The position numbers and the translations under genes were made by a program. Below, in pieces: positions 1 to 64,000 of a stretch of DNA of 64,000 nucleotides. Source of the stretch: a phage; the sequence record NC_129898.1. One strand, given 5' to 3'. The notes under the pieces are model-generated. The model made no database searches and had not been told where the DNA came from. It saw only the letters and a list, made by a program, of their open reading frames with translations. Within the stretch, counting starts at the first letter, position 1. Each line of letters opens with the position of its first letter.

Positions 1-126
1 TTTAACGAAGACATCGAGGGTGCTGAACCTTACTATCAGACCCTTATCGTTGCGGAGTGTGTTGAGCTATCTGCAAACATGCACAGTTTGATTCTTTTTG
101 AGCTTGACTCTGAAGACCTTCAGTAG
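1..126 (+). CDS. 3' end of an upstream gene (partial, unknown product)
   Basis: Frame 1 is open from the window edge to TAG at 124-126; no start in window. Confidence 0.3.
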   Translation, partial: FNEDIEGAEPYYQTLIVAECVELSANMHSLILFELDSEDLQ

Positions 127-147
127 TTAGTAAGACGTGAGTATAAA

Positions 148-165
148 GGGGAGGAACTCCTCCCC
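148..165 (+). promoter_or_regulatory. 5'-leader stem-loop upstream of methyltransferase gene
   Basis: GGGGAGG-AACT-CCTCCCC inverted repeat followed by CA-rich leader and purine-rich RBS before ATG 191; same layout recurs before many genes. Confidence 0.4.
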
Positions 166-190
166 ACAAAACTGGGGAGAGCACCAAACG

Positions 191-1531
191 ATGAGCAAAA
201 CCAAATTAGAGCTTACCTGGACAGGCAAAAACGAGCGAAAAAAGTTAGATCCGTGCATTTTGTTAGAAGATACGAGCAAGTCTTATCACGCCAGTCAAAA
301 GGTTACCGAAAACGATATTTTTGATAATAAACTGATTTTTGGCGATAACTTACTGGCATTGAAGGCACTAGAGCAAGAGTATGCAGGCAAAGTGAAGTGT
401 GTTTACATAGACCCACCATTCAATACCGGAAGGGATTTTGAGCACTACGATGATAGCCTGGAGCACTCCATTTGGCTGGGCTTAATGCGGGACAGGTTAG
501 AAATAATTCGTAATCTGCTAAGCGATGATGGAGTAATATTCGTTCACCTAGATGACTGCGAAATGGCTTATTTAAAAGTTTTGATGGACGAGATTTTTGG
601 TCGTGCAAATCAGTTAAATACCATATCGATGACCACGAACTGTCCTTCGGGCTTTAAGGCAACAGGAACTACAGTTTTCTCCACAGCAAACTTTTTGCTT
701 GTATATGCAAAAGATCGTACCAAGAAGCCGCTTAACAAAATCTATATACCTAAAGGATATGATACGGGATATAACAAATATCTATTAAACCCGGATGACC
801 ATTATAAAAGTTGGACGTGGTGCGGTATTGCCGATGCGTTTGCAAAGGCCAATGGCTATAAAGATACAAAAGAGGCCAAGAAAAAACTGCCTGATACATT
901 TGATGATGAATTAGCACAATTTGCAATTGATAATGCAGAACGTGTATTTCAATCCGTTGCAATTGGCGGCGGTGCTAAGATAAAGAGAAAAGAAACTATC
1001 GAGAAGTCAAAGAAAGACAGGGATAAGGTTTATGTACATCCAAATGAGGATGTCGAAGGCTTTTATATCGTAAATGGTAGGCAAATGGTATTTTACTCTA
1101 ATAGGCTTTTGGAAATTGACGGTGAGATGCAGCCTGCTGAACTAATAACTGATGTTTGGACTGACATTAGTTGGAATGGAATAGCAAATGAAGGAGGCGT
1201 TAGTTTCAAAAATGGGAAAAAACCTGAAGCGCTTTTAAAGCGGATTTTCGAAATGTGTACGCGAGAAGGGGATTTAGTCTTGGATTCGTTCGGCGGTTCA
1301 GGAACTACTGCTGCTGTAGCTCACAAGATGAAAAGACGTTGGATCTCGGTCGAGCTAGGTGATCATTGTCATACCCATATCATCCCGCGCTTGCAAAAAG
1401 TGATCGATGGCGAAGATCAAAGTGGTATTTCTAAATCTGTAAACTGGCAAGGTGGCGGCGGCTTTCGCTATTACAAACTTACCCCGAACTTAGTTGTGAA
1501 AGATAGGTTTGACTCAGAAGAAGATTTATAG
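191..1531 (+). CDS. DNA methyltransferase, beta-class (Type III Mod-like N6-adenine/N4-cytosine family)
   Basis: LELTWTGK N-terminus; motif IV IDPPFNTG precedes motif I LDSFGGSGTT. Start moved from 137 to ATG 191 because 137 lies inside the leader hairpin. Confidence 0.85.
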   Translation: MSKTKLELTWTGKNERKKLDPCILLEDTSKSYHASQKVTENDIFDNKLIFGDNLLALKALEQEYAGKVKCVYIDPPFNTGRDFEHYDDSLEHSIWLGLMRDRLEIIRNLLSDDGVIFVHLDDCEMAYLKVLMDEIFGRANQLNTISMTTNCPSGFKATGTTVFSTANFLLVYAKDRTKKPLNKIYIPKGYDTGYNKYLLNPDDHYKSWTWCGIADAFAKANGYKDTKEAKKKLPDTFDDELAQFAIDNAERVFQSVAIGGGAKIKRKETIEKSKKDRDKVYVHPNEDVEGFYIVNGRQMVFYSNRLLEIDGEMQPAELITDVWTDISWNGIANEGGVSFKNGKKPEALLKRIFEMCTREGDLVLDSFGGSGTTAAVAHKMKRRWISVELGDHCHTHIIPRLQKVIDGEDQSGISKSVNWQGGGGFRYYKLTPNLVVKDRFDSEEDL

Positions 1532-1590
1532 TAATATTTAAAACATCGAAGGGGAGGTCTACTCTCAGCCCGAGATAAGGAGAACACCGA

Positions 1591-1896
1591 ATGATGAAGC
1601 GTTATAAACCCTACACTTTTGAAATCGATTTCGAACTTGACGATATGCTCACTGTAGAGGCTCAGGCAGTTGTCCAGCTGCCAGATCAGGAGTGCTGTGA
1701 TTCTGATGTTGATTATTATGGATTTAGACAAATTACTGATGTGCATGTTTACCACAACGGAGAAGAGGTGGATTTTCACCAGCTGCCAAACGATCTGCGC
1801 CACTCGATTTACAAACGTGCAGCACGTGAACTAGAGTCCTATTTGGATGCAGCAACAACAGCAGCAGCATTTGCTGAAGAAGTAGGAGGCTTCTAA
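1591..1896 (+). CDS. hypothetical protein (101 aa)
   Basis: ORF with AAGGAG RBS; stop overlaps next start; no recognisable motif. Confidence 0.5.
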   Translation: MMKRYKPYTFEIDFELDDMLTVEAQAVVQLPDQECCDSDVDYYGFRQITDVHVYHNGEEVDFHQLPNDLRHSIYKRAARELESYLDAATTAAAFAEEVGGF

Positions 1897-2294
1897 TGAT
1901 TACAGATGTGAAGATTATTCAATACCACTTAACCAAATTGGAAGATGCTGAAAAAGAGCTTGCAGAAGTTCTGAATAGTGGGTATACTTTACTTACATGC
2001 TCCTGTTCAGACACATACATTGTGTGGACACTTGCTAAGAAGGAAGAACCAGCAGGAATCTTGGTGCCAAACCCTAAGATTATTAGTGAGGTGGACGACT
2101 ACTCTCAGGATGGCCTGCCAGAAGGCTGGGAAGCATGGGAAGGTGGTGAAAACCCTGCACCAGGTAAGTGGGTAAAATACAAGCTGCGGAGTGGTACACA
2201 ACATGCTTACTACTCTGATGATCTGGACTGGGGTCACTCTTCACCAGATTCGTTTGAAAGTCAATATGATATCGTTGCTTATCAGGAAGAATAA
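1896..2294 (+). CDS. hypothetical protein (132 aa)
   Basis: ORF start overlaps upstream stop (TAATG); no recognisable motif. Confidence 0.5.
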   Translation: MITDVKIIQYHLTKLEDAEKELAEVLNSGYTLLTCSCSDTYIVWTLAKKEEPAGILVPNPKIISEVDDYSQDGLPEGWEAWEGGENPAPGKWVKYKLRSGTQHAYYSDDLDWGHSSPDSFESQYDIVAYQEE

Positions 2295-2306
2295 GGAGAT
2301 AGTGTT

Positions 2307-2789
2307 ATGTCAGATTTCATGTGGAAGGTAGGCTATGCTTCTCCTGAAATGTGCGAGGCCTGCTTTGTGAAAATAGGTCGAGAGGATATCGATAAAGTGA
2401 TCCTTAAGTTTCGTGATGTGGCTGTAATCGGCAACCGAGTGCTTAAGCACTTAAAGAATCTGAAGCTCACCAAAAAGAAGTTCTTTGGGCTTTTCGAAGA
2501 GAAAGTTGATGCTTGGACCCATTGCATTCAGGAAGCTAAATCTCACTACAGTGCTATCGTTACCCCAGAACGGGTAGCTAAGATGGAAGGATTCATCAAC
2601 AGCACAGAGTTTGAGTGCCTAAAGGCTGCCCTTGATAGCTATCCAAAGTGCCTCAAACACCTTGACAAGTATGTGGAAAAAGATGGGGAAATGTATCTCA
2701 CCCTGGATGCATACTATGAGATGCAAGAAATTTTAAATTTAGATTTGACATTGGTATCCACCGAGTATACAATAGGTATCCGGGTTTAA
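2307..2789 (+). CDS. hypothetical protein (160 aa)
   Basis: ORF with AAGGAGA RBS; no recognisable motif. Confidence 0.5.
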   Translation: MSDFMWKVGYASPEMCEACFVKIGREDIDKVILKFRDVAVIGNRVLKHLKNLKLTKKKFFGLFEEKVDAWTHCIQEAKSHYSAIVTPERVAKMEGFINSTEFECLKAALDSYPKCLKHLDKYVEKDGEMYLTLDAYYEMQEILNLDLTLVSTEYTIGIRV

Positions 2790-2795
2790 CACTAG

Positions 2796-2823
2796 GCCCT
2801 GCCCGAAAGGGTGGGGCTTTTTG
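2796..2823 (+). terminator. intrinsic terminator
   Basis: Hairpin CCCTGCCC-GAAA-GGGTGGGG followed by T-run; same element recurs at 13919-13948. Confidence 0.6.
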
Positions 2824-2840
2824 CATTAGGAGACAGCAAA

Positions 2841-3605
2841 TTGAAATTTATCTACAAAGAACACTACCACAAAGGTGTTGTGTGGAGTCTATTTGACGGG
2901 TCTGGTGGTGCAGTTATTGACTGGGCAAAAGCTGGATATCTGTGCCTGTGCTTTAACGCAGAAGGCGCTGACCATGGCAGTTATGCAGAGGTGATAACCG
3001 ATCATCCAAACATTCACTACGTGGATTATTGGATTGACCCGTGGTTTCCTCAAGAAACTTTTTGCATGTACCCAGCTCCAGACTTTATTCTTGCATTTCC
3101 TCCGTGCACGCATTTAGCAGTATCAGGTGCTGCACATTTTAAGAAAAAGCTGGCTAAGGATCCTCTGATTCAAATTAATGCTGTAAAAGATGCTCGGGTT
3201 GCAGAAGAGTTAGGAGAGATTTACGATTGCCCGTGGCATGTGGAGAATCCTGTGGGAGTTATGTCCACACTGTGGCGAAAACCTGATTACCGTTTTCATC
3301 CTTCAGATTATGGCGGGTATTTACCGGAGGATGATGTAAACCCGTGGTTTCCTGAATTTATAGCTCCACGTGATGCCTACCCAAAAATAACTTGCGGTTG
3401 GATAGGCAATGGATTTATAATCCCAGCCACAAAACCTGTTCCGCAAATAGTAGATGCGGTTAGTGGTTATTCTATGCAACACGCTAAGCTAGGTGGAAAG
3501 AGTGCAAGGACGAAGATGATTCGAAGCCTTACACCACGTGGCTGGGCTAAAGCTGTATTCTTAGCAAACGAGCCTGCAGTAAGGAGCAGAATTAATGGGC
3601 AGTAA
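2841..3605 (+). CDS. C5-cytosine methyltransferase-like protein (divergent, short)
   Basis: Motif I-like LFDGSGG, motif IV-like FPPCT (Cys kept, PCT not PCQ), motif VI-like HVENPV in canonical order. TTG start after AGGAGA chosen because ORF-track start 2811 lies in the terminator. Confidence 0.45.
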   Translation: MKFIYKEHYHKGVVWSLFDGSGGAVIDWAKAGYLCLCFNAEGADHGSYAEVITDHPNIHYVDYWIDPWFPQETFCMYPAPDFILAFPPCTHLAVSGAAHFKKKLAKDPLIQINAVKDARVAEELGEIYDCPWHVENPVGVMSTLWRKPDYRFHPSDYGGYLPEDDVNPWFPEFIAPRDAYPKITCGWIGNGFIIPATKPVPQIVDAVSGYSMQHAKLGGKSARTKMIRSLTPRGWAKAVFLANEPAVRSRINGQ

Positions 3606-5673
3606 ATTCATGGCATCTGCATACAACCGTTTCGGTGAGCCAAACCCGAAAGCAACCAAATATAAAAGTGGGGGGAGTGTGAAACGAGACTATCGTGATG
3701 AAAAAGAGGTCGAAACTGTAGAGACTGTTTTAGAAAATACTAAAATTGTCCCTGTCCCACAACAAAATATCGGACTAATGGCTGCACAATACTTTGGTGT
3801 GCGATCAGCATTGTCTCAAGAAGATGGGGTAACGGTCACTGCAACATATTTCCCATATTACGACCGCTACGGTAATCTATCTGGCTTTAAAAAGCGCGAC
3901 TGGACAATCCCTAAAGAGCAAAGAGGCCATTTCTCAGTTGTTGGCATAGTAAAGGCCAACTCTCAGATGTTTGGTCAAAAGCTGTGTGCATCCTCCAACA
4001 ACCGCAAGCAGATTAACGTTTGTGAGGGGGAAGGGGATGTTATTGCAGCATGGCAAGCTGCATATCAGATACAAGTGAAAGGTATTCTCACCAATGCTAA
4101 AGCCCCCGCGAAGGTGAAGCAGTGGGCTAAAGAAGTTCAGGATGGGATCGATGCAGTTATCAACGGCGGCGATCTGGCAGGAAAACCCTGCCTGCCTTTT
4201 GTTGGAATTAACTGCGGGTGTGCAAACGCCGTAGATACTTTTGCTAACAATGAGAAATTTATCCGTAGCTACGGAACAGTGGTCCTTGCAATGGACAACG
4301 ATGCAGCTAACGAGGTAGAGAAGCAAAAACACGTTATCAAAGGTGTTGAGGCCACACATAATATCGCAGCATTTTTGATGGCTGATAACGTTTACCACGT
4401 GGAATACCCAGGTGAGGTAAACGACCCTGATGGTGTAAAAGATATTCGTGACATGCTGAAGGCTAAAAAGCTGGAAGATATTGTCAACATGTTCCGTCAC
4501 CCAGTTAAATATGTGCCCGATGCTGTATCTGATTTAGAAGACTTCTCCATTGAGTCTCTTCGTAAGAAGACTTCCAATGGCGTGGATATCAGTGCGGAGT
4601 TCCCTAAATTGCAGAAGATGCTGAAAGGGCTCCACAAAGGCACCTTGATGATGCTGACAGGTCCATCTGGCGGTGGTAAAACAACTGTAGCCAAGAAGCT
4701 GGAACACTGCATCGCAAGATACTTGATGGATCCAACATGCCCTAAAGCTGATGATTATGAAGAGGATGATCGCCTGTGTCTGATTCACCTTGAAGAGGAT
4801 CCTGAGGAAGCAATCAACTCTCTGTACGCTAACCAGTTGGGGTTTGATGTTAAAGAGTTTGTTGAAGACCCTAGTCAGTTCCTGACCGACCAGGAGCACG
4901 CTGAGATTCATCAATCTTGGGCCAAGGCCGGAAAAATCAAAGTGTTCAAGCATTTCGGCTCCATCCCTGTGGATGAGCTGATCACTAAGCTTAAACAAAT
5001 GGTGTGCCTGTATCACTGCCGTTACATTGTGCTGGATCACTTGTCTATGGTGATTTCAGGGCTTAATGTTAAGGATGAGCGCAAAGAACTTGACATGGCT
5101 ATGACCCAACTAGCTGCGTTCTGTAAGCAGTTTAATGTGTTTATCCTGGTGATTGCTCACCTGAAACGTACAGAGATTGTACCTCCTAAGGATAAGGATG
5201 GGAATCCGTTGCCTTTCTGGTACCCTGTACGAAAAGAGAACCTTCGTGGTAGTGCCGGATTGGAGCAACTCAGCTGGGTAGTTGTTGGGGTAGAAGCAGA
5301 AGAGATGGTGGATCGTTCTCGTGGGCGTGTCCGTCTAGTAGGTCTTAAAAACCGTCCAGCAAAAACGTTAGGTATTGCGGACACTTTAGTTATGGATCCG
5401 CACACAGGCAAGTTCCACGATGCCAGCAATTGGTACTGGGATAAAGAAATGCAAATGTTTACAGACGGAGAAGGTGGGGAGGTTGTTTGGAGACCTCAGG
5501 CTATGTTTGAGGATCAGGATCATGCAGTTGTGGAAACACCTATGGGCAAGGTTGTGGCTGATAAGGTTGTAACTCCTACTGTTACCCCAGTTGACACACA
5601 GGAAGACCTTCAGTATGATGATCCGTCCTCTAACCACGTTCCTGGTTTTGAAGACGACGAAACACCTTTTTAA
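3595..5673 (+). CDS. DNA primase-helicase (TOPRIM plus T7 gp4-like helicase)
   Basis: TOPRIM-like CEGEGDV and MDNDAANE; Walker A LTGPSGGGKTT; IVLDHLSMV like T7 gp4 helicase motif. Confidence 0.85.
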   Translation: MGSKFMASAYNRFGEPNPKATKYKSGGSVKRDYRDEKEVETVETVLENTKIVPVPQQNIGLMAAQYFGVRSALSQEDGVTVTATYFPYYDRYGNLSGFKKRDWTIPKEQRGHFSVVGIVKANSQMFGQKLCASSNNRKQINVCEGEGDVIAAWQAAYQIQVKGILTNAKAPAKVKQWAKEVQDGIDAVINGGDLAGKPCLPFVGINCGCANAVDTFANNEKFIRSYGTVVLAMDNDAANEVEKQKHVIKGVEATHNIAAFLMADNVYHVEYPGEVNDPDGVKDIRDMLKAKKLEDIVNMFRHPVKYVPDAVSDLEDFSIESLRKKTSNGVDISAEFPKLQKMLKGLHKGTLMMLTGPSGGGKTTVAKKLEHCIARYLMDPTCPKADDYEEDDRLCLIHLEEDPEEAINSLYANQLGFDVKEFVEDPSQFLTDQEHAEIHQSWAKAGKIKVFKHFGSIPVDELITKLKQMVCLYHCRYIVLDHLSMVISGLNVKDERKELDMAMTQLAAFCKQFNVFILVIAHLKRTEIVPPKDKDGNPLPFWYPVRKENLRGSAGLEQLSWVVVGVEAEEMVDRSRGRVRLVGLKNRPAKTLGIADTLVMDPHTGKFHDASNWYWDKEMQMFTDGEGGEVVWRPQAMFEDQDHAVVETPMGKVVADKVVTPTVTPVDTQEDLQYDDPSSNHVPGFEDDETPF

Positions 5674-5731
5674 TGTTTAACCAAGAGTGGGAGGGGTAGT
5701 ACAACCGCCTCCCCTTTAAGGAGAACTGTAT

Positions 5732-8155
5732 ATGAGTATGTGGTCTTTCGATCTGGAGGCCTCTGGCTTGCTGGAAGATCCAGATCTTTATTATCACTGC
5801 GGTTTGTTTAAAGAGCTGAATAAGAACCGTTTTATGCTGTTCCTTCCTCTAAATGACCGCACACACTACTCGGAAGAGGATGTAGAGAAGGCTAAGAACT
5901 TTATTCTGGCAAAGAGAACTCTTTATAAAGATTTTGAGGTTCGCATAGCAGATTTTTCAGAGTTGGAAGGTTGGCTTACAGGCAACTCAGACTGGTCACC
6001 TACGGCTTTGAACTGTCATAACTGCTACAGCTATGACTTTATGCTGATGGAAAGATTATCCGGTGTTCATTTTGATATGTTCCGTGATCCTAAATGTATG
6101 GGGACTATTAACGACCACCAGGTTAATCTGTTTGATACGTTGGCGATGAGTCGAATCTTGTGGCCTGACCGCCCTTTGCCAAAAGGTTGTCCGGACGCAG
6201 TATTCAATCCAGTTACCAAGAAAATGCAGCCTGTTGGGCCTCATGGCCTTATGGCATGGGGCTATGCCCTTGGTAACCAGAAAGTTCAAATCGATGACTG
6301 GCGTGAGCTTCCGCTGTGGAAGTATGTGGATCGTGTGTTCGAGGACGTTATCATCCAGGAGTTGCTCTGGAAAGAGTTGGTAGCGGAATCAAAAGGTGTA
6401 TTCTACGGCAAATCTGACATGCAGAACTTTATGTATGACCCTGCCAAAGAGAAGCCTAAAGGATTCAAGAAGATTACCTGGAAGAATGCATTACGCCGAG
6501 GCATGCTGCAGCATTTCCTGATGGAGCTGCAGGCTCGACAGGGTGTGTATTTCGACATAGATGGGGCTATTGCTTTACGTGACCGCTGCGATGCGTGGAT
6601 GAAAGAGATCGCTGATCGTGTTGAACCACAACTTCCTTTAAAAGAGTTATCAATGTCTCAGCGGCCTAAGTTCCCTGAAAAGCCGTTTAACCAGGATGGG
6701 ACAATCTCCAATAATGGTTGGAAATGGTTAAAAGACAAGCTTGGCTATCCTGTGGATATGAGCGCTTTAGAGTTCAAAGCTCCTCCTAAGCGAGCATTTA
6801 CCTCCACAGGGGATGTCAGTAAAATGGGGATAAAATGGTGTGAAGAGATGGGCTGTAAAGACCCAGATAAGATGGCTGATTTCTTGAGAGGGTATATCAA
6901 AGGAACTTCTACACCACACCCTTTACCTAAAGAGCTAATGGATCAGGCAATAAGTGACCTACAGCAGAAGCGAATGCCTGACTGCAAGATACCTATGAAA
7001 ATCAGCAATCAGGACGACATCAAGCGATACCTGATCAGTGCTGGTTGGCTCCCAACAATGTGGAGAACTAAGGATGTAACTAAAGACAGCAAGAAGAAAG
7101 CTCTGCCTGATGCTGATGTTGATGCACGAGTATATGCATATATGGACGAGCTTTTAGAGTCAGAGTATTGTGACCTAATTATCAACTTCTGGAACAAAAC
7201 TGATGCTAAGTTTCAGACAACCGTGCACAAGTTCCGAAGCTTCCCTAACTCAGAAAGGATTAAAAAGGAAGTGTTTGGGAAGATACGTAGAAAAGCCAGA
7301 GCGCTTATTACTTCTCCGCAACTGAAAGATACGTTTGGACACCTATGTCCGAATCTTGAAAAGTTGAACGGAGAGATGGCTAAAGATATCGTCTTGTGGT
7401 TATCCTTGCGAAACCGTAGATCGGTCCTTGATCCAATCAAGGAGGATAAGGTTGATACTGGTCTTCTTAATCATCCACGTTTGAAGATTGACCATAAGCT
7501 TCCTGCTAAAAGTTCTGGATTAACAAACACTTCCAGACAGAAACACAGCATTTGTGCAAACATGCCTAAACCATCTCCTAAAGTGGTTATGGGTAAAGAG
7601 ATGCGTAGTCTGTGGGGTGTTCCTCCAGGATACTTTGAGATCGGTATTGACGGGTCCAACTTAGAGCAGCTTATCGGGGCTTGGGGTGCCTTTGAGTTCG
7701 ACAACGGCCTGTACTATGATGTTGTAAGTAACGGGGACGCGCACCAAAACAATGCTGAGGCATATACAAAGGTAGCAGGTAGGGAGGTGTCTCGTAACGA
7801 TGGTAAACCTATCACGTATGGGGTTATGTATGGGGCACAAAAAGATAAAGTTGCAGATATGCTGGATATCTCTCCAGAGCTGGGGCAGAGAGTAATCGAT
7901 GCTCTCTGGGATGCCAACCCAGGCCTTAAGGGGCGTAAAGAGGATCTGGAGAAATTCTGGGAAGCAACAGGTAAGAAATTTATCTACTCTTTTGACGGTC
8001 ATGCCATTTGGACCCGCTCTAAACACTCTTTGCTTAATGCATATCAGCAAAATGGCGGTGCATCGTTGTGCGACTTGGTCGGAATCCTCATGCACCACCA
8101 AATGGTGAAGCGTGGATGGTATGATGAGGGTGTTCGTCGTATTATTTATTACCAT
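5732..8155 (+). CDS. DNA polymerase, family A (T7-like), exon 1
   Basis: FDLEASGL exo motif; GIDGSNLEQL (motif A) and RNDGKPITYGVMYG (motif B) align to T7 gp5; frame stops just before expected motif C. Confidence 0.85.
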
Positions 8156-8483
8156 AAATAACATTGTGGCTTCGTGCAGTGATGCACGTCGAAAACCTCT
8201 TTAATTGACGGGAAGGCTAAGTTGACTTTTACACCTAAACATGGTAAAAGCTCAATATGCTAATCCGCAGCGAAGCATCCGAGAGGATGAACGTTCAGAG
8301 ACTATCGAAAGCATAGCTCCAACACAGTTTGGGGTGAAGAAGCGAGTAGAGTAGGCCAGCAAGTGCGGTCGAAATGAGAGGTGCCTTGGTAACAAGGCAG
8401 TGAGATAGTCCGATCCATACGGGAAACTGTATGGCTATGCACGTAATGGTGCGGGGTAGCTTAACGACCTACCTGAACTATTG
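8156..8483 (+). ncRNA. group I self-splicing intron (ORF-less) in DNA polymerase gene
   Basis: 328 nt break between YYH and DEYQ; exon ends in U, intron ends in G; UUGUGG guide can pair CCAU|AA; P7-like CAGAGACUA (8296-8304) and UAGUCC (8406-8411). Confidence 0.65.
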
Positions 8484-8837
8484 GATGAGTACCAACTTCA
8501 AGTCCCTGACACACCTAAGTATAAAACTGTATACACCTTCGACACAATTGAAGAGCTGGAAACATTTAAGTCCCAGCAGGAGGCTAAACTTCATGTGTTC
8601 GACGGTCATAAGTACAAAAAGGCACGCAAGGATGAAGAAGGAAACGAAGTAGTTGACAGTGATGGAAATACGGTATACGATCCTATCTTGAACGATGACG
8701 GAAAGCTTGAACTTATCTGGAGCCCTGTGGGCGAAATGGTGGTACATTGCTTCTGGCAAGCTTCTAAAATGATGGGCGTTCCGTTCCAGATCACAGGTGA
8801 ATACTTGTGTGGACGTAACTGGGGCGATTGTCACTAA
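8484..8837 (+). CDS. DNA polymerase, family A, exon 2
   Basis: Joining restores motif C as YYHDEYQLQV (T7 AWVHDEIQV); C-terminus NWGDCH resembles T7 PNWAICH. Confidence 0.7.
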   Translation, partial: DEYQLQVPDTPKYKTVYTFDTIEELETFKSQQEAKLHVFDGHKYKKARKDEEGNEVVDSDGNTVYDPILNDDGKLELIWSPVGEMVVHCFWQASKMMGVPFQITGEYLCGRNWGDCH

Positions 8838-8886
8838 TGTAAACTATCAACACACGGAAGTGTTGTTAGACAGAGAGGAGACTTTT

Positions 8887-9171
8887 ATGGTAGTAGAACC
8901 GACAAAAACATTCACCTCCATGACTATTCCTGTTATTATGCAGGTAGAGTGCGTTCAGGTGTCCCAAGTGTGGCCAGGTACTAAAATTCCAACAGGGCCT
9001 GATTTCTTCCAGGTTGGAAAGGTGTACAATGTATGGAAGGCACCGGATTGTTACCCTTTCATTAAAGATGACCGTGGAATGTTATGGTATCTAGGAAATG
9101 ATTTGACACTGCATCTTGGAAATGCTATTATTGCAGTGTTCCGGCTCAACAAGAAGGAGACAGATCAATGA
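8887..9171 (+). CDS. hypothetical small protein (KDDxG...W family)
   Basis: GAGGAG RBS before ATG 8887; motif IKDDRGMLWYL shared with neighbouring paralogues. Confidence 0.5.
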   Translation: MVVEPTKTFTSMTIPVIMQVECVQVSQVWPGTKIPTGPDFFQVGKVYNVWKAPDCYPFIKDDRGMLWYLGNDLTLHLGNAIIAVFRLNKKETDQ

Positions 9172-9395
9172 CAACTTTGGTTAAAGCTACGTTTGTAGAA
9201 GAAAAGATGACAGGCTTGTCATTCTTTAAAGAAGGAAAGACCTACAAGGTTTATTACGATAAGGATCGCGGAAACAATATGATCGAAGACGAGGAAGGTA
9301 TTTCCTGGTATATCTCTCACCTGGCAAATGGTGAGTATCATATCTATGGAACCACCCTACTTGCCAAGTTTGTAGCTGTTGAAGAGGATCTATGA
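9168..9395 (+). CDS. hypothetical small protein (KDDxG...W family)
   Basis: Start overlaps upstream stop; IEDEEGISWYI motif. Confidence 0.5.
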   Translation: MTTLVKATFVEEKMTGLSFFKEGKTYKVYYDKDRGNNMIEDEEGISWYISHLANGEYHIYGTTLLAKFVAVEEDL

Positions 9396-9586
9396 AAGTA
9401 AAGTATCTGGCTGAAGGTATGAGTAGGTATTTTACCCTTGGAGAAGAGTATTGGCCCTTTACGGAAAATGGAGATGTATACGTGAAGGATGACCAAGGTG
9501 TGCCGTGGTTTCTGCACCATAATGGGTTGGGGTATTCCATCTACTGCGGTGCAGTGAACAACACAACCCTTGCAGAGTTTGTCTAG
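9392..9586 (+). CDS. hypothetical small protein (KDDxG...W family)
   Basis: Start overlaps upstream stop; VKDDQGVPWFL motif; MKVK N-terminus. Confidence 0.5.
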   Translation: MKVKYLAEGMSRYFTLGEEYWPFTENGDVYVKDDQGVPWFLHHNGLGYSIYCGAVNNTTLAEFV

Positions 9587-9596
9587 AGGAGGCAGA

Positions 9597-9968
9597 ATGT
9601 TAGTAAAAGGTACCCACACAGTCAAGCAACGTATTGAAGTTGAGATCGATGATTGTGAGCTGAAGCATATTTTACGGTCATGCTCCAACGTTTTGCTCCT
9701 TAGTATTCTCCAGGAGCGAGCGGAGAGCGAGTTCCTAAATGCACTAGCAGGCCGTCCTGGGGACTTCTGTGTGCGTAAGCGTGAAGATCATAAGTCATGG
9801 TTGTGGGAAATCGATGCCGACTGGGATTACCACAAAAATGAGGGCATAGATGAGCCTATTCGTGAATTGACAGATAAAGAGATTCAGATGTACAATGAAG
9901 TTTGTCATTGGGCAAAACGCCAACAAATTTACCTCGACCCTGTGTGGATGATTGAAAATAGCCATTGA
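9597..9968 (+). CDS. hypothetical protein
   Basis: GAGGAGG RBS before ATG 9597; no recognisable motif. Confidence 0.5.
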   Translation: MLVKGTHTVKQRIEVEIDDCELKHILRSCSNVLLLSILQERAESEFLNALAGRPGDFCVRKREDHKSWLWEIDADWDYHKNEGIDEPIRELTDKEIQMYNEVCHWAKRQQIYLDPVWMIENSH

Positions 9969-10044
9969 CAAGAAGTAAGATTGGATATAAGATGCTTCAC
10001 ACAAACAGAGAGTTGATTTTTAAATAATTGAGGAGACTGCTAAG

Positions 10045-10299
10045 ATGCAAATCACTTTGAAGCCAGAATGCGTTGCAAATGACCGAGCTTTTAAAGATTG
10101 CACAATCGGTGCAATTTATGAAGCAGAGTTTTGTGAGAACCCTCTGGTAAAAGCTCTTCTGGAAGAAGGGACCTATTTATCACAAGAAGAACTTGATGAG
10201 TTGGAAAACTCAGCCCAGTGCCTTACCTTTAAAGATGATGAAGGAGATTCTGTCTGGTGCACCGTTAACGAAGTAGTTTTTGTAAAACCTGAGCATTAA
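10045..10299 (+). CDS. hypothetical small protein (KDDxG family)
   Basis: GAGGAG RBS; DRAFKDCT and FKDDEGDSVWCT shared with 10363-10635. Confidence 0.5.
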   Translation: MQITLKPECVANDRAFKDCTIGAIYEAEFCENPLVKALLEEGTYLSQEELDELENSAQCLTFKDDEGDSVWCTVNEVVFVKPEH

Positions 10300-10362
10300 T
10301 ACTTGACAACAGCGATAGGGCCTAATATAATGGTCCTATCAAAACGAAAGGAGACCACAACA

Positions 10363-10635
10363 ATGACCAAACAGTATCAACGAATTAAAGCCAAGGTTAA
10401 GCCAGACTACTTGGAGAAGGACTCTGCTTTTCGAGACTGCACCGCAGACAAAGTTTACACAGGTGCCGTTCTGTTAAACGACGAATTTGAAGTGGATGTG
10501 CTGGGTAAAGAGGCTACTATCAAGGACGACCAGGGAGATTATGTTTGTTGCACCACCAGAGAGCTGGAGGTATTAGAATACTTCGGTGAAATCTTCACCT
10601 CTCTTGATGATTACTTAGATGACGAGGAAGAGTGA
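10363..10635 (+). CDS. hypothetical small protein (KDDxG family)
   Basis: AAAGGAG RBS before ATG 10363; DSAFRDCT and IKDDQGDYVCCT; acidic tail. Confidence 0.5.
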   Translation: MTKQYQRIKAKVKPDYLEKDSAFRDCTADKVYTGAVLLNDEFEVDVLGKEATIKDDQGDYVCCTTRELEVLEYFGEIFTSLDDYLDDEEE

Positions 10636-11036
10636 TGAAAAACATTTGGGATATTAATATCTTTGAAGCCTCTGAGCTTGACGGTGCCGATGGTGTTATT
10701 ATAGTTTCTGATGGAAAGGTAACATTGACCTCTGGACTGACCTACTATGACACTACCTACGTATTGGGCGATCTTGCCTTGTTGAAATCAACAGGCGACT
10801 CTCTGGAAGAACGTCTGCAAGGATTTGCCTTTAAAGAAGGCACAAACACCACACTGATGTGCACTACACGCACTGTTCAGTTGGGCAACGGGGTATATAT
10901 GGTCATTGCAGTGTGCCCCAAATTCAGCAACATTAATAAAGATGATGCTGACGCTGTCAACGACGTGGTTGTCCTCTTCGTGGGTGACGCTATGGCAGAT
11001 CTGATGAATGCAGGAGAAGCAGCAAATGAAGACTGA
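10632..11036 (+). CDS. hypothetical protein (134 aa)
   Basis: Start overlaps upstream stop; no recognisable motif. Confidence 0.5.
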   Translation: MMKNIWDINIFEASELDGADGVIIVSDGKVTLTSGLTYYDTTYVLGDLALLKSTGDSLEERLQGFAFKEGTNTTLMCTTRTVQLGNGVYMVIAVCPKFSNINKDDADAVNDVVVLFVGDAMADLMNAGEAANED

Positions 11037-11328
11037 AAACATTACACCAGAAGGATTCCTGAAAGTATACCGTGAACTATTGTATACCACAGAGGATAGT
11101 GTTCTAGAGTACCCAGAATATCTTTTGCTGTATAAGTATCTGCAGGAAGCTGGTGAAAATCTTCCAATTAGCGCAGAAGGTGGTCCAAACTGGGTCTACA
11201 GTGCATGGAGAAAGGTTGACATTCTCCCAGATCCCGGTAAAGATATGGTAGTTTGGCAGCTTATCAACAACATCGGGATTCCAATCTTTGATGAAGCTGT
11301 TAAAATCTATTTTGAACTTGACGATTAA
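11026..11328 (+). CDS. hypothetical protein
   Basis: Overlapping ORF; start 11008 or 11026 uncertain. Confidence 0.45.
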   Translation: MKTENITPEGFLKVYRELLYTTEDSVLEYPEYLLLYKYLQEAGENLPISAEGGPNWVYSAWRKVDILPDPGKDMVVWQLINNIGIPIFDEAVKIYFELDD

Positions 11329-11344
11329 TATCAGGAGACTTAAG

Positions 11345-11590
11345 ATGGCTGAAGTAGTTGCTCGTGCAGGACAGAAAGTGCGTTGTGTTGAAGTGGGTTT
11401 TGGTGGCAAAGGGTGTCAAAACTTGACTCAAGGTAAGGAATACACTGTTATTTCTGGCGGTGGTGACGAAAGTATTGTGTTCGATGATCATATTCTGGAT
11501 GCTGAAAACTTTGAAATAATTGACGATGATGGTGATCCGATCACCTGCCTGCTGAACGGGAGTTGGGGAACTTTCGAAGTAATTGGCTAA
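11345..11590 (+). CDS. hypothetical small protein
   Basis: CAGGAGA RBS; IDDDGDPITCLLNGSWG motif related to KDDxG family. Confidence 0.5.
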   Translation: MAEVVARAGQKVRCVEVGFGGKGCQNLTQGKEYTVISGGGDESIVFDDHILDAENFEIIDDDGDPITCLLNGSWGTFEVIG

Positions 11591-11627
11591 CAAATACCTG
11601 TTGTAATTTACAGAAGGAGATGCTAAA

Positions 11628-12038
11628 ATGGTGTCTCCTTTATGTTGTTCAAATAAAATCGGAGATTCCACAATGGAACAAATGAACGATCAAGCGTCGG
11701 TTGCGATGAACGAGCAAGAACAACCTCAAGACTTTTTCTTAGGGTTAAGCAAAGATCAAGTGTCTCTTCTGTTGGTACTTTCTTCTTTCATGGGGAGACT
11801 TCAGGAGCTTACACAACAACCGGAGGCTGAACAGTTATTTCAGGCCCTGCGTGAAGAAGAAAAATATCGTCGTTTGGATTATGCCTTAGGTTGGGTAGCT
11901 CAACAACGAGATATGCTAATGGCCCTTTCTGGGACAACAAGTTTTGCAATGGGACTGTTGGCTCAAGTCCAGGACAAATTAATTCAGGCAGGGTTTGCAA
12001 ACACAGCGACCACTAACGAAGAACAAGGAGACAAATAA
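11628..12038 (+). CDS. hypothetical protein (136 aa)
   Basis: ORF ends TAATG overlapping next gene; no recognisable motif. Confidence 0.45.
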   Translation: MVSPLCCSNKIGDSTMEQMNDQASVAMNEQEQPQDFFLGLSKDQVSLLLVLSSFMGRLQELTQQPEAEQLFQALREEEKYRRLDYALGWVAQQRDMLMALSGTTSFAMGLLAQVQDKLIQAGFANTATTNEEQGDK

Positions 12039-13309
12039 TGAGCGTTATTCAACAATTCACCAACCCGATGAATCCGCGTGAAACTGTTTTACTGGCTCAC
12101 GGTATGATTAAACGTGTCAGCATCAAGCCTATCAAAGGTGCTGATCCTACAACAGGTATTAAAACCACTGTGTGGCAAGGTAAGAAAATCGAGTCCAGTC
12201 ACACCATCTCTTTACTGATTTCTGAACTGGATTCTTCTGATAACCTACTTCAAGGTGGTGAAGAAGTTTGGATCAGCATGGGTGATAAATTGCTCAAACC
12301 CGGTCATCAAGATTCCGTCTCTGTTAAAATTGATGACAAGTGGGAAACAGTAACGCCAGGATGGATCGTAAATATCCCTTTAAAGGCAAATGAGCATAAC
12401 GGTAAGACCTACTACAAAGGCTCATTGGCTAAAATGGTTAAGCTGGGGGCAGGAGATGCTCCAGCAGCCCCACAGCAACAAAAACAGCAACAAGGCACAC
12501 AATCACAAGGCCAGAAGCAGAAACCTCAGCAGAATGCCAATCAGGACGTTTTACGCATCTATGGTGATGTGACTCAGATTGTTGGTAACGTGGTTACTGT
12601 CAATGACCACAAGATTGGCGAAGGTGCTATGGTTGTCTCCGATGAGCAGCTTAAAGACCTGGTGGTTGGCGGTCGTGTTGCAGCTATTGTTGACAAAGAC
12701 ACCGGGAATATTATCAGCGGCTTCAAGGCCTACCCGCCTAAAGCAGAGAACGGTACACAAGGTTCTGGTGGTAAGCGTAAATCCTCTTACGACCCCATCG
12801 GTGTAGAGACAGGGCACAGTATCAATGCGTTGCAGATCATTCTGGATCGCGGGTTTAAGATTGACAGTCCTTTAGATGTGGCTAAAACACTGCACGTGGT
12901 CACCATCGAGCTTAAGAAAGAGTACGCTCAAGCCACCAACCGAACTGAAGATGAAGTAGGTGCCAGTGTTGGTAATGCGGTATTGAACGCTTGTCGCCGT
13001 ATTGACAAGAAGACGAAAGTTGATGATTTTGCAGTAGCAATTACTGCAGAGGCAAAAGATGTCTTGACTAATCTTGCTGAACCGTTGTATGATTGGATCA
13101 AGAACGGTGCTGGAGCCACTGACCATCAAGAGCCTCAAGCTGCCAAACAGGAAGCCTCCCCACAGCAAAACACTGTAGACGCCCCTCCTGTAGATGATGC
13201 GGAAGATGACCCAATGGATCAGAATCCAGCACAGTATGACTTCTGTGATGACATACCTTTCGCTCCGGTGGGTTTGCAATATGGCAAAAGTAGAATCCAC
13301 GCATTGTAA
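12038..13309 (+). CDS. putative single-stranded DNA-binding protein (SSB-like acidic DDIPF motif)
   Basis: Q-rich linker; acidic region ending DFCDDIPF (matches bacterial SSB tail DDDIPF) but frame continues 16 codons; position after polymerase as in T7-like modules. Confidence 0.4.
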
Positions 13310-13904
13310 GAGGTGCATCAAGTGCGGAGAGGTGAAAAACCTCTCCGAGTTCTACAAACACCCAAAGATGTCTGACGGTCATCTTAATAAGTGCAAAGAG
13401 TGTTGTAAGAAGGCCAGTAGGGAGGCTGACCAGTTTTCCCACGACTCTTCAGAAAAAGGTGTAATACGCGTGTTGTACAAGGCTCAAAAGTGCAACAGCA
13501 AGCAAAGAGGTCACCCTCCTCCGACTTACACCAAAAAAGAGTTTAAGGAGTGGCTATACCTGAACGGTTACAAAGAGTTGTATGACCAGTGGGTAGCCAG
13601 CGGATACGACAAAAGGAAAAAGCCCTCTTGTGACAGGATAGATGATTTCAAAGGGTACTCTTTTGATAATATCCGTTTAACGACCTGGGGAGAAAATAAA
13701 GACAAGCAGACGGAGGATATTCTGTTGCATAGAAGCACCAGCGGTAGACGGTGTAAAAATGTAAGGAGGTTGGACATGAATGGCAACGTTCTTAAAGAAT
13801 GGGTATCCCACAATTCTTGTAGAAGAGAAACCGGAATATGTGTTGATTACTACATTCATGAAAAAATTCCAGCTCCCGATGGATACCTCTATGAATACTT
13901 TTAG
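13281..13904 (+). CDS. HNH_3-like endonuclease-like protein with N-terminal zinc ribbon (possible free-standing homing endonuclease)
   Basis: [11 protein letters not shown]...KCKECC zinc ribbon; [23 protein letters not shown] resembles HNH_3 core with His positions replaced; start overlaps end of SSB-like gene. Confidence 0.45.
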
Positions 13905-13918
13905 CACCTAACTGACAT

Positions 13919-13948
13919 AGCCCTGCCCGAAAGGGTGGGGCATTTTTG
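13919..13948 (+). terminator. intrinsic terminator (repeat of 2796-2823)
   Basis: Same CCCTGCCC-GAAA-GGGTGGGG hairpin followed by T-run. Confidence 0.6.
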
Positions 13949-13966
13949 TATAAGGAGATCTGAAAA

Positions 13967-14383
13967 ATGACATTAGAAGATATCATTGTTAAACCTGAGA
14001 ACTATGACCAATACAATCTATCAACTCAATCTGTGGACCTTGGATGCGCTACGGTCAGTGCGTGGCTGGTTAACGGAAAAGAGCTGGATAAATGCTTAGA
14101 AGCTCACATGACTGTGAACAAGTTCCTTGATGAAAATACTCACTGGCTTGAGGGTGCAGGCGTATATGCTTCATGGTTGGAGAGTATGGGATTCGACTAC
14201 CAATCTGAAGAGGGGTGGTGGAGCTATTTAGCTATCTGTCCAGAGACGCTACAATGCTTCATGAAATATTCTGAAGATTTGGAGTACCGGGCGAGGGTTG
14301 ATAGTGCTATTGCCCGTTATAGCCGTAAACCTTTTTCCCACGACATTAAAACTGTGGAAGAATTTGTTGAAGTTTTCTGTTGA
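13967..14383 (+). CDS. hypothetical protein (138 aa)
   Basis: ORF after terminator; no recognisable motif. Confidence 0.5.
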   Translation: MTLEDIIVKPENYDQYNLSTQSVDLGCATVSAWLVNGKELDKCLEAHMTVNKFLDENTHWLEGAGVYASWLESMGFDYQSEEGWWSYLAICPETLQCFMKYSEDLEYRARVDSAIARYSRKPFSHDIKTVEEFVEVFC

Positions 14384-14479
14384 CACAGATTGAAAGGTGT
14401 GCAATTATAACTTCATAGAACGGGAGGACGTGATGAACGAAGAAAACTGGGATGTATAACTAACAGGAGGCCACTGCCC

Positions 14480-14677
14480 ATGATTTATCGAATCCGTGTA
14501 AGAGAAGATGCACCAGGCTGTTACTTTGACTGGCGTGGGTGGTGGTTTCTCCACCCGATGGATGGACTCACAGATAGAATGCTGGATGCTGCCCTTTATA
14601 CAGATACCGACATAGAATATAATCTCTATCTGAAGGACGGTATAGATAACGGTCTATTTGAAGCAATTCCTGTGTAA
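14480..14677 (+). CDS. hypothetical small protein
   Basis: AGGAGG RBS; no recognisable motif. Confidence 0.45.
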   Translation: MIYRIRVREDAPGCYFDWRGWWFLHPMDGLTDRMLDAALYTDTDIEYNLYLKDGIDNGLFEAIPV

Positions 14678-14745
14678 GAGGATGTGATAGCCATGTTTTA
14701 TGATCTTCCTATAGCGCCACCACCTGTTGAACACGGAGAACTAAG

Positions 14746-15171
14746 ATGACCTATGAAATGCCAAAACTGATTCGTGATGATGCCCAAAACGCTCACACCA
14801 TTATTATGGGCAAACGCATGGATATTATTTGTCATAAAGATTTCTGGGAAGGAAGTTACTTCACAGAGTATTTTGGTAAACTGGACAATGGTCTGCTGAT
14901 CCAGTTCTACACCGATGCGGAAAACAACATTCACTGGGAGTTCGAAACTGAAGATATCCATAAACTTTTCACCTTCCTCGGTATCAAGGTTGAGGCCAAG
15001 TTTGAAGAAGGTGAGTGCGACGATTGTGGATTCTACGAGGTAACAGATTTCTATCTTCCGAGTGGTGAGAACCTTTACTATGAAAGCCACTTCGGTAACT
15101 CTAATATGCCACAGAGCTGGACTGAGTTTTTTGAAATTGTGGAAGAGGAGCTGGCATATCGTGATTATTGA
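14746..15171 (+). CDS. hypothetical protein (141 aa)
   Basis: ORF; no recognisable motif. Confidence 0.5.
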   Translation: MTYEMPKLIRDDAQNAHTIIMGKRMDIICHKDFWEGSYFTEYFGKLDNGLLIQFYTDAENNIHWEFETEDIHKLFTFLGIKVEAKFEEGECDDCGFYEVTDFYLPSGENLYYESHFGNSNMPQSWTEFFEIVEEELAYRDY

Positions 15172-15619
15172 TACTGTAGAGGGAGATTTAATCTCCCTTT
15201 TTAAGAGCGGCACTGGTCACCTGATCCACGGTTGTAACTGCTTCCACACAATGGGTAAGGGTGTAGCAAAACAGATTGCCCGTGAGTTCCCTCAAGCATT
15301 GGAAGCTGATAAAACGACTACCTACGGTTGCCTAAGTAAGCTAGGTGCGTTCTCTCGGTGGGAGCACTTATCTCCGAAAGGTATTGTATACGGAATCAAT
15401 CTGTACACTCAGTTCTACCCAGGGCCTAATGCTGAATATTTCTCAATTCTGAAAGGCTTTGAGCGAGTCAATGAGATATTTAAGGGATCGACTTTACCAT
15501 TCTACATCCCTAAGATTGGGTGCGGCATAGGCGGCTTGAAGTGGGGACACGTGGAGGACGTTATTAACCTTGCCACTTTTGATATAGATATTATCGTGGT
15601 GGAGTACAAAGAGTGTTGA
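15159..15619 (+). CDS. macro-domain protein (ADP-ribose binding / possible ADP-ribosyl hydrolase)
   Basis: GDL...IHGCNCFHTMGKGVAKQI and IPKIGCGIGGL resemble macro-domain signatures; GTG start after GAGGAG inferred. Confidence 0.6.
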
Positions 15620-15870
15620 CAGCAGGATTTTGAGGTGGTATAGTCACCACAACGACTAAGACAGGGGAACACTATGGAGACTAAAATCTTAATTCTAGCT
15701 GTGATAGATACAACAGAAGGAGCCATGTTTGAATCTGCAGGAGGGTATTTCTACCTGCCCTCTGGAAAAAGAACTTCCGAGCCGAGTAAAGATTCAATCC
15801 TTAAAGTGTTCCCGTGTGCTTTCTGGCTGGAGATTCTGATAGAGGATTGCAGAGGATTGGGGAGATAATT

Positions 15871-16065
15871 ATGAGAAACAAGAAAGAGCTTTACTCTGGA
15901 GAGTGGATCAACGATCAACAGGTCGGAGAGGTAACCTGCTTCCGGTGCTTTACTCGGTACAATCTTAAAACTGCACCAAAAAGTGTTCCAAAGACTGATG
16001 GTTATTACATAAAAGAACCTCATTGCCCAAAATGCAAATGCCGATTATACTGGAGTAACCTGTAA
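15871..16065 (+). CDS. small zinc-ribbon protein
   Basis: CFRC...CPKCKC cysteine pairs; ATG 15871 after GGGGAG. Confidence 0.45.
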   Translation: MRNKKELYSGEWINDQQVGEVTCFRCFTRYNLKTAPKSVPKTDGYYIKEPHCPKCKCRLYWSNL

Positions 16066-16128
16066 AAGGTTGACATCTGAAAACTGCAGTATATAATACA
16101 AACATAGACTAGCAGAGAGGAACAAATT

Positions 16129-16320
16129 ATGGTAATTTTTAATCGAGACGGTATCATAGTTAGACAGCACCCATTCCTTGAATACTATCAAATTGAGCAA
16201 TGGTGTTACGGAGATTGCAGTCACTCCTATGGGCAAAGTTGGGGATATCGCACAGTTTTTGAATCAACAGATCTTGATAAAGTAAAACAGAAAGTTTTAG
16301 AACTTCTTAACAACAAGTGA
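16129..16320 (+). CDS. hypothetical small protein
   Basis: ORF after promoter-like TTGACA/TATAAT at 16070-16100. Confidence 0.45.
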   Translation: MVIFNRDGIIVRQHPFLEYYQIEQWCYGDCSHSYGQSWGYRTVFESTDLDKVKQKVLELLNNK

Positions 16321-16330
16321 GTATTATACT

Positions 16331-16663
16331 ATGGTAACATTAGAAAGACGTAAAGCTATCGCCGCCACACTGGCAGACATCTTTTGGGATTGTAATTTAA
16401 AAGATACCCGATATTGCGGCGCATCTATAGATGTATTATTCCCACGGCCCACCATTGTTGCAATGGGTAGCCTACTGGGCGTAGTTGCAGGTGCATGGGA
16501 TAAGGAAGGCGGTTTCTATATCTGGCAGCCTGACTACGGGACCTGGAAAGAAGTAAGAGGTGCTGAGGACTTTGGACCTGCAGCTGCTAAGATGGATGGC
16601 TGGGAAATTTATGTTGGAAACGACATGAAGCTGAAAGGCGAGATTGTTTACTGGTTACCTTAA
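16331..16663 (+). CDS. hypothetical protein (110 aa)
   Basis: ORF in compact array. Confidence 0.45.
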   Translation: MVTLERRKAIAATLADIFWDCNLKDTRYCGASIDVLFPRPTIVAMGSLLGVVAGAWDKEGGFYIWQPDYGTWKEVRGAEDFGPAAAKMDGWEIYVGNDMKLKGEIVYWLP

Positions 16664-16683
16664 GAAAGTGCAGGAGATAAAGT

Positions 16684-16929
16684 ATGAACAAAGGGTGGAC
16701 ATTCGTAGACGGCGTTGAAAACATGCCTCTTGGAAAGTATATCGTAGCCATGGCTGACGAGAATGGCAATGTAGATTTCGGAGCTTGCGAGGTTGTTCTT
16801 GCAGGATCTGGTGACTATGTGCACAAAACTGGGGTAATTAATGGTCAGTTCTACTTTGATCACAACCCTGTTGTAGCGTATACGGCTATGCCAGAGTTCA
16901 AGTTCCCAAAGGAGGGTGCCGATGTTTAA
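16684..16929 (+). CDS. hypothetical small protein
   Basis: AGGAGA RBS; DENGNVDFG motif. Confidence 0.45.
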   Translation: MNKGWTFVDGVENMPLGKYIVAMADENGNVDFGACEVVLAGSGDYVHKTGVINGQFYFDHNPVVAYTAMPEFKFPKEGADV

Positions 16930-17116
16930 GCTTAAATCTGCATGGAACATTGCTGTAGGTGATGAGATCCGCATTCCGGGTGGGAAGACCGTTATGAAGA
17001 TATCTCGTATTGAATACGAAGGTGACCGTGTATTCCACATTTTTGCAAAAGATGGTCGAGAAATTTATATACAGGCAGGCTCACACATCTATATTCGTAA
17101 AGGGGATGACAAATGA
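16916..17116 (+). CDS. hypothetical small protein
   Basis: Overlaps upstream stop; IFAKDGREIYI motif. Confidence 0.45.
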   Translation: MPMFKLKSAWNIAVGDEIRIPGGKTVMKISRIEYEGDRVFHIFAKDGREIYIQAGSHIYIRKGDDK

Positions 17117-17454
17117 CAGAGATCATCATTTCAACTGCAGGGTATGTATTCCTGACAATCATTGCGCTGATCATCTTGGTGGTGGTGTATGGATTTGTTA
17201 TCCTGCCTATTCTTGAGACATTTAGTTTGTGTCGGTGTTGGAGAAAGGCTTACGGACCACAGCCGTGGAAAGACTGGCCTCATCTGTTACGCATAGCGTT
17301 CTCCTATGCCTATGATCACTCCAGCAGTGCATGCATAACTGGGTACCACGCCCACAATTGGAACTGGGAAGGGTTGGGGAGATGGAATGTTACAAAGACT
17401 ATACCTCTACGCATGTACAAAGGAAAAGGTGGGATTGATGGGAATACCTGTTAA
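17113..17454 (+). CDS. hypothetical membrane protein
   Basis: Hydrophobic N-terminal segment (TM helix). Confidence 0.45.
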   Translation: MTEIIISTAGYVFLTIIALIILVVVYGFVILPILETFSLCRCWRKAYGPQPWKDWPHLLRIAFSYAYDHSSSACITGYHAHNWNWEGLGRWNVTKTIPLRMYKGKGGIDGNTC

Positions 17455-18082
17455 AGACAGAAAAGTATGTGGTCGTGGAGTAAACGATTTAAAAGACAAA
17501 GTCCCAATGTACCAATCTGTTAATGGTAAGAGAGTACCAGAACCCCACTATGCTACATGGAAAGCATTATTCCAGAGGTGCTACGGCGATAACTCAAAGT
17601 ACCATACAGGTTGTGAAGTTGTAGAAGATTGGTGGTTGTTCTCAGAATTCTGGAAATGGATGGATACACAAGAGTGGAAAAGAGACGCTAAGAAGTTCAC
17701 TCTTGACAAAGATCTGAAAATCCCTGGAAACAGAATATACTCCCCAGAAACATGCATGTTTGTTCCACCACAAATAAACACCCTATTTGGCATAAGACAG
17801 GCAGCACGAGGGGATTTACCTTTGGGTGTGACACTTAGAAAAGATGTAAACAAGTATCTCGTGCATTGTCATCGAGATGGAAAAATTGTTCATGGCGGTC
17901 ATTTCGATGATCCACAGACAGCACACAAGGTGTGGCAAGAAATGAAACTTGAGGAGATGAAACTTCAGGCTATTAAAAACAAAGATGAGATTTGGCTGTT
18001 CGCCATTAAACGTGCAATAACTATCCTTGAGAATGATTTGAAAAATAATAAGGAGACTATAACATTGGTGAAATTTATTTAA
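17438..18082 (+). CDS. hypothetical protein, possible homing-endonuclease-associated DNA-binding protein
   Basis: HYATWKALFQRCYG...GCEVVEDWWLFSEFWKWM pattern recalled from phage HNH/AP2-type proteins; no catalytic motif identified. Confidence 0.4.
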   Translation: MGIPVKDRKVCGRGVNDLKDKVPMYQSVNGKRVPEPHYATWKALFQRCYGDNSKYHTGCEVVEDWWLFSEFWKWMDTQEWKRDAKKFTLDKDLKIPGNRIYSPETCMFVPPQINTLFGIRQAARGDLPLGVTLRKDVNKYLVHCHRDGKIVHGGHFDDPQTAHKVWQEMKLEEMKLQAIKNKDEIWLFAIKRAITILENDLKNNKETITLVKFI

Positions 18083-18410
18083 GATATTTATGGTAGTATT
18101 TATTTTAAAATTATAAAAATTTTAGGCGATGAGGGAAAATATGTAATGGATTTTCCCTTATTTATCAGATATTTGCAGATATTTGGAAATCCTTAGAAAA
18201 TCAGAAAATGGATCGAAAACTAAAATGGATTTTTTCAAGACAGGCACGATAAGCTGCGCTGCTCATTCTATCGTTCGCACCGTACTTCAAATCACCATTC
18301 CAGATTTTCCGCACATACTCTCACCCCTCTGCCAGAACTTTCCCAACTTACCTTCAGCCTTTTATGACAATAAGTTAATTATTATCAGTAAGTTTTGATA
18401 CATCTCTCTC

Positions 18411-18590
18411 AGTACTCGATCTGTTTTTCATTTCAAAGATTGGATTTTCTGAAAATTTTTCTCGATAAATTTTTCGGTACTCGATCTGTTTTTCGTTTTC
18501 TGAATCGGATTTTCTTGAAATTGGTCCAGCACCAGATCTAAAATTTTTGGGAACGAAAGCGATTTTTCGTTTTCAGAAATGGATTTTTAA
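18411..18590 (+). repeat. tandem imperfect direct repeats (about 60-70 bp period, 3 copies)
   Basis: GTACTCGATCTGTTTTTC[A/G]TTTC...GGATTTTCT at 18411 and 18477, diverged copy at about 18559. Confidence 0.6.
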
Positions 18591-18733
18591 AATTTCTATA
18601 TGGGAATATTTTATGAGGTATTATTTTATATAGAATTGTCACGGTAGGTAATTAGCATGCTAACTAAATTTATGAAATGCGAAAAGTTCTCATTTAGAAT
18701 TTTGAATGATAATCATTCTCGTTTGCAGAATAA

Positions 18734-18758
18734 CGGGCACCCCCGGTGATTGTCTCCC
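18734..18758 (+). repeat. 25-bp element CGGGCACCCCCGGTGATTGTCTCCC
   Basis: Near-copy at 18875-18894; exact inverted copy at 27133-27158. Confidence 0.6.
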
Positions 18759-19064
18759 GGCCCCTACTGCCCCGGCTTGTTATTATAGTATCACACAGGA
18801 CAAAGAAAGCAAGAAGTTTTTGCATAAATTTTTAGACGATAATGATAATCGTTCTCATTTCATGCAGCGCCCATCCCCGGTGGTTGTCTCCCCCGTCACC
18901 GGTGCCTGCCGTCCTTTCGATATGTATATTGTGCCACCTGGCGGGGCCGCTGTCAACACTTTTCAAAAAAATTCTAACCTGATGCGCTAACCGTTGCAAC
19001 CTGGCGGGGCCAGCCTGGTGGGCCTATGCTATAGGATAGTAACAATTGAAGAGGAGGTACAAAA

Positions 19065-19181
19065 ATGGAAGGTAATATGATCCCCCTGGAAAATGTAGCT
19101 ATTAATGACGCTGAGGCTATCGCCCTGGTTGAAAAGGCTATGGCGGGAGCGTTGGAACATAAAGAAGAGTACGAAAAATGA
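19065..19181 (+). CDS. hypothetical small protein (38 aa)
   Basis: GAGGAGG RBS before ATG; below ORF-track length cutoff. Confidence 0.4.
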   Translation: MEGNMIPLENVAINDAEAIALVEKAMAGALEHKEEYEK

Positions 19182-19243
19182 CGGTTAACCTGGCAGGGGC
19201 GGCGGCTGGGGAATTTTGCCCAAAAAATAATTTTAACTAGTGG

Positions 19244-19272
19244 TTGACAGCTCGGACAGTTTTTGTTATTCT
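19244..19272 (+). promoter_or_regulatory. sigma70-like promoter
   Basis: TTGACA - 17 nt - TATTCT upstream of ORF 19326. Confidence 0.5.
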
Positions 19273-19325
19273 TATCCTCGCAAGGTGAACAACACCACAC
19301 TAATTAACAGAGAGGATAAAAAATC

Positions 19326-19523
19326 ATGAACGCCTACGGAATCAAAGTACGTCGCAGCACTCGCCAGGTGGTCACCGATCAAATGATTTGCCAGGTGGAT
19401 GTGACCATCAACAACGGGCAAGGCCTTTATAAATTCCGTCGCGGTCAGAGCTATACCCGGCAACAGCTTAATCGTTGCGCCCTGACAAAAGGCCAGATCA
19501 ACCACTGGTTTAATAAAAAATAA
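19326..19523 (+). CDS. hypothetical small protein
   Basis: Promoter and GAGAGGA RBS upstream. Confidence 0.5.
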   Translation: MNAYGIKVRRSTRQVVTDQMICQVDVTINNGQGLYKFRRGQSYTRQQLNRCALTKGQINHWFNKK

Positions 19524-19526
19524 GTA

Positions 19527-19555
19527 TTGACATATAGGCCGACACCAAATACACT
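19527..19555 (+). promoter_or_regulatory. sigma70-like promoter
   Basis: TTGACA - 17 nt - TACACT upstream of ORF 19588. Confidence 0.5.
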
Positions 19556-19587
19556 AAAAGCACAAAAGACACTGAGAGGATAAAATC

Positions 19588-19986
19588 ATGAAAACCACCA
19601 CCTTTAATTTTGATAATGCGGACTTTTCTTTTTCTGATGTCAAAAACTGCCGCCGTGATCGTGGATTTTACAAGGCCTATAATCTGGTGGGCCTGGACGA
19701 TGACAATAATTTGCACGAAGTAGCTGAGATCCGGTATTATGCCGCCGCCAGCGGGAACACTTACTACTGCGTTTTTTGGATACACGACAACAAGAACAAT
19801 AAGTACGGCTATACTGGCGGCAAGGCGAGCGGTCACGGTTACGATAAAGCTAACGCAGCACTTGAGAGCGCATTAAATGCTATGGGGATCACTGCCGACG
19901 GCTGGATCTACGAAGAAGAGTTTTTGTCGGCACTTGCTGCCCATCTAGGGTATAAAAAGCACATTGTGACATGTGCCCACGAATAA
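19588..19986 (+). CDS. hypothetical protein (132 aa)
   Basis: Promoter and GAGAGGA RBS upstream. Confidence 0.5.
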   Translation: MKTTTFNFDNADFSFSDVKNCRRDRGFYKAYNLVGLDDDNNLHEVAEIRYYAAASGNTYYCVFWIHDNKNNKYGYTGGKASGHGYDKANAALESALNAMGITADGWIYEEEFLSALAAHLGYKKHIVTCAHE

Positions 19987-20068
19987 AAATCATTGACACG
20001 CTGCAAAATTCAAGTAAACTAGACACAAAAGGCGGGAATGTTTCCCGCCAACACAAAGGAAAAAGATC

Positions 20069-20473
20069 ATGAATAAGAACGTACGCCGCATCATGAACGA
20101 GTTGGCAAACGATGAAAAAATTATTGACATGCATTTGATCAACATTTGCCGCCGTTGTGTAACATATAACAACCGCGCCGCAAAAGCGCGTGAGATGAAC
20201 GCAAAAGGCACCTTAAAGCCATTCCAGGTGGTGGTAAAGGCCATTAAAAATGTAACTAATACGGCAAACCAGGTACAGGGGAACACCAACGAGAGTACCA
20301 ATATTGATCCGGCTTACATCATGAAACGGATCCGGACCTATAAGAACAAAGAGCAAGTGTATAATGTTATAGACTGGTTGGATTCTATGGGCGACGTGGT
20401 GTACAATAGATTCTCGGCAGCTATTGAGATCCAGCTTGACAGGTTGGACGGTAAAGTACTGAAAACTTATTAA
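20069..20473 (+). CDS. hypothetical protein (134 aa)
   Basis: Promoter 19992-20019, hairpin GGCGGGAATGTTTCCCGCC, CA-rich leader, RBS. Confidence 0.5.
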   Translation: MNKNVRRIMNELANDEKIIDMHLINICRRCVTYNNRAAKAREMNAKGTLKPFQVVVKAIKNVTNTANQVQGNTNESTNIDPAYIMKRIRTYKNKEQVYNVIDWLDSMGDVVYNRFSAAIEIQLDRLDGKVLKTY

Positions 20474-20521
20474 GTTTATTTTTAGATGGCCTTGACTCTA
20501 GGGCCATCAATAAAGTAAACT
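20474..20521 (+). repeat. conserved intergenic hairpin/promoter-like module (copy 1 of 4)
   Basis: ATTTATTTTTAGATGGCCTTGACTCTAGGGCCATCAATAAAGTAAAC; stem GATGGCC/GGCCATC with TTGAC in loop. Confidence 0.55.
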
Positions 20522-20553
20522 AGTCTCAACTAAGCGAAAAAGGGGGCTTTAAG

Positions 20554-20673
20554 ATGAGCACTACACGCCAATACACAAAGGTAACTATTATCGTTTGCGT
20601 TGTCGGTTACATCCTGGCGCAAATGTTAATGAGTAGCGCCAACAGTTTTGCAAAATTTTTCTTAAATTTTTAA
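20554..20673 (+). CDS. hypothetical small membrane peptide (39 aa)
   Basis: AAAGGGGG RBS; hydrophobic core. Confidence 0.35.
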   Translation: MSTTRQYTKVTIIVCVVGYILAQMLMSSANSFAKFFLNF

Positions 20674-20701
20674 TTGACAAGTAAATCTCAATAAGTATAC
20701 T
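20674..20701 (+). promoter_or_regulatory. sigma70-like promoter
   Basis: TTGACA - 16 nt - TATACT; near-identical promoter at 22512-22539. Confidence 0.55.
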
Positions 20702-20752
20702 TAAACACGTAAACGGGAAAACTTCCCAGAACACACAAAAGGAGAAAACACC

Positions 20753-21094
20753 ATGACTACTATGACCGCCGCAGAAAAAGCTATGCAGATCGCCGCGCTG
20801 AAAAAACAGATCGCAGACCTTGAGAACAAGATCGATAACTTTGAAATCGACGAGGACAAGTACGACGAAAACTATAATGAATGGCTAGACGAGATCCACG
20901 GCGAAATTATGATCGGTAACATTTCTTTTCTTCCGTCGCGTATCCTCAAAGAGTTAGATCCTATTGCTTACCGCTGCGGATTTAGCGATTACATCGATAG
21001 CCTGGATATTGAGGACGATGAAGAGTACCAAGAATTGCAGATAGAGCTGGGAGAAGTGAAAGAGGAGCTTTCAAAGCTGGAAGAGAACGAGTAA
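20753..21094 (+). CDS. hypothetical acidic coiled-coil protein
   Basis: Promoter, hairpin, leader, AGGAGA RBS. Confidence 0.5.
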   Translation: MTTMTAAEKAMQIAALKKQIADLENKIDNFEIDEDKYDENYNEWLDEIHGEIMIGNISFLPSRILKELDPIAYRCGFSDYIDSLDIEDDEEYQELQIELGEVKEELSKLEENE

Positions 21095-21095
21095 A

Positions 21096-21143
21096 ATTTA
21101 TTTTTAGATGGCCTTGACTCCAGGGCCATCAATAAAGTAAACT
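21096..21143 (+). repeat. conserved intergenic hairpin/promoter-like module (copy 2)
   Basis: Near-identical to 20474-20521. Confidence 0.55.
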
Positions 21144-21181
21144 TTACACTGTTAACACTGAACTAATGAGGAGTTAAAACT

Positions 21182-21427
21182 ATGGCAGCACTAATCACCA
21201 AATATTATGCGCCTACCAACACAAAAAGCGCCCGTATCATGGTAAAAGGCTTCGGACGTAAAAAGGTTTACGCCTGGGACTATTCCCTAGATATGGAAGA
21301 CAATTATACCAACGTAATGACCGATTTTATTAATGATCTGAATAAACAGATCTTAACCGACTACAAAGTGACCGATATTGCTTACATAGGTGAAGGCGGG
21401 ATCTGTTTTGTAGGCATTGTGAAATAG
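21182..21427 (+). CDS. hypothetical small protein
   Basis: GAGGAG RBS. Confidence 0.5.
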   Translation: MAALITKYYAPTNTKSARIMVKGFGRKKVYAWDYSLDMEDNYTNVMTDFINDLNKQILTDYKVTDIAYIGEGGICFVGIVK

Positions 21428-21470
21428 TTATTTTTCGGTGGTCCTGGTTGCAGGGCCATCTATAAAGATA
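21427..21470 (+). repeat. conserved intergenic hairpin module (diverged copy 3)
   Basis: TTATTTTTCGGTGGTCCTGGTTGCAGGGCCATCTATAAAG. Confidence 0.4.
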
Positions 21471-21502
21471 ATTTATTAACACCATGAAAGGAGAAAGTAC
21501 AC

Positions 21503-21856
21503 ATGATCAGCGGGGCTAGTTTTATTATTGGCGCTATTGCTACGGCTTTAATTGTAAACAAGATCCAGGATAAAAAGGAAAGAGGAAGTACCGCCCTTGC
21601 AGAATATCCATTTTGGACATTTAACGATAACGAAGATTATATTATAAAGTATAAAAATAAAGAAGGCGACCAAGTAACACCGCGACCGATCCCGGCTTAC
21701 AAAATGCAGGAAACACTATACCGCTTGGAGGCGGGGGGCGCAAAAATTGTTGACTTTTGGGGATACGACCACACAGATCAGGAAGTTATAAAGCGCCGTA
21801 TCCGGGCTATTCAGGCCAATATTGAGGTTAACAAGGGGGGAATATATGAAAATTAA
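21503..21856 (+). CDS. hypothetical membrane-anchored protein
   Basis: N-terminal hydrophobic helix; AAGGAGA RBS. Confidence 0.5.
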   Translation: MISGASFIIGAIATALIVNKIQDKKERGSTALAEYPFWTFNDNEDYIIKYKNKEGDQVTPRPIPAYKMQETLYRLEAGGAKIVDFWGYDHTDQEVIKRRIRAIQANIEVNKGGIYEN

Positions 21857-22043
21857 TTTCGAGAAAATTGTAAAGCGCCCTCATGATTCCGAAGAGTTGC
21901 CAGAACGCCGACAGCGCAACAATAAACTGAATAAGCCAAAAAGGTTTGGGAAGATCTGGCGGAATCATTATGATCGTAAATTGCCCGGCCTACTTTTGGA
22001 ACGTGAACGACAGGCAGAACGATACCGCCATAAAGACAAATAA
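21846..22043 (+). CDS. hypothetical basic small protein
   Basis: ATG 21846 after AAGGGGGG; Arg/Lys-rich. Confidence 0.4.
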   Translation: MKINFEKIVKRPHDSEELPERRQRNNKLNKPKRFGKIWRNHYDRKLPGLLLERERQAERYRHKDK

Positions 22044-22051
22044 CAACCAAC

Positions 22052-22080
22052 GCCCCGCCATTGTGCGGGGCTTTTTATTT
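22052..22080 (+). terminator. intrinsic terminator
   Basis: CCCCGC-CATTGT-GCGGGG hairpin followed by CTTTTTATTT. Confidence 0.55.
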
Positions 22081-22261
22081 CTATCCTACGAATAGCGCCC
22101 CTGGTTGGCCCTGTAAGCGCCAAAAAGGCCCCCACCTATGCAATCGCCCCCTTTAACCTGAAAACATCGCTCAGGGCCGTTTTATAGCGTTAAAAATATC
22201 ATTGACATCGTCAACAGGTTAGCTATACTAACCACATCAAAGAGAGAAAGGAGTAAACGCC

Positions 22262-22522
22262 ATGCGTAAATTAAAAAATTTTGATAAAGTTGATGTTATC
22301 CTGAATAATTTTTACTACTGCAACAACAAGGCTATTTGGTGGCGGGATAGTTCCACCGATAAAGTCAAGGCGCGCTTTCTTCAGGGGCACTGGCAAGGCC
22401 GCCCAGTGATTAAAATCATGGGGCAATTGGTAGCGTTTAAAAATTGCCGCCGTGTTGATGACGTTGAGGAGATTTTAAACATTTTGCGCCACAATAATTT
22501 AAAAAATAGTGTTGACAAGTAA
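22262..22522 (+). CDS. hypothetical small protein
   Basis: Promoter-like TTGACA at 22203; GGAG RBS. Confidence 0.45.
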   Translation: MRKLKNFDKVDVILNNFYYCNNKAIWWRDSSTDKVKARFLQGHWQGRPVIKIMGQLVAFKNCRRVDDVEEILNILRHNNLKNSVDK

Positions 22523-22539
22523 ATCTCAATAAGTATAAT
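22512..22539 (+). promoter_or_regulatory. sigma70-like promoter (consensus -10)
   Basis: TTGACA - 16 nt - TATAAT; followed by hairpin GGCGGGAAAACTTCCCGCC. Confidence 0.6.
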
Positions 22540-22596
22540 TAAACACACAGGCGGGAAAACTTCCCGCCACTAACAAAGAAAACAGGAGAAAATATC

Positions 22597-23220
22597 ATGA
22601 CCACCGTTAACATTACCACAGGTTACAATTTATCTTTCGACGTGCTGACCGACGAACAAAAAGAAAAAGCCATTGAAATGGTCCGCGAAAGAGAAGAACG
22701 CAGCGGGGATGATTTTTTCGCAGAAAATGTAATTGATTACTACAAAGAATATATCTTTCCAGAGTACGGCCTTGAGGATACCGAAGTACATTGGTCCGGC
22801 TTTTGGTGTCAAGGCGATGGCGCATCGATTAGTGCTGAAAATGTAGACTTAGAAAAATTCTTGCGTAAAGTCAAGGCCCTGACCAAGTTCAGATCAATTC
22901 GTCACTTGTTCGGCACAATGCACGATGGCGAACTATCCGCCAGTGTTGAACGCGACAAGTACAGCCATTACAGCCATGAAAACACTGTAAGCGGGTACAT
23001 TGATACCACTTGGATAGATCTGACCGCCAAACAAGAAAACAAAGTGGAAGATCTGGAAGAATTGATCACCGAGACGGTACGGGAGCTATCCCGCAAGGTT
23101 TACGTAGACCTTGAGGAGGCCTATCTAGAACAGTTCACCGCAGAAAACCTGATCGGCCTTATTCAGGCCAATGATTGGCGGTTTGATGTCGATGAATATG
23201 GTGAGATGACTTTTTCATAA
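22597..23220 (+). CDS. hypothetical acidic protein (207 aa)
   Basis: Largest ORF of the small-gene block; promoter, hairpin, leader, AGGAGA RBS. Confidence 0.55.
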   Translation: MTTVNITTGYNLSFDVLTDEQKEKAIEMVREREERSGDDFFAENVIDYYKEYIFPEYGLEDTEVHWSGFWCQGDGASISAENVDLEKFLRKVKALTKFRSIRHLFGTMHDGELSASVERDKYSHYSHENTVSGYIDTTWIDLTAKQENKVEDLEELITETVRELSRKVYVDLEEAYLEQFTAENLIGLIQANDWRFDVDEYGEMTFS

Positions 23221-23313
23221 ATAAAGTGTTGCAATAACCTAAAAACCTGCTATATTAAAACTCAAGGCGGGCGAGACGTTTGCCCGCCAACACAAAACAA
23301 AGAGGATAACATC

Positions 23314-23694
23314 ATGAAAAATACTACCAAGGCTATTGACACCGTTATGTTTAACCTGGTTACATTCCGTGAAGATATGAAAGATCTTCCGCGTGAAACA
23401 GTGTGCGACCATATCGAAAACTATCGCAAACTAATCAAAGAGTTGCCTTTAAAACGTGATCAATATGCGGCTAACGCCATGCTTAATGCCATGATCAAAA
23501 AGATGATCCAGTGTGATTTAACCCTGGCCTATGATTATGCAGGCGGTCGTTTTGCAGTATACAATCAGCCCGTGCCCGGTATGAGTACCACCGAAGAATT
23601 GCACGCGCTCAATCTAAAACAGGACGTGTGGGATAGTATGCCTCGCGTGGTGGTATGGGTAGAAAGCGGAAAGATTTACGGCGATAATTTTTAA
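23314..23694 (+). CDS. hypothetical protein (126 aa)
   Basis: Promoter-like TTGCAA/TATATT, hairpin GGCGGGCGAGACGTTTGCCCGCC, RBS. Confidence 0.5.
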   Translation: MKNTTKAIDTVMFNLVTFREDMKDLPRETVCDHIENYRKLIKELPLKRDQYAANAMLNAMIKKMIQCDLTLAYDYAGGRFAVYNQPVPGMSTTEELHALNLKQDVWDSMPRVVVWVESGKIYGDNF

Positions 23695-23758
23695 TCAGGT
23701 AGCAGGCGGCATATTTGCCGCCTTATTGTTGATCAGAACTGCAAAAGAGGTACATAGA

Positions 23759-24130
23759 ATGGAATTTATTATTTTGGCTGTATTGGTTGCCTTATTTAAC
23801 GCCTGGATCGCTGGCAAGATGGGAAGATCCGCCTTTTTATGGTTTATTATATCTATTTTCCTGGGGGTGGTTGCAACTATTGTATTGGTTATCCTTGCAA
23901 TTGTTGACAAGGGGAATAATAGAAAGGGTAAAGTATTTTCAGACCTGTACGACGCTCAAACTTTTGTTAACGCCTATTATAGTGATCTCCCAGTCTCCCT
24001 ACGTTGCAGCCTTGCACAACAGGTTTTCGATGAAGCTAAAACCAGAGACCACGCCCATGAGATTTGTTTAACTGAGGCGGATCGCTTATTTGAGAGGAAT
24101 AGAAAATATGTGGGCCAGCCGTTTAAATAA
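23759..24130 (+). CDS. hypothetical membrane protein
   Basis: Two predicted TM helices; ATG 23759 after AAGAGG. Confidence 0.45.
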   Translation: MEFIILAVLVALFNAWIAGKMGRSAFLWFIISIFLGVVATIVLVILAIVDKGNNRKGKVFSDLYDAQTFVNAYYSDLPVSLRCSLAQQVFDEAKTRDHAHEICLTEADRLFERNRKYVGQPFK

Positions 24131-24349
24131 TACCACGTTAATTAATCCATTTAGTGAAGATTTGAGGCCAGCCGCCTGGCGGGATGGATTCAATAACGAA
24201 AAATTTACTTTTAGGCCTGATCTTGAGGAATTTTATAACAATGGATCGAACAACGACAGAGATAATTTTTCTTGCGGTGTGTGTCGTGATCGGACTACTG
24301 GGAGCCATTGCAAACCACGTAACCGCTAACAGAAGGAAAGGGGGAGACG

Positions 24350-24469
24350 ATGACACCCAAGGATAAGCCCCGCACCGATAAGGCGCGCCGTGTTATGGTA
24401 TGGCTGGAGATCATCGCCCTTGAAATATTGTTAGGCGTAGGGATGTATTTTATCGCCGTACGTACCTGA
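24350..24469 (+). CDS. hypothetical small membrane peptide (39 aa)
   Basis: AGGGGGAG RBS; hydrophobic C-terminus. Confidence 0.35.
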   Translation: MTPKDKPRTDKARRVMVWLEIIALEILLGVGMYFIAVRT

Positions 24470-24615
24470 TAACGGCCCCCGATCCCTGGGGGCCTGACTT
24501 TTTTCAAAAAAATTTTTCTTCCGGGGTGTTGCAATCCGGTCCGGGATATGGATAATAACAATCAACGGGGAGACACTCCCCACCACACAGACAAAGTTCC
24601 AAAAGGAGAAACAAA

Positions 24616-24816
24616 ATGAGCAACAATATCCGCGTTATTAATTTCAAAAAAGAAGAAAAAATCGCTGTGCTGGTTGATGGTCAAGAAATATTCAAGGGGT
24701 ATTATGAAGATCATCAGGCGGCGATCAGTATTACCCGCGTAATTGGTTACCATAATTTTTACCCTCAAGGCGCTGAGGCAGCAGTAAAACGAATTAAAGA
24801 GATCGTAGGCCTGTAA
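24616..24816 (+). CDS. hypothetical small protein
   Basis: Hairpin GGGGAGACACTCCCC, CA-rich leader, AAGGAGA RBS. Confidence 0.5.
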   Translation: MSNNIRVINFKKEEKIAVLVDGQEIFKGYYEDHQAAISITRVIGYHNFYPQGAEAAVKRIKEIVGL

Positions 24817-24817
24817 A

Positions 24818-24866
24818 ATTTATTTTTAGATGGCCTTGACCCCAGGGCCATCAAATAAAGTAAATT
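24818..24866 (+). repeat. conserved intergenic hairpin/promoter-like module (copy 4)
   Basis: Near-identical to 20474-20521. Confidence 0.55.
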
Positions 24867-24908
24867 TAAACCCTGCTAAAATAATCAGTGCAAAAAGGAG
24901 CAATGATC

Positions 24909-25208
24909 ATGTTTATACCCGCCAATAATCTTTATTTCTTTGATGGTCAGATCGTAGACGGCGTGGAAGTTGAGATCACTGGATGTCAAGGCGGCCAGGT
25001 AATGATCTTCCGCAATAGTGCCTTTAACGATCATTTTATTACAATGACTGTGGAAGTTAAAAAGCTGGATGATAAGAAAACACTCATTGACTATTCCGTG
25101 AAAGATCATCCAGACTACCACATGATCTATGGTGATTTGTGCATTGTTGACCGTGACAAGGTGGGCGGCATTGTGATCGCTATTGTGAACGATGTTTTCT
25201 CTGAATAA
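24909..25208 (+). CDS. hypothetical small protein
   Basis: AAGGAG RBS; start ATG 24903 or 24909. Confidence 0.45.
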   Translation: MFIPANNLYFFDGQIVDGVEVEITGCQGGQVMIFRNSAFNDHFITMTVEVKKLDDKKTLIDYSVKDHPDYHMIYGDLCIVDRDKVGGIVIAIVNDVFSE

Positions 25209-25430
25209 TTCCGGCAAATGATGCAAAATAAGGCCCATGGCAGGGCCTGCAGCGATATAATCACACAAAGGCTATGCGGTTGCATGGCCTTTTTTATTTT
25301 AGCGCTACAGCGGCCCCCAAGGCGTTTAAAAAATTTTTAAAAGTACTTGCATCAAGTCCGACAATATGGATAATAAGACTTATCAGGGGGCGGCCCCCAA
25401 TCATTAACCGGATAGATAGGAGTTAAAATC

Positions 25431-25715
25431 ATGGCTATTGTTACTGTTGGCGATGTAGTAGAAATGGAAGCAAAATACTTAAAAGCGGGTATGCATATCC
25501 TACGCAACGATCTTGAACTAGTCCTGACAATGGTCGACTATAATCCCGGTCAGGATTATCCAAGCATCGACTACTTTTTCCAGTATGTTGATGAAGAATT
25601 AAAAGAGGATGAGGCTTATCAGGGTGAATTTTGTAATTTCTTTTGCCCTGACGAGATTGTAAAAGTTATCTATCAACCTGGCGTACCTTTCCCGTTGCAC
25701 GCCATCAATAAATAA
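25431..25715 (+). CDS. hypothetical small protein
   Basis: Hairpin GGGGGCGGCCCCC, leader, AGGAG RBS. Confidence 0.5.
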   Translation: MAIVTVGDVVEMEAKYLKAGMHILRNDLELVLTMVDYNPGQDYPSIDYFFQYVDEELKEDEAYQGEFCNFFCPDEIVKVIYQPGVPFPLHAINK

Positions 25716-25778
25716 GCCTGGCGGGGCCGAAAAAGGCCCCTCCTGAAAATATGAAAAAATAAAGATAGGTGAATCATC

Positions 25779-26012
25779 ATGATGGAACAAATTAAACGCG
25801 CTGAGGCTATTAATGGTAATGTGATCTATTTTGTCAGCAAAAACGAAAAAGGCGTACCCTATGCGGCGGTAATAGTACAGCCTGACGGCGATTATTGGTG
25901 CACTGTGTACGGCGCTTATTCTTTTGGGCGTCCAGTGCATGATAAAATTTTGAAAGTAGCGAACCCTACCGGGAAAAATATCACAGCAGAAAAATTTTTT
26001 GAAAATAGTTGA
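25779..26012 (+). CDS. hypothetical small protein
   Basis: ORF after hairpin GGGGCC-GAAAAA-GGCCCC. Confidence 0.45.
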   Translation: MMEQIKRAEAINGNVIYFVSKNEKGVPYAAVIVQPDGDYWCTVYGAYSFGRPVHDKILKVANPTGKNITAEKFFENS

Positions 26013-26076
26013 CAACAAACAACAATCTAACAAAGCATAATACATAAGGCGGCAATGATGCCGCCAACATGACAGA

Positions 26077-26340
26077 ATGAGAAACATCATTTACAGACTG
26101 ACAAAACGCAACATTATGATCGCCACCGTGATCGCTTGCCTTTTCGCTTTCGTGAGTAACGCAACGTTTAACGCCGTGGGCGGGGCGATGTTTAATGCTG
26201 GCAGCGTTTCAACAGCTAACACAATGATCGATTGTTTGCAACTTTTCTTTTATGTTGCCTTTCGTTTAAAAATAGCTTGCAAGGTAGACCGTTTTGATTT
26301 ACCTTTCATTTGTGGCGGCGTGATCGCTATCGTATGTTAA
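26077..26340 (+). CDS. hypothetical membrane protein
   Basis: Hydrophobic segments; hairpin GGCGGCAATGATGCCGCC upstream. Confidence 0.45.
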   Translation: MRNIIYRLTKRNIMIATVIACLFAFVSNATFNAVGGAMFNAGSVSTANTMIDCLQLFFYVAFRLKIACKVDRFDLPFICGGVIAIVC

Positions 26341-26613
26341 GGATCAGAAGATGGGAAAACTCTCAATTCTGTTGTTTTATCAAAAACCTTGACAATATCA
26401 GAATGTACAGACGGTTAAAAATAATTGTTGACACCAGGCGCGGATCTGGTAAAGTGTACGACATAGGGCGGGGCAATAAGGCAACGCCCATTAATGATGG
26501 TGGAATCATGTTAGAAAAAATTTTCACGGTTGTAGTAGTTGGCATGGCATTATCGGTTGGAGTGGTTGCAACTATGGCTAACATGATCCTATCTTCCCAC
26601 GGTATCGGGTAAG

Positions 26614-26838
26614 GTGAAACAAATGATCACGAACAAAACAGGGAAAACGGAATTTTTACGCGGCTTGCAAATAGGCAAGCCTGAGATCTGGCATTGCACT
26701 AAAACACCACGTGACGAAATGAAAGACTTTACCGCCACGCTGAAGCGGGTAAAAATATCCATTACGCAGAAAAAAGCCTTGATAGTGGTGGAAGGTGAGA
26801 TCCCTCAAACCGTTGTTATTGTTGAGCGTACAGCATAG
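26614..26838 (+). CDS. hypothetical small protein
   Basis: ORF; start GTG 26614 or ATG 26623. Confidence 0.4.
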   Translation: MKQMITNKTGKTEFLRGLQIGKPEIWHCTKTPRDEMKDFTATLKRVKISITQKKALIVVEGEIPQTVVIVERTA

Positions 26839-26927
26839 TTTAATCTATACCGTACGCCCCATTGACTAACAAAGCATAAGCAGGCGGCGGTGACCGCCTT
26901 GAACGCAACAGAAAGAGAATAGAAAAC

Positions 26928-27062
26928 ATGAGAAAGATAATTATTACCATGGGGATCGTGGCGGCAATGTTGGCGATCTTTCCCTTTATGGTTAGGTATG
27001 TGCTGATCAGTGTTGTCCTGATAGGCAGTGATCTATTGGAAACGGTTGGCAACTGGTTTTAA
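26928..27062 (+). CDS. hypothetical small membrane peptide (44 aa)
   Basis: Hairpin GGCGGCGGTGACCGCC, leader, AGAGAA RBS; hydrophobic. Confidence 0.35.
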   Translation: MRKIIITMGIVAAMLAIFPFMVRYVLISVVLIGSDLLETVGNWF

Positions 27063-27132
27063 GATAATAAACAGGGCTTGAAATGGTCCTGTTTTTTGTT
27101 ATACTTATCTCACGGGTGGCACCTGGCGACGG

Positions 27133-27158
27133 GGGGAGACAATCACCGGGGGTGCCCG
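27133..27158 (-). repeat. inverted copy of the 25-bp element at 18734
   Basis: GGGGAGACAATCACCGGGGGTGCCCG is the reverse complement of the 18734-18758 element. Confidence 0.6.
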
Positions 27159-27265
27159 TTATATAAAAAACTATAAAAACAGTTGACATCTGCCAGGTGG
27201 TTAGGTAACATTTATCTTGAAGGGGCAAAAGTGCCCACACAACAACCGGAAGAGAGGAAAACATT

Positions 27266-27538
27266 ATGTCAAGCTGGATTAATCAAGAAATCGAATCACG
27301 TTTTAATGCTATTTGGGATCTCATCGAAAAAGAGGACGGAACATCAAGCCCTTATCTCAATAACCTGGAATTTCATTTTGTGGAAGCGATGAACGCAGAA
27401 CATGATCACGAAGGTGGCGCGGATGAGTTCGCTCAAGGGTATGGCTTCAACAATGCCAACGAAATGATTGAGGCGGTTGTACTTCAGGCTGAGGAAGATT
27501 ATCAATTAAAAACACTTGAATTTTGCCGCCGTAAGTAA
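27266..27538 (+). CDS. hypothetical acidic small protein
   Basis: Promoter TTGACA 27184, hairpin GGGGCAAAAGTGCCC, leader, AGAGAGGA RBS. Confidence 0.5.
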   Translation: MSSWINQEIESRFNAIWDLIEKEDGTSSPYLNNLEFHFVEAMNAEHDHEGGADEFAQGYGFNNANEMIEAVVLQAEEDYQLKTLEFCRRK

Positions 27539-27599
27539 TAAGATAATGACACTGGCCAAAAGGCCCACCAAACCAGAACCCCATAAAGAGGAAAACATC

Positions 27600-27863
27600 A
27601 TGAAACGCCTTGATCAGCTCAAACTAGTTCAGTACATGGCCTACAAAGTTATTGAAGTCCAAAAAGGTAGTAAAAAGGAGGTTTGCGAGAAAGCGTACAA
27701 GATCTTTACTCGTAAAAAAGATGATTGGATGTTGCGCCAGACCAAAAAGGCTGATATCCTGGGGTACCTGGAAGAAGAGATCCGGCTTGAAGAGCAAGAA
27801 GAGATCCGCCGAAGTGAGGCAGATTATCAGGCAGCTTGGGAAAGCTGGATGAGCAACAAATAG
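27600..27863 (+). CDS. hypothetical small protein
   Basis: AAAGAGGA RBS; last gene of + arm. Confidence 0.5.
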   Translation: MKRLDQLKLVQYMAYKVIEVQKGSKKEVCEKAYKIFTRKKDDWMLRQTKKADILGYLEEEIRLEEQEEIRRSEADYQAAWESWMSNK

Positions 27864-27877
27864 TACAACATTATCAA

Positions 27878-27906
27878 GGGGCCTTAAGGCCCCTTTCTTT
27901 TTTGTT
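27878..27906 (+). terminator. intrinsic terminator ending the + strand arm
   Basis: GGGGCC-TTAA-GGCCCC hairpin followed by TTTCTTTTTTGTTTT. Confidence 0.7.
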
Positions 27907-28511
27907 TTCTCTTTTCCTACCATAAACGGCCCCGCCTGGCAAGTGGAATAATTAACGAGCCATCAATCCCGCACACTGTACAAATATACATGTAAAATAG
28001 TTATTGCATAACCTTTCATTGTGTGGTAGCGGTGCTATTTTTACCTGTTTTCTCTCCCAAAATTGCACGTAATGCAGCTATTGCACAAAATTTAACCTGA
28101 TGCACATCTTCAGTATACTGTCAACAATTAAAAACCCTTATAAGTCATACACTTACACAAACCAAAAAGCGCGTCCTACGTGAAAAATCGGGTGTAACTA
28201 TAGCCGACAGATCTCAGAATCCACGTACGATCACCATTCTATAGCCTGCAAAGTATTTATTCCAACCACAGAATAACGGAATAGTCAATACCTGTACAAA
28301 ATAATTATTCGTACAAACTGCATAACATAAACCTGCCCAGGTGTCAACATTTTTCGTAAACAGTTAGAAATTGTCACGATAGGTTACTATAATCAGAGAA
28401 ATATTTAGTCGTCTAATGTTTACTGTACATAACTATACTGACTGGAATCATTAGATGACTAAGAGAAAGATAAGAAATAGTTAACAATGTAATTGTTTTA
28501 CCTGTAACAAT

Positions 28512-28688
28512 AAGGCAACTATGCAAACGAATGGCATGGCGCGACGGAGTCGCGACATAATATAAAAGCAGTAACAATCACCCCCGTGATAGTTTGTCTG
28601 CAATCTATTAATCAGATCATAGTTGCCTTGTATTTAGTTAATCATGACATAACAAGCAAGGCAACTATAGATCTTCTAATAGTTGCCC
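28512..28688. repeat. paired inverted repeats AAGGCAACTAT / ATAGTTGCC
   Basis: AAGGCAACTAT at 28512 and 28658; reverse complement at 28619 and 28679; palindrome GCGAC-GGA-GTCGC at 28541. Confidence 0.6.
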
Positions 28689-28761
28689 TGCTTTTATATT
28701 ATGTCATAGAAACGCCCGAAGGGGTGACCTAGTCACCTGGCATAGCCAGCGAAATATTATT

Positions 28762-28821
28762 AACTTGTTAATTGTCAGCTTGTTGGCTGTTAGCTTGTCA
28801 ATTGTTAACTTGCTAATTGTT
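28762..28821. repeat. tandem 15-bp repeats (4 units)
   Basis: CTTGTTAATTGTCAG / CTTGTTGGCTGTTAG / CTTGTCAATTGTTAA / CTTGCTAATTGTTAA, contiguous. Confidence 0.65.
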
Positions 28822-30459
28822 AAACTCGGGAGCATAGCCCTCGTCTCAAGGGTGTTATCATGCAAACGAATGTCATGGCTTATCATCTATGCGTAAACTG
28901 TCAGGGTGTAGACTATTCAGGCGTAAACAGTCTATGCGGGAACAATCTATACGTGAACAGTGAAATATGAAATAATAACAGTCGTTATTGTATCGAAAGT
29001 GTATAAGGTGTCAGATTATGGCATATTGTGTGACATTGTGTCAGACAAGTTTTTCTCCTCTTTGTCAAGTGCTGCATGGAAAATTTACAATCTGGTATGG
29101 TAGCATTTTTGCGGCCCTGTTTACATTCAGGAGTGTATGTATAACCCTTGTTGTGTGGGCGTTTAGACGTCTGGACGGTCAGAAGTCTGCAGGTTAATAT
29201 CTAATCTATTGGTCGCTAACTATATCCCCCACAAATAATAAGAAATGCAATTGTTATATGCGTAAACAGTAACTCATGTTATCAATCCCTGTATGTATCG
29301 CCAGTGGTGCGCATAATGGGTATTATGTTAAATTGCCCGTAATGATAACAGTTCTCACAATGATAGGTATTCTCATTCACCCCCACAAAATAGATTGCAA
29401 ATGTTGTGCCACTGTGTGAACGGCCTCGCCTATTAATTTGCCTCACTGCTCCGATATTTGAGAATTGTTATAAGAATGAGAAGTATTCCCATTTCGTCCG
29501 CCTGGCAGCGCTCCTGTAGGTCAGGTCAAAATCGTGGTAGAACTGGACCCCTTCAGATATTTCTAGCTGACTCTTCAGGCCTGTGTGGGAAAAGCCAACC
29601 TCTCCGGCGGGGCAGGGGGGTCAATTAAAAAATTTACGTAGGGTACGAAGCGCTCTTCAGGTAAGGCATGTATTAGAGGATGAAACCCTCTTCAGGTGAT
29701 GATATTTGTGGGTGTGATATTTGCTGGAAAGCCAGATATGACGGGACTACCGGCGGGGATGGGGTAGTATAGGCAGGGAAAATGTGGAGAATGTGGTTGG
29801 TAAATTTATCAGGCAGGTAGAGTATGGGATATGTTACAGGTATGTTAAATATGGAGGTAGGATATTTGTAAGATTTGTGTGTAAAATCAAAGACTTAAGT
29901 GGTGTTGTGGTATTTTCTATAAATAATTCAAGTTTAATAGGTAATATTTGTCTCTATCCACTTTGTGGGGTAAACAGATTCTAATTGAATTGGTTTACAA
30001 GTGTATATAAAGTATACAAATTAAAGATATAAGAAACCCCCCTCCCCCTTCGGCTACCATTCACCTTTTCCTCTGACTGGTACTTAAACACTTATTCAGA
30101 CTCTTCAGGTTATCACCCATATACTATATGGCAGTGACTGGTGTCCTCTGGCCCCTCTTTCGTCACCCGTCCGCTTCGCCATGCTAATGCCATAGCTAAA
30201 GGTTCGGTTGTTCACCCTGTTCACTCAGGTGTATCTCCATACCCCTTCAAACCGAAGAGAACAGAAAACCCGAATTACTCGGTAAAAGAAAAGAGAAGAA
30301 CTTAATTTTATCAGGATAGGCAAGAATGTCAAGGCATGACTGCTCACTAAACAAGCAAACAGTCATGTGTGGGAGGTAAGTGATTGTGGTGGTAGGAAAT
30401 TTAGTTGAAAGATGTGTTATAGGTGCTTCCAGCACTTTAGCCGGGCAGCTAATTGTGTG

Positions 30460-30675
30460 TCAGTCCAGCGGTTCATCCTCTACTTCACTGAAATCGATGT
30501 TCAGGGTCTCTTCCCAACCATCGATCTCAGCACAAGAGTGGAGTTCTTTAGGGTTTACTCCCAAAGCCTCAGCAACAGCGTCTATATTTAACACCTCTGG
30601 CAGGTATGATTCATCAAATTCAAGGTAAATCAGGCCACGAGTGTTGTCAGCTCCACCAAATATTTCTATCTTCAT
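30460..30675 (-). CDS. hypothetical small protein (MKIEI family)
   Basis: Starts MKIEIFGG; last gene of - arm. Confidence 0.45.
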   Translation of the reverse strand: MKIEIFGGADNTRGLIYLEFDESYLPEVLNIDAVAEALGVNPKELHSCAEIDGWEETLNIDFSEVEDEPLD

Positions 30676-30795
30676 AAAATCTCCTCTGGAAATGAGAGTG
30701 TGAACAGGGTTATACGTTCCAATGCGCAGGAATTTATATACGTTTGCCTCTTCAGGCCATGCTTTAGCATGATAAACTTATGTGGGCTCGGTGCT

Positions 30796-31185
30796 TCATA
30801 GTCTGCCACCTCTGAACTCTTCGTGCTCAGGCAGGATAGATAACCAGATGTCTAAGATGTCTTCCCACGTCAGGTCATCAGCCTCAGGATCCACCTGAGA
30901 CGGAGATAAAGAATCCTCAGAATTGAAGTTTTCCTCTGTAGTCACTTCTTCAGATGACTCTTTAGGTGCATGTGTGTTGGTCATGTTCCACCCGTTAGTA
31001 TTCCGGCAACAGCTGCTATGGACGTAATGATCATCAGGATCACCACCAAAACCTCGGACAATGTTTTCATTGCGTATTCCATATTCTCCAAACGATGTGT
31101 GGATACTATCACAGGAGCTGTAATGTGTCAACAGAAACACCGCGAGGGTTTGGTTAAAATCCGAGCGTATGGTGATTTGGGTCAA
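30796..31185 (-). CDS. hypothetical protein (acidic)
   Basis: ORF; start uncertain. Confidence 0.3.
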   Translation of the reverse strand: MTQITIRSDFNQTLAVFLLTHYSSCDSIHTSFGEYGIRNENIVRGFGGDPDDHYVHSSCCRNTNGWNMTNTHAPKESSEEVTTEENFNSEDSLSPSQVDPEADDLTWEDILDIWLSILPEHEEFRGGRL

Positions 31186-31344
31186 AACGGACGTGCGTTC
31201 TCGCCACGCTCGAAATAGAGAGTTGTTTGCAGACCGCTCTTAAACGCTCTGTAGCGAGATTATTCATCTAAGGTATGCAATCGTGCACCAGATAAAGAAA
31301 AGGACGCCACAGAGCGTCCTAGGTGTCTTAAATTTGATATTTTG

Positions 31345-31644
31345 CTATACCCATGAGGGCTTATCAAGGTTGGAGTAGCTAAAAGGTGTCAAAAGGTGAC
31401 TGTCAAAATCTTTCAAACTATCCAAATCTTTTTCCTCGTCCTGACACCATCTGTGCCTACATTTATTGTTGTAGTGCATGGAATGCATAGCGTTCTGCAA
31501 TTTAACAGGCACAAGTGATTCAGGAGTAGATAGTATTGTAGGGTATGCCAGAACCACCTCAAACAGTGGAAACACATCGAAACTAAAGTCTACCTCTGCA
31601 GAGGTTGATGGCATATAGGAGTATTTAGCCGCCTTTGTAGACAT
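31345..31644 (-). CDS. hypothetical small protein
   Basis: GAGGTGG RBS before ATG 31644. Confidence 0.45.
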   Translation of the reverse strand: MSTKAAKYSYMPSTSAEVDFSFDVFPLFEVVLAYPTILSTPESLVPVKLQNAMHSMHYNNKCRHRWCQDEEKDLDSLKDFDSHLLTPFSYSNLDKPSWV

Positions 31645-31652
31645 AATCCACC

Positions 31653-31979
31653 TCACACAGGTTTGATAATACCTTTACCGAATAACTCTTCGTATCTAAT
31701 CTTATCCGGATCCCACTCCTGGATAATTTCGAAGACAATATCTAACCCAGGGATAATCACTTCTCCAGTGTCAAGTTTGGCAAGAACAAAACCAGAAGGC
31801 TGAATGGTTTCCCAGTTGCGACGATTGGAATAGAAGACCTCAAAAATATCACCGACCTCGATCTGTTGATCAAGATGTTCAAGATTCTCTTTCATACGGA
31901 CGCAGCGGATTTTTCGTGCAGGCCATAGACCACCTGCATCACGTTCATTCAACTCTTTTACAGTGATCGGTATACCCAT
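31653..31979 (-). CDS. hypothetical small protein
   Basis: ORF in compact array. Confidence 0.45.
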   Translation of the reverse strand: MGIPITVKELNERDAGGLWPARKIRCVRMKENLEHLDQQIEVGDIFEVFYSNRRNWETIQPSGFVLAKLDTGEVIIPGLDIVFEIIQEWDPDKIRYEELFGKGIIKPV

Positions 31980-32034
31980 CTCAAATCTCCTTCATAGATA
32001 GTAAAAAGAGGGGCCCAAGCCCCTCTCTTTGTCA

Positions 32035-32340
32035 TTATTCTACAGAGCGTTTGAACAGAATGTCTGCCTCGGACATGTGTTCAACCTCTTCTTCGATTTT
32101 AGCTCGACGTTTTTCAGCCTCATAGCGAATATCGAACTCGGTAGCCACTAGAGATTTGATGAATTTAGGAGAATACAGATGATCCTGCTTCTCAACAAGA
32201 ATGATATCCTTGATGGCATCTTTCAGATCTTTAATCTGAAGCTGGAGTTCCACCAGTTCTTCGATTGTTTTGCGAAGGCGATCACGTTCTGCAGTGTCAG
32301 AAGGAAGAGAGGTGAACAGTTCAACTTTAGATTTAGCCAT
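32035..32340 (-). CDS. hypothetical coiled-coil protein
   Basis: Charged heptad-like sequence. Confidence 0.45.
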   Translation of the reverse strand: MAKSKVELFTSLPSDTAERDRLRKTIEELVELQLQIKDLKDAIKDIILVEKQDHLYSPKFIKSLVATEFDIRYEAEKRRAKIEEEVEHMSEADILFKRSVE

Positions 32341-32368
32341 AGTAAGAGTCTCCTTATGTTGTTTTAAA

Positions 32369-32686
32369 TTAACGTTCTACAAAAATACCGTTCAGTTCAA
32401 TAACCAGGAATTTCTGGTCTTCACTATCGTCACGAGCCAGCACCTCGCAGACGTAGCGGTCATCTCCGTCATCATCACAGTCAAATACAAGGCTGAGGAC
32501 TTTATCATGATAAATCTTCGACACTACTGCCTCGTAAGTATTGCCGATTGTGAATCCAAGATAATCCCCGATGCATTTGACAACAACATGGTCGCCAGCA
32601 TTTAAGTCAATCTTCGTCATTACTGTGCTCCTTGGGTGATAATATGGTATGTAAAACTTTAACCAGAGATGTGAATAACGCCCCAA
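32369..32686 (-). CDS. hypothetical small protein
   Basis: ORF; start uncertain. Confidence 0.4.
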   Translation of the reverse strand: MGRYSHLWLKFYIPYYHPRSTVMTKIDLNAGDHVVVKCIGDYLGFTIGNTYEAVVSKIYHDKVLSLVFDCDDDGDDRYVCEVLARDDSEDQKFLVIELNGIFVER

Positions 32687-32775
32687 AACACACAGATAGC
32701 GCTAAAACGGATAAGGCCATCATTAAAGCTTCAGTAAAATCAGTCCTTCCTCACCTCTTGTTAGTAACTATACTA

Positions 32776-33039
32776 TCATTTATCTTCGCCGTCAAGAACT
32801 TTTTTAAATCTCTCAGGAATATCTCCTGTTCTTAGATAGCTCATGACCTCCCAAGGTTTCCACTTGAACTTCTTGCACAGTAAGGCAGCCGAGATCGTCT
32901 CGTTGCGAAAAGAAAGGATATTAATATCCCACTCTGAGAACCCCAATTTCCGAAGAGTGGCTATAGAAATCCTCACAGCAACCCAACAAGAGAGGCACGC
33001 AACAAACGCCACTGCCACAACCCACATCAGGATGTTCAT
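32776..33039 (-). CDS. hypothetical membrane protein
   Basis: N-terminal TM helix MNILMWVVAVAFVACLSCWVAV. Confidence 0.45.
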   Translation of the reverse strand: MNILMWVVAVAFVACLSCWVAVRISIATLRKLGFSEWDINILSFRNETISAALLCKKFKWKPWEVMSYLRTGDIPERFKKVLDGEDK

Positions 33040-33128
33040 ACAGCCCCCTTAATGAAATACAAGGCATAGTGTTAAGGTTGCTACCCAGCAAATAATTAAC
33101 AGTGCCGTTGCAACCTTGGCAAGATTTA

Positions 33129-33416
33129 TCATAGTGTCTCTAAAATTTCATACCCTTCGGGTCGGAAAACAAGCCACTCAGGTGCTCCATTTGGTCGATA
33201 CGCTTTATACAGAACAACCTGATCTCGGCACATGCACATGGCTACATAGTTTTCATCAACACCTGCCTCCTGCATTGCATCTTCTTCTCCGGCAACAGCC
33301 TTGCTTACAACTTCCTTGGTAGGCAGGTGGGCGATCAGCTCGTCACCATCGTTAATTCCAAAATGACTGAGTTCTCCATTGGTATCTTTAATCTTGATCT
33401 TAACCAAATCTTTCAT
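33129..33416 (-). CDS. hypothetical small protein (MK-I/V family)
   Basis: C-terminal EGYEILETL resembles family tail. Confidence 0.45.
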   Translation of the reverse strand: MKDLVKIKIKDTNGELSHFGINDGDELIAHLPTKEVVSKAVAGEEDAMQEAGVDENYVAMCMCRDQVVLYKAYRPNGAPEWLVFRPEGYEILETL

Positions 33417-33745
33417 TAGTCTTCCTCCAGGTTCAAAGGTCCTAAGATTTCATATGCTAGATTAGAAGTTACCAGAGGGTCTTCTGCATCTTTAGTATTA
33501 TACCATCCGTGAATAACCAGAGTCCCACTTTGCTTCATGTCTAACTGGAACTGTTCTGCCGTTTCCTCATCCATCTCCAAGATCTCCATGAGGTATTTGA
33601 TGTTAGGAAGGTATGCAGCTGTTACAGTCCCCTCTACCAGGCCTTCAGGCCAACCTACATCCGGATGACAAGTAGGGACCAGAGAGGTCAGCTTGATAGT
33701 GTATGCTTTTTCTGCACGAGCCTTCAGTAACGGATCAATTTTCAT
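33416..33745 (-). CDS. hypothetical small protein (MK-I/V family)
   Basis: MKIDPLL start; overlapping start/stop with neighbours. Confidence 0.45.
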   Translation of the reverse strand: MKIDPLLKARAEKAYTIKLTSLVPTCHPDVGWPEGLVEGTVTAAYLPNIKYLMEILEMDEETAEQFQLDMKQSGTLVIHGWYNTKDAEDPLVTSNLAYEILGPLNLEED

Positions 33746-34095
33746 TATTCTTCCTCCTCTTCGGTGCCTGCTTCCAGTAGTAAGTTAAGAACATCTTCAG
33801 CAGAAGGTTCGTAGAACTCTTGGCCTTCGTTGTCGATGATGCGATAGTCATCACCCCGAATAATCAGAGGATCGTCATCAAAACCTTCAAGACCTTTAAC
33901 AACGACAACACGGTCGATTGCCATCATTGTAAGAACTTTATCGACATCTTCCTCTGCTACACCATACTGCAGCAGAATGTCTTTGGTAGGAGGGACAGCA
34001 TCCACCACAACACCGTTACCAAAACCTTCCGGAAGTTTAGCTAAAATATCTTCCGGAACCACATTCATATCAAAACCTGTGATCTCTACTTTCAT
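33745..34095 (-). CDS. hypothetical small protein (MK-I/V family)
   Basis: MKVEITGFD start; acidic tail. Confidence 0.45.
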   Translation of the reverse strand: MKVEITGFDMNVVPEDILAKLPEGFGNGVVVDAVPPTKDILLQYGVAEEDVDKVLTMMAIDRVVVVKGLEGFDDDPLIIRGDDYRIIDNEGQEFYEPSAEDVLNLLLEAGTEEEEE

Positions 34096-34356
34096 TTACA
34101 GAACCTCTTCGTCAACTACTTCATAAAAATGGCTTGGGATTGCAATGGCGTTCTCGCCTTCACCTAAGAACACTGTCCCACTAACGATTAACATTAGAAG
34201 AACGTCTGCGATACCTTCCTCGGGGACGTTGCCAAAACCTTTAATCAGCTCGTAGGTTGGAAGATTTACCTCTAAGATGTCACCATCTTTGGAGCGGAAA
34301 TCAACACCATCCTGAATCTCTGCCGTTTCAAGGTTTTTCAATTTAATCTTCATCAA
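34096..34356 (-). CDS. hypothetical small protein (MK-I/V family)
   Basis: MMKIKLKNL start; YEVVDEEVL tail. Confidence 0.45.
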   Translation of the reverse strand: MMKIKLKNLETAEIQDGVDFRSKDGDILEVNLPTYELIKGFGNVPEEGIADVLLMLIVSGTVFLGEGENAIAIPSHFYEVVDEEVL

Positions 34357-34432
34357 TCAGTCTCCTGTCTTGTTAAGATGAAGGTATTATTGCACACAGG
34401 GTTGGTGTTGTCAACACCTGTGTGGAATAAAA

Positions 34433-34828
34433 TTACTGAAACAGTGCAGATAAATTACCTTCTGGTGGGAACTTATCTGCCAAGAACGGAGTCAGAACAG
34501 TGGCCTTCTGAAGATCTGGAGTCCACTCGTTGTTCAGAACATCCCAGTAGTACGCAATGTTGCTGTGTGGGTGCCGCATTACGAACTTTTTCCCTTCGTA
34601 GTCAGTTGAAACCTCTACAGAAGAAATAACAACAGAATCTTCAAGAGTTTCTTCATAGAAAGATCCACCCTCGAATTTCCAACGAGATGCAAGAGCTCCT
34701 GCCTTAAACGCTGCAGATAACGGACTGTCGGCAAGAACATACATTTCTTGCACTCTGTCGCTACGATCTTTGCTTCTTACGTTGTATACAGTATCTGAGC
34801 TATACTCAACACGGTATAGACTTACCAT
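34433..34828 (-). CDS. hypothetical protein (paralogue of 36644-37042)
   Basis: AGALASRWKFEG and KFVMRHPHSNIAYYWDVLNNEWTP match paralogue. Confidence 0.5.
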   Translation of the reverse strand: MVSLYRVEYSSDTVYNVRSKDRSDRVQEMYVLADSPLSAAFKAGALASRWKFEGGSFYEETLEDSVVISSVEVSTDYEGKKFVMRHPHSNIAYYWDVLNNEWTPDLQKATVLTPFLADKFPPEGNLSALFQ

Positions 34829-35160
34829 TACCGCACCTCCTCAATAACTTCCACATCTGAACCTACCACAAATGCAAAAGGGCAGGTTTCATGAAAGACA
34901 TCCGGATCGCCGCCAAGCTTGCTAACTATTTCTCCACCACTAATAAACACAAGCTCACCGATATTCATCAGATTGCTGAAATAGTATCCATAATGATTAA
35001 AGAATGCAGCAGGGTCAGGCAGACTGGTAGCCTCAAGCTCTACATCGGTTGAGATTACTTTCTTATCATACCCTCTGGCCTTTTGAGATGCAAGATCTGC
35101 AGAATCCTCAGGCGACCGGAGATGCACAGGAATTGTTTCACCAATAAAGCGTACTTTCAT
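34828..35160 (-). CDS. hypothetical small protein (MKV family)
   Basis: MKVRFIGE start preferred; DVEVIEEVR tail. Confidence 0.45.
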   Translation of the reverse strand: MKVRFIGETIPVHLRSPEDSADLASQKARGYDKKVISTDVELEATSLPDPAAFFNHYGYYFSNLMNIGELVFISGGEIVSKLGGDPDVFHETCPFAFVVGSDVEVIEEVR

Positions 35161-35164
35161 ATTC

Positions 35165-35428
35165 TCACCCAACAACCATAGCTTCAAAAGGGGTCATAAA
35201 CGAATAAACAGCATTATCATCTGCTTCAGGAAATGCCCCCAAAGACTTCATGTCTGAGCCCTTGACAAATACAAGGTTCTGATCAAAAGCTTCTTGTGGA
35301 TCAATCCGATACATATTTCGTAGGGTATCACTTACCTCCTCATCAAGAGGTGAGTATGCTGTGCACGTTTTTCCGATCAAGCTTTGAGAATCAGGATATC
35401 CACCTGAAGTTTTAAAATAAACAATCAT
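35165..35428 (-). CDS. hypothetical small protein (MKV family)
   Basis: VKGSDMKSLGA motif shared with family. Confidence 0.45.
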   Translation of the reverse strand: MIVYFKTSGGYPDSQSLIGKTCTAYSPLDEEVSDTLRNMYRIDPQEAFDQNLVFVKGSDMKSLGAFPEADDNAVYSFMTPFEAMVVG

Positions 35429-35523
35429 ATAGTATCACCTCTAGTAAGAGATTGGGATTCCTTTCCCACAAATAATTACAAACTTTTCTTTTTATTGAGA
35501 GAAGTATGCTAATCCAAGCAGGA

Positions 35524-35793
35524 TTACTCTTCTACAATCTCATACACATCAGGAGTTACAATCAACTCTTCTCCGTTACCCGGTGCAACAAACACCACCA
35601 AGCCTTCAGGTGTGTGCTTTTTAGCCATCTCGATAACATCTTCTCGCAGAGCTGGCTCCATCAGATCAAAGCCTTCACCCAAGGCATCACGAACTACCTT
35701 CATGTAGTCCACTGGTTGTGCTTCAACGATCATGCCTTCAACCAGTCCGCAGTTTTTGTCTTCCAGCTCAGTTTTGAATAATTTAATTTTCAT
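35524..35793 (-). CDS. hypothetical small protein (MK-I/V family)
   Basis: MKIKLFK start; DVYEIVEE tail. Confidence 0.45.
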   Translation of the reverse strand: MKIKLFKTELEDKNCGLVEGMIVEAQPVDYMKVVRDALGEGFDLMEPALREDVIEMAKKHTPEGLVVFVAPGNGEELIVTPDVYEIVEE

Positions 35794-35930
35794 TTAGAGG
35801 TCTCCTCAATTATTTGATATTAATAGCCGTAACCTAACACATTAACTACAACTGCGATTGCAAACATAATTTCAAAGCATGCAATCTCTACATTTGGGAC
35901 TAATTTCTTAATCACGCCCATTGTAGCACC

Positions 35931-36248
35931 TCATTCTCCAAAGTAAATCTTTACTTTGCCTTTCCCTTTACCTTTCTTTCCACCGCATTTAGCCAACTGA
36001 CGTGCTGCAACATCTACCATACGGTCAGTTGCCTCGTAAGCGTCACTGCCTTTAGCTTTGGCAATAACTTCTTTTCCGGAAGTGTCAAAAATGAACGCCA
36101 TGACTTCCTGGTGATCATTTTCAACTTTTACACTCACACGTGCATAGTTGGCAGAGGGGTGCAAACGCTCCAGCTTAGACATTTTGTGGGAAATGAAAGA
36201 CACCATACCTTCAGTGATTTCTACGTTGCCAGTGATTTCAATTTGCAT
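35931..36248 (-). CDS. hpf: ribosome hibernation promoting factor homologue (HPF/YfiA family)
   Basis: MQIEITGNVEITEGM...KLE...VKVE...AKAKGSDAYEATDRMVDVAARQLAK aligns along its length with E. coli Hpf as recalled; Lys/Gly-rich tail. Confidence 0.75.
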   Translation of the reverse strand: MQIEITGNVEITEGMVSFISHKMSKLERLHPSANYARVSVKVENDHQEVMAFIFDTSGKEVIAKAKGSDAYEATDRMVDVAARQLAKCGGKKGKGKGKVKIYFGE

Positions 36249-36335
36249 AACGTGCTCCTTTTAAGGAAGAGAGAATAACAACCATCTCTCTTTGAAAACA
36301 ATAATACTATAGCTGAAGCGTTGTGTCAACAGTTT

Positions 36336-36626
36336 TTACAACTTATTATCGATAGTATCTAAAATATCTACAGCAAGATCTGCCATTTTTCGAACATACT
36401 CTGCAAACTCAACAGGATCCTTGATCAAAGAATTCACAGGGTCGTACCCTAGAGCGTTCAAAATGGCTGCAGCATCTACAACCTTCTCATCATTTGCGAA
36501 GATCTCTCCGTCAAACTTGTGGGTCCATTTTGAGTCAATCTTGGCAGAGCATGGTTGGTCAATGCTTGTTACACCATCGTCTTTAAACTCTCCTGCGTTA
36601 TCAATATTCAGAACTAAATCCATCAT
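36336..36626 (-). CDS. hypothetical small acidic protein
   Basis: ORF in array. Confidence 0.45.
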   Translation of the reverse strand: MMDLVLNIDNAGEFKDDGVTSIDQPCSAKIDSKWTHKFDGEIFANDEKVVDAAAILNALGYDPVNSLIKDPVEFAEYVRKMADLAVDILDTIDNKL

Positions 36627-36643
36627 AGTGGCACCTCACTGTT

Positions 36644-37042
36644 TCAGTCTAGCTTTTCTTCAACAACCCCGTAGCTCGGGGCAGAGTCAAGAGCTTTTTG
36701 GTTTAAAAGTGGTGTAGCAGAATCTGCAAACGGTGTCCAAGTTTTTGTTCTGGCATTCCAGTAATGCTTCACTCTGGAATCTGGATGCACTATAACAAAA
36801 ACTTTTTCACTTGTCAACACATTAATTTCTTCTACACCCTTGCTGATAATTTCTCCGTCATAGCCCCCAGTCTGGTATCCTTCGTACCAGGTTCTTGCAT
36901 AGGCATAGCCAGCCTGCCAGCATGCAGCCTCCTCCGAGGTGGAGACTACGTAGAAGTCTTTCTCAAATTCTGGGATACGTCCTTGCTTTACGCTCCAAGC
37001 TCCGCGAATTTTCATTGTTACTTTGAAAAGCTTGTTCTTCAT
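36644..37042 (-). CDS. hypothetical protein (paralogue of 34433-34828)
   Basis: AGYAYARTWYEG and VFVIVHPDSRVKHYWNARTKTWTP. Confidence 0.5.
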   Translation of the reverse strand: MKNKLFKVTMKIRGAWSVKQGRIPEFEKDFYVVSTSEEAACWQAGYAYARTWYEGYQTGGYDGEIISKGVEEINVLTSEKVFVIVHPDSRVKHYWNARTKTWTPFADSATPLLNQKALDSAPSYGVVEEKLD

Positions 37043-37043
37043 A

Positions 37044-37298
37044 CTACCGCTCTACAATCTCTACGTCTGTTCCTACACCGAAGGCATAGTAATGTTCTTC
37101 CCCAAAGTAATACTTGGGGACACCAGCTTTGATCAGGTCTAACCCGCGAATAAATACCACACCGTGTGATACAGTGGAATGCTTCTGACGCACAGGATCG
37201 TTGTCAGGCAACCATTCAAAGTACACCGCAGGTACAACCTTCCCTTTAAGAAAGGATTGCCCCAAGTAGACGTTAGAATCAAGAATTTTGACCTTCAT
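37044..37298 (-). CDS. hypothetical small protein (MKVK family)
   Basis: MKVKILDSNVYLGQ...IRGLDLIKAG...DVEIVER. Confidence 0.5.
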   Translation of the reverse strand: MKVKILDSNVYLGQSFLKGKVVPAVYFEWLPDNDPVRQKHSTVSHGVVFIRGLDLIKAGVPKYYFGEEHYYAFGVGTDVEIVER

Positions 37299-37512
37299 GA
37301 TCGTCCTCCACTATCTCCACATCCTCCCCTAGGGCAAAGTTGTAGGTCCACTGACTGTCAAAGCAGTCCTGAGATGCTCCAGCGGCAATAAGATCTGCAC
37401 CCTTTATTTTTAAAAGGTCAGGATAATCTTCGTTAGGGACAGCGGTAAACACTTTACCCACTAAAGGCTCCTGACCAATATAGAAGTTTGAATCTAAAAC
37501 TTTAACTTTCAT
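37279..37512 (-). CDS. hypothetical small protein (MKVK family)
   Basis: MKVKVLDSNFYIGQ...IKGADLIAAG...DVEIVED. Confidence 0.5.
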   Translation of the reverse strand: MKVKVLDSNFYIGQEPLVGKVFTAVPNEDYPDLLKIKGADLIAAGASQDCFDSQWTYNFALGEDVEIVEDDHEGQNS

Positions 37513-37796
37513 CAGCGGTCTCCATCGGGCGGTTGTGGAACGTAAACACTGTTACGAATCTCGTCAGCAGTGTAGTAACAAGTTTTCCCCTCTCTGTCCC
37601 TGGCAGCAATGTATTCAGCTATACCAATAAGTGCCATAGCCTTGGTGGCGTATCTCTTAAGCTCGTTAGCTCCCCAGCAAAATCTCTGCCAAAACGGTAT
37701 GAAACCGAATAGGTACACCTTCTGTTTCACTATCCAATAAGTTCCTTTACAGATCACTTTAAACTCTGCAGCACTGTTACTGACACCATTGCTCAT
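37512..37796 (-). CDS. hypothetical small protein
   Basis: Overlapping start/stop with neighbours. Confidence 0.45.
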   Translation of the reverse strand: MSNGVSNSAAEFKVICKGTYWIVKQKVYLFGFIPFWQRFCWGANELKRYATKAMALIGIAEYIAARDREGKTCYYTADEIRNSVYVPQPPDGDR

Positions 37797-37808
37797 TATC
37801 TTCTCCTT

Positions 37809-38093
37809 TTATTTTTCTGGGTTTGGCAGATATTGCACATTGGCAGGAGGAACACCGGATAGCTCCCAAACAACCATAGTGCTGTACCCTGGCACACTTC
37901 TAACATTTAAAAGAGTAGGAGCACCAACACATTTAAACTTCCTTTTCCCAAATCCGTTCTCCATCATAACCCAGTATCCTGTATCCTGATCACCTGGAAT
38001 TTGTGTTCCATCATCGTCCACCCAGCGGACGGTCCATTTCGATACAGCAACGGCTCGGTATTTAAACTTTTTAAACCACTCAAACAGTTTCAT
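37809..38093 (-). CDS. hypothetical small protein
   Basis: ORF in array. Confidence 0.45.
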   Translation of the reverse strand: MKLFEWFKKFKYRAVAVSKWTVRWVDDDGTQIPGDQDTGYWVMMENGFGKRKFKCVGAPTLLNVRSVPGYSTMVVWELSGVPPANVQYLPNPEK

Positions 38094-38188
38094 AATTCAG
38101 CCTCGCATAGCCATAATAACTATAAACAGACAAATAATGAATCCGAATGCCACGCCACCCATAAACGTTAATATTGATGCGACCATAA

Positions 38189-38374
38189 TCAATCATCCTC
38201 GTTTGGCAGCTCTTCCATTTTGACATACCGGAAAGTGTTGCCGTAATAGTTGATCCATGACATCAGCTCGCTTTCTTGCTCTTCCTCTGGGATTGACTCT
38301 CGTATGCTGACAAGTTTTAAGAAAATCCAATCACAATCTGCACCCATCCTACCAGACAGGCAATAGTGCTTCAT
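38189..38374 (-). CDS. hypothetical small protein
   Basis: ORF in array. Confidence 0.4.
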   Translation of the reverse strand: MKHYCLSGRMGADCDWIFLKLVSIRESIPEEEQESELMSWINYYGNTFRYVKMEELPNEDD

Positions 38375-38392
38375 AGAACCCTCCCGACCGGT

Positions 38393-38587
38393 TTAGAATA
38401 TTGCTTCTTCCATTGCACCTGAGAGCAATAAAGAGGTAATATGGCTAACATTCATCTCAGACTCTACTTCCTCCCCTTTGAAAGGTTCGCGGCAGAATAG
38501 GACTGTTTCAGGACTTTTACTTCGAACAATATAATACAAATCATTCAAAGTGTTGTAGTAATAAGTGTTAAAACGTAAGTTTTTCAT
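38393..38587 (-). CDS. hypothetical small protein
   Basis: ORF in array. Confidence 0.4.
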   Translation of the reverse strand: MKNLRFNTYYYNTLNDLYYIVRSKSPETVLFCREPFKGEEVESEMNVSHITSLLLSGAMEEAIF

Positions 38588-38871
38588 TTTCTAGTCCCCT
38601 TCTTAGATTTTTGTGAAGAAACGCTTTCTGCAATACGAGACAGGCGTTCTTCTGAAGCTTTACCTACCCCAGGTTTCTTGAGCGGGTTATCTTTATGACC
38701 GCAATCCAATTGGATGCTAGATACCTCCCCAACCTTGTAAGTCAATTCTAGCAAAAGGTTGTCGTCCTTGTCAAATGTTTTTACGATAAATTTTTTATCG
38801 TTCTCCTGAACTTCATATCTGGTACCTGCAGTATACAGCATGGTGCCATCAGCATAGGATATCCAGATCAT
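38584..38871 (-). CDS. hypothetical small protein
   Basis: Overlapping start/stop. Confidence 0.45.
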   Translation of the reverse strand: MIWISYADGTMLYTAGTRYEVQENDKKFIVKTFDKDDNLLLELTYKVGEVSSIQLDCGHKDNPLKKPGVGKASEERLSRIAESVSSQKSKKGTRK

Positions 38872-39215
38872 TGAGCCTCCTTCTGCTGCAACAGCATTAA
38901 CTCTTTGTTGGAAATCTTTACTGCTGTCTTTATTGTTCCATCTTCACGGAACCACGACCAGAATTCTACAGTGTCACCACTATCAAGCAAGGCATGACCA
39001 TGGTAAAAATCCTTGTCCTTAGACAGTTTCTCATCTATATCTGCATCGACACATTCGTGATCCATAGCATTTTGCCTGAATGCATCGGTTATGCCAATGC
39101 ATGCCTTGCTCTCAAGACTGGCATATCCGATATCTTTTAATTCAGTTTCCCAAACCCAGAACCCTATAAAAGCCACAACAGCTACCCACATTAATATCGA
39201 TTTAATCTTTGACAT
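38868..39215 (-). CDS. hypothetical protein with N-terminal TM/signal segment
   Basis: ILMWVAVVAFIGFWVW hydrophobic N-terminus. Confidence 0.45.
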   Translation of the reverse strand: MSKIKSILMWVAVVAFIGFWVWETELKDIGYASLESKACIGITDAFRQNAMDHECVDADIDEKLSKDKDFYHGHALLDSGDTVEFWSWFREDGTIKTAVKISNKELMLLQQKEAQ

Positions 39216-39275
39216 TCTCTCTACCTCTTTCTTAATTTGTTTAATTATGGCACATCCTTTGTGCCTTGTTGCACA

Positions 39276-39746
39276 CTACTTAGACAACAGTTCAAAATAG
39301 TGCAAAATTAACAGAAGTTGAATTACGCCTAGCACAACGGCAAGTATGTTAATCTTAGAATCAAAAAACTTCTTAACTTTTACTCTAAAAGGTTCCTTAA
39401 TGTCCTTTACGATCCTATCTATAGATGACCTCATATCTCTGATTACCATCCTGAACATTAAAGACGGATGCTCCCCCATCTCTGTAACGGAATCGAAAAC
39501 ATACTCTCTTCGGTCATAAGGGCCGCCAGCTCTGCGTATTAACCTCTCCACAGAGACCTCGAACGTCACACCTGTAACGTAATCATCTATAACAAGTCGT
39601 GACGGGTCTTTACCTTTACTATCAAGAGGTATCAAAGTTATCTTTCCAGATTTTGTTAAAATTTCTCCTTTTTCAAGCAAGGTGTACCAATGCTCTCTAC
39701 CAAGATTGTTGAGGCACGTTTTTACATATTTAACAAACATCGTCAC
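39276..39746 (-). CDS. hypothetical protein with C-terminal TM anchor
   Basis: C-terminal ILAVVLGVIQLLLILHYF. Confidence 0.45.
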   Translation of the reverse strand: MTMFVKYVKTCLNNLGREHWYTLLEKGEILTKSGKITLIPLDSKGKDPSRLVIDDYVTGVTFEVSVERLIRRAGGPYDRREYVFDSVTEMGEHPSLMFRMVIRDMRSSIDRIVKDIKEPFRVKVKKFFDSKINILAVVLGVIQLLLILHYFELLSK

Positions 39747-39946
39747 CCCTTATCGCACGTCTGATATAACCATTCTATGAAATCTTGATACCACTCTCCC
39801 TCTGAGCGCTCCGTAGGCCAATAATCTTCCCCCTCTCTTGCATTAAAATCTGAGTATTCGACTTTCCACTCCTTTACCAGCTCGTGGAGAAGGTTTTCAG
39901 CCTGTTCTAAGGATTTATTTTTTGTCATTACTGTCCCCTTTTTCAA
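39743..39946 (-). CDS. hypothetical small protein
   Basis: Overlapping start/stop. Confidence 0.45.
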   Translation of the reverse strand: MKKGTVMTKNKSLEQAENLLHELVKEWKVEYSDFNAREGEDYWPTERSEGEWYQDFIEWLYQTCDKG

Positions 39947-40148
39947 GATAATTATACATCAGTGCCGCGCCACCCAAAATGGCTACTAGCAGTAATACTC
40001 CAGAGAGCATTTCAATAAACATGGCTTGAAACATTAGAAGGCCCCCTCTAATTTCACGCACCATTTTAAATACATACTCTTTTCCCATGAAGATGCTAAA
40101 CTAAGGTCTGTATAGAATGCAATCTCCCTAAGAACAGCATAAACAGTT

Positions 40149-40385
40149 TCAGGCACTGTTACCATTCTTATCTGCCTCCTTCATTTTCCTGACGGTTTTA
40201 CAGTGATCTACCAAGCACATAACCACAATGAAGAGAACAACAGGCCAAAAAGGTGCGGCAGTGATTATAGTTATAAAGTCGTCAAACTTAATTTTTCTAC
40301 AAGATATGATGCAAAGAGTTGCTAAAACAACCATTGTCAGAAAGGTCAATGCGCAATACCAAACCAGCACAGTGTCTATAGTCAT
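40149..40385 (-). CDS. hypothetical membrane protein
   Basis: Two hydrophobic helices. Confidence 0.45.
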   Translation of the reverse strand: MTIDTVLVWYCALTFLTMVVLATLCIISCRKIKFDDFITIITAAPFWPVVLFIVVMCLVDHCKTVRKMKEADKNGNSA

Positions 40386-40386
40386 A

Positions 40387-40914
40387 CTATATCTCCTGGT
40401 TCAAACTGTTAAGAAAGGATACCCTGTCTTCGCTATTTTTCTCTGTGATGTACCCTCCAAACATGGAAAGAATCACATGCTTCAAGTAATCTTTTTCTGG
40501 GTCGCTTAGATGATTGCGTGGCTTTATTTCCACATCATGGTAGTCATACAATCCACAATCATGATACCCCCAGTATCGACACACCTCAATACTGATCGGG
40601 AGTTTTTTGTCACACGAAACTTTCCAACGGGTTACGTTGTTACCAGGAGATAAATCCTCTCCCACCTTCACGAATGACAAATCATAATTCATAAACTTTT
40701 CGTACAGTTTAAGTACAAAACCTTCTACCTGTGGAGAAACACCAGCCACTAGCTGGGCGTATCTATATTTACTTTCAATAATTTTTCGGCGCTTTGCTGT
40801 AAGGTTTATTGCAGCAATTTGACTCTCCGAGTATCTCCAAGGCTTATATATAAATGCTTTCGGGTCTTTATCGCCATAAAAATCTTTCCAATCAACTAGC
40901 AGCATACCTGTCAC
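40387..40914 (-). CDS. hypothetical protein (175 aa)
   Basis: ORF in array. Confidence 0.5.
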   Translation of the reverse strand: MTGMLLVDWKDFYGDKDPKAFIYKPWRYSESQIAAINLTAKRRKIIESKYRYAQLVAGVSPQVEGFVLKLYEKFMNYDLSFVKVGEDLSPGNNVTRWKVSCDKKLPISIEVCRYWGYHDCGLYDYHDVEIKPRNHLSDPEKDYLKHVILSMFGGYITEKNSEDRVSFLNSLNQEI

Positions 40915-41144
40915 TCCTCCACAACTTCAAGGCCTTTGCCGCCTCGTTCTGGTAGATTACTTAAAGACAGGTAATACGTATAGTCAGGAGAGATCCTACC
41001 AGACTCTGCACCTGCAGATAGTAAATCTTTTCCCTTAACCATGACAACATTATCGTTTGCAGATAGTCGTTTTGCTTCCACAATTTTACCAACGCAGTCA
41101 ACCAAGGAAGGGTACCCTAAATCTGTAAGAAATTTAACTTTCAT
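40911..41144 (-). CDS. hypothetical small protein (MKVK family)
   Basis: MKVKFLTDLGYPSL...VKGKDLLSAG...LEVVEE. Confidence 0.5.
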   Translation of the reverse strand: MKVKFLTDLGYPSLVDCVGKIVEAKRLSANDNVVMVKGKDLLSAGAESGRISPDYTYYLSLSNLPERGGKGLEVVEE

Positions 41145-41183
41145 GCTACCTCCTACTTCTACCGTCCCTAGTAAGATAAATTA

Positions 41184-41582
41184 TTACTGAACAAAGCGCG
41201 GAGCTGGGAAGGATAACTCTTCTAAAGAGAAGATTTCATTCCCCACAATCCATGTTGCAGGATCATCCGGGTTGACTGGATAGATGATCATCACCTCGTC
41301 AGTGTTACATACCCGCTTTTTACCTGTGGAGTCATCAGCAACCAGCATGCGCGGTTCTTCAGAAATGCACAGGTAGCCTCCTCGGCCCACTGTTCCTTCC
41401 ACAGGGTCTTGTCCTTTGATCACGATGATTATCTTCTCTCCTGAGGCGATATTACCTTGCACACTCACCGTTTGACCAACCTTGGATGTGCCAATCTTAG
41501 TGACTTCGAACATTACATCCCGAATTACCGTTGCATAATCGCCAGACACTTTCTTACCTTCTTTAGTGATCTCAATCTTCAT
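41184..41582 (-). CDS. hypothetical protein (MKIEI family)
   Basis: MKIEITKEG start. Confidence 0.45.
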   Translation of the reverse strand: MKIEITKEGKKVSGDYATVIRDVMFEVTKIGTSKVGQTVSVQGNIASGEKIIIVIKGQDPVEGTVGRGGYLCISEEPRMLVADDSTGKKRVCNTDEVMIIYPVNPDDPATWIVGNEIFSLEELSFPAPRFVQ

Positions 41583-41818
41583 ACACTGGGCTCCTTAAAT
41601 GAATCTATGTAATCAATTAAATCCCAAGCATCCCTATGACCTGTCAGAGGGTATACTTCTTCAAGAGGGATCATAGCAGTAAGTCTATCAAAAACCCAAT
41701 CCGGACGCAACATCTTATGGTGATATTCCCACTCACCTTCTACAGACTTTTTCTGAGTGATCAGAATCTCTGTGTAGTGTTTTGCCTGTCTTGAGTAAAT
41801 TGAAAATGACTTATACAT
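41579..41818 (-). CDS. hypothetical small protein
   Basis: Overlapping start/stop. Confidence 0.45.
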   Translation of the reverse strand: MYKSFSIYSRQAKHYTEILITQKKSVEGEWEYHHKMLRPDWVFDRLTAMIPLEEVYPLTGHRDAWDLIDYIDSFKEPSV

Positions 41819-41855
41819 AGATGACCCTCCCTCTTGTTGAAAACAAAATACACTA

Positions 41856-42134
41856 CTACCAAGTCACTGTCAAGTAGGCAACCGTGTTATTTTTCTCCGG
41901 AGAGATGCCAACAACATCCACCTGCAGACCTCCTGCCCTCAAATCTCCAACGATGTGTGGAAAGTAGTCTGAGAGGTGTGATGGGAGATTTATCGAAAAT
42001 CCACATCCCAGAAAGCCTGCTAACGCTTTATTTTGTATATCCCCTACAATCGCATCATAAATAGAGTTAAGCTCGTCAGGAAGCGTTACAGGACGTTTTA
42101 GAGCTAACTGGTGCAACTTGTCCTTAGCACTCAT
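41856..42134 (-). CDS. hypothetical protein
   Basis: Start trimmed to ATG 42134 to avoid overlap with upstream methyltransferase. Confidence 0.4.
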   Translation of the reverse strand: MSAKDKLHQLALKRPVTLPDELNSIYDAIVGDIQNKALAGFLGCGFSINLPSHLSDYFPHIVGDLRAGGLQVDVVGISPEKNNTVAYLTVTW

Positions 42135-42136
42135 TT

Positions 42137-42670
42137 TCATTTCAAGTCTGCCTCTGGTGGTGCCAACCACATAAATGGCGGCAAGTCTAGACGGTTTTTC
42201 TTGTCCCATACAAAATATGCATATGCCTGCCCATCCGTTCTACCATTGGATTGGAATGACGGACGCTTAGATATTGTGATCACAGTGGTAGGTGCATTAT
42301 CAAGCCACCATTCAAATCTGGCCTTGCTTTCCAGAAAATTAAGACGCAAAAGCATAATAACTACATCGGCATCTTTCAACGCCTTGTCTACAAACTCACG
42401 AGCCAAGCTGTACGGTGGGTTGGTGATAATACAGTCAACATGGTTGTATTCTGTATTCAGATAGTCAACACCTTCTTGGATTTCTCCCCATGCAGATCCT
42501 AACGGCATACGGGAGTAGAACACACCTGAGGCACTATTCCTGCAAGGCTCTAAGTAAGTCCAGTCTTCTGGGAACGGAATAAGGTCATACAGCCCTTCTG
42601 CACACCACTCCGGTGTCACATACTCATCGTAAGCGTTACGTTGTTCATCAGGTTTTCTAGCACAAGTCAT
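42137..42670 (-). CDS. DNA N6-adenine methyltransferase (phage Dam-like, small)
   Basis: YVTPEW N-terminal motif and DCIITNPPY catalytic motif. Confidence 0.8.
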   Translation of the reverse strand: MTCARKPDEQRNAYDEYVTPEWCAEGLYDLIPFPEDWTYLEPCRNSASGVFYSRMPLGSAWGEIQEGVDYLNTEYNHVDCIITNPPYSLAREFVDKALKDADVVIMLLRLNFLESKARFEWWLDNAPTTVITISKRPSFQSNGRTDGQAYAYFVWDKKNRLDLPPFMWLAPPEADLK

Positions 42671-42721
42671 GCAAATCTCCAGATCATAAAAGCCCTCCGA
42701 AGAGGGCTTTAGGATTAATGT

Positions 42722-43771
42722 TTAAGCTTCTTCGACAATTCCTGCGCCCAGGATTTTTTCATTGAGCTCTTTTGCTGTTTTAATAATATTGTCCACCAGA
42801 CGCTTACGAGTCTTATCTTTCACCTGAACTTCTTCTCCGCCGTTCAGGGTGGTTTTCAATTGGGACAAAATGTCCTGAAGCTCTACCACAGAGAATCGCT
42901 GCAGATCTTCCGAGGTAATCTCACCCAGTGCAATCTTAACGGTCTCACCACTCTCCATCTGCAGATTCAGGAACACAGTGTGAACATCACCTTTCATACC
43001 ATTTTCTTTTGCAGACTCAACAGCATGAACCAGCTCGTCCAAAGATGTGCATTGGTGAATCTCTGGCAGGCCTGCTTCGCCTAGCACACCTTCTTCATCA
43101 CTTTTTGCCAAAAGCTTTTTCGGTTTCTGTCCATTCTGAATGCGCTGAATGTTTTCATCGTCCAGAATAATAGCACCAGTTCGAGATGCCAGCTCTTCTC
43201 CATCTAACCACACTTCGCCGCCAGCTGTGATGGATGCGATCTCATCTTCTGTTAGCACTCCACCGTAGTATTTTTCGATCAGGCGTTCAAAACGTTTCTT
43301 CCAGTAGTTGACCTGGGTATTCATGTTCACACCGTTACCATAGGTGCCACCTTGATAATAGTGGAACATAAATTCTGTGTCCGGAGCCACAGTTCGTTCT
43401 TTGCAACCCATCCATAAGATTGTTCCTGCTGAACAGCACATCCCTTCAGCGTGTACAACAACGCTTGCCTGAGACTCGCGGAATGCCTGCAAATACGCCA
43501 TAGCAATGTGAACGCAACCACCAGGGCTGTTAATGATTACACGGATACTTTCTTCTGGCTGAGCCATACGAATCGTCTGTAGACGAGACATATGATCTTG
43601 CAGGTCGTCCAAATCGTCAATATAAAGAACGTGGTCAACAACAGGTGTTGGGTAGCTGTATGTTTCCATAATACCACCCGGCATACCAAACATTTTGTTA
43701 CTCATAGGTTCGAAACCGTTCTGTTTTTCTTTCATGCCGTGTACCATGGTGCTGCGAGGTGTTAAATTCAT
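42722..43771 (-). CDS. ClpP/S14-family serine peptidase-like protein with C-terminal extension
   Basis: INSPGGCV and EGMCCSAGTILW resemble ClpP-fold motifs around the catalytic Ser. Confidence 0.55.
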   Translation of the reverse strand: MNLTPRSTMVHGMKEKQNGFEPMSNKMFGMPGGIMETYSYPTPVVDHVLYIDDLDDLQDHMSRLQTIRMAQPEESIRVIINSPGGCVHIAMAYLQAFRESQASVVVHAEGMCCSAGTILWMGCKERTVAPDTEFMFHYYQGGTYGNGVNMNTQVNYWKKRFERLIEKYYGGVLTEDEIASITAGGEVWLDGEELASRTGAIILDDENIQRIQNGQKPKKLLAKSDEEGVLGEAGLPEIHQCTSLDELVHAVESAKENGMKGDVHTVFLNLQMESGETVKIALGEITSEDLQRFSVVELQDILSQLKTTLNGGEEVQVKDKTRKRLVDNIIKTAKELNEKILGAGIVEEA

Positions 43772-43831
43772 GAGAAATCCTTAATATTGGAAGTTGAAAG
43801 CTATTTATTTAAACCTGATTCACATTTACCT

Positions 43832-44191
43832 TTATTTAGCAATCACTATAGAATACTTACGATTGTCAGAAGCATCACAGCTCAATGATTGCCAGTCTAC
43901 CACATACCACGTATCATTGTCAACAATTACTTTATCGCCTGTTCTGTAGCAGGTGCTGCTTTCAATAATCCTAGACTCGATAAAGAATCTGTGTCGGCGC
44001 TCACGTAGCAACGCTAAGTTGATTATATTACCACCACTGTCCTTGGTCCACACATTCTTGGATCCTTTATTTGCCAAAATTGTCTCGCCGTTATATACAA
44101 ACAGGCAGTATATTTTATTCAGTCTCTCTTGTATTGTAGCCATACTGTGTCCTTCTCCTTGTTTTGTCCAGTAATAATATCTAAAGCTCAC
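43832..44191 (-). CDS. hypothetical protein
   Basis: ORF; start possibly internal (MATIQERL). Confidence 0.45.
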   Translation of the reverse strand: MSFRYYYWTKQGEGHSMATIQERLNKIYCLFVYNGETILANKGSKNVWTKDSGGNIINLALLRERRHRFFIESRIIESSTCYRTGDKVIVDNDTWYVVDWQSLSCDASDNRKYSIVIAK

Positions 44192-44246
44192 CTGTTTGTC
44201 AACAACTGTTTTAGATATTTAAGGGTGGAATAACCACCCTTCTGTA

Positions 44247-45035
44247 TTACTCGGAAACAGGAGTCCAAATATGATTTGCACGATCCTCAATAAGATTGAG
44301 TGCAATCTGACGGCCTAACCCGGAACGAACGACATCGTCTGGACTATCAAAGCTAATCATTCCAACCTCAGGATCTGGATGACGCGTAAAGAAATCTGTC
44401 ACCCATGCAAGGCCAGATTTACCAGGGATGTCACGTTGGCTGTTATCGCCCATAATTACAAGGGTGGCCTGATCAGAGATCCTTGTGATAATTGACAACA
44501 TTTCTTCAGGATTGGTTTGCTGTGCTTCATCAATAAGGACAAAGCATCGTTCATCAAAACTACGACCACGAATGCTTTCAACCTCACAAATCTCGATACG
44601 GCTGTTCTGACCGTCTCCAAGCATTGCTGCAAAAGCACCTTTGCCAACACGACGACAAATCGTGTCCATCATGCTTCTAAGATAGGGCCACAGTTTCTGC
44701 ATTGCATTTCCAGGTTTAAATCCTGAAGTCTTTCCTGTCTGAACGTAAGGGCGTGCAACAATGATCTTATCAATCTCGTTCTTGCGCAGAAGATCCCCTG
44801 CATATGCAGATGCCATGAATGTCTTACCGGATCCAAACACACCGTTTACAATGATAATCTTACGCGACCCTAGATAATCAAGATACTTTTGCTGCTTTTT
44901 ATTCATTGGTCGGAGAGCTGGAGCGGTGTGCTCTCGTTCGTCAGCAAATTTTTCAGCAGCCTTACGCAGGCGATCAGATTTGCGAGCCTCTCTAGCTTCA
45001 TCACGCATGCGTTTTGTTTCTTTAGCTCGACCCAT
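44247..45035 (-). CDS. phoH: PhoH-like ATPase
   Basis: Walker A GVFGSGKTF, Walker B LIDEAQ, PhoH-like layout. Confidence 0.8.
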   Translation of the reverse strand: MGRAKETKRMRDEAREARKSDRLRKAAEKFADEREHTAPALRPMNKKQQKYLDYLGSRKIIIVNGVFGSGKTFMASAYAGDLLRKNEIDKIIVARPYVQTGKTSGFKPGNAMQKLWPYLRSMMDTICRRVGKGAFAAMLGDGQNSRIEICEVESIRGRSFDERCFVLIDEAQQTNPEEMLSIITRISDQATLVIMGDNSQRDIPGKSGLAWVTDFFTRHPDPEVGMISFDSPDDVVRSGLGRQIALNLIEDRANHIWTPVSE

Positions 45036-45073
45036 GTTGGGACTCCTTTCAGATTGAGATGTGCCAAGTACTT

Positions 45074-45424
45074 TTACTGCAATAGTTTTTCAATAGCCGC
45101 TTCCATGCTGCTTGCAACAGCCTGAACTCGGATATTCATCTCTTCTTGGTGGATCAGCTCCTTAAGCTCTTTAATGGTAAATTCTTTAGAGAAACCTTCT
45201 ACCATAATCTTGTGTAAGGCTTCTTGCGTGTCTACCTGCAAGAACTTTTCCAGTTTGTTGGCAGAGGCTTCTAAATCAGCCCGAATACGAGGGTCATCTG
45301 TGCGATTCAGCATCAGGCGTAAGCCATCAAGATTAGTAGAAATAGCGTCTGCATGTTGAGTAACTAATCGTGGCAAAATGAGATCTACAAACTTATTAGC
45401 CAAATCGATACGTTCTTGTGTCAC
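45074..45424 (-). CDS. hypothetical protein (116 aa)
   Basis: GTG start overlapping upstream stop (GTGA). Confidence 0.45.
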   Translation of the reverse strand: MTQERIDLANKFVDLILPRLVTQHADAISTNLDGLRLMLNRTDDPRIRADLEASANKLEKFLQVDTQEALHKIMVEGFSKEFTIKELKELIHQEEMNIRVQAVASSMEAAIEKLLQ

Positions 45425-45534
45425 TGTTGCACCCCCTCTTCATCCTCATGATGTTTCTTTTCACGCTTGTGTTTTTTCTTAAGCTCAAGCGCAATCTCTT
45501 TTTTGTACGCCTTCTTCAAGGCCTTTTTAGCCAT
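45421..45534 (-). CDS. hypothetical small basic protein (37 aa)
   Basis: GAGGAGG RBS before ATG 45534; Lys-rich; below ORF-track cutoff. Confidence 0.35.
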   Translation of the reverse strand: MAKKALKKAYKKEIALELKKKHKREKKHHEDEEGVQQ

Positions 45535-45596
45535 TTGGCACCTCCTCTGCTTTCATTACGCTAATTATAACCAACTTAACAAGACTTTGTCAACAA

Positions 45597-46070
45597 TTAG
45601 TCAACCTGAACCCAACCGCCTGCTACCTTTTTAAACATTCTTTGGTTATCACTGCCTCGGAATGGTTTCTTGGTTGGTAAATCTTTTACATACTTTCCAT
45701 CAATGACGATATCAGCCAGTTTAAGAACATCACTAGAGATATGCTCAAATGTGAACCCAGTATACACAAGAATAGTTTTCTTGTCACCAAACTTTTCCTT
45801 AATTCTCCTCATAAGGTTGATAATATCTGGCTCATTATAAGTAGCCAAAGGCTCTCCACCAAGTAAAGAAATACCGCATACAGATTCATTGTCTAAATCC
45901 AACAAAATTTTCTGCAAATCTTCTTCGGTGAACTCTCTTCCTTTATCTTTTGACCAAAATGCTTGATTAAAGCAACTGGGACAAGCGTGTGGGCACCCAG
46001 ATACCCACAAAGCTGTCCTAATACCTGGCCCCTCGGTGTAAGATATCTCTGTATACCCGACAATATTCAT
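45597..46070 (-). CDS. nrdG: anaerobic ribonucleotide reductase activating protein (radical SAM)
   Basis: GCPHACPSC cysteine cluster near N-terminus; next to nrdD; start set to ATG 46070. Confidence 0.75.
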   Translation of the reverse strand: MNIVGYTEISYTEGPGIRTALWVSGCPHACPSCFNQAFWSKDKGREFTEEDLQKILLDLDNESVCGISLLGGEPLATYNEPDIINLMRRIKEKFGDKKTILVYTGFTFEHISSDVLKLADIVIDGKYVKDLPTKKPFRGSDNQRMFKKVAGGWVQVD

Positions 46071-46183
46071 ACATACTCCGCATCGCATTTAGGACAATGC
46101 CAAATAAAATCGTCCAGTGCCTTACACCAACGAAGATTGCAATGACAACCACACTTGCAAATTTTATAAATACCTGTAGACAT
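46067..46183 (-). CDS. hypothetical small Cys-rich protein (38 aa)
   Basis: AGGAGG RBS; four Cys pairs; stop overlaps nrdG start (ATGA). Confidence 0.4.
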   Translation of the reverse strand: MSTGIYKICKCGCHCNLRWCKALDDFIWHCPKCDAEYV

Positions 46184-46246
46184 GCTGCACCTCCTAGTTT
46201 ACTGTGTGACAACAATATGCAACATCCTTGTGACTTTTGTCAAGTA

Positions 46247-47209
46247 TCAGCAACCACAACTTCCGTAGTGCTTAACCCGTTCTATAACCTCCGCTTGCTT
46301 ACCTTTATTGTAAGGACGGGAGTTTGGACTGGACAGATACCCGGATACACGTCTAATCACACTGATCGTTCCCTCTTCATGGTTTCCACACTCTGGGCAT
46401 ACAAAGCCTTTAGCTGTTGCACTGAACTCACCAGAGAATCCACACTTAAGACATTTATCCACAGGCTGGTTAATACCAAAATACATAATGTGTTTATATC
46501 CGAAATCAACAAGAGCTTCCAAAGCATCTAAGTTGTTTTTCAGATTTGGTGTCTCTATGTACCCAATGTTGCCACCAGAGGAGATCATAGCAAAACCTTC
46601 CTCATACTTCCACTTATCAAAAGGCGAGCTATTGATCCATACTGGCTGATGGAAACTGTTGGTGAGGTATTCATGCTCGTGCTTCAACACTTCTGGGTAT
46701 TCACGATCCAGACAGGTTGCAGCTTTATAGCATAAACTCTCAGAAGGTGTGCCGTACAAGCTAAATGCTAGTCCACTTTCCTTCTTGTATCGCTCACAAG
46801 CATCTTTCATGTGCTGAAGGATTCCAAGAGCTAAAGCCTTGTCACCCTCTCTGCCCAAAATCTGACAGGTTTCATACACACCAATATACCCAATACTGAT
46901 GGAAGCGTACCCGTCATAGAAGAGTTTATCGATACTCTCTTCAGGATCCAGGCTAGCAAGAGCTCCTTCACACCACATGATAGGGTTATGCCCTGCCTTT
47001 GTTCCTTTTAGACGGTTAACTCTTACAAGGTGAGCCTCATATGCCAAATCCAAATATTCGTCAAGAACTGCAAAGAAATCAACACCTTCCGTTTTAGCTT
47101 TTGCCGCAATCATTGGTAGGTTAAGGCTAACAACACCCAAGTTGAATCTGCCAAGGTATTTCTCCTCGCCTGTTACAGGGTCGCTATATTTCGATAAGAA
47201 ACTTCTACA
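46247..47209 (-). CDS. nrdD: anaerobic ribonucleoside-triphosphate reductase, exon 2
   Basis: Glycyl-radical motif RRVSGYL; zinc ribbon CLKCG...CPECG; begins CRSFL. Confidence 0.8.
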   Translation of the reverse strand, partial: CRSFLSKYSDPVTGEEKYLGRFNLGVVSLNLPMIAAKAKTEGVDFFAVLDEYLDLAYEAHLVRVNRLKGTKAGHNPIMWCEGALASLDPEESIDKLFYDGYASISIGYIGVYETCQILGREGDKALALGILQHMKDACERYKKESGLAFSLYGTPSESLCYKAATCLDREYPEVLKHEHEYLTNSFHQPVWINSSPFDKWKYEEGFAMISSGGNIGYIETPNLKNNLDALEALVDFGYKHIMYFGINQPVDKCLKCGFSGEFSATAKGFVCPECGNHEEGTISVIRRVSGYLSSPNSRPYNKGKQAEVIERVKHYGSCGC

Positions 47210-47971
47210 CATTATGTTCAAGGTGGTTCGCAAGGCCACCCCCGCACCATTACGTGCTGCTGCATGTCCCCATGCAGATCAGACTATATCTTCACACTTA
47301 GTGTGTCTACCATTTCGAGTGTCATCAGCTTACACCCTACACCGCTACATTCATCACGGTTAGTCGTTAGGCATTTCGTAACAGAACTCGTAATCATAGT
47401 TATTAGGTGCACCACGTTTCAGGATAGCAGATATTCTTTTTCTATCTATTCCTAAAACATCAGCACAACATCTCAGACTCTTAAAGTGAATAACCACACC
47501 AGTTAATTTGTGGGTGGCTTTCACCCCGTGACATCTTGTGTAAAAAGCATAACAGTTGTTGTCGTATCCTTCTTGAGTATTGTCTGGGCAAGCTCCCCAC
47601 TCAAGGTTGTATACGCTGTTATCTTTCCTGTTGTCACCTTTGTGCTTAACATATGGTAAATTGTCTGGATTTGGTAAAAACGCTTCAGCAACAAGTCTGT
47701 GAACCCTTAGGCAAACAGTCTTTTTGTTCTTGCGTATCCTGACAAGACGGTAACCTGTGTTTATCTCTTCCCACGAATGAATAATTCTTTCATTTTCGTA
47801 TCGGGTGCAATAAACATTGCCCATCTCGTCAATTTCATAACCTTCAAAATCACGAATTTGTTTTCTCATTTCAGGACTCCTCTTAGTCAGGAGTTCTGTT
47901 ACGTTTAGCACGGGATTGTCCGTTCTGGAGTTTCCCCGTTTAGATAGATTTTACATGAGCAGTTATAGTTT
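47210..47971 (-). mobile_element. group I intron in nrdD carrying an HNH homing endonuclease gene
   Basis: 762 nt break between ...TSMG and CRSFL...; exon ends in U, intron ends in G; HNH ORF in a different frame; P7-like GACUAA and UAGUCUGA downstream of the ORF. Confidence 0.65.
47360..47911 (-). CDS. intron-encoded HNH homing endonuclease
   Basis: HRLVAEAF...VKHKGDNRKDN...NLEW HNH core; C-terminal helix-turn-helix-like IDRKRISAILKRG; AAGAGGAG RBS. Confidence 0.8.
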   Translation of the reverse strand: MLNVTELLTKRSPEMRKQIRDFEGYEIDEMGNVYCTRYENERIIHSWEEINTGYRLVRIRKNKKTVCLRVHRLVAEAFLPNPDNLPYVKHKGDNRKDNSVYNLEWGACPDNTQEGYDNNCYAFYTRCHGVKATHKLTGVVIHFKSLRCCADVLGIDRKRISAILKRGAPNNYDYEFCYEMPND

Positions 47972-49132
47972 ACCCATGCTTGTTACTTTGCCGTCTGTTG
48001 AACCTGTCACTTTACGATTTAGTGGAACAGAAACAAAGTCAGGATAAATCCGCTCTGCAGAGCATTCTAGAGCCAATCGTTTCAAATCGTAGTTAGGATC
48101 CCCAGGGTTCATGTTGACACCCTCCTCTAAGAAGAACAGCACTTTAGGAAACACAGGGGTGATCCGTTCTTCACCAAGACCCATTTTGTGGACTTTCAAG
48201 TAGTTTTTGGTAATCATTCTACCAAAGACCGAGGTATCCAGTCCTAAACTTAATGTGATGAATGGAGTTTGCCCGTTGACAGAAGTTAACGTATTGATTT
48301 GGTAGAGCAAAGTTTGCATACTATCAAACACGTCTTTATCTGTCATTTGCATTGCAACAGTCTCAGCATCTGGCAACCAATGCTCCTGACAAAATTTAAG
48401 GTTCTTCTCATAGGTTGCTTCAGCATACTGTGCCAGATAATGATCAATATGGCTCATGGTTTGACCACCATATTGAGCACTAGCTACTGCACTAGAGATT
48501 TGGCTAAGGATTGTTGTTGCAACCCCTATTGACTTCGGCTTACTGACATGGGCGTTGCCAATGTTGAATCCGTTTTCCAGCATATCCGGATAATTTACCA
48601 AACAACAGTTTGTTAACGGACTGATCAGGTAGTCAAGATCATGCACATGGATGAAGCCTTTGTTGTGCTCTTCGGAGACACGGTCTGGCAGGATCTGTGT
48701 TGATGCAAGATGTTTGCTAAGGATGCCTGCAAGCAGGTCACGATGAGTGTGTACATGATTAGTAGGCTTATTTGCGTTTTCTTTTGTAAATTCATCACAA
48801 GTACGATCCAAGAAGCCACTAATATCTGCAAGCAGTTTTCCACCTGCCTCTCTGTTATTATCTCTTGTCTGTCTATACTGGATGTATTCTCTGGCTGCAC
48901 ATTTTAAACCCATATCCATAAGAGCATCTTCAACAAGGATATGGATATTTTTTACAGAGATCGTGCACTGGTCGGTTGGCAGATTGTTGGCAACAACTTC
49001 ATTAACCGCACAGGCAATCCGGTAAGCTTCTTCTTCAGTATGTCCAGACTCAAGTAAGGCGGACTCTGCCGCCTTGATCACCTTAATTCCGTTATAAAAC
49101 TCTTCTCTACCGTCCCGTTTTACAACTTTCAC
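47972..49132 (-). CDS. nrdD: anaerobic ribonucleoside-triphosphate reductase, exon 1
   Basis: ATP-cone-like N-terminus MKVVKRDGREEF; frame stops 3 codons after inferred splice point. Confidence 0.8.
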
Positions 49133-49407
49133 TTTTTCTCTCCAAAACCATTCTTAACAAAAGAGATGAAATCGTCAGCACCACCTATGTGGATACTGTC
49201 AAGGTTGCTTTCCAAGAAGATCTGAGGCAACGTTCTGGGAACAAATGGGCTACACTTCTCGATAAGCTCTTCTTTTGTGTATCCCTCACCTAGCGTCTTG
49301 TATACGAAAGGTATGCCTTTGCTGACTGCAAATTCTTTTGCTCTTACACAATGTGGGCAGTTATCCTTGCCGTAAATGATGATGAAAAAAGATTTTTCGC
49401 AGCTCAT
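49129..49407 (-). CDS. glutaredoxin-like protein
   Basis: Active site YGKDNCPHC; between nrdB and nrdD. Confidence 0.75.
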   Translation of the reverse strand: MSCEKSFFIIIYGKDNCPHCVRAKEFAVSKGIPFVYKTLGEGYTKEELIEKCSPFVPRTLPQIFLESNLDSIHIGGADDFISFVKNGFGEKK

Positions 49408-49410
49408 ATA

Positions 49411-50499
49411 TTAAAACTCCCAAATTTCTTCTTCAGCGTCGTTAACGGTTGTGTTGACGCGGTAGTCGGTGTTAGACATTTCCTGGTTAGCCGTCTGTTG
49501 CAGTGAAGGTTTCATCCACACCTGCATAAACGGTAGCGGGTCCTTTGTTGGCGGCACAAAGTCTTTGTCGATGTCGTAATAATCATAAATCGGTGAGCAG
49601 TTATAGTCAACCCATTCTTTAAGCAACGGGGAATTAAGACCTATAATCGCTCTTCCTTCGCTGAAAATATAGTCACTCCAACCGTACTCCTTGGTCCGCA
49701 CTTCGTCAAGAATTTCTTTTAACTCACCCTTAATCTCAAGAAAGCTTTGCTCCCATGCAGGATCATCAAGCAGGATATCGATGATAGCAAAATCACCTTT
49801 CGAATGCAGCATTTCATCAAGCATAATTTTTTGAACAAGTTGTGCCACTTGAACAAAAATACCTTGCTCAGCTACTGCGAACGTACATGCAAAACTTGCA
49901 ATAAACTCAATACTTTCTAGAGCTAAAAGTGCAAAAAGTGCTCTAAGGATACATTTCCGTACAACATCTTCTTCAACACTGGAAGGATCCAGTCGGTATT
50001 TTGCACCAATAACCTCAAGCTCTTGCATATATTTGACAATAACTCCAGATCTGCTCAGCACGTTCTGGTTTTCCTGAATCTCTTCTATAATCTCGCGAGC
50101 ATTAGGAAGGCATTGTCTAACAATCTCTGAGTAAGTTAGTGCATGAAGAACCTCAATCTCAGACTGCTTCATCAACAAGGTGAAAAGCTCACTGTTGGTG
50201 ATAAATGGTGAAAACAGACAAATGATAGATCTTGCTGCAACACTGTCTGCCTCCCATTGCCACATCAGTGTCTGCACCATCACATCGTAAGTTGACTTTG
50301 AGCATGTTACGAAATCAGAAATAGACTGTGACAAATCTACTTCGTCCTCTGCCCAATCTTGTTCTTTTTGTTTTTTGTATAGTTCAAACAGCTGTGGATA
50401 CTTTTTGTTAATAGAGTCGTACATCCCCATCTGCTGTCCTAGAAACAGCGGATAATCACCAGTTTTATGAGCAGTGTTCTCAGTATTAAATACGGACAT
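49411..50499 (-). CDS. nrdB: ribonucleotide reductase small subunit (class Ia)
   Basis: Ferritin-like helices; directly downstream of nrdA. Confidence 0.8.
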   Translation of the reverse strand: MSVFNTENTAHKTGDYPLFLGQQMGMYDSINKKYPQLFELYKKQKEQDWAEDEVDLSQSISDFVTCSKSTYDVMVQTLMWQWEADSVAARSIICLFSPFITNSELFTLLMKQSEIEVLHALTYSEIVRQCLPNAREIIEEIQENQNVLSRSGVIVKYMQELEVIGAKYRLDPSSVEEDVVRKCILRALFALLALESIEFIASFACTFAVAEQGIFVQVAQLVQKIMLDEMLHSKGDFAIIDILLDDPAWEQSFLEIKGELKEILDEVRTKEYGWSDYIFSEGRAIIGLNSPLLKEWVDYNCSPIYDYYDIDKDFVPPTKDPLPFMQVWMKPSLQQTANQEMSNTDYRVNTTVNDAEEEIWEF

Positions 50500-50537
50500 T
50501 ATTCTACCTCTAAAATGGGGCCGAAGCCCCTTTTAAA

Positions 50538-52853
50538 TTACAGTGCACAACTTTCGCAATACGGATCTTCAACTGAACTATCTGCAATCAAAGGATAGTT
50601 CTTTCTGGTTTCATCTTCAGCCTGTTTCTTCGCGTGAAGCTCCTCTGTCAAAGAGTCACCAGCACCAACCCGAGAGTTTAAGTAATACCATGTCTTCATC
50701 CCGAATTTAGTAGCACGGATAAGATACCCAAGCTGCTCCTTCATTGAAATTTTACCATCTTTCAACTTGGTGTAATCAATATATAGGTCAGCACTGATTG
50801 CCTGTCCTGTGAATTTTTGAATCACAGCATACATATCAATCATGTCGTTAGTATCAACGTCCCAAGCCGAGGTATAATACTCTTTCAGTTCATCATATTC
50901 AGGAACGATAAACAGCACCTGCCCTTGTGGTGACTTTTTAAAGATAATGTGTTCACGGACAGGATAAACCCCGTTAGTGGTGTTTGTTGCCAACGAAGAG
51001 CTTTCATTAGGCATGTATGCTTCAAGAACGCTATTACGTAGTCCACCGTTTTCAATAATTTCTTTACGTAACCCTTCCCAATCCTGCTTAAGAGAAGGAT
51101 CTTTCACCACACTATCGACCTCTTTGTTATAAGTGTCGATTGGTAACCAACCATCTGGGTATTTTGTTTTATGCATCCACTCGCAGACACCACGCTCTTT
51201 TGCCAATCGTAAACTTGCCTTATGCAAGCTGTAGCTGTGGAGCTCTGCAAGATCGTGAACAAGCTGTTTACTTTCAGGAGATCCGTAAGCAACCTTGTGG
51301 CTGGCAATAAAATGTGCAACATTGGTAAGGCCAACCCCGATGGATCTGCGTTTTTTAACAGTGCTCTCCATATTTTCATACGGATATGTCATGATTTCCA
51401 TAACATTGTCAATCATAAGCACAGTGTAGTATGCAACATCCTCATACTCCTCTGGGGTAACCCTTCCCGCTACAAGAGATGACAGGAAGCACAATGCAAC
51501 TTCGCCATCATCAACATCGTACTTGAAGATATTACGCATATCTGAATAGCCTTTTGTCGGGAGGGCTATTTCTGCACACAGGTTACTTGAATAGATTACA
51601 TCTTTAAAAGGTGTATGTCTATTCATCTCATCTGTCCAGTACACATACAATCTGCCAACCTCGGTACGCTGAGTGATCAGTTCAACAGCAAGGTCTCTAG
51701 CACGGATCCATGTTTTAGGAATGCTGTCATCTTTAGCAATACGATCAACCTCTGCATCAAACTCCTCCATAGACATGGTGAAGATACCCTCGTGCAGTTG
51801 AGGCGCGTGCTTATAGGAAACAAGCATCCAATCTAAATTCTTAGCCACACGGTTGATAAATGACCTATTAATACCTATAGAGTAGTCCATGGTGTTGATT
51901 CTTTTTGAAGCAACAGTCATAGGGTTTCTCAAACGGATTAGCTCATCAATCTGTGGGTCTAGCGCAAGAAATGATACCGTTGCCGAACCTCCGCGTGATT
52001 GTTGTCTATTCTCCTTAACCCCAGCATCAATACCTCGATAATATGGAAGCTTACCCATATGTTTAATAGTGTTACCACGAACACCATCACCTGCAGATCT
52101 TGATGATAAATAGTAGCCAATACCTGCTTGGTTAACCGTCATTGTGTACGCAACTTCACGTGCCACACCAATAGATTTTGCTGTATCGTCAGCTTTTATT
52201 ACACAACAAGATGCATACCCTGTCTTACCTGTGCGTAGACCGTTTAAGTACGGTGTCGGGGCATTGATCTTTAAGTCTGACAGATAAGTGTATAATTTTA
52301 CAACATCGTCAATACGGCGTTCTTTCGGCATATTTTTCATGACAGCCATCGCTATCCCCATGAACATCATCTGTGGGGATTCGAACAGGGTGTCTTTAAG
52401 AGTATCCTTGATCCCGTATTTGTCTCGAAACTGTTTAAGGACTGCATAGCCATAACCAAGGTCTTTACTGTGATCAATAACAGTGTCTAAAGTGTTTAAC
52501 TCGGTAAAGCTATAACCCATATCCTCCCAATACCCTTTATCAACCATGGTGTTGTAAAATGATGGTAAGGAAGGGATCTTTGTAAATCCTCCAAAAGCCT
52601 CTTTATAAATCTGACCGATAAGAACACGACCAGCCATACGAGAATGTGCTTCGTCCTTACGGCTAACACAGGAGTCTATAATAGCTTGGTTAACTTCTTT
52701 GGTTGTGCATCCATCATACAGCCGTTTGTATGCATCAAGTGCAATATGTGACCAATTGCCGTTACCGTCGTCACCGAAAATAGCTGCCTTATTTAAACGT
52801 TCCGGATCGAATGCCACTTCACATCCGTTGCTTTTAATTACCTTGGTGATCAA
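50538..52853 (-). CDS. nrdA: ribonucleotide reductase large subunit (class Ia)
   Basis: SSNLCAEIALPT active-site region; C-terminal CESCAL tail; aligns to E. coli NrdA. Confidence 0.9.
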   Translation of the reverse strand: MITKVIKSNGCEVAFDPERLNKAAIFGDDGNGNWSHIALDAYKRLYDGCTTKEVNQAIIDSCVSRKDEAHSRMAGRVLIGQIYKEAFGGFTKIPSLPSFYNTMVDKGYWEDMGYSFTELNTLDTVIDHSKDLGYGYAVLKQFRDKYGIKDTLKDTLFESPQMMFMGIAMAVMKNMPKERRIDDVVKLYTYLSDLKINAPTPYLNGLRTGKTGYASCCVIKADDTAKSIGVAREVAYTMTVNQAGIGYYLSSRSAGDGVRGNTIKHMGKLPYYRGIDAGVKENRQQSRGGSATVSFLALDPQIDELIRLRNPMTVASKRINTMDYSIGINRSFINRVAKNLDWMLVSYKHAPQLHEGIFTMSMEEFDAEVDRIAKDDSIPKTWIRARDLAVELITQRTEVGRLYVYWTDEMNRHTPFKDVIYSSNLCAEIALPTKGYSDMRNIFKYDVDDGEVALCFLSSLVAGRVTPEEYEDVAYYTVLMIDNVMEIMTYPYENMESTVKKRRSIGVGLTNVAHFIASHKVAYGSPESKQLVHDLAELHSYSLHKASLRLAKERGVCEWMHKTKYPDGWLPIDTYNKEVDSVVKDPSLKQDWEGLRKEIIENGGLRNSVLEAYMPNESSSLATNTTNGVYPVREHIIFKKSPQGQVLFIVPEYDELKEYYTSAWDVDTNDMIDMYAVIQKFTGQAISADLYIDYTKLKDGKISMKEQLGYLIRATKFGMKTWYYLNSRVGAGDSLTEELHAKKQAEDETRKNYPLIADSSVEDPYCESCAL

Positions 52854-53158
52854 TTTGCTTCCTCCACTTCATCAACGTATTTATCAAGGCAGGTATCAGT
52901 ATCTTGTTGGATAAAGGTATCCTCTTCTACGGAGATATTTATAATTTTACCTGTATACTCGTCATAATAAACATCATCATACATTTTAATATCATTTGTC
53001 AGGCCGTTGAACCAAAGCCAACCAACATACTCTGACCGACTTGCAAAACCAAGATCCTTCCACTTGGAGTTATGACTCATCTTCACCACCTTAGCTTTCA
53101 ATACCGAATAATTTTTCCAGGCGATGCAGATCTTCAAAATTGAAAGGTTCATCAACAA
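52850..53158 (-). CDS. hypothetical protein
   Basis: ORF overlapping nrdA start. Confidence 0.4.
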   Translation of the reverse strand: MLMNLSILKICIAWKNYSVLKAKVVKMSHNSKWKDLGFASRSEYVGWLWFNGLTNDIKMYDDVYYDEYTGKIINISVEEDTFIQQDTDTCLDKYVDEVEEAN

Positions 53159-53591
53159 TATGAATATCTTCAGCCTTTTCAGATTGTTTTGTATACTTTC
53201 TTACATTAACACGATCTTCTACAGGGATATCATACGGAAGATCTTGAACAAGCATTGCCTCACCGGGTGCTTTATCTACATCTAAAATATCTACACCGTT
53301 ATACATTTGCGGGTATCTAAAGTCTGCACGCATGACACCAGCAAATACATCTGCCTTTCGATAATGGGTTGGCTTATTTTTGCATCGAACGTTTTTTCCA
53401 CGAAGAACATCAATATTTTTTAAATCAAACCCTACAGCAAAGAGTGCAGCTCGGAGACCGTTTCGTGTGCGAACGTTAAATCCGGGAACAGTAGATAGGA
53501 AATCTAAAGTAACTGAAATAAATGTCTTTTTAGGAATCATAACATTACTCATATCTGTCTCCATTTCTGGCTCACCAACAAAGTGAGCCAT
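53091..53591 (-). CDS. hypothetical protein (166 aa)
   Basis: ORF between thyX and nrdA; no recognisable motif. Confidence 0.45.
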   Translation of the reverse strand: MAHFVGEPEMETDMSNVMIPKKTFISVTLDFLSTVPGFNVRTRNGLRAALFAVGFDLKNIDVLRGKNVRCKNKPTHYRKADVFAGVMRADFRYPQMYNGVDILDVDKAPGEAMLVQDLPYDIPVEDRVNVRKYTKQSEKAEDIHIVDEPFNFEDLHRLEKLFGIES

Positions 53592-53650
53592 TATTATAGA
53601 TTATCTGATGCTATTAGTCAACACAAAAGTTACCTATCGCTGTGATAGGA

Positions 53651-54634
53651 TTAACCTTTCATGAAGTGGTTATTAAGCAGCTGTCTGTGCTGAACCCACC
53701 CACAAAAGTTGGCAGACCAGAATTTACCATCACGGTCTTGATGGGTTACACCTTCCTGCCAAACACAGCTGTCCTGTGTGATTTCACATGAAGACAGGTA
53801 GTAGTTTAAACGTTCCATTGCGTTATCGTGATCCATAGGTGTTGCCTGGTGCTCGTAGGGGCTTGCATGAATACGATCCCCACCAATCAATTTTTTAGCC
53901 ACACTGTCTGCCTTTTCAAACGTGCTGTCAATATTTCGATAAGATACTTGTGCACAGCAACTAGCACTAATAGACAGAGCTTCTTTAGTATCGAGAATGC
54001 AGAGCTTTCCTTCTGTGTCACGTACAGCGTAGTTAAACTCTCCGTCCAAATAAACATGCTCTACATATGGGGTGTGCCATTGACCCGGTTTAAGGATTTC
54101 AGGAGTGCTATTCATAATAGCATCCTGCATGCAATTAGCCAACATCTGAATCGTAGGATCCGCATCGTGCCAGCAACGTAGGTGGAAAAAATTATTCCAC
54201 TCGGTGCTTGTTACAACTGTTTTCATGCGCTGAAACGGCTCTACTAAGCGGTTACATACTTGCTTATGGTAACCAGCAAGGGCGAACTTCTCTGCATGCC
54301 AAGCGGCGTTTTTTGCAGCTTCTTTCCAAAACTCTTCAGGGGTCATCTCCATGTCAGTGTATTCTACACGGATCTTTTGATCGTGTTCCCCTCCATCTTC
54401 CATTCCTCGCTTATTTACACCGAAGCGAACTGGCATTGCCGGATTCTCAACAATCTGCTGCAGCATCTTGCTGACAGGCACTGCACGAGAAGACATGGCG
54501 TTTCGGCTGAACATTCGATGTGTCATAAGCTCTGAGTGAATAATTCGAGGATATTCTAGCTCAAAAGTAGTGATACGCTTACCTTTCTCGGAAATGCTGT
54601 CGGCAATAATCTTTGCAGTGCACAGTTTTAGCAT
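53651..54634 (-). CDS. thyX: flavin-dependent thymidylate synthase
   Basis: ThyX signature region ELMTHRMFSRNAMSSR (variant of RHRx7S). Confidence 0.7.
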   Translation of the reverse strand: MLKLCTAKIIADSISEKGKRITTFELEYPRIIHSELMTHRMFSRNAMSSRAVPVSKMLQQIVENPAMPVRFGVNKRGMEDGGEHDQKIRVEYTDMEMTPEEFWKEAAKNAAWHAEKFALAGYHKQVCNRLVEPFQRMKTVVTSTEWNNFFHLRCWHDADPTIQMLANCMQDAIMNSTPEILKPGQWHTPYVEHVYLDGEFNYAVRDTEGKLCILDTKEALSISASCCAQVSYRNIDSTFEKADSVAKKLIGGDRIHASPYEHQATPMDHDNAMERLNYYLSSCEITQDSCVWQEGVTHQDRDGKFWSANFCGWVQHRQLLNNHFMKG

Positions 54635-54834
54635 TATTTAGCTCTCCTTGTTTTAATTTTGGAAATTTCGTCTGGGTTTATGTTGGCCTTAAATGCAAGG
54701 TATCTGTTAAACATATCGGAGCACATATCTTGGGTGATCCTAGAGGCATACACCAGCTTACCGCCCAGATCATACACCTCTATCCAGTCACCGTATCTGA
54801 CTACAGGATCGCCACCTTTAGAACATCTGCCCAT
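54634..54834 (-). CDS. hypothetical small protein
   Basis: Overlapping start/stop. Confidence 0.4.
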   Translation of the reverse strand: MGRCSKGGDPVVRYGDWIEVYDLGGKLVYASRITQDMCSDMFNRYLAFKANINPDEISKIKTRRAK

Positions 54835-54835
54835 T

Positions 54836-55429
54836 TCAAATACCTTCTAAAAACTTCCCTATTTTATACCAGCTGTTAGCGGTATAGTCAACACTAACCT
54901 TCAACTCCTCGAATTGCTCGTAAGGAGTGTCTTTTAAGATTTTAATAACTTCAGGACGTGAAGCGAATTGATTCAGGTATTCATGCCTGTCGTCAATTAT
55001 AACATCTACAGCCACATTACCTTTGAAATGTGTGGCGTAGAAGCCGTGACCCTGGGTGTGATCGTCCAGATCCATAAAATCGCTGGTCCAACGCTTTAAG
55101 AACCTTGATTTAGATGCAAGGTGACCTTTCTTACATACAGAGATAAATGCAAGCTTGTGACCACGAGCCACCAAATCTTTCATAACCTCAATAGCCCCCT
55201 CTTCAGGCTTAAGAAAGTCGTAGAGGAACGGGTCACTCCAGAAATCAAAAGGCCCTATGATGTTTTCTTTGGGGCGATCAGGCCAATACTTTGACAGATC
55301 GTAATACATCAGTCCGTTAGAAGGTTTAGCGACTGTCTTGCTGGCTGGGCCATACAAACGCTCTAGCCATTCCCACCATGCTGTTCCTGAGTCTACCAGT
55401 GTTAAATCTACATCAATTCCGATCAGCAT
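54836..55429 (-). CDS. HAD-superfamily phosphatase (probable 5'-nucleotidase)
   Basis: HAD motif I IGIDVDLTLVD and motif IV-like VIIDDR. Confidence 0.6.
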   Translation of the reverse strand: MLIGIDVDLTLVDSGTAWWEWLERLYGPASKTVAKPSNGLMYYDLSKYWPDRPKENIIGPFDFWSDPFLYDFLKPEEGAIEVMKDLVARGHKLAFISVCKKGHLASKSRFLKRWTSDFMDLDDHTQGHGFYATHFKGNVAVDVIIDDRHEYLNQFASRPEVIKILKDTPYEQFEELKVSVDYTANSWYKIGKFLEGI

Positions 55430-55434
55430 TGTTC

Positions 55435-56037
55435 TCAGACCTCTTTAGCATCAATATACTTGCACACAATCTCAGATGCGCACTCCCAAGGAGCTCCCTC
55501 AGGGTTAACAACATCAAACTCGATACCTTTTATCCCGTTCTTCTCTAGGCTAAGGTAAGTTCTGGAATCATTTCCCCAATCATATCCTGCACGGTGGATA
55601 CGGAACAGTAGAAGATCGCCACCTGTGCTGTATGCGTACTCGCCAAGGCATGCCAGCTCCTCTTTGAAGCCACCATCGGAGTAAACAACAACCCCTTTAC
55701 CTTCAGGGAAATCTTTCTTCAAGGATGCGACTGCGGCCTTACCGAAAGCATCTTCACCAAAGATAGGTTTAATCAGATTTTCACTACAATGGATCATCCA
55801 TTCTCGCGGAGAAACATGCTTGCCGTCTATCATTAAGAACGGGCACGGTTCTTCTTTGTAGCGGCGATCATAAAGTGCATTCCACAACTGTGGTGAAATA
55901 CCAGCTGCCTTAATTGCCACACTGAATAGCATTTCCTTTACCTCGCGGTGATGCGAGTTTGGAATGGCTTCCAACAAAAGATCTGCGATATGGTCTTTTC
56001 CAGAACTTGGTGGAGCATTAAGAACAATAATATCCAT
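55435..56037 (-). CDS. nucleotide kinase (dNMP kinase-like P-loop protein)
   Basis: N-terminal IIVLNAPPSSGKDHIADL resembles T4 gp1 dNMP kinase P-loop. Confidence 0.5.
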   Translation of the reverse strand: MDIIVLNAPPSSGKDHIADLLLEAIPNSHHREVKEMLFSVAIKAAGISPQLWNALYDRRYKEEPCPFLMIDGKHVSPREWMIHCSENLIKPIFGEDAFGKAAVASLKKDFPEGKGVVVYSDGGFKEELACLGEYAYSTGGDLLLFRIHRAGYDWGNDSRTYLSLEKNGIKGIEFDVVNPEGAPWECASEIVCKYIDAKEV

Positions 56038-56240
56038 TAAAAACCTCCGTGGTATTCTTCAACTGCATCAATAATACTTTTACACTTATCTACCAGTTCG
56101 TTAGCTACTACGGCATCGTCTTCCCAAACAGCCTCCTCAATCTGATCAAGCAGTGATCGCATCTTATTCATCATTTCTGGAACAAAGCTTTCTGAAAAGC
56201 TGTCTGGGATTGTTAACTCTGGTGTCATTGCGGTCTCCAA
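56037..56240 (-). CDS. hypothetical small acidic protein
   Basis: Overlapping start/stop. Confidence 0.4.
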   Translation of the reverse strand: METAMTPELTIPDSFSESFVPEMMNKMRSLLDQIEEAVWEDDAVVANELVDKCKSIIDAVEEYHGGF

Positions 56241-56255
56241 TCATACTGTGCGTTA

Positions 56256-56714
56256 TTAGAAGTTTGTTTTTACACGTCCCTTTTCATCTACTTCGTTGTT
56301 AGCTAAAAGCGTTACAAAGTCTGTAAAACGAACATGAAGAACTCTTTTCTTATCCAGGTATCCTAAAGCCACACCTGAGAAATTTACCATCAAAGGTGCT
56401 AAAGAAGCTCTAGCACTGAAATGCTGCTGTTCCACTCTTCCAACACCCTTAGTATAAGAAGGGTTGAGATTGTAAGTTCTGAATCCAAGTTTTGTTGGAG
56501 CTTTAGAATTAAAAACAACTTTATAACGTTTCTTACTCAGCTTATGTTCCAGAATAAGCATGCCCTTTTCGCCACGGATAAGCTGAAAATCTGTAAAATG
56601 CTCTTTTAAGACAAAAGGTAGTGCCAGCCCCATAGCCTGCCCCCTTTGCACGGCTGTCTCACCAAAAGCTTTTGCATCAGTAAGCTCTTTAGTCAAGTCT
56701 ATACTTTTGATCAT
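56256..56714 (-). CDS. hypothetical protein next to methyltransferase
   Basis: Overlaps 3' end of the methyltransferase gene by 26 nt; weak D-x15-E-H-K pattern. Confidence 0.45.
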   Translation of the reverse strand: MIKSIDLTKELTDAKAFGETAVQRGQAMGLALPFVLKEHFTDFQLIRGEKGMLILEHKLSKKRYKVVFNSKAPTKLGFRTYNLNPSYTKGVGRVEQQHFSARASLAPLMVNFSGVALGYLDKKRVLHVRFTDFVTLLANNEVDEKGRVKTNF

Positions 56715-57525
56715 ACCTGGTCTCCAAAATGTATTGTAGTTCTTTCTTGCCTATACTCTTCATTCCAGCAGTCTTACCTGCTTCTTCTTGAAAAGAAGAA
56801 TAGCATTCAGCAAACACTCTGTCAACACCATCAACTAAAGATTTTATGAAATATGTTGATTCTTCAGATTTTGGGTCATCCTTCCCCAATACTTTTCCAG
56901 CATTATACCCAACACGCCTTATGCAGAAGTCGTAGTCATCTGGTGTACTAAAAGAAAATAGCTTATTCTCCCCAATCTCTACAGGATCCCTATTGCACAC
57001 CTTTTTCTCCCAAATTTGGAAAACACATGGCACGTCATAAGGTTTGCCGTTGAGTAAAAACGAGTTCTTGGGGCACCTTTCGCTGTAAATAAGGTGCATC
57101 GACATGTCCAGTTTGTTTGCAAAAAATATTTTTTCAAATGTCCGTGGCAAGATGAAGGCTATAGCCCCACCAGGCTCTAGCAATGATGCACAGTGGTTAA
57201 AAAACTTGCAAGCTAAAGACGAATTTTTGCCGAATGGAGGATTACCTATGAAGACATCAGCTTTAGGGTACACCTCTAAGAAGTTTGCCTTAATACACGG
57301 TGTTGGGCCTTCAAATTCAGGATCTGGTACCAAATCGTACGACAGTATCTCTGAAAATAGTTTTGAAAAAGAACCCTTTCCAGCAGAAGGCTCAACGTAT
57401 GCACAACTCCCATACTTACCTTTTACTTTACCAACAAGATATTCTGCATACTCAGGGTCTGTGTAATATTTGTCGTTGGACTCTTTCTTGCTCAAGGTGC
57501 CTCCAAAATGAAAAGGGAGGCGCAA
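56689..57525 (-). CDS. DNA N6-adenine methyltransferase (gamma-class)
   Basis: Motif I EPSAGKGSF precedes motif IV GNPPFG. Confidence 0.75.
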   Translation of the reverse strand: MRLPFHFGGTLSKKESNDKYYTDPEYAEYLVGKVKGKYGSCAYVEPSAGKGSFSKLFSEILSYDLVPDPEFEGPTPCIKANFLEVYPKADVFIGNPPFGKNSSLACKFFNHCASLLEPGGAIAFILPRTFEKIFFANKLDMSMHLIYSERCPKNSFLLNGKPYDVPCVFQIWEKKVCNRDPVEIGENKLFSFSTPDDYDFCIRRVGYNAGKVLGKDDPKSEESTYFIKSLVDGVDRVFAECYSSFQEEAGKTAGMKSIGKKELQYILETRYDQKYRLD

Positions 57526-57540
57526 GCCTCCCTCTACTTG

Positions 57541-58524
57541 TCAGATTATCTGAATCAGGGTGTTTTTCATCTCTTCTCGGGTACGGATGTTGTTACGATC
57601 ACGAACAACAGACCCACAACCTTCGCAGCGGTAGGTTTTAAATGCACTCAGTTGAGTATACGCCAAAGCCTCTTCCTCGTGAAGGTGTTCTCCACCACAA
57701 CGTGGGCAACGAACTTTTGACTCCTCATCTTGGTAGTACAACGACATGTTGGGGTGCTGCTTAGCAAACGGACGCGCCAGCAAATACAGTCCTTCCAGAG
57801 ACAAGATGTCCCCAACATTATACTCCCGCATCTGTTTAAACGCCTCAAGATCACCATGAACACACTTGATCCACATTTCAAATGTGTGGTCAATTAGTTT
57901 CTGTCTGGCCAGTTGGAAGTATTTACATGCATACTCTAACGTGTTTGCATTCAAACGGAATGCCTTTTTAATCATCTTGAGGGTGTCAACCTCTTTGTAT
58001 GGGCTTGTTGGCGGCAAACCGTGAAATGCAAATCGTTGGTTAGCCCACCCACAGTCAAAACCAGAGTTGTGTGCTACTGCGACATCACATTTATCCAAAT
58101 AATACCACAAATCTTGAATCAGCTCAAGATCGTTGTGGATATCCTCGCCCCACATTTTGTAATCAGGAAGAGCACAGTCAACCACGCTAGGGCTGTCTAA
58201 CCATTTACCTGCGAAAGTTAGCATATAGGGCATAATTTCAATACCGCAGGTTTGAATGTTGGTCTTATAATGCCCAAAGAACCAGCCGTTTGTTGGGGAT
58301 GTCTCTGTATCATACACCCAAACTTTAGCACCTTTGTGTTCTTCAAGGAAGCGCTCCGTTGCCTCTCCTACAATCTCTGACATATTCTCTTGTGCACGTT
58401 TAAGCTGTAGCCGGATCCAGCTCTCACGTGACTCACTACCTAAAAATTCACGAGCAATTTGTCTATTAGTGTATCCCTGTTGCTTCAGTGTTAAAATTTG
58501 CTCAAGAGTTAACTTTGTCATCAT
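57541..58524 (-). CDS. DnaQ-like 3'-5' exonuclease with N-terminal HTH and C-terminal zinc ribbon
   Basis: Exo I VWVYDTETS, Exo II HNSGFDCGW, Exo III YNVGD; CPRCGG...CEGCG. Confidence 0.6.
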   Translation of the reverse strand: MMTKLTLEQILTLKQQGYTNRQIAREFLGSESRESWIRLQLKRAQENMSEIVGEATERFLEEHKGAKVWVYDTETSPTNGWFFGHYKTNIQTCGIEIMPYMLTFAGKWLDSPSVVDCALPDYKMWGEDIHNDLELIQDLWYYLDKCDVAVAHNSGFDCGWANQRFAFHGLPPTSPYKEVDTLKMIKKAFRLNANTLEYACKYFQLARQKLIDHTFEMWIKCVHGDLEAFKQMREYNVGDILSLEGLYLLARPFAKQHPNMSLYYQDEESKVRCPRCGGEHLHEEEALAYTQLSAFKTYRCEGCGSVVRDRNNIRTREEMKNTLIQII

Positions 58525-58536
58525 CGTTAAGATTCC

Positions 58537-58752
58537 TTAGTAAAACTGAAGAATGTCTTTTAAAGCGAAGTCACGATATTCGCCCTTGTCTACATCAAAT
58601 GCATGCATCAACCACTGCTCTTCTTTATGATACTCTGTAGATCCAAACCATAAACTAGGCTCAGTAACGCAGCGATCTGCAACAACACCTTTCCAGTTAC
58701 GGTATTTCATTCTGATCAGAACTGAATCGCAAGGATTGAATACCTTTTTCAT
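58537..58752 (-). CDS. hypothetical small protein
   Basis: ORF; start uncertain. Confidence 0.35.
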   Translation of the reverse strand: MKKVFNPCDSVLIRMKYRNWKGVVADRCVTEPSLWFGSTEYHKEEQWLMHAFDVDKGEYRDFALKDILQFY

Positions 58753-59302
58753 CCCCATAGAAATCTCTCTCCTCAGTTTTCTTTATAAACTCCTGCATGT
58801 ATGCCTCAATAGCCTCATGCTTGGTGTACTCTGAATTAATGACAAGATCGAGATCCGATTCTGCCCGTGCAATAATCGTAGCCTTAGAGCATCTCCTCAA
58901 GAACTTTGTCATATCATCTCTGTAGTTTTTGTGGAGCGGGAAGTCGCTGTAGTCTTTCTCCAGATAGTCAGCCATCCGGCGCAACGCCTCTGATAAACTG
59001 CAATCTGTGTACTCGTTACAGTATTTCATCCAGTATTTAAGCACATACCCCTCGAAGGTATTAGTGCATTGGGACAAAACACCCCTGCAACGACCAGTCA
59101 GATGATCATGATCTAAACAAGGCTTACGAAGTGGTTCACACAAGATCGGATCAAGACCATCCTGCTCTTCTGACAATTCTTTTCGAAAGTTGGCTATGTC
59201 CTTAGAATCTTTTAGCCACCCGCTATGAACGGGGGCTTTGACAGCTTTCTTTCTTATTTTACGCTTTGCGATAATCCCTCCAGATGCGCCCTGCCTATCC
59301 AA
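58697..59302 (-). CDS. endonuclease VII-family protein
   Basis: CLDHDHLTGRCRGVLSQCTN matches Endonuclease_7 hallmark. Confidence 0.7.
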   Translation of the reverse strand: MDRQGASGGIIAKRKIRKKAVKAPVHSGWLKDSKDIANFRKELSEEQDGLDPILCEPLRKPCLDHDHLTGRCRGVLSQCTNTFEGYVLKYWMKYCNEYTDCSLSEALRRMADYLEKDYSDFPLHKNYRDDMTKFLRRCSKATIIARAESDLDLVINSEYTKHEAIEAYMQEFIKKTEERDFYGDEKGIQSLRFSSDQNEIP

Positions 59303-59883
59303 TAAGCATCTGCAAGATCGGCCTTACCTTGTACCAAATTGATCCCATCCAGGAACCCCGGTTCAGATACTTCGCAGGCCTTAACCATCAACTTTTTATC
59401 CATCGTAACAGGTTTCTTCACAGTATGCTCTTTACCTGTCCTTTTGTCAAGCTTTTTCTTCTCCTCAAAAGCAAGTTCTTCAGGAAGATGACTACGAGCA
59501 AACTTTTTGGCAGTTGTTGGTGTCACTGTGTGGACCTTAAACAGGCCGTCATTTTCACAATCTGCTAAAGCATCCCAAAGCATAACTTCAAGACCATAAA
59601 ACAACCCAGCCAGTTCACGTGTGGCATCTCCTCGCGATCCGAAGGAGAGCCCTTCCATAACCACGGTGTCAACGCCGTGCGTGTGGATATAATATCTAAC
59701 CTGTTTGCAGATCCAGTCAATACGCTCAGCAGCTGTTGCAAAAGAAACCGTCCCTGGTTTCTTTTCTTTTGCAGACGAGCTTTGGGTTCGTAACACAACC
59801 TTATGAACAGGCCTACCATCGTCCCATACAACGCAGGCCGTGTGGGTAAGAGACTGGTCTATAGACAGCAGTCTTTCTCTCAT
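59254..59883 (-). CDS. RuvC-like Holliday junction resolvase
   Basis: LLSIDQSLTHTACVVWD N-terminus, MEGLSFGSRG and DAYWIGRAHL. Confidence 0.6.
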   Translation of the reverse strand: MRERLLSIDQSLTHTACVVWDDGRPVHKVVLRTQSSSAKEKKPGTVSFATAAERIDWICKQVRYYIHTHGVDTVVMEGLSFGSRGDATRELAGLFYGLEVMLWDALADCENDGLFKVHTVTPTTAKKFARSHLPEELAFEEKKKLDKRTGKEHTVKKPVTMDKKLMVKACEVSEPGFLDGINLVQGKADLADAYWIGRAHLEGLSQSVK

Positions 59884-60206
59884 GCTGTCTCCTCTTCATC
59901 TGGGGCATAAGCTTTGTCTTTGAACAACACAAGGGAGCAAAGCTTAACATCTGTTTCCACACTGGTAAACATGCATAACCGCTCGCCCTCGATCAGCTCA
60001 CAGTCCTCTTTTAAAACAGCAGACCATACACGATCATCTGCGTAATCATCAGTATACAAGATGTATGCAATAGTGTCATCTTCATACAACCGCCACATAC
60101 CTGTGGCAACAATAAATGTATTTTTTGTTTTAATGGTGCCTGTTGTATGGTCATCCTCAAAAACAGCTTCCATAATTGCATTATCTACAGAGTTTTTAGT
60201 CATCAA
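59880..60206 (-). CDS. hypothetical protein
   Basis: Overlapping start/stop. Confidence 0.45.
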   Translation of the reverse strand: MMTKNSVDNAIMEAVFEDDHTTGTIKTKNTFIVATGMWRLYEDDTIAYILYTDDYADDRVWSAVLKEDCELIEGERLCMFTSVETDVKLCSLVLFKDKAYAPDEEETA

Positions 60207-61342
60207 ATTGCTCCAACATTTCTAAGAACATTAACAAGTTTTGTTTGGTCATTGAATGATCGCTTCATATACAAACAGTCGAAAATTATACTCATCCACT
60301 GACCTACGGAAATCCTACGGTCGATACCATTGAAATCAGTATACTTAACGGCACCTTTCGGAAACCATTTTTTATACTGATCAATGATTGCTAACCACAT
60401 CTCCTTCGGTGTGCTGCACTGAGACAGCAAGGAGAATGCAGATGCATCTCCAAACTTTCCTTTACCAATAAGCCCTTGGTAAGGCTTAATATTGTCAGCT
60501 GAGTCACCACATAGCATTTGATAACCGAAGAACAACATTCCATACCCACCAACATCTCCGTTTGGTTTCATGAATATGTTACCCATACCGTTATCAATAA
60601 GCATAGGAGTTTCTCTTACAAAATCACCTTTATCGTTCCTCATCGGATCGAATACAAGCCCAGGAAGTGTTCGCTGGTCCTTATCTATAGAGATAATAAA
60701 CTTGTTGAACTTACCTGTTTTCTGGTAGTGGTTCCAACCTTCAAATTGCTGGATAGCTAACCAGTCGTCAGCTTCAATACCGTTGATCACCTGAGCGTTA
60801 TACTGCTTTTGGAGATACTGTCTTGCATCTTCAAGCAACAGTGGTCGAAGAGTATTGTTACGGTTGGCTTTATATCGTTCCGGCATGGGAAGATCTAGTC
60901 TGAAATTACCTGTGCCTCCAAGCACTCCTACGCACCGATCTTCAGGAATACCAAGATAGTTAAGGACTGCGTTAGCTTTACACTTAATTGTGTGCAAGCA
61001 GTTCTCTACAGGATCAGGGGTTTGGATATCCAAGACATCGAAATCTTCACGTGTCCACGGAATAAACTCCTTGCCAGCTTTTTTACATGCAGCTTCACGG
61101 TTGGTGTTCTCAGCCTTTAACCAACCGCCAACTGCGTTCTTCTGCCTCCCCCAAAACTCTGTTCGTGTTTTGAACACCTTCTTACGTCCGGAGGCTTTAT
61201 GTGTTACCTCAATTGTCCTTTTTTCACAACTTGCTGCAGCTTGATATGCAACCTGATCGAAGTCATAATAAACTATAGCGTCAGGTTCAAGAAGATCAGC
61301 TAGACAATCTATGGACTCAATAAGTGGATATTCTCTACTCAA
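60203..61342 (-). CDS. 5'-3' exonuclease / flap endonuclease
   Basis: GIEADDW and GDSADNI motifs typical of phage FEN/5'-3' exonucleases. Confidence 0.75.
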   Translation of the reverse strand: MSREYPLIESIDCLADLLEPDAIVYYDFDQVAYQAAASCEKRTIEVTHKASGRKKVFKTRTEFWGRQKNAVGGWLKAENTNREAACKKAGKEFIPWTREDFDVLDIQTPDPVENCLHTIKCKANAVLNYLGIPEDRCVGVLGGTGNFRLDLPMPERYKANRNNTLRPLLLEDARQYLQKQYNAQVINGIEADDWLAIQQFEGWNHYQKTGKFNKFIISIDKDQRTLPGLVFDPMRNDKGDFVRETPMLIDNGMGNIFMKPNGDVGGYGMLFFGYQMLCGDSADNIKPYQGLIGKGKFGDASAFSLLSQCSTPKEMWLAIIDQYKKWFPKGAVKYTDFNGIDRRISVGQWMSIIFDCLYMKRSFNDQTKLVNVLRNVGAI

Positions 61343-61643
61343 AGACCCTCCTGTTAGTTACTCTGCAAGATGGTTGGATGCTGTAATGGAATGCATCATC
61401 ACTCTCTGCAATAAGCGACTCAACATCCCAATATTTTTCAAAAAGGAACGGATTAGACCCCCAGTGGTGGGTTATTTTCATCAAGGAGTCTGGTATCAGA
61501 TAACCAGAGATCTTAACTACATCACCAGGTTGAATTGTGTTTTCATGAAGGTTGCTTGCCTTCTTCAGGATCATACCTTTATGATTCTCGTTTGCATACA
61601 ACTGGACAATATCTTTATCTTCAACAATAAAAATTTTAAGCAT
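61335..61643 (-). CDS. hypothetical protein
   Basis: ORF in array. Confidence 0.4.
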   Translation of the reverse strand: MLKIFIVEDKDIVQLYANENHKGMILKKASNLHENTIQPGDVVKISGYLIPDSLMKITHHWGSNPFLFEKYWDVESLIAESDDAFHYSIQPSCRVTNRRVFE

Positions 61644-61702
61644 ACCTAGTTCTCCTAGTTTATAAATATCTGACTGATACTATCAGATTAATGACACTTT
61701 TG

Positions 61703-61996
61703 TCAAGACTTTTTAGTCTTCCTTGGAGAGCTTTTTGTTGATCTTTTCCGTTTGTGGTAGATTCCAAGTGCAGCGTTTTCTTGTGCGCACGTTTTAACAG
61801 TTCTCAGACAAGAACTTTCAGCTTTAGGCAGGTTTAACTCCCACCAACCAAGCCAGTAAAGTTCTGATTCAGACAACTGCTCAGATTCAGCCTTCCGATA
61901 CAATGATTGCATACCTCTAATAATGTCGTCCAGAGGCGTATCGAATACAAAAGCTGTCTTATCAAATTTCTCTTTTACAGGTTTCTTAGCCATCAA
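61703..61996 (-). CDS. hypothetical protein (basic C-terminus)
   Basis: ORF in array. Confidence 0.4.
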   Translation of the reverse strand: MMAKKPVKEKFDKTAFVFDTPLDDIIRGMQSLYRKAESEQLSESELYWLGWWELNLPKAESSCLRTVKTCAQENAALGIYHKRKRSTKSSPRKTKKS

Positions 61997-62450
61997 GGTA
62001 ACCCTCTATCCACGAAAAGTCAGTCTTCCATTCCGGAACTTTACTAAGCTCACGCCACTCTGCAAAGCAGTCTCGGTAATAGGCCTCTGCCATACCTTTA
62101 GTGATCTTATTCACCTTAGCCAACTGATTAACTGCCTGAGCATACTTCCCACGGATATTTGCTAACCCAGGGTGCACCGATGTGTGACAATCCGGGCACA
62201 GAGCTATCAGTCCGACAAGCCGGATCACCCCCTCTTCGAAGGTGTAAAGTTCATGACACTCCACAGGGTGTTTGCTACCTTTGCCGCCACACACCTCGCA
62301 AGTGTAGTTGGCCTCTCTGTAGCACTTCTTACGGATCTTATCCCACTCACTCTTCTTCACAGCGTTTCGGAGGTTATTATACCAAGCTGTTTCTGGGATC
62401 AGTTGTACAATAAGCCTGCGTTCAGACTTCATTAAACGTCCGTCTTCCAC
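61986..62450 (-). CDS. HNH-type nuclease
   Basis: CEVCGG...HPVECHE...LCPDCHTSVH HNH-like Cys/His spacing. Confidence 0.5.
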   Translation of the reverse strand: MEDGRLMKSERRLIVQLIPETAWYNNLRNAVKKSEWDKIRKKCYREANYTCEVCGGKGSKHPVECHELYTFEEGVIRLVGLIALCPDCHTSVHPGLANIRGKYAQAVNQLAKVNKITKGMAEAYYRDCFAEWRELSKVPEWKTDFSWIEGYLDG

Positions 62451-62459
62451 GTATCCTCC

Positions 62460-62666
62460 TCATTCAAAGAAATGGGTGCGAGGGCAGGAACCTGCCTCAC
62501 CTTGCTTCACAAGCTCATATAGCTCACCTTGGCTTGTCTCATAAAGGCAAATACGTTTACCATTGTCCCGATATACATCTACAAGGTACGCTGTCTCACC
62601 TGCAAACACGACACCACAGGCAAGGCATGCAGCCATGAACAAAATTGCCAACAGAAAATCTTTCAT
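62460..62666 (-). CDS. putative lipoprotein
   Basis: Signal peptide with lipobox-like LAC(G); directly after lysozyme gene. Confidence 0.45.
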   Translation of the reverse strand: MKDFLLAILFMAACLACGVVFAGETAYLVDVYRDNGKRICLYETSQGELYELVKQGEAGSCPRTHFFE

Positions 62667-62729
62667 AGTTAAATCCTCCTTAACATTCTATGAGGTAACA
62701 ATACCACGTCCGTGTGGTCATGTCAATGA

Positions 62730-63200
62730 TTAATCTAGGACAACACCGCCTGACTTTTTAAACACCTCGATCAACTTTTCGATCTTCTGTTCGTGCTGAC
62801 CGTACCCTGCACCTGGAAGGCTTGCCCATCGAGATCTGCAAAGATGGATGGCCTGGTGAATACGACCTTCATCAATATCATCGAGCGCCTTACACTCACG
62901 GATCAGTTGCAACGCAATCTTGTCCTGACTGGCAGGGCCAAAATCTGGTAATCCTAACTGTTTCATATAGTGTTTAGCAAACTTCTCCAGAATCTGGTAA
63001 CGCCCAGCAGCAGAGGAGGTAAGTTTAGCATTTAGCTTAACGTAAACACCTGGATGCTTACTGTAATCGCTAAACAGCTTGCCCCCGACTATGACATCGT
63101 AGCCCCGATCCTTGGTAGGTTGTCTACCATTATCTGTACCTTCTGAATATGCGATCATATCCAAGAAAGCTTTTCGTTGAACATTTTTATCAAGTTTCAT
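62730..63200 (-). CDS. endolysin, lambda R-type lytic transglycosylase
   Basis: QRKAFLDMIAYSEGTDNGRQ...GYDVIVGG...AGRYQIL...WASLPGAGYGQ closely matches lambda R. Confidence 0.9.
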   Translation of the reverse strand: MKLDKNVQRKAFLDMIAYSEGTDNGRQPTKDRGYDVIVGGKLFSDYSKHPGVYVKLNAKLTSSAAGRYQILEKFAKHYMKQLGLPDFGPASQDKIALQLIRECKALDDIDEGRIHQAIHLCRSRWASLPGAGYGQHEQKIEKLIEVFKKSGGVVLD

Positions 63201-63341
63201 TTTTCATACTCTCCAGTTCACTCATAACGAGCCCTGATCAGCACGTGGCTAGGTTGCACAGTGCATACATCAGGGCATATGTAGGTGCCAATTGAAAACA
63301 CTCATTCAATTGGCTACCGTTATCTACTAAACATACCTACA

Positions 63342-64000
63342 CTATTCCAGAACATCCCAAGTGTCTGGATTAACATTTCGGACGCAGATACCGACAGGGA
63401 ATTGGTAGTTGTTGTCTTCTGTCCTTGCTTGATATTTAAAGGTGACAAACTTGCCGATCATTTCCTGCATCCTGCTATAGCTACGCTCCTCGTGCGTGCC
63501 TTTCATCTTCATTTTAACAACGATGCCTTCCTTGTCAACGCAGATAAGAACACCCTCATCATTCTTATCTTTCTCAACGTCAATAACTTTCACCTCTGCG
63601 TCGTTGAACTTTTTCCATTTCAATGCTTCAGATGTTCGCTGACCGTATTCGTATTTACCACAGAAGTTACGCATGATAGTACCTTCATACCCTTCGGACA
63701 TGAATACACCAACAGATTCTTCGCAATGATCAACTGTGTACGCAATCTCTGCGTCAACAACCTTGATATGGTCAAGCATCAGAGTGGTAATGGTATCTTC
63801 TGCATCCATAAGATCCTTGCAGCGTCCAGACTCTGTTTCTGGATCCCACCACACCTTGTCACTAGGGATATCAAAAATGTGATACTCTAAGTCATAGCTA
63901 CAGTACCCTCCGTAACGCAAATCATCACGAACAGGCTCAACATCAACAGGAATATCTACCTTATTGAAGTTTTTGTATGTTGATAAGCCTGCCTTAATTG
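63342..64000 (-). CDS. ATP-dependent DNA ligase (3' portion; gene continues past window end)
   Basis: Motif IV-like EGYEGTIMR and motif V-like LKWKKF; frame stays open upstream of 63920 to the window edge. Confidence 0.6.
   Translation of the reverse strand, partial: IKAGLSTYKNFNKVDIPVDVEPVRDDLRYGGYCSYDLEYHIFDIPSDKVWWDPETESGRCKDLMDAEDTITTLMLDHIKVVDAEIAYTVDHCEESVGVFMSEGYEGTIMRNFCGKYEYGQRTSEALKWKKFNDAEVKVIDVEKDKNDEGVLICVDKEGIVVKMKMKGTHEERSYSRMQEMIGKFVTFKYQARTEDNNYQFPVGICVRNVNPDTWDVLE

What the first reader, a model, noticed from the sequence alone, without database searches (positions are those of the whole stretch)
30460..41818. About 11 kb array of some 30 small genes with expanded paralogue families
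At least ten proteins start MK[IV][KE][ILV] and many end in an acidic (D/Y)VEIVE(E)-like tail (37279, 37044, 40911, 34828, 35524, 33745, 34096, 33129, 41184, 30460). A subset shares [IV][KR]G.DL..AG. Separately, 36644-37042 and 34433-34828 are clear paralogues (HP.S...YW......WTP). Genes are tightly packed with overlapping start/stop codons. Repeated duplication and divergence of small proteins is what host-takeover or anti-defence sets look like, but function is unknown.
Basis: seen in the sequence. Interest (0 to 1): 0.75.

Follow-up and report, generated by a model that had tools for sequence, protein, structure and literature searches.

The report
Small paralogous accessory genes in rV5-like phage
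This is the known block of about 37 tiny, mostly unannotated genes of an rV5-like E. coli phage; twelve of them belong to three duplicated families, ten of which are predicted to be small SH3-like barrel proteins, and they are probably dispensable host-interaction genes whose targets are unknown.

Summary
The window comes from an rV5-like myovirus (Vequintavirus; 96% identical to phage YP-6, 94.5% to FV3). Region 30460-41818 holds about 37 tightly packed minus-strand genes, nearly all annotated 'hypothetical'. The paralogy is real. Family A has five members with the MKVKxL...G.DL..AGA...DVEIVE pattern. Family C has five acidic members with MKIKL...LPT...YEIVE. Family B has two members of about 131 aa. 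AlphaFold models of A (pLDDT 90.7) and C (pLDDT 87.6) are both five-stranded SH3-like barrels, so the shared end motifs are probably the first and last strands. Sequence evidence linking A to C is only suggestive (P about 0.001-0.003). There are no Pfam or PDB relatives. Family A also occurs in variable small-gene regions of other coliphages. Copies are under purifying selection. Neighbouring copies have recombined into a hybrid gene in some relatives. A viable phage (Bas59) lacks 13 genes of the array, including two A copies. The most likely role is dispensable early proteins that bind host factors. An anti-defence role is untested, and these phages are reported to be very sensitive to restriction. 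The result is a useful family definition in a region noted in 2013, with moderate interest.

The parts
30460..41818 (-). [quoted passage not shown]
   Evidence: ORF list and FV3 annotation. About 90% coding, and 16 of 37 junctions overlap or abut. The rV5 paper notes '88 mainly small ORFs' in this part of the genome.
37279..37512 (-). Family A member, 77 aa (SH3-like barrel; phrog_5009)
37044..37298 (-). Family A member, 84 aa; overlaps the previous gene by 20 nt
   Evidence: 45% identical to 37279, E = 8e-17. phrog_5009.
40911..41144 (-). Family A member, 77 aa; closest to the copy found in lambdoid phage mEp013 and in E. coli prophages
   Evidence: Leave-one-out E = 9e-6. Homologues mEp013_56 and P0032.
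35165..35428 (-). Family A member, 87 aa, with an insertion between strands 2 and 3 (phrog_13920)
   Evidence: Leave-one-out E = 2.6e-3. hhalign P = 1.5e-6 to 40911. Weak phrog_5009 hit.
34828..35160 (-). Family A member, 110 aa, with a long insertion (phrog_13661)
   Evidence: Leave-one-out E = 1.1e-4. hhalign P = 2.7e-7 to 37044.
35524..35793 (-). Family C member, 89 aa, net charge -11 (SH3-like barrel with a helical insert)
34096..34353 (-). Family C member, 85 aa
   Evidence: Leave-one-out E = 2.6e-4. hhalign P = 4.6e-8 to 33745.
33745..34095 (-). Family C member, 116 aa, net charge -22, with a C-terminal acidic extension
   Evidence: Leave-one-out E = 3e-7 with enriched profiles. Charge.
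33416..33745 (-).
   Evidence: E = 3.7e-6 against a C-core HMM that excluded it, and its L007 orthologue scores 1e-5. hhalign P = 4.2e-7 to 33745.
33129..33416 (-). Family C member, 95 aa
   Evidence: Leave-one-out E = 7e-5 and 2.8e-5. Its ECP32 orthologue is the second BFVD structural hit of the C model.
36644..37042 (-). Family B member, 132 aa (phrog_7379)
   Evidence: E = 5e-10 to 34433. hhalign P = 3.3e-13.
34433..34828 (-). Family B member, 131 aa (phrog_7379)
35931..36248 (-). HPF/RaiA (ribosome hibernation factor) homologue embedded in the array
   Evidence: Pfam PF02482, E = 1.9e-12, 48.2 bits against a cutoff of 23.7.
36301..36329 (-). Sigma-70-like promoter (TTGACA-17-TATTAT) in the gap upstream of the HPF gene
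   Evidence: The hexamers are kept in relatives while the spacer varies. This is a prediction only.
34386..34414 (-). Sigma-70-like promoter (TTGACA-17-AATAAT, extended -10) upstream of the four-gene family C run
   Evidence: Prediction only.
36730..40860 (-). Segment absent from the viable phage EduardKellenberger (Bas59): 13 whole genes, including A copies 37279 and 37044 and the 'virion structural protein' orthologue 39276-39746
   Evidence: blastn breakpoints and a fusion ORF made of a g40387-like N-terminus plus the last 33 aa of g36644.
30460..30675 (-). Acidic 71-aa protein with an MKIEI start; not a supported member of A or C
   Evidence: Leave-one-out E = 92. No hit with enriched HMMs. 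Best hhalign P about 0.009.
41184..41582 (-). 132-aa protein with an MKIEI start; not a supported member of any family

Best explanation
The region is the variable small-gene end of a host-RNA-polymerase-transcribed unit of a Vequintavirus (rV5-like myovirus). It encodes dispensable accessory proteins.

Twelve of its roughly 37 genes come from old tandem or segmental duplications and form three families. Families A and C, five genes each, are minimal SH3-like five-stranded barrels of about 70-115 aa. The conserved 'MK[IV]K[IL]' start is the first strand and the '[DY]VEIVE' end is the last strand; in an SH3 topology these two strands pair to close the barrel. The loops are what differ between copies, above all the segment between strands 2 and 3. 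That segment is short in 37279 and 40911, is an insertion in 37044, 35165 and 34828, and is a helical hairpin in family C.

I infer that each copy is a separately maintained binder of a different host or competitor protein, and that the mostly acidic surfaces favour protein binding or nucleic-acid mimicry over nucleic-acid binding.

Shown here: the paralogy, the predicted fold, purifying selection, copy-number change by recombination, and dispensability of 13 genes. Inferred: early expression, binding to host targets, and different targets for different copies.
For: - **Identity and context:**, and the rV5 paper, which places the region in transcription unit genes 82-163.
- **Paralogy statistics:**
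- **Location of members:** no A, B or C member lies elsewhere in the 64-kb window.
- **Fold:** the models are confident, and both retrieve the same SH3, KOW, integrase C-terminal domain and PsaE structures.
- **Selection:** window-versus-FV3 dN/dS for family members is 0-0.17, so each copy is a constrained gene.
- **Age and rate:** all five A and five C positions are conserved in a divergent lineage (L007), but at only 34-55% identity for C and 39% for B, against 84-91% for the most conserved array genes, such as 32035, 38584 and 38189.
- **Recombination:** unequal crossing-over has produced a 70-aa hybrid gene in some relatives.
- **Dispensability:** phage Bas59 carries a natural deletion of 13 genes.
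- **Promoters:** sigma-70-like promoters have conserved hexamers.
- **Known host-directed gene:** an HPF homologue lies in the array.
- **Distribution:** family A homologues lie in comparable small-ORF plastic regions, namely the Phi1/RB49-type hyperplastic region and the mEp013 nin-like region. The exhaustive search found 29 representative homologues, all small apart from a few multi-repeat or larger proteins.
- **Charge:** family C has net charge -8 to -22.
Against: - No partner, phenotype or expression timing has been measured for any member.
- Common ancestry of A and C is not established by sequence (hhalign P = 0.001-0.003, probability 5-13%).
- The array lies at the distal end of a long unit rather than at an immediate-early position.
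- The promoters are consensus matches only (47 found against 35.6 +/- 6.1 expected).
- One array gene's rV5 orthologue was detected in virions, so not everything here need be a host-directed early protein.
Confidence: 0.55

Rival explanations
1. The paralogues are specifically an anti-defence arsenal. Each SH3-like copy inhibits a different bacterial immune system, and duplication and divergence were driven by an arms race.
For: - Families C and B are among the fastest-diverging genes between lineages.
- The proteins are acidic, as known DNA-mimic anti-restriction proteins are (from my own knowledge).
- The families are phage-restricted and sit in plastic regions of several phage groups.
Against: - There is no homology to any characterised anti-defence protein, and no Pfam or PDB relatives.
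- The array is nearly invariant across 114 of 122 related genomes. That is not the presence/absence pattern usual for counter-defence islands (from my own knowledge).
- Vequintavirinae are reported to be exceptionally susceptible to RM systems and commonly targeted by Abi systems (PMC8594841).
- dN/dS is low.
Confidence: 0.2
2. The small barrels are nucleic-acid-binding regulators of phage gene expression, replication or translation, working like KOW, Sm or OapB domains alongside the HPF homologue.
For: - The array contains HPF and a phrog_639 'transcriptional regulator'.
Against: - Most members are strongly acidic: pI is 4.0-4.6 for C, and 4.1-4.6 for three of the five A members, while 40911 (pI 5.4) and 37044 (pI 6.8) are near neutral. 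That is unfavourable for RNA or DNA binding.
- There is no sequence match to KOW or Sm families.
Confidence: 0.1
3. They are minor virion or assembly proteins, such as decoration proteins, chaperones or ejected proteins.
For: - The orthologue of 39276-39746 is annotated as a virion structural protein, and an rV5 gp133 was prominent in virion mass spectrometry. That gp133 is this gene's orthologue is my inference from the FV3 annotation note.
- SH3-like domains are common in phage structural and lysis proteins (from my own knowledge).
Against: - The region lies in the unit with replication and nucleotide-metabolism genes, not in the late unit, genes 27-81.
- The passages of the rV5 paper that I read do not list A, B or C orthologues among virion proteins; I did not open its mass-spectrometry table.
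- The 'structural' gene itself is deleted in viable Bas59, together with two A copies.
Confidence: 0.07
4. The shared termini are chance or compositional similarity among spurious ORFs.
For:
- One tiny ORF (40034-40165) has a doubtful substitution pattern.
Against: - Leave-one-out HMM tests beat 3,800-4,500 shuffled decoys.
- Pairs remain significant after Bonferroni correction in hhalign.
- The family genes show low dN/dS.
- The AF2 models are confident.
- Independent homologues exist in other phage groups.
Confidence: 0.02

Closest known systems
Hyperplastic regions of T4-type phages, for example the block of small hypothetical ORFs (ORF064-084) in Krischvirus Phi1
   Same: Both are dense runs of small, mostly unannotated genes that vary between relatives. 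Phi1 ORF073 is a sequence homologue of family A (tblastn with family representative P0097, E = 9e-4).
   Different: The phage lineage is different (Vequintavirus). Here the family is expanded to five copies, or ten if C is related, instead of one. The array is unusually conserved within the genus.
Host-takeover modules of large lytic phages (SPO1 gp37-60, T5 pre-early genes, T4 early genes); cited from my own knowledge, not tested here
   Same: All are clusters of small genes behind host-type promoters, many dispensable, and some act on host machinery. Here an HPF homologue is present.
   Different: Timing and toxicity are not measured here. The array is at the distal end of a long unit rather than at the entering end of the genome. 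No homology to those proteins was found.
SH3-like small beta-barrel fold (eukaryotic SH3 domains, KOW, PsaE, retroviral integrase C-terminal domain)
Gp54 of phage Bas11 (PDB 9AXB), a 66-aa non-essential beta-barrel protein of unknown function that triggers CapRelSJ46 (PMC11578894)
   Different: Its barrel has six strands. It has no detectable sequence relation: the A6 and A5 profiles do not find 9AXB at E up to 10.
PHROG families phrog_5009 and phrog_7379
   Same: 37279, 37044 and 40911 fall in phrog_5009, and both B genes fall in phrog_7379, so part of the paralogy is already implicit in that database.
   Different: PHROGs puts 34828, 35165 and every family C member in separate single-lineage families: 13661, 13920, 11868, 12359, 12155, 12457 and 12794. 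The links shown here are therefore not recorded there, and all are labelled 'unknown function'.
Multigene families of large eukaryotic DNA viruses (poxvirus and ASFV MGFs); an analogy from my own knowledge
   Same: Both involve tandem paralogues of a small scaffold that diverge in sequence, with copy number changed by recombination between neighbours.
   Different: They are unrelated proteins and hosts. No host-range phenotype is known here.

Membership tests
Vequintavirus (rV5-like) genome region | Nucleotide identity and synteny with rV5, FV3 and related genomes | tested here: met
   96.3% identity to YP-6 and 94.5% to FV3 over the whole 11.5 kb. 114 of 122 records cover at least 80% of it.
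SH3-like small beta-barrel (fold level) | Five-stranded barrel whose best structural neighbours are SH3, KOW or PsaE domains | tested here: met
Canonical SH3 or KOW sequence families (Pfam) | A significant match to the family HMM | tested here: not met
   No Pfam family at E up to 1 for any A or B member, nor for the three C members scanned at that threshold; the other two C members had none at E up to 0.1. The only hits were two sub-threshold chance matches for 33129.
Family A (phrog_5009-like) | The pattern MKVKxL...GY...GK..A...[IV].G.[DE]L...GA...Y.F...[DE].E[IV][VI]E, with a significant profile score | tested here: met
   Five window genes are supported. There are 29 representative homologues at E up to 1e-3 among 1.84 billion proteins.
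Family C | A leave-one-out profile score above shuffled decoys | tested here: met
   Five genes are supported. 30460 fails (E = 92), and 41184 is not detected.
One A+C superfamily | Significant profile-profile similarity or a direct structural superposition | tested here: inconclusive
HPF/RaiA (PF02482), as annotated for orthologues of 35524 in some GenBank records | A match to the Ribosomal_S30AE HMM and the beta-alpha-beta-beta-beta-alpha fold | tested here: not met
   35524 has no Pfam hit at E up to 1, and its model is an SH3-like barrel. The real HPF homologue is 35931-36248. The labels on 35524 orthologues look like annotation errors.
Anti-defence gene set | Homology to a characterised anti-defence protein | not testable with these tools
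   No anti-defence library was available. Pfam, PHROGs and PDB give no functional match.
Anti-defence gene set | Strong presence/absence variation among close relatives, and a protective phenotype | tested here: inconclusive
   The array is mostly conserved, but deletion and hybrid variants exist. The literature reports that these phages are very RM-sensitive.
Host-takeover or accessory early module | Dispensable for growth on a laboratory host | tested here: met
   This holds for 13 of the genes. The viable BASEL phage EduardKellenberger lacks the equivalent of about 36730-40860. The family C run and three A copies are present in every genome examined, so their dispensability is untested.
Host-takeover or accessory early module | Early transcription from host-type promoters | tested here: inconclusive
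   There are consensus-like TTGACA/-10 sites on the coding strand whose hexamers are conserved in relatives. No transcript data were found.

The most novel reading that the evidence does not exclude
Families A and C are one ancient superfamily: a minimal SH3-like barrel that Vequintaviruses have expanded to ten separately maintained copies. Each copy would use a different strand-2-to-3 insert to bind and neutralise a different host or defence protein. That would make it a phage 'multigene family' of scaffold-based binders, with relatives scattered as single copies through the plastic regions of T4-like, lambdoid and T1-like coliphages.
Probability: 0.2. Interest if true: 0.6.

Novelty: new member of a known kind. 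Interest (0 to 1): 0.35.

Why it matters
rV5-like phages are among the most commonly isolated E. coli phages and are candidates for therapy and biocontrol, yet about a third of their genome is small genes with no known function. This analysis groups twelve of those genes into three families. It gives ten of them a confident predicted fold and explains the recurring end motifs as the terminal barrel strands. It also identifies natural variants that can serve as ready-made mutants: the Bas59 deletion and the 70-aa hybrid gene. Together these turn an opaque block into a short list of testable binders. If the copies target distinct host or immune proteins, they would be a compact source of new inhibitors. 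If not, the result is still a cleaner annotation, including correction of the 'sigma 54 modulation factor' label on 35524 orthologues.

Tried and rejected
- **The search for related loci:** the family A alignment failed because it has no conserved 7-10 column stretch.
- **Word-indexed homologue searches:** these returned almost only Vequintavirus orthologues.
- **Exhaustive profile search:** it added distant small homologues but no annotation. Its hit in a 4,388-aa protein (P0104) lies in a YDG/MBG surface-protein repeat context and was set aside as uninformative.
- **Domain and structure databases:** Pfam on all array proteins found only HPF. PHROGs returned 'unknown function' except phrog_639 (regulator) and phrog_7821 (virion protein). 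PDB sequence profiles found nothing.
- **Family C as diverged HPF:** this idea was prompted by GenBank labels and the MxIEITG starts. It was rejected because there is no S30AE match, the predicted fold differs, and hhalign P exceeds 0.008.
- **Membership of 30460 and 41184:** rejected.
- **Further hidden families:** none were found by all-vs-all profile comparison of orthogroups.
- **Literature:** the rV5 paper does not mention paralogues. The CRISPRi-ART and Hachiman papers that use the rV5-like phage EdH4 give no gene-level data for this region. No transcriptome of an rV5-like phage was found.
- **Rfam:** no credible RNA family was found in 27000-43000.

Full report
**What the window is**

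The 11.5-kb region is 96.3% identical to Escherichia phage YP-6 and 94.5% to FV3. It matches 122 phage records, and 114 of them cover at least 80% of it. These are rV5-like myoviruses of the genus Vequintavirus. In the FV3 RefSeq record the corresponding genes, ORF117-154, are all 'hypothetical' with three exceptions: a ribosome-associated inhibitor (RaiA/HPF), a 'transcriptional regulator' and a 'virion structural protein'. In transcription order, the genes upstream are PhoH, a ClpP-like protease and a DNA methyltransferase. Downstream lies an ORF-free stretch of about 2.2 kb, where the minus-strand block meets a plus-strand block. [quoted passage not shown] It placed this region in transcription unit genes 82-163 and did not mention paralogues (PMC3606486).

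**Checking the observation**

I defined 38 minus-strand genes between 30460 and 42209, using FV3 start sites where they differ from the longest ORF. The stated span is about 90% coding. Sixteen of 37 junctions overlap or abut, and the median gap is 4 nt.

The N-terminal pattern MK[IV][KERD][ILVF] occurs in nine array proteins. With crude automatic gene calls it occurs in 8 of 34 array proteins and in 0 of 76 elsewhere in the window (Fisher p = 4e-5).

All-vs-all blastp and phmmer gave clear pairs:
- 37044/37279: 45% identity, E = 8e-17.
- 34433/36644: E = 5e-10.
- 37279/40911: E = 3e-7.

Many weaker links also appeared.

I ran leave-one-out HMM tests against a database that included 3,800 composition-matched shuffles. 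All five family A members were supported (E = 1.6e-15 to 2.6e-3), as were four family C members (E = 1.8e-6 to 5.5e-3). I then enriched the profiles with syntenic orthologues from a divergent lineage (L007, see below). This brought in 33416 as a fifth C member: E = 3.7e-6, with its orthologue at 1e-5 and the best decoy at 0.5.

An all-vs-all hhalign of 38 orthogroups (703 pairs) left only A-A, B-B and C-C pairs above the Bonferroni line, and no further family.

Two true members, 35165 and 33416, were missed. No A, B or C member exists elsewhere in the 64-kb window.

**What the proteins are**

Pfam recognises nothing in A, B or C, including in distant family A homologues. Profile searches of all PDB sequences find nothing either.

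PHROGs places 37279, 37044 and 40911 together (phrog_5009) and the two B genes together (phrog_7379). It puts every other A and C member in its own lineage-specific family, all of unknown function.

The AlphaFold2 results were as follows:
- **Family A (37279, 21-sequence alignment):** pLDDT 90.7, pTM 0.79. The model has five strands and one short helix that carries the G.DL..AGA motif.
- **Family C (35524, 16 sequences):** pLDDT 87.6, pTM 0.68. The model has the same five strands, with about 30 residues of helices inserted between strands 2 and 3.

In both models the first strand is residues 2-5, the 'MKVK' motif. The last strand is the '(D/Y)VEIVE' motif, residues 65-69 in A and 84-88 in C. 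In an SH3 topology the first and last strands are neighbours. This is an inference; I could not inspect coordinates.

The insertions in the larger A members (37044, 35165, 34828) align to the same strand-2-to-3 position as the helical insert in C. Sequence evidence for common ancestry of A and C remains only suggestive, with hhalign P = 0.001-0.003 and probability 5-13%.

A BFVD search with the C model recovered a Vibrio phage Vc1 protein, the ECP32 orthologue of 33129 and other small uncharacterised phage proteins. No function emerged.

Family C proteins are very acidic, with net charge -8 to -22.

**Distribution and evolution**

Word-indexed searches find almost only Vequintavirus orthologues. 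The exhaustive profile search of 1.84 billion representatives found 29 family A homologues at E up to 1e-3. Most are 63-86 aa proteins with the same pattern. One protein has two tandem copies of the domain and one has three.

tblastn with one of these representatives shows the family in several other phage groups:
- Krischvirus (RB49/Phi1-type T-even phages).
- Proteus phages.
- Vibrio phages.
- Several E. coli siphoviruses.

In Phi1 the homologue (ORF073) sits in a run of about 20 small hypothetical ORFs between dam/nrdC and gene 38. In phage mEp013 it sits in a nin-like block of small ORFs between RusA and the lysis genes. Family A is thus a widespread, uncharacterised accessory domain of phage plastic regions.

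Within the rV5 group the array is old and largely fixed. A divergent lineage recovered from metagenome assemblies (L007/L008) keeps five A and five C genes in the same order. It has one B gene, because the 36644 slot holds an unrelated 106-aa ORF. It also has five genes without window counterparts, and five window genes are missing from it.

Orthologue identity between the two lineages ranges from 29% to 91%. Families C (34-55%) and B (39%) are among the most diverged, while 32035, 38584 and 38189 are at 86-91%.

Between the window and FV3, family members have dN/dS of 0-0.17. They are therefore real, constrained genes, and each copy is maintained separately.

Copy number does change. Three assemblies carry a single 70-aa gene whose N-terminal part matches 37279 and whose C-terminal part matches 37044. 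It sits exactly where the two adjacent genes lie in the window, which is the signature of unequal crossing-over.

The gene order A-A-B occurs twice: 37279-37044-36644 and 35165-34828-34433. This suggests an old segmental duplication, but I could not test it.

**Dispensability**

The BASEL phage EduardKellenberger (Bas59, 131.5 kb) lacks the equivalent of window positions about 36730-40860. A single ORF joins the N-terminal 120-odd residues of a g40387-like protein to the last 33 residues of the 36644 orthologue. Thirteen whole genes are therefore dispensable for plaque formation on E. coli K-12. They include the A copies 37279 and 37044 and the 'virion structural protein' orthologue. The family C run and the other three A copies were present in every genome I examined.

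**Expression signals**

A consensus scan found 47 sigma-70-like sites against 35.6 +/- 6.1 in shuffles. All five 11-of-12 matches with a perfect TTGACA lie on the coding strand. Two of these are in intergenic gaps, upstream of the HPF gene (36329-36301) and upstream of the C run (34414-34386); a weaker 10-of-12 site precedes the first gene of the stated span (41873-41845).

In relatives the hexamers are retained while the spacers vary. The rV5 authors likewise found only host-type promoters spread across the genome.

I found no transcriptome for any rV5-like phage, so early expression is inferred, not shown.

**Most likely mechanism**

I favour the following reading, with confidence of about 0.55. 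The region is a block of dispensable accessory genes transcribed by host RNA polymerase. Its ten SH3-like proteins are a diversified scaffold, with a conserved barrel core and variable loops and inserts. Each copy is kept because it binds a different host or competitor macromolecule. The HPF homologue shows that at least one gene in the array is of a kind that acts on host physiology. The acidity of most members argues for protein binding or mimicry rather than nucleic-acid binding.

The specific anti-defence version is possible (about 0.2) but has no direct support. The array is too conserved for a typical counter-defence island. The BASEL study also reports that Vequintavirinae are 'exceptionally susceptible' to RM systems and commonly hit by Abi systems (PMC8594841).

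Nucleic-acid-binding regulators (about 0.1) and virion or assembly proteins (about 0.07) are less likely. The reasons are set out under the rival explanations.

**Comparison with what is known, and novelty**

The closest analogues are the hyperplastic small-ORF regions of T4-type phages and the host-takeover gene clusters of other large lytic phages.

The closest structural class is the SH3-like barrel. Membership of the canonical SH3 or KOW sequence families was tested and not met.

The region itself is already in more than 100 GenBank genomes, and the abundance of small ORFs was noted in 2013. What is new is:
- The definition of family C, which PHROGs splits into five.
- The extension of family A to 34828 and 35165.
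- The fold assignment, which explains the terminal motifs.
- The natural deletion and hybrid variants.

I class this as a new member of a known kind. Interest is moderate (0.35). The function is still unknown, but the region is now set up for direct tests.

Noticed in passing
window about 28200-30460: An ORF-free stretch of about 2.2 kb lies between the convergent plus- and minus-strand gene blocks, matching the 'non-coding' box in the rV5 paper. It contains ATAGTTGCC-type repeats and a perfect 18-nt inverted repeat (28554-28571 / 28688-28705). A consensus-like sigma-70 promoter at 30332-30305 (minus strand) points into it and is conserved even in the divergent lineage L007. There is no Rfam hit. 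It could be an origin, a regulatory region or an unannotated RNA.
   Followed up: partly
L010 (MZ501061.1, phage EduardKellenberger/Bas59) 7635-8102; window equivalent about 36730-40860: A natural deletion of about 4 kb in a viable BASEL phage creates a fusion ORF, annotated 'putative glycosidase', from a g40387-like N-terminus and the last 33 residues of the family B gene 36644. Thirteen array genes are absent.
   Followed up: yes
L003:6001-6213, L004:6001-6213, L005:3239-3451: A 70-aa hybrid gene (N-terminal part like 37279, C-terminal part like 37044) replaces the two adjacent family A genes in three metagenome-assembled relatives. This indicates unequal crossing-over between neighbouring paralogues.
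   Followed up: yes
window 35524-35793 (orthologues in GenBank records such as nomo, inoa, naswa, ECP26/32): Orthologues of this family C gene are labelled 'sigma 54 modulation factor' in several records. The protein has no S30AE/HPF match, and its predicted fold is an SH3-like barrel. The genuine HPF homologue is the neighbouring gene 35931-36248, so this is probably a propagated misannotation.
   Followed up: yes
window 8797-9586, 10045-10635, 17010-17216 and 24090-24329 (plus strand): The other small-gene block of the window also holds small paralogues, unrelated to A, B or C. There are three adjacent genes (8797-9171, 9168-9395, 9392-9586; E = 1e-5 to 4e-3), one adjacent pair (10045-10299 and 10303-10635; E = 9e-8) and one dispersed pair (E = 1.6e-4).
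   Followed up: no
search hits (MG0656xx records): Eighteen records named 'Campylobacter phage', with host Campylobacter jejuni, are about 91-92% identical to this E. coli rV5-like region over its whole length. The host label looks doubtful, or the lysates were mixed.
   Followed up: no
window 37279-36644 and 35165-34433: The gene order family A, family A, family B occurs twice, with the second A gene abutting the B gene in both cases. This suggests an ancient segmental duplication of a three-gene unit.
   Followed up: no
P0084 (98 aa, metagenome): The C-terminal half of the 33416 protein is fused to an unrelated N-terminal segment carrying Pfam PF24132. This is domain shuffling within family C.
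   Followed up: no
window 40034-40165: This 43-aa ORF overlaps both neighbours and, compared with FV3, shows only non-synonymous changes (dN = 0.063, dS = 0). It also has no counterpart in lineage L007. It may not be a real gene.
   Followed up: partly
window 32035-32340: This is the most conserved gene of the array: 91% amino-acid identity to the divergent lineage and dN/dS of 0.008 against FV3. It matches phrog_639 'transcriptional regulator' and has a faint sub-threshold GapR-like DNA-binding match (E = 0.04). It may be a conserved regulator embedded among fast-evolving neighbours.
   Followed up: partly

What the first reader, a model, noticed from the sequence alone, without database searches (positions are those of the whole stretch)
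35931..36248. Phage-encoded ribosome hibernation factor homologue inside the small-gene array
The 105 aa protein aligns with E. coli Hpf as recalled from memory (MQIEITGNVEITE / MQLNITGNNVEITE; KLE; VKVE; A.A.G.D.Y.A.D......ARQL.K). A phage HPF could silence host ribosomes or compete with host HPF. Some neighbouring paralogues begin similarly (MKVEITG, MKIEITK), which raises the possibility that part of the array derives from the same fold.
Basis: partly seen in the sequence, partly recalled or inferred. Interest (0 to 1): 0.7.

Follow-up and report, generated by a model that had tools for sequence, protein, structure and literature searches.

The report
Known phage copy of ribosome hibernation factor
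This E. coli phage (rV5 group) really does carry a diverged copy of the bacterial ribosome "hibernation" protein HPF, but the gene was annotated years ago and already tested once (it did not stay on ribosomes), so the finding is correct but not new, and the gene's role in infection is still unknown.

Summary
The 105-aa ORF at 35931-36248 (-) is real and belongs to the HPF/YfiA family. Pfam PF02482 scores 48.2 bits (cutoff 23.7). E. coli HPF is the best solved-structure match (E 7e-12). [quoted passage not shown]

The window is a Vequintavirus (rV5-like phage), and the gene is rV5 ORF144 (ABI79209). It is present in about 117 phage records and annotated as sigma-54 modulation factor, HPF or RaiA. 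Mizuno et al. 2019 (PMC6375957) reported this gene and expressed it in E. coli. It was not found in salt-washed 70S/100S ribosomes and did not change 100S levels.

What I add:
- It sits behind a conserved sigma-70-type promoter.
- It is a genus core gene under strong purifying selection (dN/dS about 0.06).
- It is isolated in sequence: one 65% sister lineage, all cellular HPFs at or below 44%.
- It keeps some ribosome contacts (K23, K26, D75, R83, K87, K91 in E. coli numbering) but replaces near-invariant ones (Y/H30, T53, H55, K80, K89).
- It has a disordered Lys/Gly tail.
- No phage record in the collection encodes RMF.

The idea that neighbouring small genes share the fold is not supported. 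Verdict: already known, function unresolved.

The parts
36301..36329 (-). Sigma-70-type promoter (TTGACA, 17-nt spacer, TATTAT) driving the HPF gene. It corresponds to rV5 promoter P144.
   Evidence: It matches 11 of 12 consensus positions. rV5 annotates a sigma-70-type promoter P144 at the same place. The -35 hexamer is invariant, and the -10 is TATTAT or TATCAT, in 9 Vequintavirus genomes. The 65% sister lineage also has aaactgTTGACA upstream of its HPF. The window holds many similar intergenic TTGACA promoters, each followed by an RBS and ATG.
36249..36300 (-). 5' untranslated region. It has a 7-bp hairpin (arms 36285-36291 and 36268-36274) and a GGAG Shine-Dalgarno sequence at 36255-36258.
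   Evidence: The RNA fold gives -12.7 kcal/mol with a modest z-score of -1.8. The arms read AGAGAGA/TCTCTCT in the window and YP-6, and AGAGGG/CCCTCT in rV5, FFH2, APCEc02 and Aya, which are changes on both sides. The function is unknown.
35982..36248 (-). [quoted passage not shown]
   Evidence: PF02482 scores 48.2 bits and TIGR00741 scores 46.7 bits against a 40.9 cutoff. The AlphaFold core has pLDDT of about 79-94 with elements E2-7, H13-29, E33-43, E46-55, E60-67 and H70-89. The top 37 Foldseek PDB hits are all HPF/YfiA/pY. dN/dS is about 0.065.
35934..35981 (-). Disordered Lys/Gly-rich C-terminal tail (GKKGKGKGKVKIYFGE). Residues 87-105 carry a net charge of +6.
   Evidence: pLDDT is below 50 for residues 91-105. 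The tail differs from the cellular consensus KHKEKLxDH and from the sister lineage's tail KYSKSKGIDKRTAKWDY. Frameshift-shortened tails occur in phages APCEc02 and Murica.
35931..35933 (-). TGA stop codon of the HPF gene.
35820..35921 (-). 33-aa hydrophobic mini-ORF (MGVIKKLVPNVEIACFEIMFAIAVVVNVLGYGY). It starts 9 nt after the HPF stop and is probably co-transcribed. It is not part of HPF itself.
   Evidence: ORF list. It is annotated as rV5 ORF145 and in Murica, V18, nomo and YP-6. No such gene is called in the sister lineage. It has no NCBIfam hit.

Best explanation
Shown: the ORF is a genuine short (single-domain) member of the HPF/YfiA ribosome-hibernation family, maintained by selection. 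It is a core gene of the genus Vequintavirus (rV5 gp144) and sits directly behind a conserved host-type sigma-70 promoter.

Inferred mechanism: the protein is made by host RNA polymerase, probably early in infection. It binds idle (mRNA-free) host 30S/70S ribosomes in the A/P-site decoding channel, as cellular HPF does. Binding would use the retained helix contacts (K22, K25, R28, D75, R83, K87 and K91 in phage numbering) together with a flexible polycationic Lys/Gly tail. Several invariant contacts are replaced, so binding is likely weaker and salt-labile, and it does not itself drive 100S formation. The likely benefit is to park ribosomes released by host mRNA loss and shield them from RNases, keeping the translation machinery available for phage gene expression. 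This would matter most in slow-growing or stressed hosts.
For: Family membership:
- PF02482 scores 48.2 bits against a 23.7 cutoff.
- TIGR00741 scores 46.7 bits against a 40.9 cutoff.
- E. coli HPF is the best PDB sequence match, E 6.9e-12.
- In Foldseek, 4hei (V. cholerae HPF) gives TM 0.93 at rmsd 1.0 A and 6h4n_x (E. coli HPF on the 100S ribosome) gives TM 0.87. The top 37 hits are all HPF/YfiA/pY.

Evidence of function:
- dN/dS is about 0.03-0.13 pairwise and 0.065 pooled over 10 Vequintavirus copies.
- The gene is found in 117 phage records, the same number that carry the DNA polymerase of the same window.
- A 65% sister lineage keeps the gene in the same small-gene context.

Expression:
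- The TTGACA-17-TATTAT promoter is conserved and annotated as P144 in rV5.
- A GGAG RBS lies upstream of the start codon.

Retained ribosome contacts, listed in bioRxiv 10.1101/2025.10.07.680626 and mapped:
- K23, K26, R29, D75, R83 and K87 (E. coli numbering) are all kept. R83 and K87 are among the four ribosome-contacting residues shared by HPF and YfiA. E60 has an identical Glu beside a one-residue insertion, and K91 is kept in this phage although the position lies in the predicted disordered tail.

Protective role of hibernation factors against YbeY and RNase R: PMC7913689.
Against: - The only experiment is negative. rV5 HPF expressed from pBAD24 in E. coli NM522 was detected in crude extract but not in 70S/100S fractions, and it did not change the 100S peak (PMC6375957). 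The authors name high-salt washing and growth phase as caveats.
- Positions conserved in 44-51 of 51 cellular HPFs are replaced: K80 to V, K89 to G, T53 to F, H55 to F, Y/H30 to L, DMY to DAY.
- The score is far below the enterobacterial HPF equivalog cutoff, 55 against 125 bits.
- One isolate (YP-6) has a stop at codon 4, so the gene is dispensable for laboratory growth, unless that is a sequencing error.
- Expression timing and any benefit to the phage are inferred, not observed.
Confidence: 0.5

Rival explanations
1. Anti-hibernation or YfiA-like competitor. The protein occupies the HPF/YfiA site, but its longer basic tail reaches the RMF site, as the YfiA tail does. That would prevent RMF/HPF-driven 100S dimer formation, so the ribosomes of a starving or dormancy-induced host stay as quickly reusable 70S for the phage.
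For: - The tail is 10 residues longer than in E. coli HPF, disordered, and carries +6 charge.
- The YfiA tail is reported to head towards the RMF site and block RMF.
- No phage record encodes RMF, so the phage cannot build 100S ribosomes by itself.
- Induction of RMF accompanies dormancy-type antiphage immunity by DRT2 (PMC11100668).
Against: - The protein is much closer in sequence to HPF than to RaiA: E 7e-12 against 0.17, and 55 against 18.6 bits in NCBIfam.
- Many cellular HPFs of 99-112 aa also carry tails.
- The tail is not conserved in the sister lineage and is frameshift-truncated in two deposited genomes.
- Expression of the protein caused no discernible change in the 100S peak, although those cells were harvested at the end of exponential phase, when little 100S is present.
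Confidence: 0.15
2. Neofunctionalised protein. It keeps the HPF fold but no longer works on the ribosome, and instead binds another RNA or protein target of host or phage.
For: - No ribosome association was detected.
- K80 and K89 (51/51), H55 (48/51), T53 (45/51) and Y/H30 are replaced, and most of these changes are shared with the 65% sister lineage. This suggests a long-standing phage-specific constraint.
- The protein fails the HPF and RaiA equivalog cutoffs.
- It is basic overall, pI 9.0 against 6.5 for E. coli HPF.
- There is a precedent for a second HPF partner: S. aureus HPF binds YwlG (abstract of PMC9522360, listed).
Against: - R83, K87, K23, K26 and D75 are retained, and the fold is essentially unchanged at 1.0-1.2 A rmsd.
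- The negative assay used stringent salt washes.
- No alternative target is suggested by any data here.
Confidence: 0.2
3. Host shut-off factor. The protein blocks translation initiation on host ribosomes in general, and abundant phage mRNAs with strong Shine-Dalgarno sites out-compete it.
For: [quoted passage not shown]
- The gene has an early-type promoter.
- rV5 genes are reported to have near-consensus RBSs (PMC3606486).
Against: - The protein would inhibit phage translation equally.
- Cells expressing the protein grew to OD600 of 1 and gave normal 70S profiles.
- Hibernation factors bind vacant ribosomes, not translating ones.
Confidence: 0.08
4. The neighbouring small genes (MKVEITG..., MKIEITK... 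and others) are diverged paralogues of this HPF gene and share its fold.
For: The only support is a 5-of-7 identical N-terminal heptapeptide.
Against: - The HPF HMM gives noise-level scores for all other ORFs.
- hhalign probabilities are 1.0% and 0.15%.
- Nine neighbours tested have no Pfam hit and belong to other PHROG families.
- The real paralogue sets in the array are 37044-37298 / 37279-37512 / 40911-41144 and 34433-34828 / 36644-37042, and none involves HPF.
- The AlphaFold model of the MKVEITG protein has low confidence and a different order of elements.
Confidence: 0.03

Closest known systems
Escherichia phage rV5 gp144 (ABI79209), 'sigma 54 modulation factor' / HPF, as analysed by Mizuno et al. 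2019 (Nat Commun, PMC6375957)
   Same: This is the same gene. It is 98% identical over 105 aa, lies in the same position, and has the same upstream promoter P144.
   Different: There are two substitutions, N56T and D102Y. The window's lineage reads GNVEIT, whereas V18, nomo and Murica keep GNNVEIT.
E. coli HPF (YhbH), the short hibernation promoting factor; PDB 2rql, 6h4n, 4v8h
   Same: It is the best sequence and structure match, at 41-42% identity and TM 0.86-0.87. [quoted passage not shown]
   Different: - The phage protein fails the HPF equivalog cutoff, 55 against 125 bits.
- Y30, T53, H55, K80 and K89 are replaced.
- It carries a 10-residue-longer Lys/Gly tail, and its pI is 9.0 against 6.5.
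- It lies in a phage early-gene array rather than a cellular locus.
- It had no 100S effect in the one published test.
E. coli YfiA/RaiA (protein Y)
   Same: It has the same family and fold, and a C-terminal extension beyond the helical core.
   Different: Sequence similarity is weak: E 0.17, and 18.6 bits against a 158 cutoff. The YfiA tail is acidic at its end (net -2), whereas the phage tail is polycationic. The frequent GenBank product name 'RaiA' is a generic family label.
Long HPF of Gram-positive bacteria and Thermus (N-terminal HPF domain plus C-terminal dimerisation domain)
   Same: The N-terminal domain has the same fold.
   Different: The phage protein has no C-terminal dimerisation domain. 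It is 105 aa, and its only Pfam hit above the curated cutoff is PF02482.
Other phage HPF-family genes (Cronobacter phage GAP32; Xanthomonas jumbo phage XaC1)
   Same: They are PF02482-type genes carried by large myoviruses.
   Different: They appear to be unrelated acquisitions. tblastn with the Vequintavirus protein finds none of them, and in the published tree GAP32 clusters elsewhere.

Membership tests
HPF/YfiA family (Pfam PF02482 Ribosomal_S30AE; NCBIfam TIGR00741) | Sequence match above the curated family cutoffs | tested here: met
   PF02482 scores 48.2 bits against a 23.7 cutoff. TIGR00741 scores 46.7 bits against a 40.9 cutoff.
HPF/YfiA family (Pfam PF02482 Ribosomal_S30AE; NCBIfam TIGR00741) | [quoted passage not shown] | tested here: met
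   The AlphaFold model has pLDDT 82 with elements E-H-E-E-E-H. The top 37 Foldseek PDB hits are all family members, with rmsd 1.0 A to 4hei. This is a prediction, not an experimental structure.
HPF/YfiA family (Pfam PF02482 Ribosomal_S30AE; NCBIfam TIGR00741) | Basic track on helix alpha-2 that contacts 16S rRNA (K80, R83, K87, K89, K91), plus the beta-sheet contacts T53/H62 (m2G966) and H55/E60 (uS9) | tested here: inconclusive
   R83, K87, K91 and E60 are kept. K80 is replaced by V, K89 by G, T53 by F and H55 by F, and position 62 is I (contact list).
HPF/YfiA family (Pfam PF02482 Ribosomal_S30AE; NCBIfam TIGR00741) | Binds the 30S decoding channel of vacant ribosomes | not testable with these tools
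   The published test found no phage HPF peptides in salt-washed 70S/100S fractions, although the protein was present in crude extract (PMC6375957).
Enterobacterial short HPF (NCBIfam equivalog NF007780) | Score at or above the equivalog cutoff of 125 bits | tested here: not met
   The phage protein scores 55 bits, while E. coli HPF scores 204.8.
Enterobacterial short HPF (NCBIfam equivalog NF007780) | Converts RMF-induced 90S dimers to 100S; needs RMF | not testable with these tools
   There is no RMF homologue in the window or in any of 50,697 phage records. The published profile showed no effect on 100S.
RaiA/YfiA (NCBIfam equivalog NF007654) | Score at or above the equivalog cutoff of 158 bits | tested here: not met
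   The score is 18.6 bits. phmmer against PDB YfiA gives E 0.17.
RaiA/YfiA (NCBIfam equivalog NF007654) | C-terminal extension that overlaps the RMF site | tested here: inconclusive
   An extension is present (residues 90-105, disordered), but its composition is unrelated to the YfiA tail and it varies between phage lineages.
Long HPF | C-terminal dimerisation domain | tested here: not met
   The protein is only 105 aa, with no second domain in the Pfam scan.

The most novel reading that the evidence does not exclude
The Vequintavirus HPF is a repurposed hibernation factor. It would be a weak-binding decoy with a polycationic tail that competes with host HPF, YfiA and RMF. In that way it would prevent or reverse ribosome hibernation in starving hosts, or in hosts driven into dormancy by immune systems. 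That would make it a phage counter-measure to dormancy rather than a hibernation factor.
Probability: 0.15. Interest if true: 0.65.

Novelty: already known. Interest (0 to 1): 0.22.

Why it matters
Phage genes that act directly on the ribosome are rare, and it is not known why a strictly lytic coliphage keeps a hibernation factor. The gene was identified long ago, in the GenBank record of rV5 and in a 2019 survey of virus-encoded ribosomal proteins, so nothing here is a discovery.

The remaining value is that the function is unresolved. The gene is a strongly conserved core gene, yet the one assay found no ribosome binding. The residue-level picture given here (part of the rRNA-contact track kept, several invariant contacts replaced, a new Lys/Gly tail, no phage RMF) suggests concrete low-salt binding and knockout experiments.

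Tried and rejected
- Neighbour paralogy was tested four ways and rejected: HMM search, hhalign, Pfam and PHROGs, and AlphaFold.
- I looked for a phage RMF partner in the window and in all phage records. None was found.
- A 1160-aa protein with nine apparent HPF-like stretches (P0006) turned out to be a PPC-repeat protein, so the hit was spurious.
- I tried to read Polikanov et al. 2012 for contact residues, but it is not held. I used bioRxiv 10.1101/2025.10.07.680626 instead.
- Three papers do not mention this gene or hibernation factors: the rV5 genome paper, the BASEL collection paper and the LL12 host-factor screen. No paper combines 'Vequintavirus' and 'hibernation'.
- Reading by eye, ribosome-contact positions are not preferentially conserved between the two phage lineages (about 8 of 13 identical, against 63-65% identity overall). 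Nor are they preferentially replaced relative to other conserved positions. Neither comparison discriminates between retained and lost binding.
- The published suggestion that the transfer was relatively recent fits poorly with the exhaustive search. No cellular protein exceeds 44% identity.

Full report
**Observation**

It lies in a long minus-strand array of small ORFs. The recalled matches to E. coli HPF are real. HMMER aligns residues 1-89 to E. coli HPF (PDB 2rql, 4v8h, 6h4n) with E about 7e-12, and the alignment reproduces MQ.xITG.NVEITE, KLE, KVE and A.A.G.D.Y.A.D....ARQL.K. YfiA/RaiA matches only at E 0.17.

- Pfam PF02482 (Ribosomal_S30AE) scores 48.2 bits against a gathering cutoff of 23.7, with E 1.9e-12, over profile positions 1-83 of 88.
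- NCBIfam places the protein in the HPF/YfiA family (TIGR00741: 46.7 bits against a 40.9 cutoff). It falls far below both the enterobacterial HPF equivalog (55 against 125) and the RaiA equivalog (18.6 against 158).
- An AlphaFold2 model was built on 56 sequences (alignment A2). [quoted passage not shown]
- Foldseek against the PDB returns only HPF/YfiA/pY proteins in the first 37 places. The best are V. cholerae HPF 4hei (TM 0.93, rmsd 1.0 A) and ribosome-bound E. coli HPF 6h4n_x (TM 0.87).

The protein is therefore a true member of the family, closer to HPF than to RaiA, but not an equivalog of either.

**What the window is, and prior knowledge**

The 1.2 kb around the gene matches 117 phage records at 90-97% identity, essentially all of them Vequintavirus (rV5-like) coliphages. 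The protein is 94-99% identical in 117 phage records. It is rV5 ORF144 (ABI79209), annotated 'sigma 54 modulation factor', with an annotated sigma-70-type promoter P144 just upstream. Other records call it HPF, ribosome hibernation factor or RaiA.

Mizuno et al. 2019 (Nat Commun, PMC6375957) listed exactly this protein among virus-encoded ribosome-associated proteins and tested it:
- rV5 HPF was expressed from pBAD24 in E. coli NM522.
- It was detected by mass spectrometry in crude extract but not in sucrose-gradient 70S/100S fractions prepared under high-stringency salt.
- The authors name growth phase, salt washing, or genuine loss of ribosome binding as possible reasons.

The rV5 genome paper, the BASEL collection paper and an LL12 host-factor screen do not discuss the gene. 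The identification is therefore already known, and the function is not.

**New details: expression signals**

A near-consensus promoter (TTGACA, 17 nt, TATTAT) lies at 36329-36301 (-). Its -35 hexamer is invariant, and its -10 is TATTAT or TATCAT, in nine Vequintavirus genomes. The 65% sister lineage also has aaactgTTGACA upstream of its copy. The window carries many such intergenic TTGACA promoters followed by an RBS and ATG. This fits transcription of the array by host RNA polymerase. Early timing is an inference. The 52-nt leader has a 7-bp hairpin whose arms differ on both sides between lineages (AGAGAGA/TCTCTCT against AGAGGG/CCCTCT), followed by a GGAG Shine-Dalgarno sequence.

**New details: selection and distribution**

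- Across ten Vequintavirus copies, the core (residues 1-88) has pairwise dN/dS of 0.02-0.13 and 0.065 pooled.
- The same number of phage records (117) carries the DNA polymerase segment of this window, so HPF behaves as a core gene of the genus.
- An exhaustive HMMER search of 1.8 billion representative proteins found only one cluster above 50% identity: P0004, 65% identical and 103 aa. All cellular HPFs were at or below 44%.
- P0004 is encoded on 125-137 kb contigs in a similar small-gene array. That DNA matches Vequintavirus only patchily, at about 72-76% identity.
- The published remark that the transfer was relatively recent is therefore doubtful. The gene is either old in this phage lineage or diverged quickly after capture.

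**New details: residue-level comparison**

The ribosome contacts come from recent cryo-EM work on Gram-negative HPF and YfiA (bioRxiv 10.1101/2025.10.07.680626). I compared them against 51 cellular gammaproteobacterial HPFs, using E. coli numbering.
- Kept: K23, K26, R29, D75, R83, Q84 and K87. E60 has an identical Glu beside a one-residue insertion. K91 is kept in this phage (S in the sister lineage), although the position lies in the predicted disordered tail.
- Replaced: Y/H30 to L, T53 to F (the m2G966 contact), H55 to F (the uS9 C-terminus contact), K80 to V (K in 51 of 51), H88 to C, K89 to G (K in 51 of 51), and DMY to DAY.
- Most of these replacements are shared with the sister lineage (L29, H30, P31, F54, non-Lys at 80). 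They are therefore old and now conserved.
- Helix alpha-2 ends at about residue 89 and is followed by GKKGKGKGKVKIYFGE. Residues 87-105 carry +6, giving an overall pI of 9.0, against 6.5 for E. coli HPF and 6.2 for YfiA.
- The tail is the least constrained part. It differs in the sister lineage, and one-base indels in its purine run shorten it in the deposited APCEc02 and Murica genomes.
- Phage YP-6 has TAA at codon 4, so the gene is dispensable in culture, unless that is a sequencing error.
- No RMF homologue is present in the window or in any of 50,697 phage records.

**Mechanism**

Family membership, purifying selection and the promoter are shown. What the protein does is inferred.

The best-supported reading is that it still binds the decoding channel of vacant host ribosomes. 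Binding would use the retained helix contacts and the polycationic tail, but more weakly than host HPF, which would explain its loss in salt-washed preparations. This would park or protect idle ribosomes during infection, since hibernation factors shield 16S rRNA from YbeY and RNase R (PMC7913689).

The rivals are:
- a YfiA-like or anti-hibernation role, in which the tail excludes RMF. RMF induction accompanies dormancy-type immunity (PMC11100668).
- loss of ribosome binding with a new target.
- general host translation shut-off.

None of these can be separated computationally. The needed experiments are listed under next steps.

**The neighbouring genes**

The suggestion that part of the array shares the HPF fold fails every test available.
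- An HMM built from HPF homologues scores this ORF at 116 bits and every other window ORF at 7 bits or less.
- hhalign of the HPF profile against the MKVEITG protein (33745-34095) and the MKIEITK protein (41184-41582) gives probabilities of 1.0% and 0.15%.
- Nine neighbours tested have no Pfam hit at E<=1 and belong to other PHROGs.
- A single-sequence AlphaFold model of the MKVEITG protein has low confidence (pLDDT 60), with its N-terminus unstructured and a different order of elements. This gives no support, but it is not decisive at the fold level.
- Real paralogue sets do exist in the array, but they do not involve HPF: 37044-37298 / 37279-37512 / 40911-41144, and 34433-34828 / 36644-37042.

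**Verdict**

The neighbour-paralogue idea is not supported. The functional speculation is untested here and weakened by one published negative assay. The finding is already known, and interest is low to moderate because the biological role of a conserved phage HPF remains open.

Noticed in passing
window 8146-8433 (+): A group I catalytic intron (Rfam RF00028, 75.6 bits against a gathering score of 50, full-length model). It starts about where the 809-aa ORF at 5732-8161 ends. Part of that ORF matches genes annotated as DNA polymerase in related phages. A 73-aa ORF follows at 8431-8652, so the polymerase gene may be intron-split.
   Followed up: no
window 35820-35921 (-): A 33-aa hydrophobic mini-ORF (MGVIKKLVPNVEIACFEIMFAIAVVVNVLGYGY) starts 9 nt after the HPF stop, with a GAGG RBS overlapping the end of HPF. 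It is annotated in rV5 (ORF145), Murica, V18, nomo and YP-6. No equivalent gene is called in the 65% sister lineage.
   Followed up: partly
window 35524-35793 (-), and GenBank records APCEc02_082, nomo_102, ECP2309, JLBYU08: This is an annotation error that has propagated. The 89-aa gene downstream of HPF is labelled 'sigma 54 modulation factor' in several records although it has no PF02482 match. In other records (OR062525, OR062530, MT884008, MT884010) the HPF gene itself is labelled 'ATP-dependent protease La type I'.
   Followed up: yes
L009 (Escherichia phage YP-6) 401-718; L005 (APCEc02); L006 (Murica): YP-6 has a TAA stop at codon 4 of HPF and is annotated from an internal Met. APCEc02 and Murica have one-base indels in the purine-rich tail region that shorten the protein to 101 and 99 aa. 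These may be real variants or homopolymer sequencing errors.
   Followed up: partly
window 36268-36291 (-): The HPF 5' leader has a 7-bp hairpin with changes on both arms between lineages: AGAGAGA/TCTCTCT against AGAGGG/CCCTCT. The fold z-score is only -1.8, and the function is unknown.
   Followed up: partly
GenBank MG065635-MG065690 ('Campylobacter phage', UNVERIFIED): Eighteen records labelled as Campylobacter jejuni phages are Vequintavirus genomes by sequence. Across this locus they are 90% or more identical in DNA (95.6% in the rows shown) and classed in Vequintavirus. The host label is probably wrong, or they are contaminants.
   Followed up: no
window ~24100-30600: This stretch of about 6 kb has no long ORF on either strand, no tRNA (ARAGORN) and no Rfam hit, but it does have sigma-70-like promoters (for example at 26428 and 27183, plus strand). 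The rV5 paper also mentions a region with no observable ORFs.
   Followed up: no
window 37044-37298, 37279-37512, 40911-41144 and the C-terminus of 34828-35187 (all -); also 34433-34828 and 36644-37042 (-): There are two genuine small-protein paralogue families within the array (phrog_5009-like and phrog_7379). Many array proteins share an MK[IV]K... start and an acidic ...[VY]E[IV]VEE end. Their function is unknown.
   Followed up: partly

What the first reader, a model, noticed from the sequence alone, without database searches (positions are those of the whole stretch)
42722..45035. ClpP-like peptidase and PhoH-like ATPase in the nucleotide-metabolism arm
ClpP-fold peptidases in phages usually sit with capsid genes as prohead proteases. 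Here one with a long C-terminal extension lies among early genes next to PhoH and a Dam-like methyltransferase, so it may not be a morphogenetic protease. Structural genes are outside the window, so this cannot be settled here.
Basis: inference. Interest (0 to 1): 0.35.

Follow-up and report, generated by a model that had tools for sequence, protein, structure and literature searches.

The report
Non-capsid ClpP-like peptidase beside PhoH

Summary
There is a 349-aa ClpP-fold peptidase at 42722-43771(-) and a 262-aa PhoH-family ATPase at 44247-45035(-). A 103-aa ORF lies between them and an NPPY adenine methyltransferase follows.

The window is a Vequintavirus, 98% identical to phage FV3. The head module lies outside the window. 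In close relatives it carries its own XkdF/S78-type prohead protease and a scaffold between portal and capsid genes, so the ClpP-like gene is very probably not the morphogenetic protease.

The ClpP-like gene has its own sigma-70-type promoter and intrinsic terminator. It belongs to a clade of stand-alone ClpP-related peptidases found in the replication or nucleotide-metabolism arms of many large virulent phages. Several of these, such as KVP40-like phages and ICP1, have a separate prohead protease.

- Catalytic Ser and His are invariant.
- The ClpX/ClpA docking cleft and the N-terminal gate are not conserved, so the label "ATP-dependent" is unsupported.
- The C-terminal domain is a lineage-restricted orphan.
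- PhoH sits directly upstream in at least seven phage lineages. This is suggestive, but shared ancestry could explain it.

The genes are already annotated (BASEL: "ClpP-like protease" plus a separate "prohead protease"). Interest is low to moderate.

The parts
45564..45593 (-). Consensus sigma-70-type promoter (TTGACA, 18 nt, TATAAT; 12 of 12) heading the unit that ends with PhoH
   Evidence: It corresponds to promoter P118 predicted in rV5 (PMC3606486 Table S4). This is a prediction only.
45421..45534 (-). 37-aa highly basic small ORF, the first gene of the PhoH unit
   Evidence: Read from the sequence. It matches rV5 gp118 / FV3_00110 (37 aa).
45074..45424 (-). 116-aa ORF of unknown function (PHROG 7650)
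   Evidence: No Pfam hit.
44247..45035 (-). PhoH-family P-loop ATPase, 262 aa, with Walker A and B intact
   Evidence: Pfam PF02562 3.6e-47 and PHROG 170 3.8e-75. NCBIfam PhoH equivalog scores 137.9 bits, below its cutoff of 380.
44221..44241 (-). GC-rich hairpin (AAGGGTGG-TTAT-TCCACCCTT) just after the PhoH stop, without a T run; a possible weak terminator or RNA end
   Evidence: Read from the sequence. The terminator scan did not call it.
44174..44202 (-). Sigma-70-type promoter (TTGACA, 17 nt, TATTAT; 11 of 12) heading the ClpP-like unit
   Evidence: It is the same element as rV5 P121. This is a prediction only.
43832..44143 (-). 103-aa ORF of unknown function (PHROG 5456), co-transcribed with the peptidase
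   Evidence: Shine-Dalgarno AAGGAG upstream of the ATG at 44143. Corresponds to FV3_00113 / rV5 gp121. No Pfam or NCBIfam hit.
43156..43771 (-). N-terminal part of the peptidase. Residues 1-43 are a disordered leader with the conserved motif FG-MPG...YSYP. Residues about 44-205 are the ClpP-fold catalytic domain (Ser114, His137, Glu186; oxyanion Gly85).
42722..43155 (-). End of the ClpP-fold domain and the C-terminal extension of the peptidase (from about residue 206 to 349, plus the stop codon). It comprises the last helix of the ClpP fold, a variable acidic linker, and a conserved small domain (about residues 262-343: two strands and three helices; F293, E297 and R322 invariant).
   Evidence: No Pfam hit and no PDB fold match (best E 0.52). 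The domain profile finds only 8 proteins among 1.84 billion representatives.
42686..42707 (-). Intrinsic terminator GCCCTC-TTCG-GAGGGC-TTTTAT directly after the peptidase stop codon
   Evidence: Read from the sequence. Identical to rV5 t122 (-14.9 kcal/mol in PMC3606486 Table S4).
42137..42670 (-). 177-aa putative N6-adenine DNA methyltransferase (NPPY motif), the next gene downstream
   Evidence: PHROG 799 5.1e-67. Pfam Dam and EcoRI_methylase hits are below cutoff. BASEL annotates it as 'putative N6 adenine methyltransferase'.

Best explanation
The interval holds two adjacent transcription units, each with a host-type promoter, in the replication and nucleotide-metabolism arm of a Vequintavirus (rV5/FV3-like myovirus). 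The first unit ends with a PhoH-family ATPase. The second is a bicistronic unit with its own promoter and terminator, encoding a 103-aa protein and a 349-aa ClpP-fold serine peptidase.

The peptidase is not the capsid-maturation enzyme. That job belongs to an XkdF/S78-type protease encoded next to the scaffold in the head module. This protein is instead a member of a clade of stand-alone ClpP-related peptidases that many large virulent phages carry among their DNA-metabolism genes.

Shown here: a ClpP fold; invariant catalytic Ser114 and His137 with an acidic or amide third residue (Glu186); a handle region of the same length as in ClpP.

Inferred: it assembles into ClpP-like rings and is catalytically active inside the infected cell before or alongside head assembly. 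It lacks the hydrophobic cleft that binds the IGF/IGL loops of ClpX/ClpA, and it lacks the N-terminal gating loops. It therefore most likely works without a host AAA+ unfoldase, as a peptidase acting on peptides or unfolded or specifically recruited proteins. Its lineage-specific C-terminal domain would act as the recruiting or regulating part. Its substrates (host proteins, phage early proteins or defence proteins) are unknown.
For: Identity of the genome: 98.1% over 3.7 kb to FV3, with 113 records covering at least 80% of the query.

A separate prohead protease exists. FV3_00062 matches Pfam Peptidase_S78_2 at 1.1e-17 and lies between the portal and the 325-aa scaffold, decoration and lambda-E-type capsid genes. 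The curated DrSchubert annotation reads 'portal, prohead protease, head scaffold, decoration, major capsid' and lists 'ClpP-like protease' elsewhere. The same split is reported for SSBI34/CR9 (PMC8879037).

Transcription anatomy: promoter at 44202-44174 and terminator at 42707-42686, matching rV5 P121 and t122. The T4-late-like motif was reported only upstream of rV5 late genes 27-66.

Virion content: the peptidase was not among the 19 virion proteins of rV5.

Homologues lie in DNA-metabolism arms of phages with their own head protease. These include ICP1 gp211 (ICP1 gp125 is the late capsid-operon protease, while the gp176-gp211 subset peaks at 12 min), KVP40-like ValKK3 (frd, ClpP-like, uvsX), Otagovirus, Pakpunavirus, Sugarlandvirus and N4-like VBP47.

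Catalysis and fold.

Docking cleft: the E. coli ClpP pocket residues L23, L48, F49, A52, Y60, Y62, F82, I90, M92, F112 and L114 (list from bioRxiv 10.1101/820209) correspond to P, deletion, deletion, M, R, I, E, H, E, T and A. Most of these replacements are invariant in the family.

Canonical ClpP models score far below cutoff: TIGR00493 gives 34 bits against 308.6.
Against: - The nearest curated families by score are ClpP-related head-maturation proteases (NCBIfam NF045542 at 65.6 bits and several PHROG 'head maturation protease' families). The clade therefore probably descends from head proteases, and a residual role in assembly is not excluded.
- No expression data, enzymology or mutant exists for any Vequintavirus. 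The promoters and the terminator are predictions.
- Absence from virions is weak evidence, because prohead proteases are usually lost from mature heads.
- The head module was read in relatives, not in the genome this window comes from.
- Oligomeric state and independence from an unfoldase are inferred from an alignment at about 20% identity, although the key columns are anchored without gaps to the NSPGG, Ser and His motifs.
- In most Seunavirus-type and Erwinia-phage relatives the third triad residue is Gln.
Confidence: 0.72

Rival explanations
1. It is a head-maturation protease after all, either a second one or the real one. On this view a ClpP-related protease fused to a scaffold-like or capsid-targeting C-terminal domain is encoded away from the head module.
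For: The best curated non-self matches are head-maturation families: NF045542 'head maturation protease, ClpP-related' at 4.8e-18, and PHROG 1684, 94, 2976 and 133 at 1e-24 to 1e-16. Protease-scaffold fusions with C-terminal extensions are common in phages (established knowledge: lambda gpC/Nu3). The ICP1 homologue lies in a gene set that peaks at 12 min, the transition to late expression. One late-like motif with a single mismatch lies 250 nt upstream, inside the 103-aa ORF.
Against: The head module has its own XkdF-type protease directly upstream of the scaffold. All head-protease models score below their cutoffs (65.6 against 120). The stand-alone family PHROG 1827 scores higher (2e-38). 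Homologues coexist with the prohead protease gp21 that T4-type phages are known to carry (established knowledge, not checked in the ValKK3 record; homologue context) and with ICP1 gp125. The C-terminal domain is a small two-strand, three-helix fold rather than a coiled-coil scaffold. The number of late-motif matches in the window is not above chance. The rV5 capsid protein keeps its N-terminus, so no delta domain needs removing.
Confidence: 0.1
2. The PhoH-like ATPase and the ClpP-like peptidase work together as a phage-encoded two-component machine, with the ATPase feeding or regulating the peptidase. This would explain their conserved adjacency.
For: PhoH lies directly upstream on the same strand in at least seven lineages, although the peptidases share only 25-35% identity. 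The lineages are Vequintavirinae; ICP1; Vibrio 495E54-1 and F90; Otagovirus phiPsa397 (8-nt overlap); Limnohabitans DC31 (26-nt overlap); Barbavirus (11-nt gap); and metagenomic relatives. In 201 phage records both genes fall within about 1.1 kb.
Against: PhoH is a helicase-like P-loop ATPase, not an AAA+ unfoldase (established knowledge; NCBIfam also hits the RNA helicase PhoH2). Here the two genes have separate promoters. Insertions of 1-4 genes between them are tolerated. The peptidase occurs without a neighbouring PhoH in Pakpunavirus, Sugarlandvirus, KVP40-like, N4-like and RAS14 phages. Most of the roughly 3,500 phage records with PhoH have no ClpP-like gene beside it. The synteny extends to the RNR genes and a methyltransferase, as expected from simple inheritance of a module.
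Confidence: 0.08
3. It is what the database label says: an alternative proteolytic core that docks to host ClpX/ClpA (an 'ATP-dependent Clp protease proteolytic subunit') and redirects host unfoldases.
For: ClpP fold, Pfam CLP_protease above cutoff, Ser and His conserved, handle region of ClpP length.
Against: The IGF/IGL docking cleft is replaced by invariant polar or charged residues (Y60R, F82E, I90H, M92E, F112T). Helix B is shortened and the N-terminal gating loops are absent (with the residue list). The ClpP equivalog models score about 10% of their cutoffs. A Keio screen of the V5-like phage LL12 found only LPS genes to be required (PMC7229145), which is weak evidence.
Confidence: 0.05
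4. It interferes with host ClpP by mixing into or capping its rings, and so protects phage proteins from ClpXP/ClpAP.
For: The fold and handle region are ClpP-like while the unfoldase-docking surface is lost. Phage inhibitors of host proteases are known (T4 PinA against Lon, from established knowledge).
Against: Strict conservation of the catalytic Ser, the His and the oxyanion Gly in all 23 sequences compared argues that catalysis is selected for. At only about 20% identity to E. coli ClpP, co-assembly is doubtful.
Confidence: 0.05

Closest known systems
rV5 gp122 / FV3_00114 / BASEL 'ClpP-like protease' (PHROG 5410) of Vequintavirinae and relatives
   Same: The protein is 99.7% identical to FV3_00114, with the same length, the same neighbours and the same promoter and terminator as rV5 gp121-gp122. 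It is the same gene.
   Different: Nothing of substance differs. No function has been shown for any member.
Stand-alone phage ClpP-like peptidases (PHROG 1827: ICP1 gp211, Otagovirus, Pakpunavirus, Sugarlandvirus, KVP40-like, N4-like, Barbavirus)
   Same: The same catalytic domain at 25-35% identity, with invariant GG, Ser and His and an acidic third residue. All lie among DNA or nucleotide-metabolism genes, often just after PhoH.
   Different: Most are about 180-240 aa and lack the C-terminal domain. ICP1 and the Vibrio 495E54-1/F90 phages have extensions of similar length, but the ICP1 extension, the only one compared, shows no detectable similarity (hhalign E 0.38).
Cellular ClpP (MEROPS S14, TIGR00493)
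   Same: Fold, Ser-His catalytic pair, oxyanion glycine and handle length are shared. Foldseek gives E about 3e-9.
   Different: About 20% identity. The third triad residue is Glu or Gln instead of Asp. There is no IGF/IGL docking cleft and no N-terminal gate. About 137 aa are added at the C-terminus. Scores are far below the equivalog cutoffs.
ClpP-related head-maturation proteases (NCBIfam NF045542; lambda gpC-type and protease-capsid fusions)
   Same: These are the closest curated families by score and probably the evolutionary source of the clade.
   Different: They lie in head modules next to portal, scaffold or capsid genes (for example Gordonia gene 4). This gene does not, scores below their cutoffs, and the genome has another head protease.
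PhoH / YbeZ-type ATPases of phages (PF02562, PHROG 170)
   Same: Full-length PhoH domain with intact Walker motifs. PhoH-family matches are common in the phage collection (3,757 records matched the combined PhoH plus ClpP-like query, most rows through the PhoH part).
   Different: It is not an ortholog of E. coli PhoH by the NCBIfam cutoff (137.9 against 380 bits). Function in phages is unknown.

Membership tests
Canonical ClpP (S14, partner of ClpX/ClpA) | ClpP (crotonase-like) fold | tested here: met
   In the AlphaFold2 model, residues 44-212 have pLDDT about 85-92. The top 50 Foldseek hits are all ClpP, with E 3e-9 to 2e-8 and target TM 0.6-0.68.
Canonical ClpP (S14, partner of ClpX/ClpA) | Catalytic Ser and His plus oxyanion glycine | tested here: met
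   Ser114, His137 and Gly85 align with Ser97, His122 and Gly68 of E. coli ClpP. They are invariant in 23 phage sequences.
Canonical ClpP (S14, partner of ClpX/ClpA) | Catalytic Asp171 completing the triad | tested here: not met
   The aligned residue is Glu186 here. It is Gln in most Seunavirus-type and Erwinia-phage relatives, and Asp or Glu in ICP1, Otagovirus, KVP40-like and others.
Canonical ClpP (S14, partner of ClpX/ClpA) | Hydrophobic cleft that binds the IGF/IGL loops of the unfoldase (L23, L48, F49, A52, Y60, Y62, F82, I90, M92, F112, L114, L189) | tested here: not met
   The aligned residues are P, gap, gap, M, R, I, E, H, E, T, A and (L). R77, E99, H107, E109 and T127 are invariant in the family (residue list from bioRxiv 10.1101/820209).
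Canonical ClpP (S14, partner of ClpX/ClpA) | N-terminal axial gating loops (residues 1-18) and helix A | tested here: not met
   There is no alignable counterpart. Residues 1-42 have pLDDT below 50 and carry a different conserved motif.
Canonical ClpP (S14, partner of ClpX/ClpA) | Score above the curated ClpP equivalog cutoff | tested here: not met
   TIGR00493 scores 34.2 bits against 308.6, and the PRK models score 20-41 bits against 228-361. The broad Pfam CLP_protease domain model is passed (51.1 against 20.2).
Canonical ClpP (S14, partner of ClpX/ClpA) | Double-heptamer chamber | not testable with these tools
   Only a monomer model could be made. The handle region has the same length as in ClpP (49 residues from the His to the third triad position).
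Phage prohead (head-maturation) protease | Encoded in the head module next to portal, scaffold or capsid genes | tested here: not met
   The gene lies about 35 kb from the head module. Its neighbours are PhoH, RNR genes and a methyltransferase.
Phage prohead (head-maturation) protease | It is the only candidate protease available for head maturation | tested here: not met
   An XkdF/S78_2 protease (Pfam 1.1e-17) lies between portal and scaffold in FV3. It is annotated as prohead protease in DrSchubert and CR9.
Phage prohead (head-maturation) protease | Late expression together with capsid genes | tested here: inconclusive
   The gene has its own sigma-70-type promoter and terminator. The published late motif is found upstream of rV5 genes 27-66 only. 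ICP1's homologue groups with nucleotide-metabolism genes that peak at 12 min, whereas the capsid operon peaks at 16 min. No transcriptome of a Vequintavirus was found.
Phage prohead (head-maturation) protease | Score above the cutoff of the ClpP-related head-maturation model NF045542 | tested here: not met
   65.6 bits against a cutoff of 120.
Stand-alone phage ClpP-like peptidase (PHROG 5410 / 1827) | Full-length match to the family profile and the same genomic setting | tested here: met
   PHROG 5410 at 1.1e-154 over residues 24-345, and PHROG 1827 at 2.2e-38.
PhoH family (PF02562) | PhoH domain above the Pfam cutoff with Walker A and B | tested here: met
   160.9 bits against a cutoff of 27, covering profile positions 2-201 of 205. 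GSGKT and DEAQ are present in the sequence.
PhoH family (PF02562) | Orthology to E. coli PhoH (NCBIfam equivalog NF007827) | tested here: not met
   137.9 bits against a cutoff of 380.

The most novel reading that the evidence does not exclude
PhoH-like ATPase, ClpP-like peptidase and often an adenine methyltransferase form a conserved functional cassette of large virulent phages. In this reading the peptidase is a gate-less, unfoldase-independent 'deregulated ClpP' used for host takeover or counter-defence. It could also be the protease activity that the protease-sensing CBASS system (EcCdnG) detects in Vequintavirinae, where recognition differs from that of T4 gp21.
Probability: 0.1. Interest if true: 0.6.

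Novelty: already known. Interest (0 to 1): 0.27.

Why it matters
The practical value is in annotation.

- The label 'ATP-dependent Clp protease proteolytic subunit', carried by hundreds of phage genomes, is not supported for this clade. The unfoldase-docking cleft and the gate are missing.
- The RefSeq label 'DNA methyltransferase' on the real prohead protease of FV3 is wrong.

Biologically, a catalytically intact ClpP-fold peptidase is kept in the replication arm of many unrelated-looking virulent phages, often right behind PhoH. It is a widespread gene of unknown function, like PhoH itself. If its substrates were found, they could reveal a proteolytic step in host takeover or in evasion of defence. 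They could also bear on which phage protease triggers protease-sensing CBASS in Vequintavirinae. None of this is established here.

Tried and rejected
- **SAP/HeH-like reading of the C-terminal domain.** By eye the motif F-x-V-x-E-L-x-x-I-L ... R-x-x-L-I looked like a SAP/HeH-type nucleic-acid-binding motif. Pfam gave only single-member, non-significant hits (HeH 0.083, SAP 0.15), and Foldseek against the PDB found nothing (best E 0.52). The idea was dropped.
- **Homology between the ICP1 gp211 and rV5-type C-terminal extensions.** hhalign gave E 0.38, so homology is not claimed.
- **Other occurrences of the C-terminal domain.** A profile search of 1.84 billion representative proteins found 8 hits. 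All the strong ones have the same architecture.
- **IMG/VR scan with a profile of diverse stand-alone ClpP-likes.** A chimeric PhoH+ClpP tblastn query and hand inspection of contexts were used instead.
- **Literature.** Searches for any study of phage-encoded ClpP, ICP1 gp211 or a Vequintavirus transcriptome found nothing on function.
- **PhoH 'LGF'-like motif.** I considered whether a PhoH motif like LGF could mimic an IGF loop. The phage PhoH has TSGFKPG there, and the idea rests on memory only, so it was not pursued.
- **rV5 virion proteomics.** The peptidase is absent from the table, but this has little weight for a protease.
Full report
**What is there.** The finding's limits coincide with two real genes on the minus strand.

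- ORF 42722..43771 encodes 349 aa. Pfam CLP_protease matches residues 59-168 at 1.9e-13, above its cutoff. PHROG 5410 'ATP-dependent protease' matches at 1.1e-154 over the full length.
- ORF 44247..45035 encodes 262 aa with a complete PhoH domain (3.6e-47) and visible Walker A and B motifs.
- Between them lies a 103-aa ORF (43832..44143, PHROG 5456, unknown function).
- Downstream lies a 177-aa NPPY methyltransferase.
- Upstream lie nrdG, a split nrdD, glutaredoxin and nrdB.

So the description 'ClpP-like peptidase with a long C-terminal extension next to PhoH in the nucleotide-metabolism arm' is correct.

**Which genome.** The region is 98.1% identical to Escherichia phage FV3 and 95-98% identical to more than a hundred other Vequintavirus genomes (rV5, the BASEL phages and others). 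The peptidase is 99.7% identical to FV3_00114 and corresponds to rV5 gp122. PhoH corresponds to rV5 gp120. By the position of this gene, the window is the reverse complement of roughly FV3 70.8-134.8 kb.

**Is it the prohead protease?** The full FV3 annotation shows terminase, portal (FV3_00063), a 190-aa gene (FV3_00062), a 325-aa gene (FV3_00061), the decoration protein and a lambda-E-type major capsid protein.

- FV3_00062 is labelled 'DNA methyltransferase' in RefSeq. It matches Pfam Peptidase_S78_2 (XkdF phage serine protease) at 1.1e-17, well above cutoff, and PHROG head-maturation-protease families.
- In the curated BASEL genome DrSchubert the same genes are annotated 'prohead protease' and 'head scaffold protein'. 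The gene studied here is listed separately as 'ClpP-like protease'.
- A paper on Salmonella phage SSBI34 likewise lists a 191-aa 'putative prohead protease' next to the portal and, elsewhere, an 'ATP-dependent Clp endopeptidase' (PMC8879037).
- In rV5 virions the capsid protein was found with 83% coverage, including a peptide starting at residue 5. It is therefore not trimmed. The ClpP-like protein was not among the 19 proteins detected, though this is weak evidence for a protease.

**Transcription anatomy.**

- A perfect TTGACA-18-TATAAT promoter at 45593-45564 precedes a 37-aa ORF, a 116-aa ORF and PhoH.
- A GC-rich hairpin without a T run follows the PhoH stop codon.
- A TTGACA-17-TATTAT promoter at 44202-44174 precedes the 103-aa ORF and the peptidase.
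- The hairpin GCCCTC-TTCG-GAGGGC-TTTTAT at 42707-42686 follows the peptidase stop codon.

These are the elements P118, P121 and t122 predicted in rV5. The rV5 authors found a T4-late-like motif only upstream of the structural genes 27-66 (PMC3606486). That motif has no exact copy in the window, and one-mismatch copies are not more frequent than chance. All of this is prediction, and I found no Vequintavirus transcriptome.

**The wider family.** A tblastn search of 50,697 phage records found 1,081 with a match. Apart from ClpP-related head-maturation proteases in small temperate phages (Gordonia, lambda-like and others), the best matches are stand-alone genes in large virulent phages. Their contexts are as follows.

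| Phage or group | Context of the ClpP-like gene |
|---|---|
| ICP1 gp211 | nrdA, nrdB ... PhoH, two small ORFs, ClpP-like |
| Vibrio 495E54-1 and F90 | nrdA/nrdB (only the small subunit falls in the F90 stretch read) ... PhoH, one small ORF, ClpP-like |
| Otagovirus phiPsa397 | PhoH overlapping the ClpP-like gene by 8 nt |
| Limnohabitans DC31 | unannotated PhoH (tblastn 4.5e-33) overlapping it by 26 nt |
| Barbavirus | PhoH, 11-nt gap, Clp protease, adenine methylase |
| Two metagenomic relatives | PhoH 2-3 kb upstream, with insertions between |
| Pakpunavirus HJ01 | no PhoH in the stretch read |
| Sugarlandvirus | dNMP kinase, ClpP-like, holin |
| KVP40-like ValKK3 | frd, ClpP-like, uvsX |
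| N4-like VBP47 | no PhoH nearby |
| Jumbo phage RAS14 | no PhoH nearby |

T4-type phages have the prohead protease gp21 (established knowledge). In ICP1 the capsid operon, with its predicted protease gp125, is late (16 min). [quoted passage not shown] So this clade is consistently outside head modules and coexists with other head proteases.

**What the protein looks like.**

- AlphaFold2 with 18 homologues gives a confident ClpP fold for residues 44-212. Residues 1-42 are disordered, there is a low-confidence linker, and residues about 262-343 form a small two-strand, three-helix domain (modelled again on its own).
- Foldseek places the N-terminal domain with cellular ClpP (E about 3e-9).
- In alignments of 18 close and 5 distant phage homologues with E. 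coli ClpP (sequence verified against PDB 1TYF), Ser114, His137 and the oxyanion Gly85 are invariant. The third triad position is Glu here and Gln, Asp or Glu elsewhere. The spacing between the His and that position is the same as in ClpP.
- The residues that form the pocket for the ClpA/ClpX IGL/IGF loops (list from bioRxiv 10.1101/820209) are replaced by R, E, H, E, T and A. Most of these are invariant. Two pocket residues fall in a deletion, and the N-terminal gating loops have no counterpart.
- Canonical ClpP equivalog models score about a tenth of their cutoffs. The highest curated score is for ClpP-related head-maturation proteases, also below cutoff.

I therefore read the protein as a catalytically competent ClpP-fold peptidase that descends from the phage protease radiation. 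It probably forms rings but is unlikely to dock to host unfoldases. The ring assembly and the independence from unfoldases are inferences.

**The C-terminal domain.** It is conserved within the rV5, Seunavirus and Erwinia-phage group (F293, E297 and R322 invariant). It has no Pfam match and no PDB fold match. A profile search of 1.84 billion representative proteins found only eight hits, and all the strong ones have the same architecture. The extension of ICP1 gp211, of similar length, shows no detectable similarity. The function of the domain is unknown. A recruiting or regulatory role is a guess.

**PhoH and the adjacency.** PhoH is an ordinary phage PhoH-family ATPase, below the cutoff for orthology to E. 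coli PhoH. A chimeric PhoH+ClpP query found 201 records in which both lie within about 1.1 kb on one strand, about 118 of them Vequintavirus. In all, 3,757 records matched either half. The order PhoH then ClpP-like recurs in at least seven lineages. In three of them the genes overlap or nearly abut, which invites the idea of a functional pair. Several points count against this:

- the two genes have separate promoters here;
- insertions between them are tolerated;
- five lineages lack the adjacency;
- the synteny extends to the RNR genes and a methyltransferase, as expected from inheritance of a whole module;
- PhoH is not an unfoldase-type ATPase.

I rate this reading at about 0.08.

**Comparison with what is known, and verdict.** The genes, their order and even the promoter and terminator were described for rV5 in 2013. 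The split between 'prohead protease' and 'ClpP-like protease' is already in curated annotations. No paper in the library addresses the function of a phage stand-alone ClpP-like peptidase. A 2026 preprint shows that a CBASS system sensing protease activity defends against Vequintavirinae, with a specificity different from that for T4 gp21. It does not identify the protease. This is a lead only.

What this analysis adds is modest:

- the 'ATP-dependent' label is unsupported;
- the C-terminal domain is a lineage-restricted orphan;
- the PhoH synteny is recurrent across lineages.

Noticed in passing
window 8146-8433 (+), with ORFs 5732-8161 (+) and 8481-8837 (+): A group I intron (Rfam RF00028, 75.6 bits, E 2e-17) starts at the 3' end of the 809-aa DNA polymerase ORF. 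It is followed by a 118-aa ORF that FV3 also annotates as 'DNA polymerase', so the polymerase gene appears to be intron-split.
   Followed up: partly
window 46247-49132 (-): The anaerobic ribonucleotide reductase gene nrdD is in two ORFs (47963-49132 and 46247-47239). A 183-aa ORF (47360-47911) lies between them; FV3 annotates its 177-aa counterpart there (FV3_00107) as an HNH homing endonuclease.
   Followed up: no
window about 28200-30500: A stretch of about 2.3 kb corresponds by coordinate mapping to the CDS-free region of FV3 and rV5 (ORFs in the window itself were not listed there). The two gene arms converge there and GC skew changes sign. It holds many short direct and inverted repeats, for example an 18-nt perfect inverted repeat at 28554-28571 / 28688-28705. 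The rV5 paper calls the region 'non-coding'.
   Followed up: partly
L002 6404-6976 (-) = FV3_00062 (outside the window): The RefSeq product name 'DNA methyltransferase' appears to be a mis-annotation. The protein matches Pfam Peptidase_S78_2 (XkdF) at 1.1e-17 and lies between portal and scaffold, so it is the likely prohead protease.
   Followed up: yes
L017 2977-5383; L014 614-6094; L015 3525-7068; window 42137-45035: An adenine methyltransferase accompanies the PhoH and ClpP-like pair in several lineages: Barbavirus (PhoH, Clp protease, DNA adenine methylase), two metagenomic relatives, and this window.
   Followed up: partly
window 45421-45534 (-): A 37-aa, very lysine-rich ORF (MAKKALKKAYKKEIALELKKKHKREKKHHEDEEGVQQ) lies directly behind a perfect sigma-70 consensus promoter and overlaps the start of the next gene. 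It is conserved as rV5 gp118.
   Followed up: no
window 39276-39746 (-): The 156-aa ORF in this 'early' arm corresponds by position to FV3_00125, annotated 'virion structural protein; similar to rV5 possible structural protein'. It is probably rV5 gp133, which the rV5 paper reports as one of the predominant virion proteins, but that gene-number match was not checked. The arm would then not be free of virion components.
   Followed up: no
literature, not a coordinate: A protease-sensing CBASS system (EcCdnG) defends against Vequintavirinae Bas48-59. Loop mutations that abolish sensing of T4 gp21 do not affect defence against Bas51. Which of the two Vequintavirus proteases is sensed was not determined (bioRxiv 10.64898/2026.03.04.709575).
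   Followed up: no
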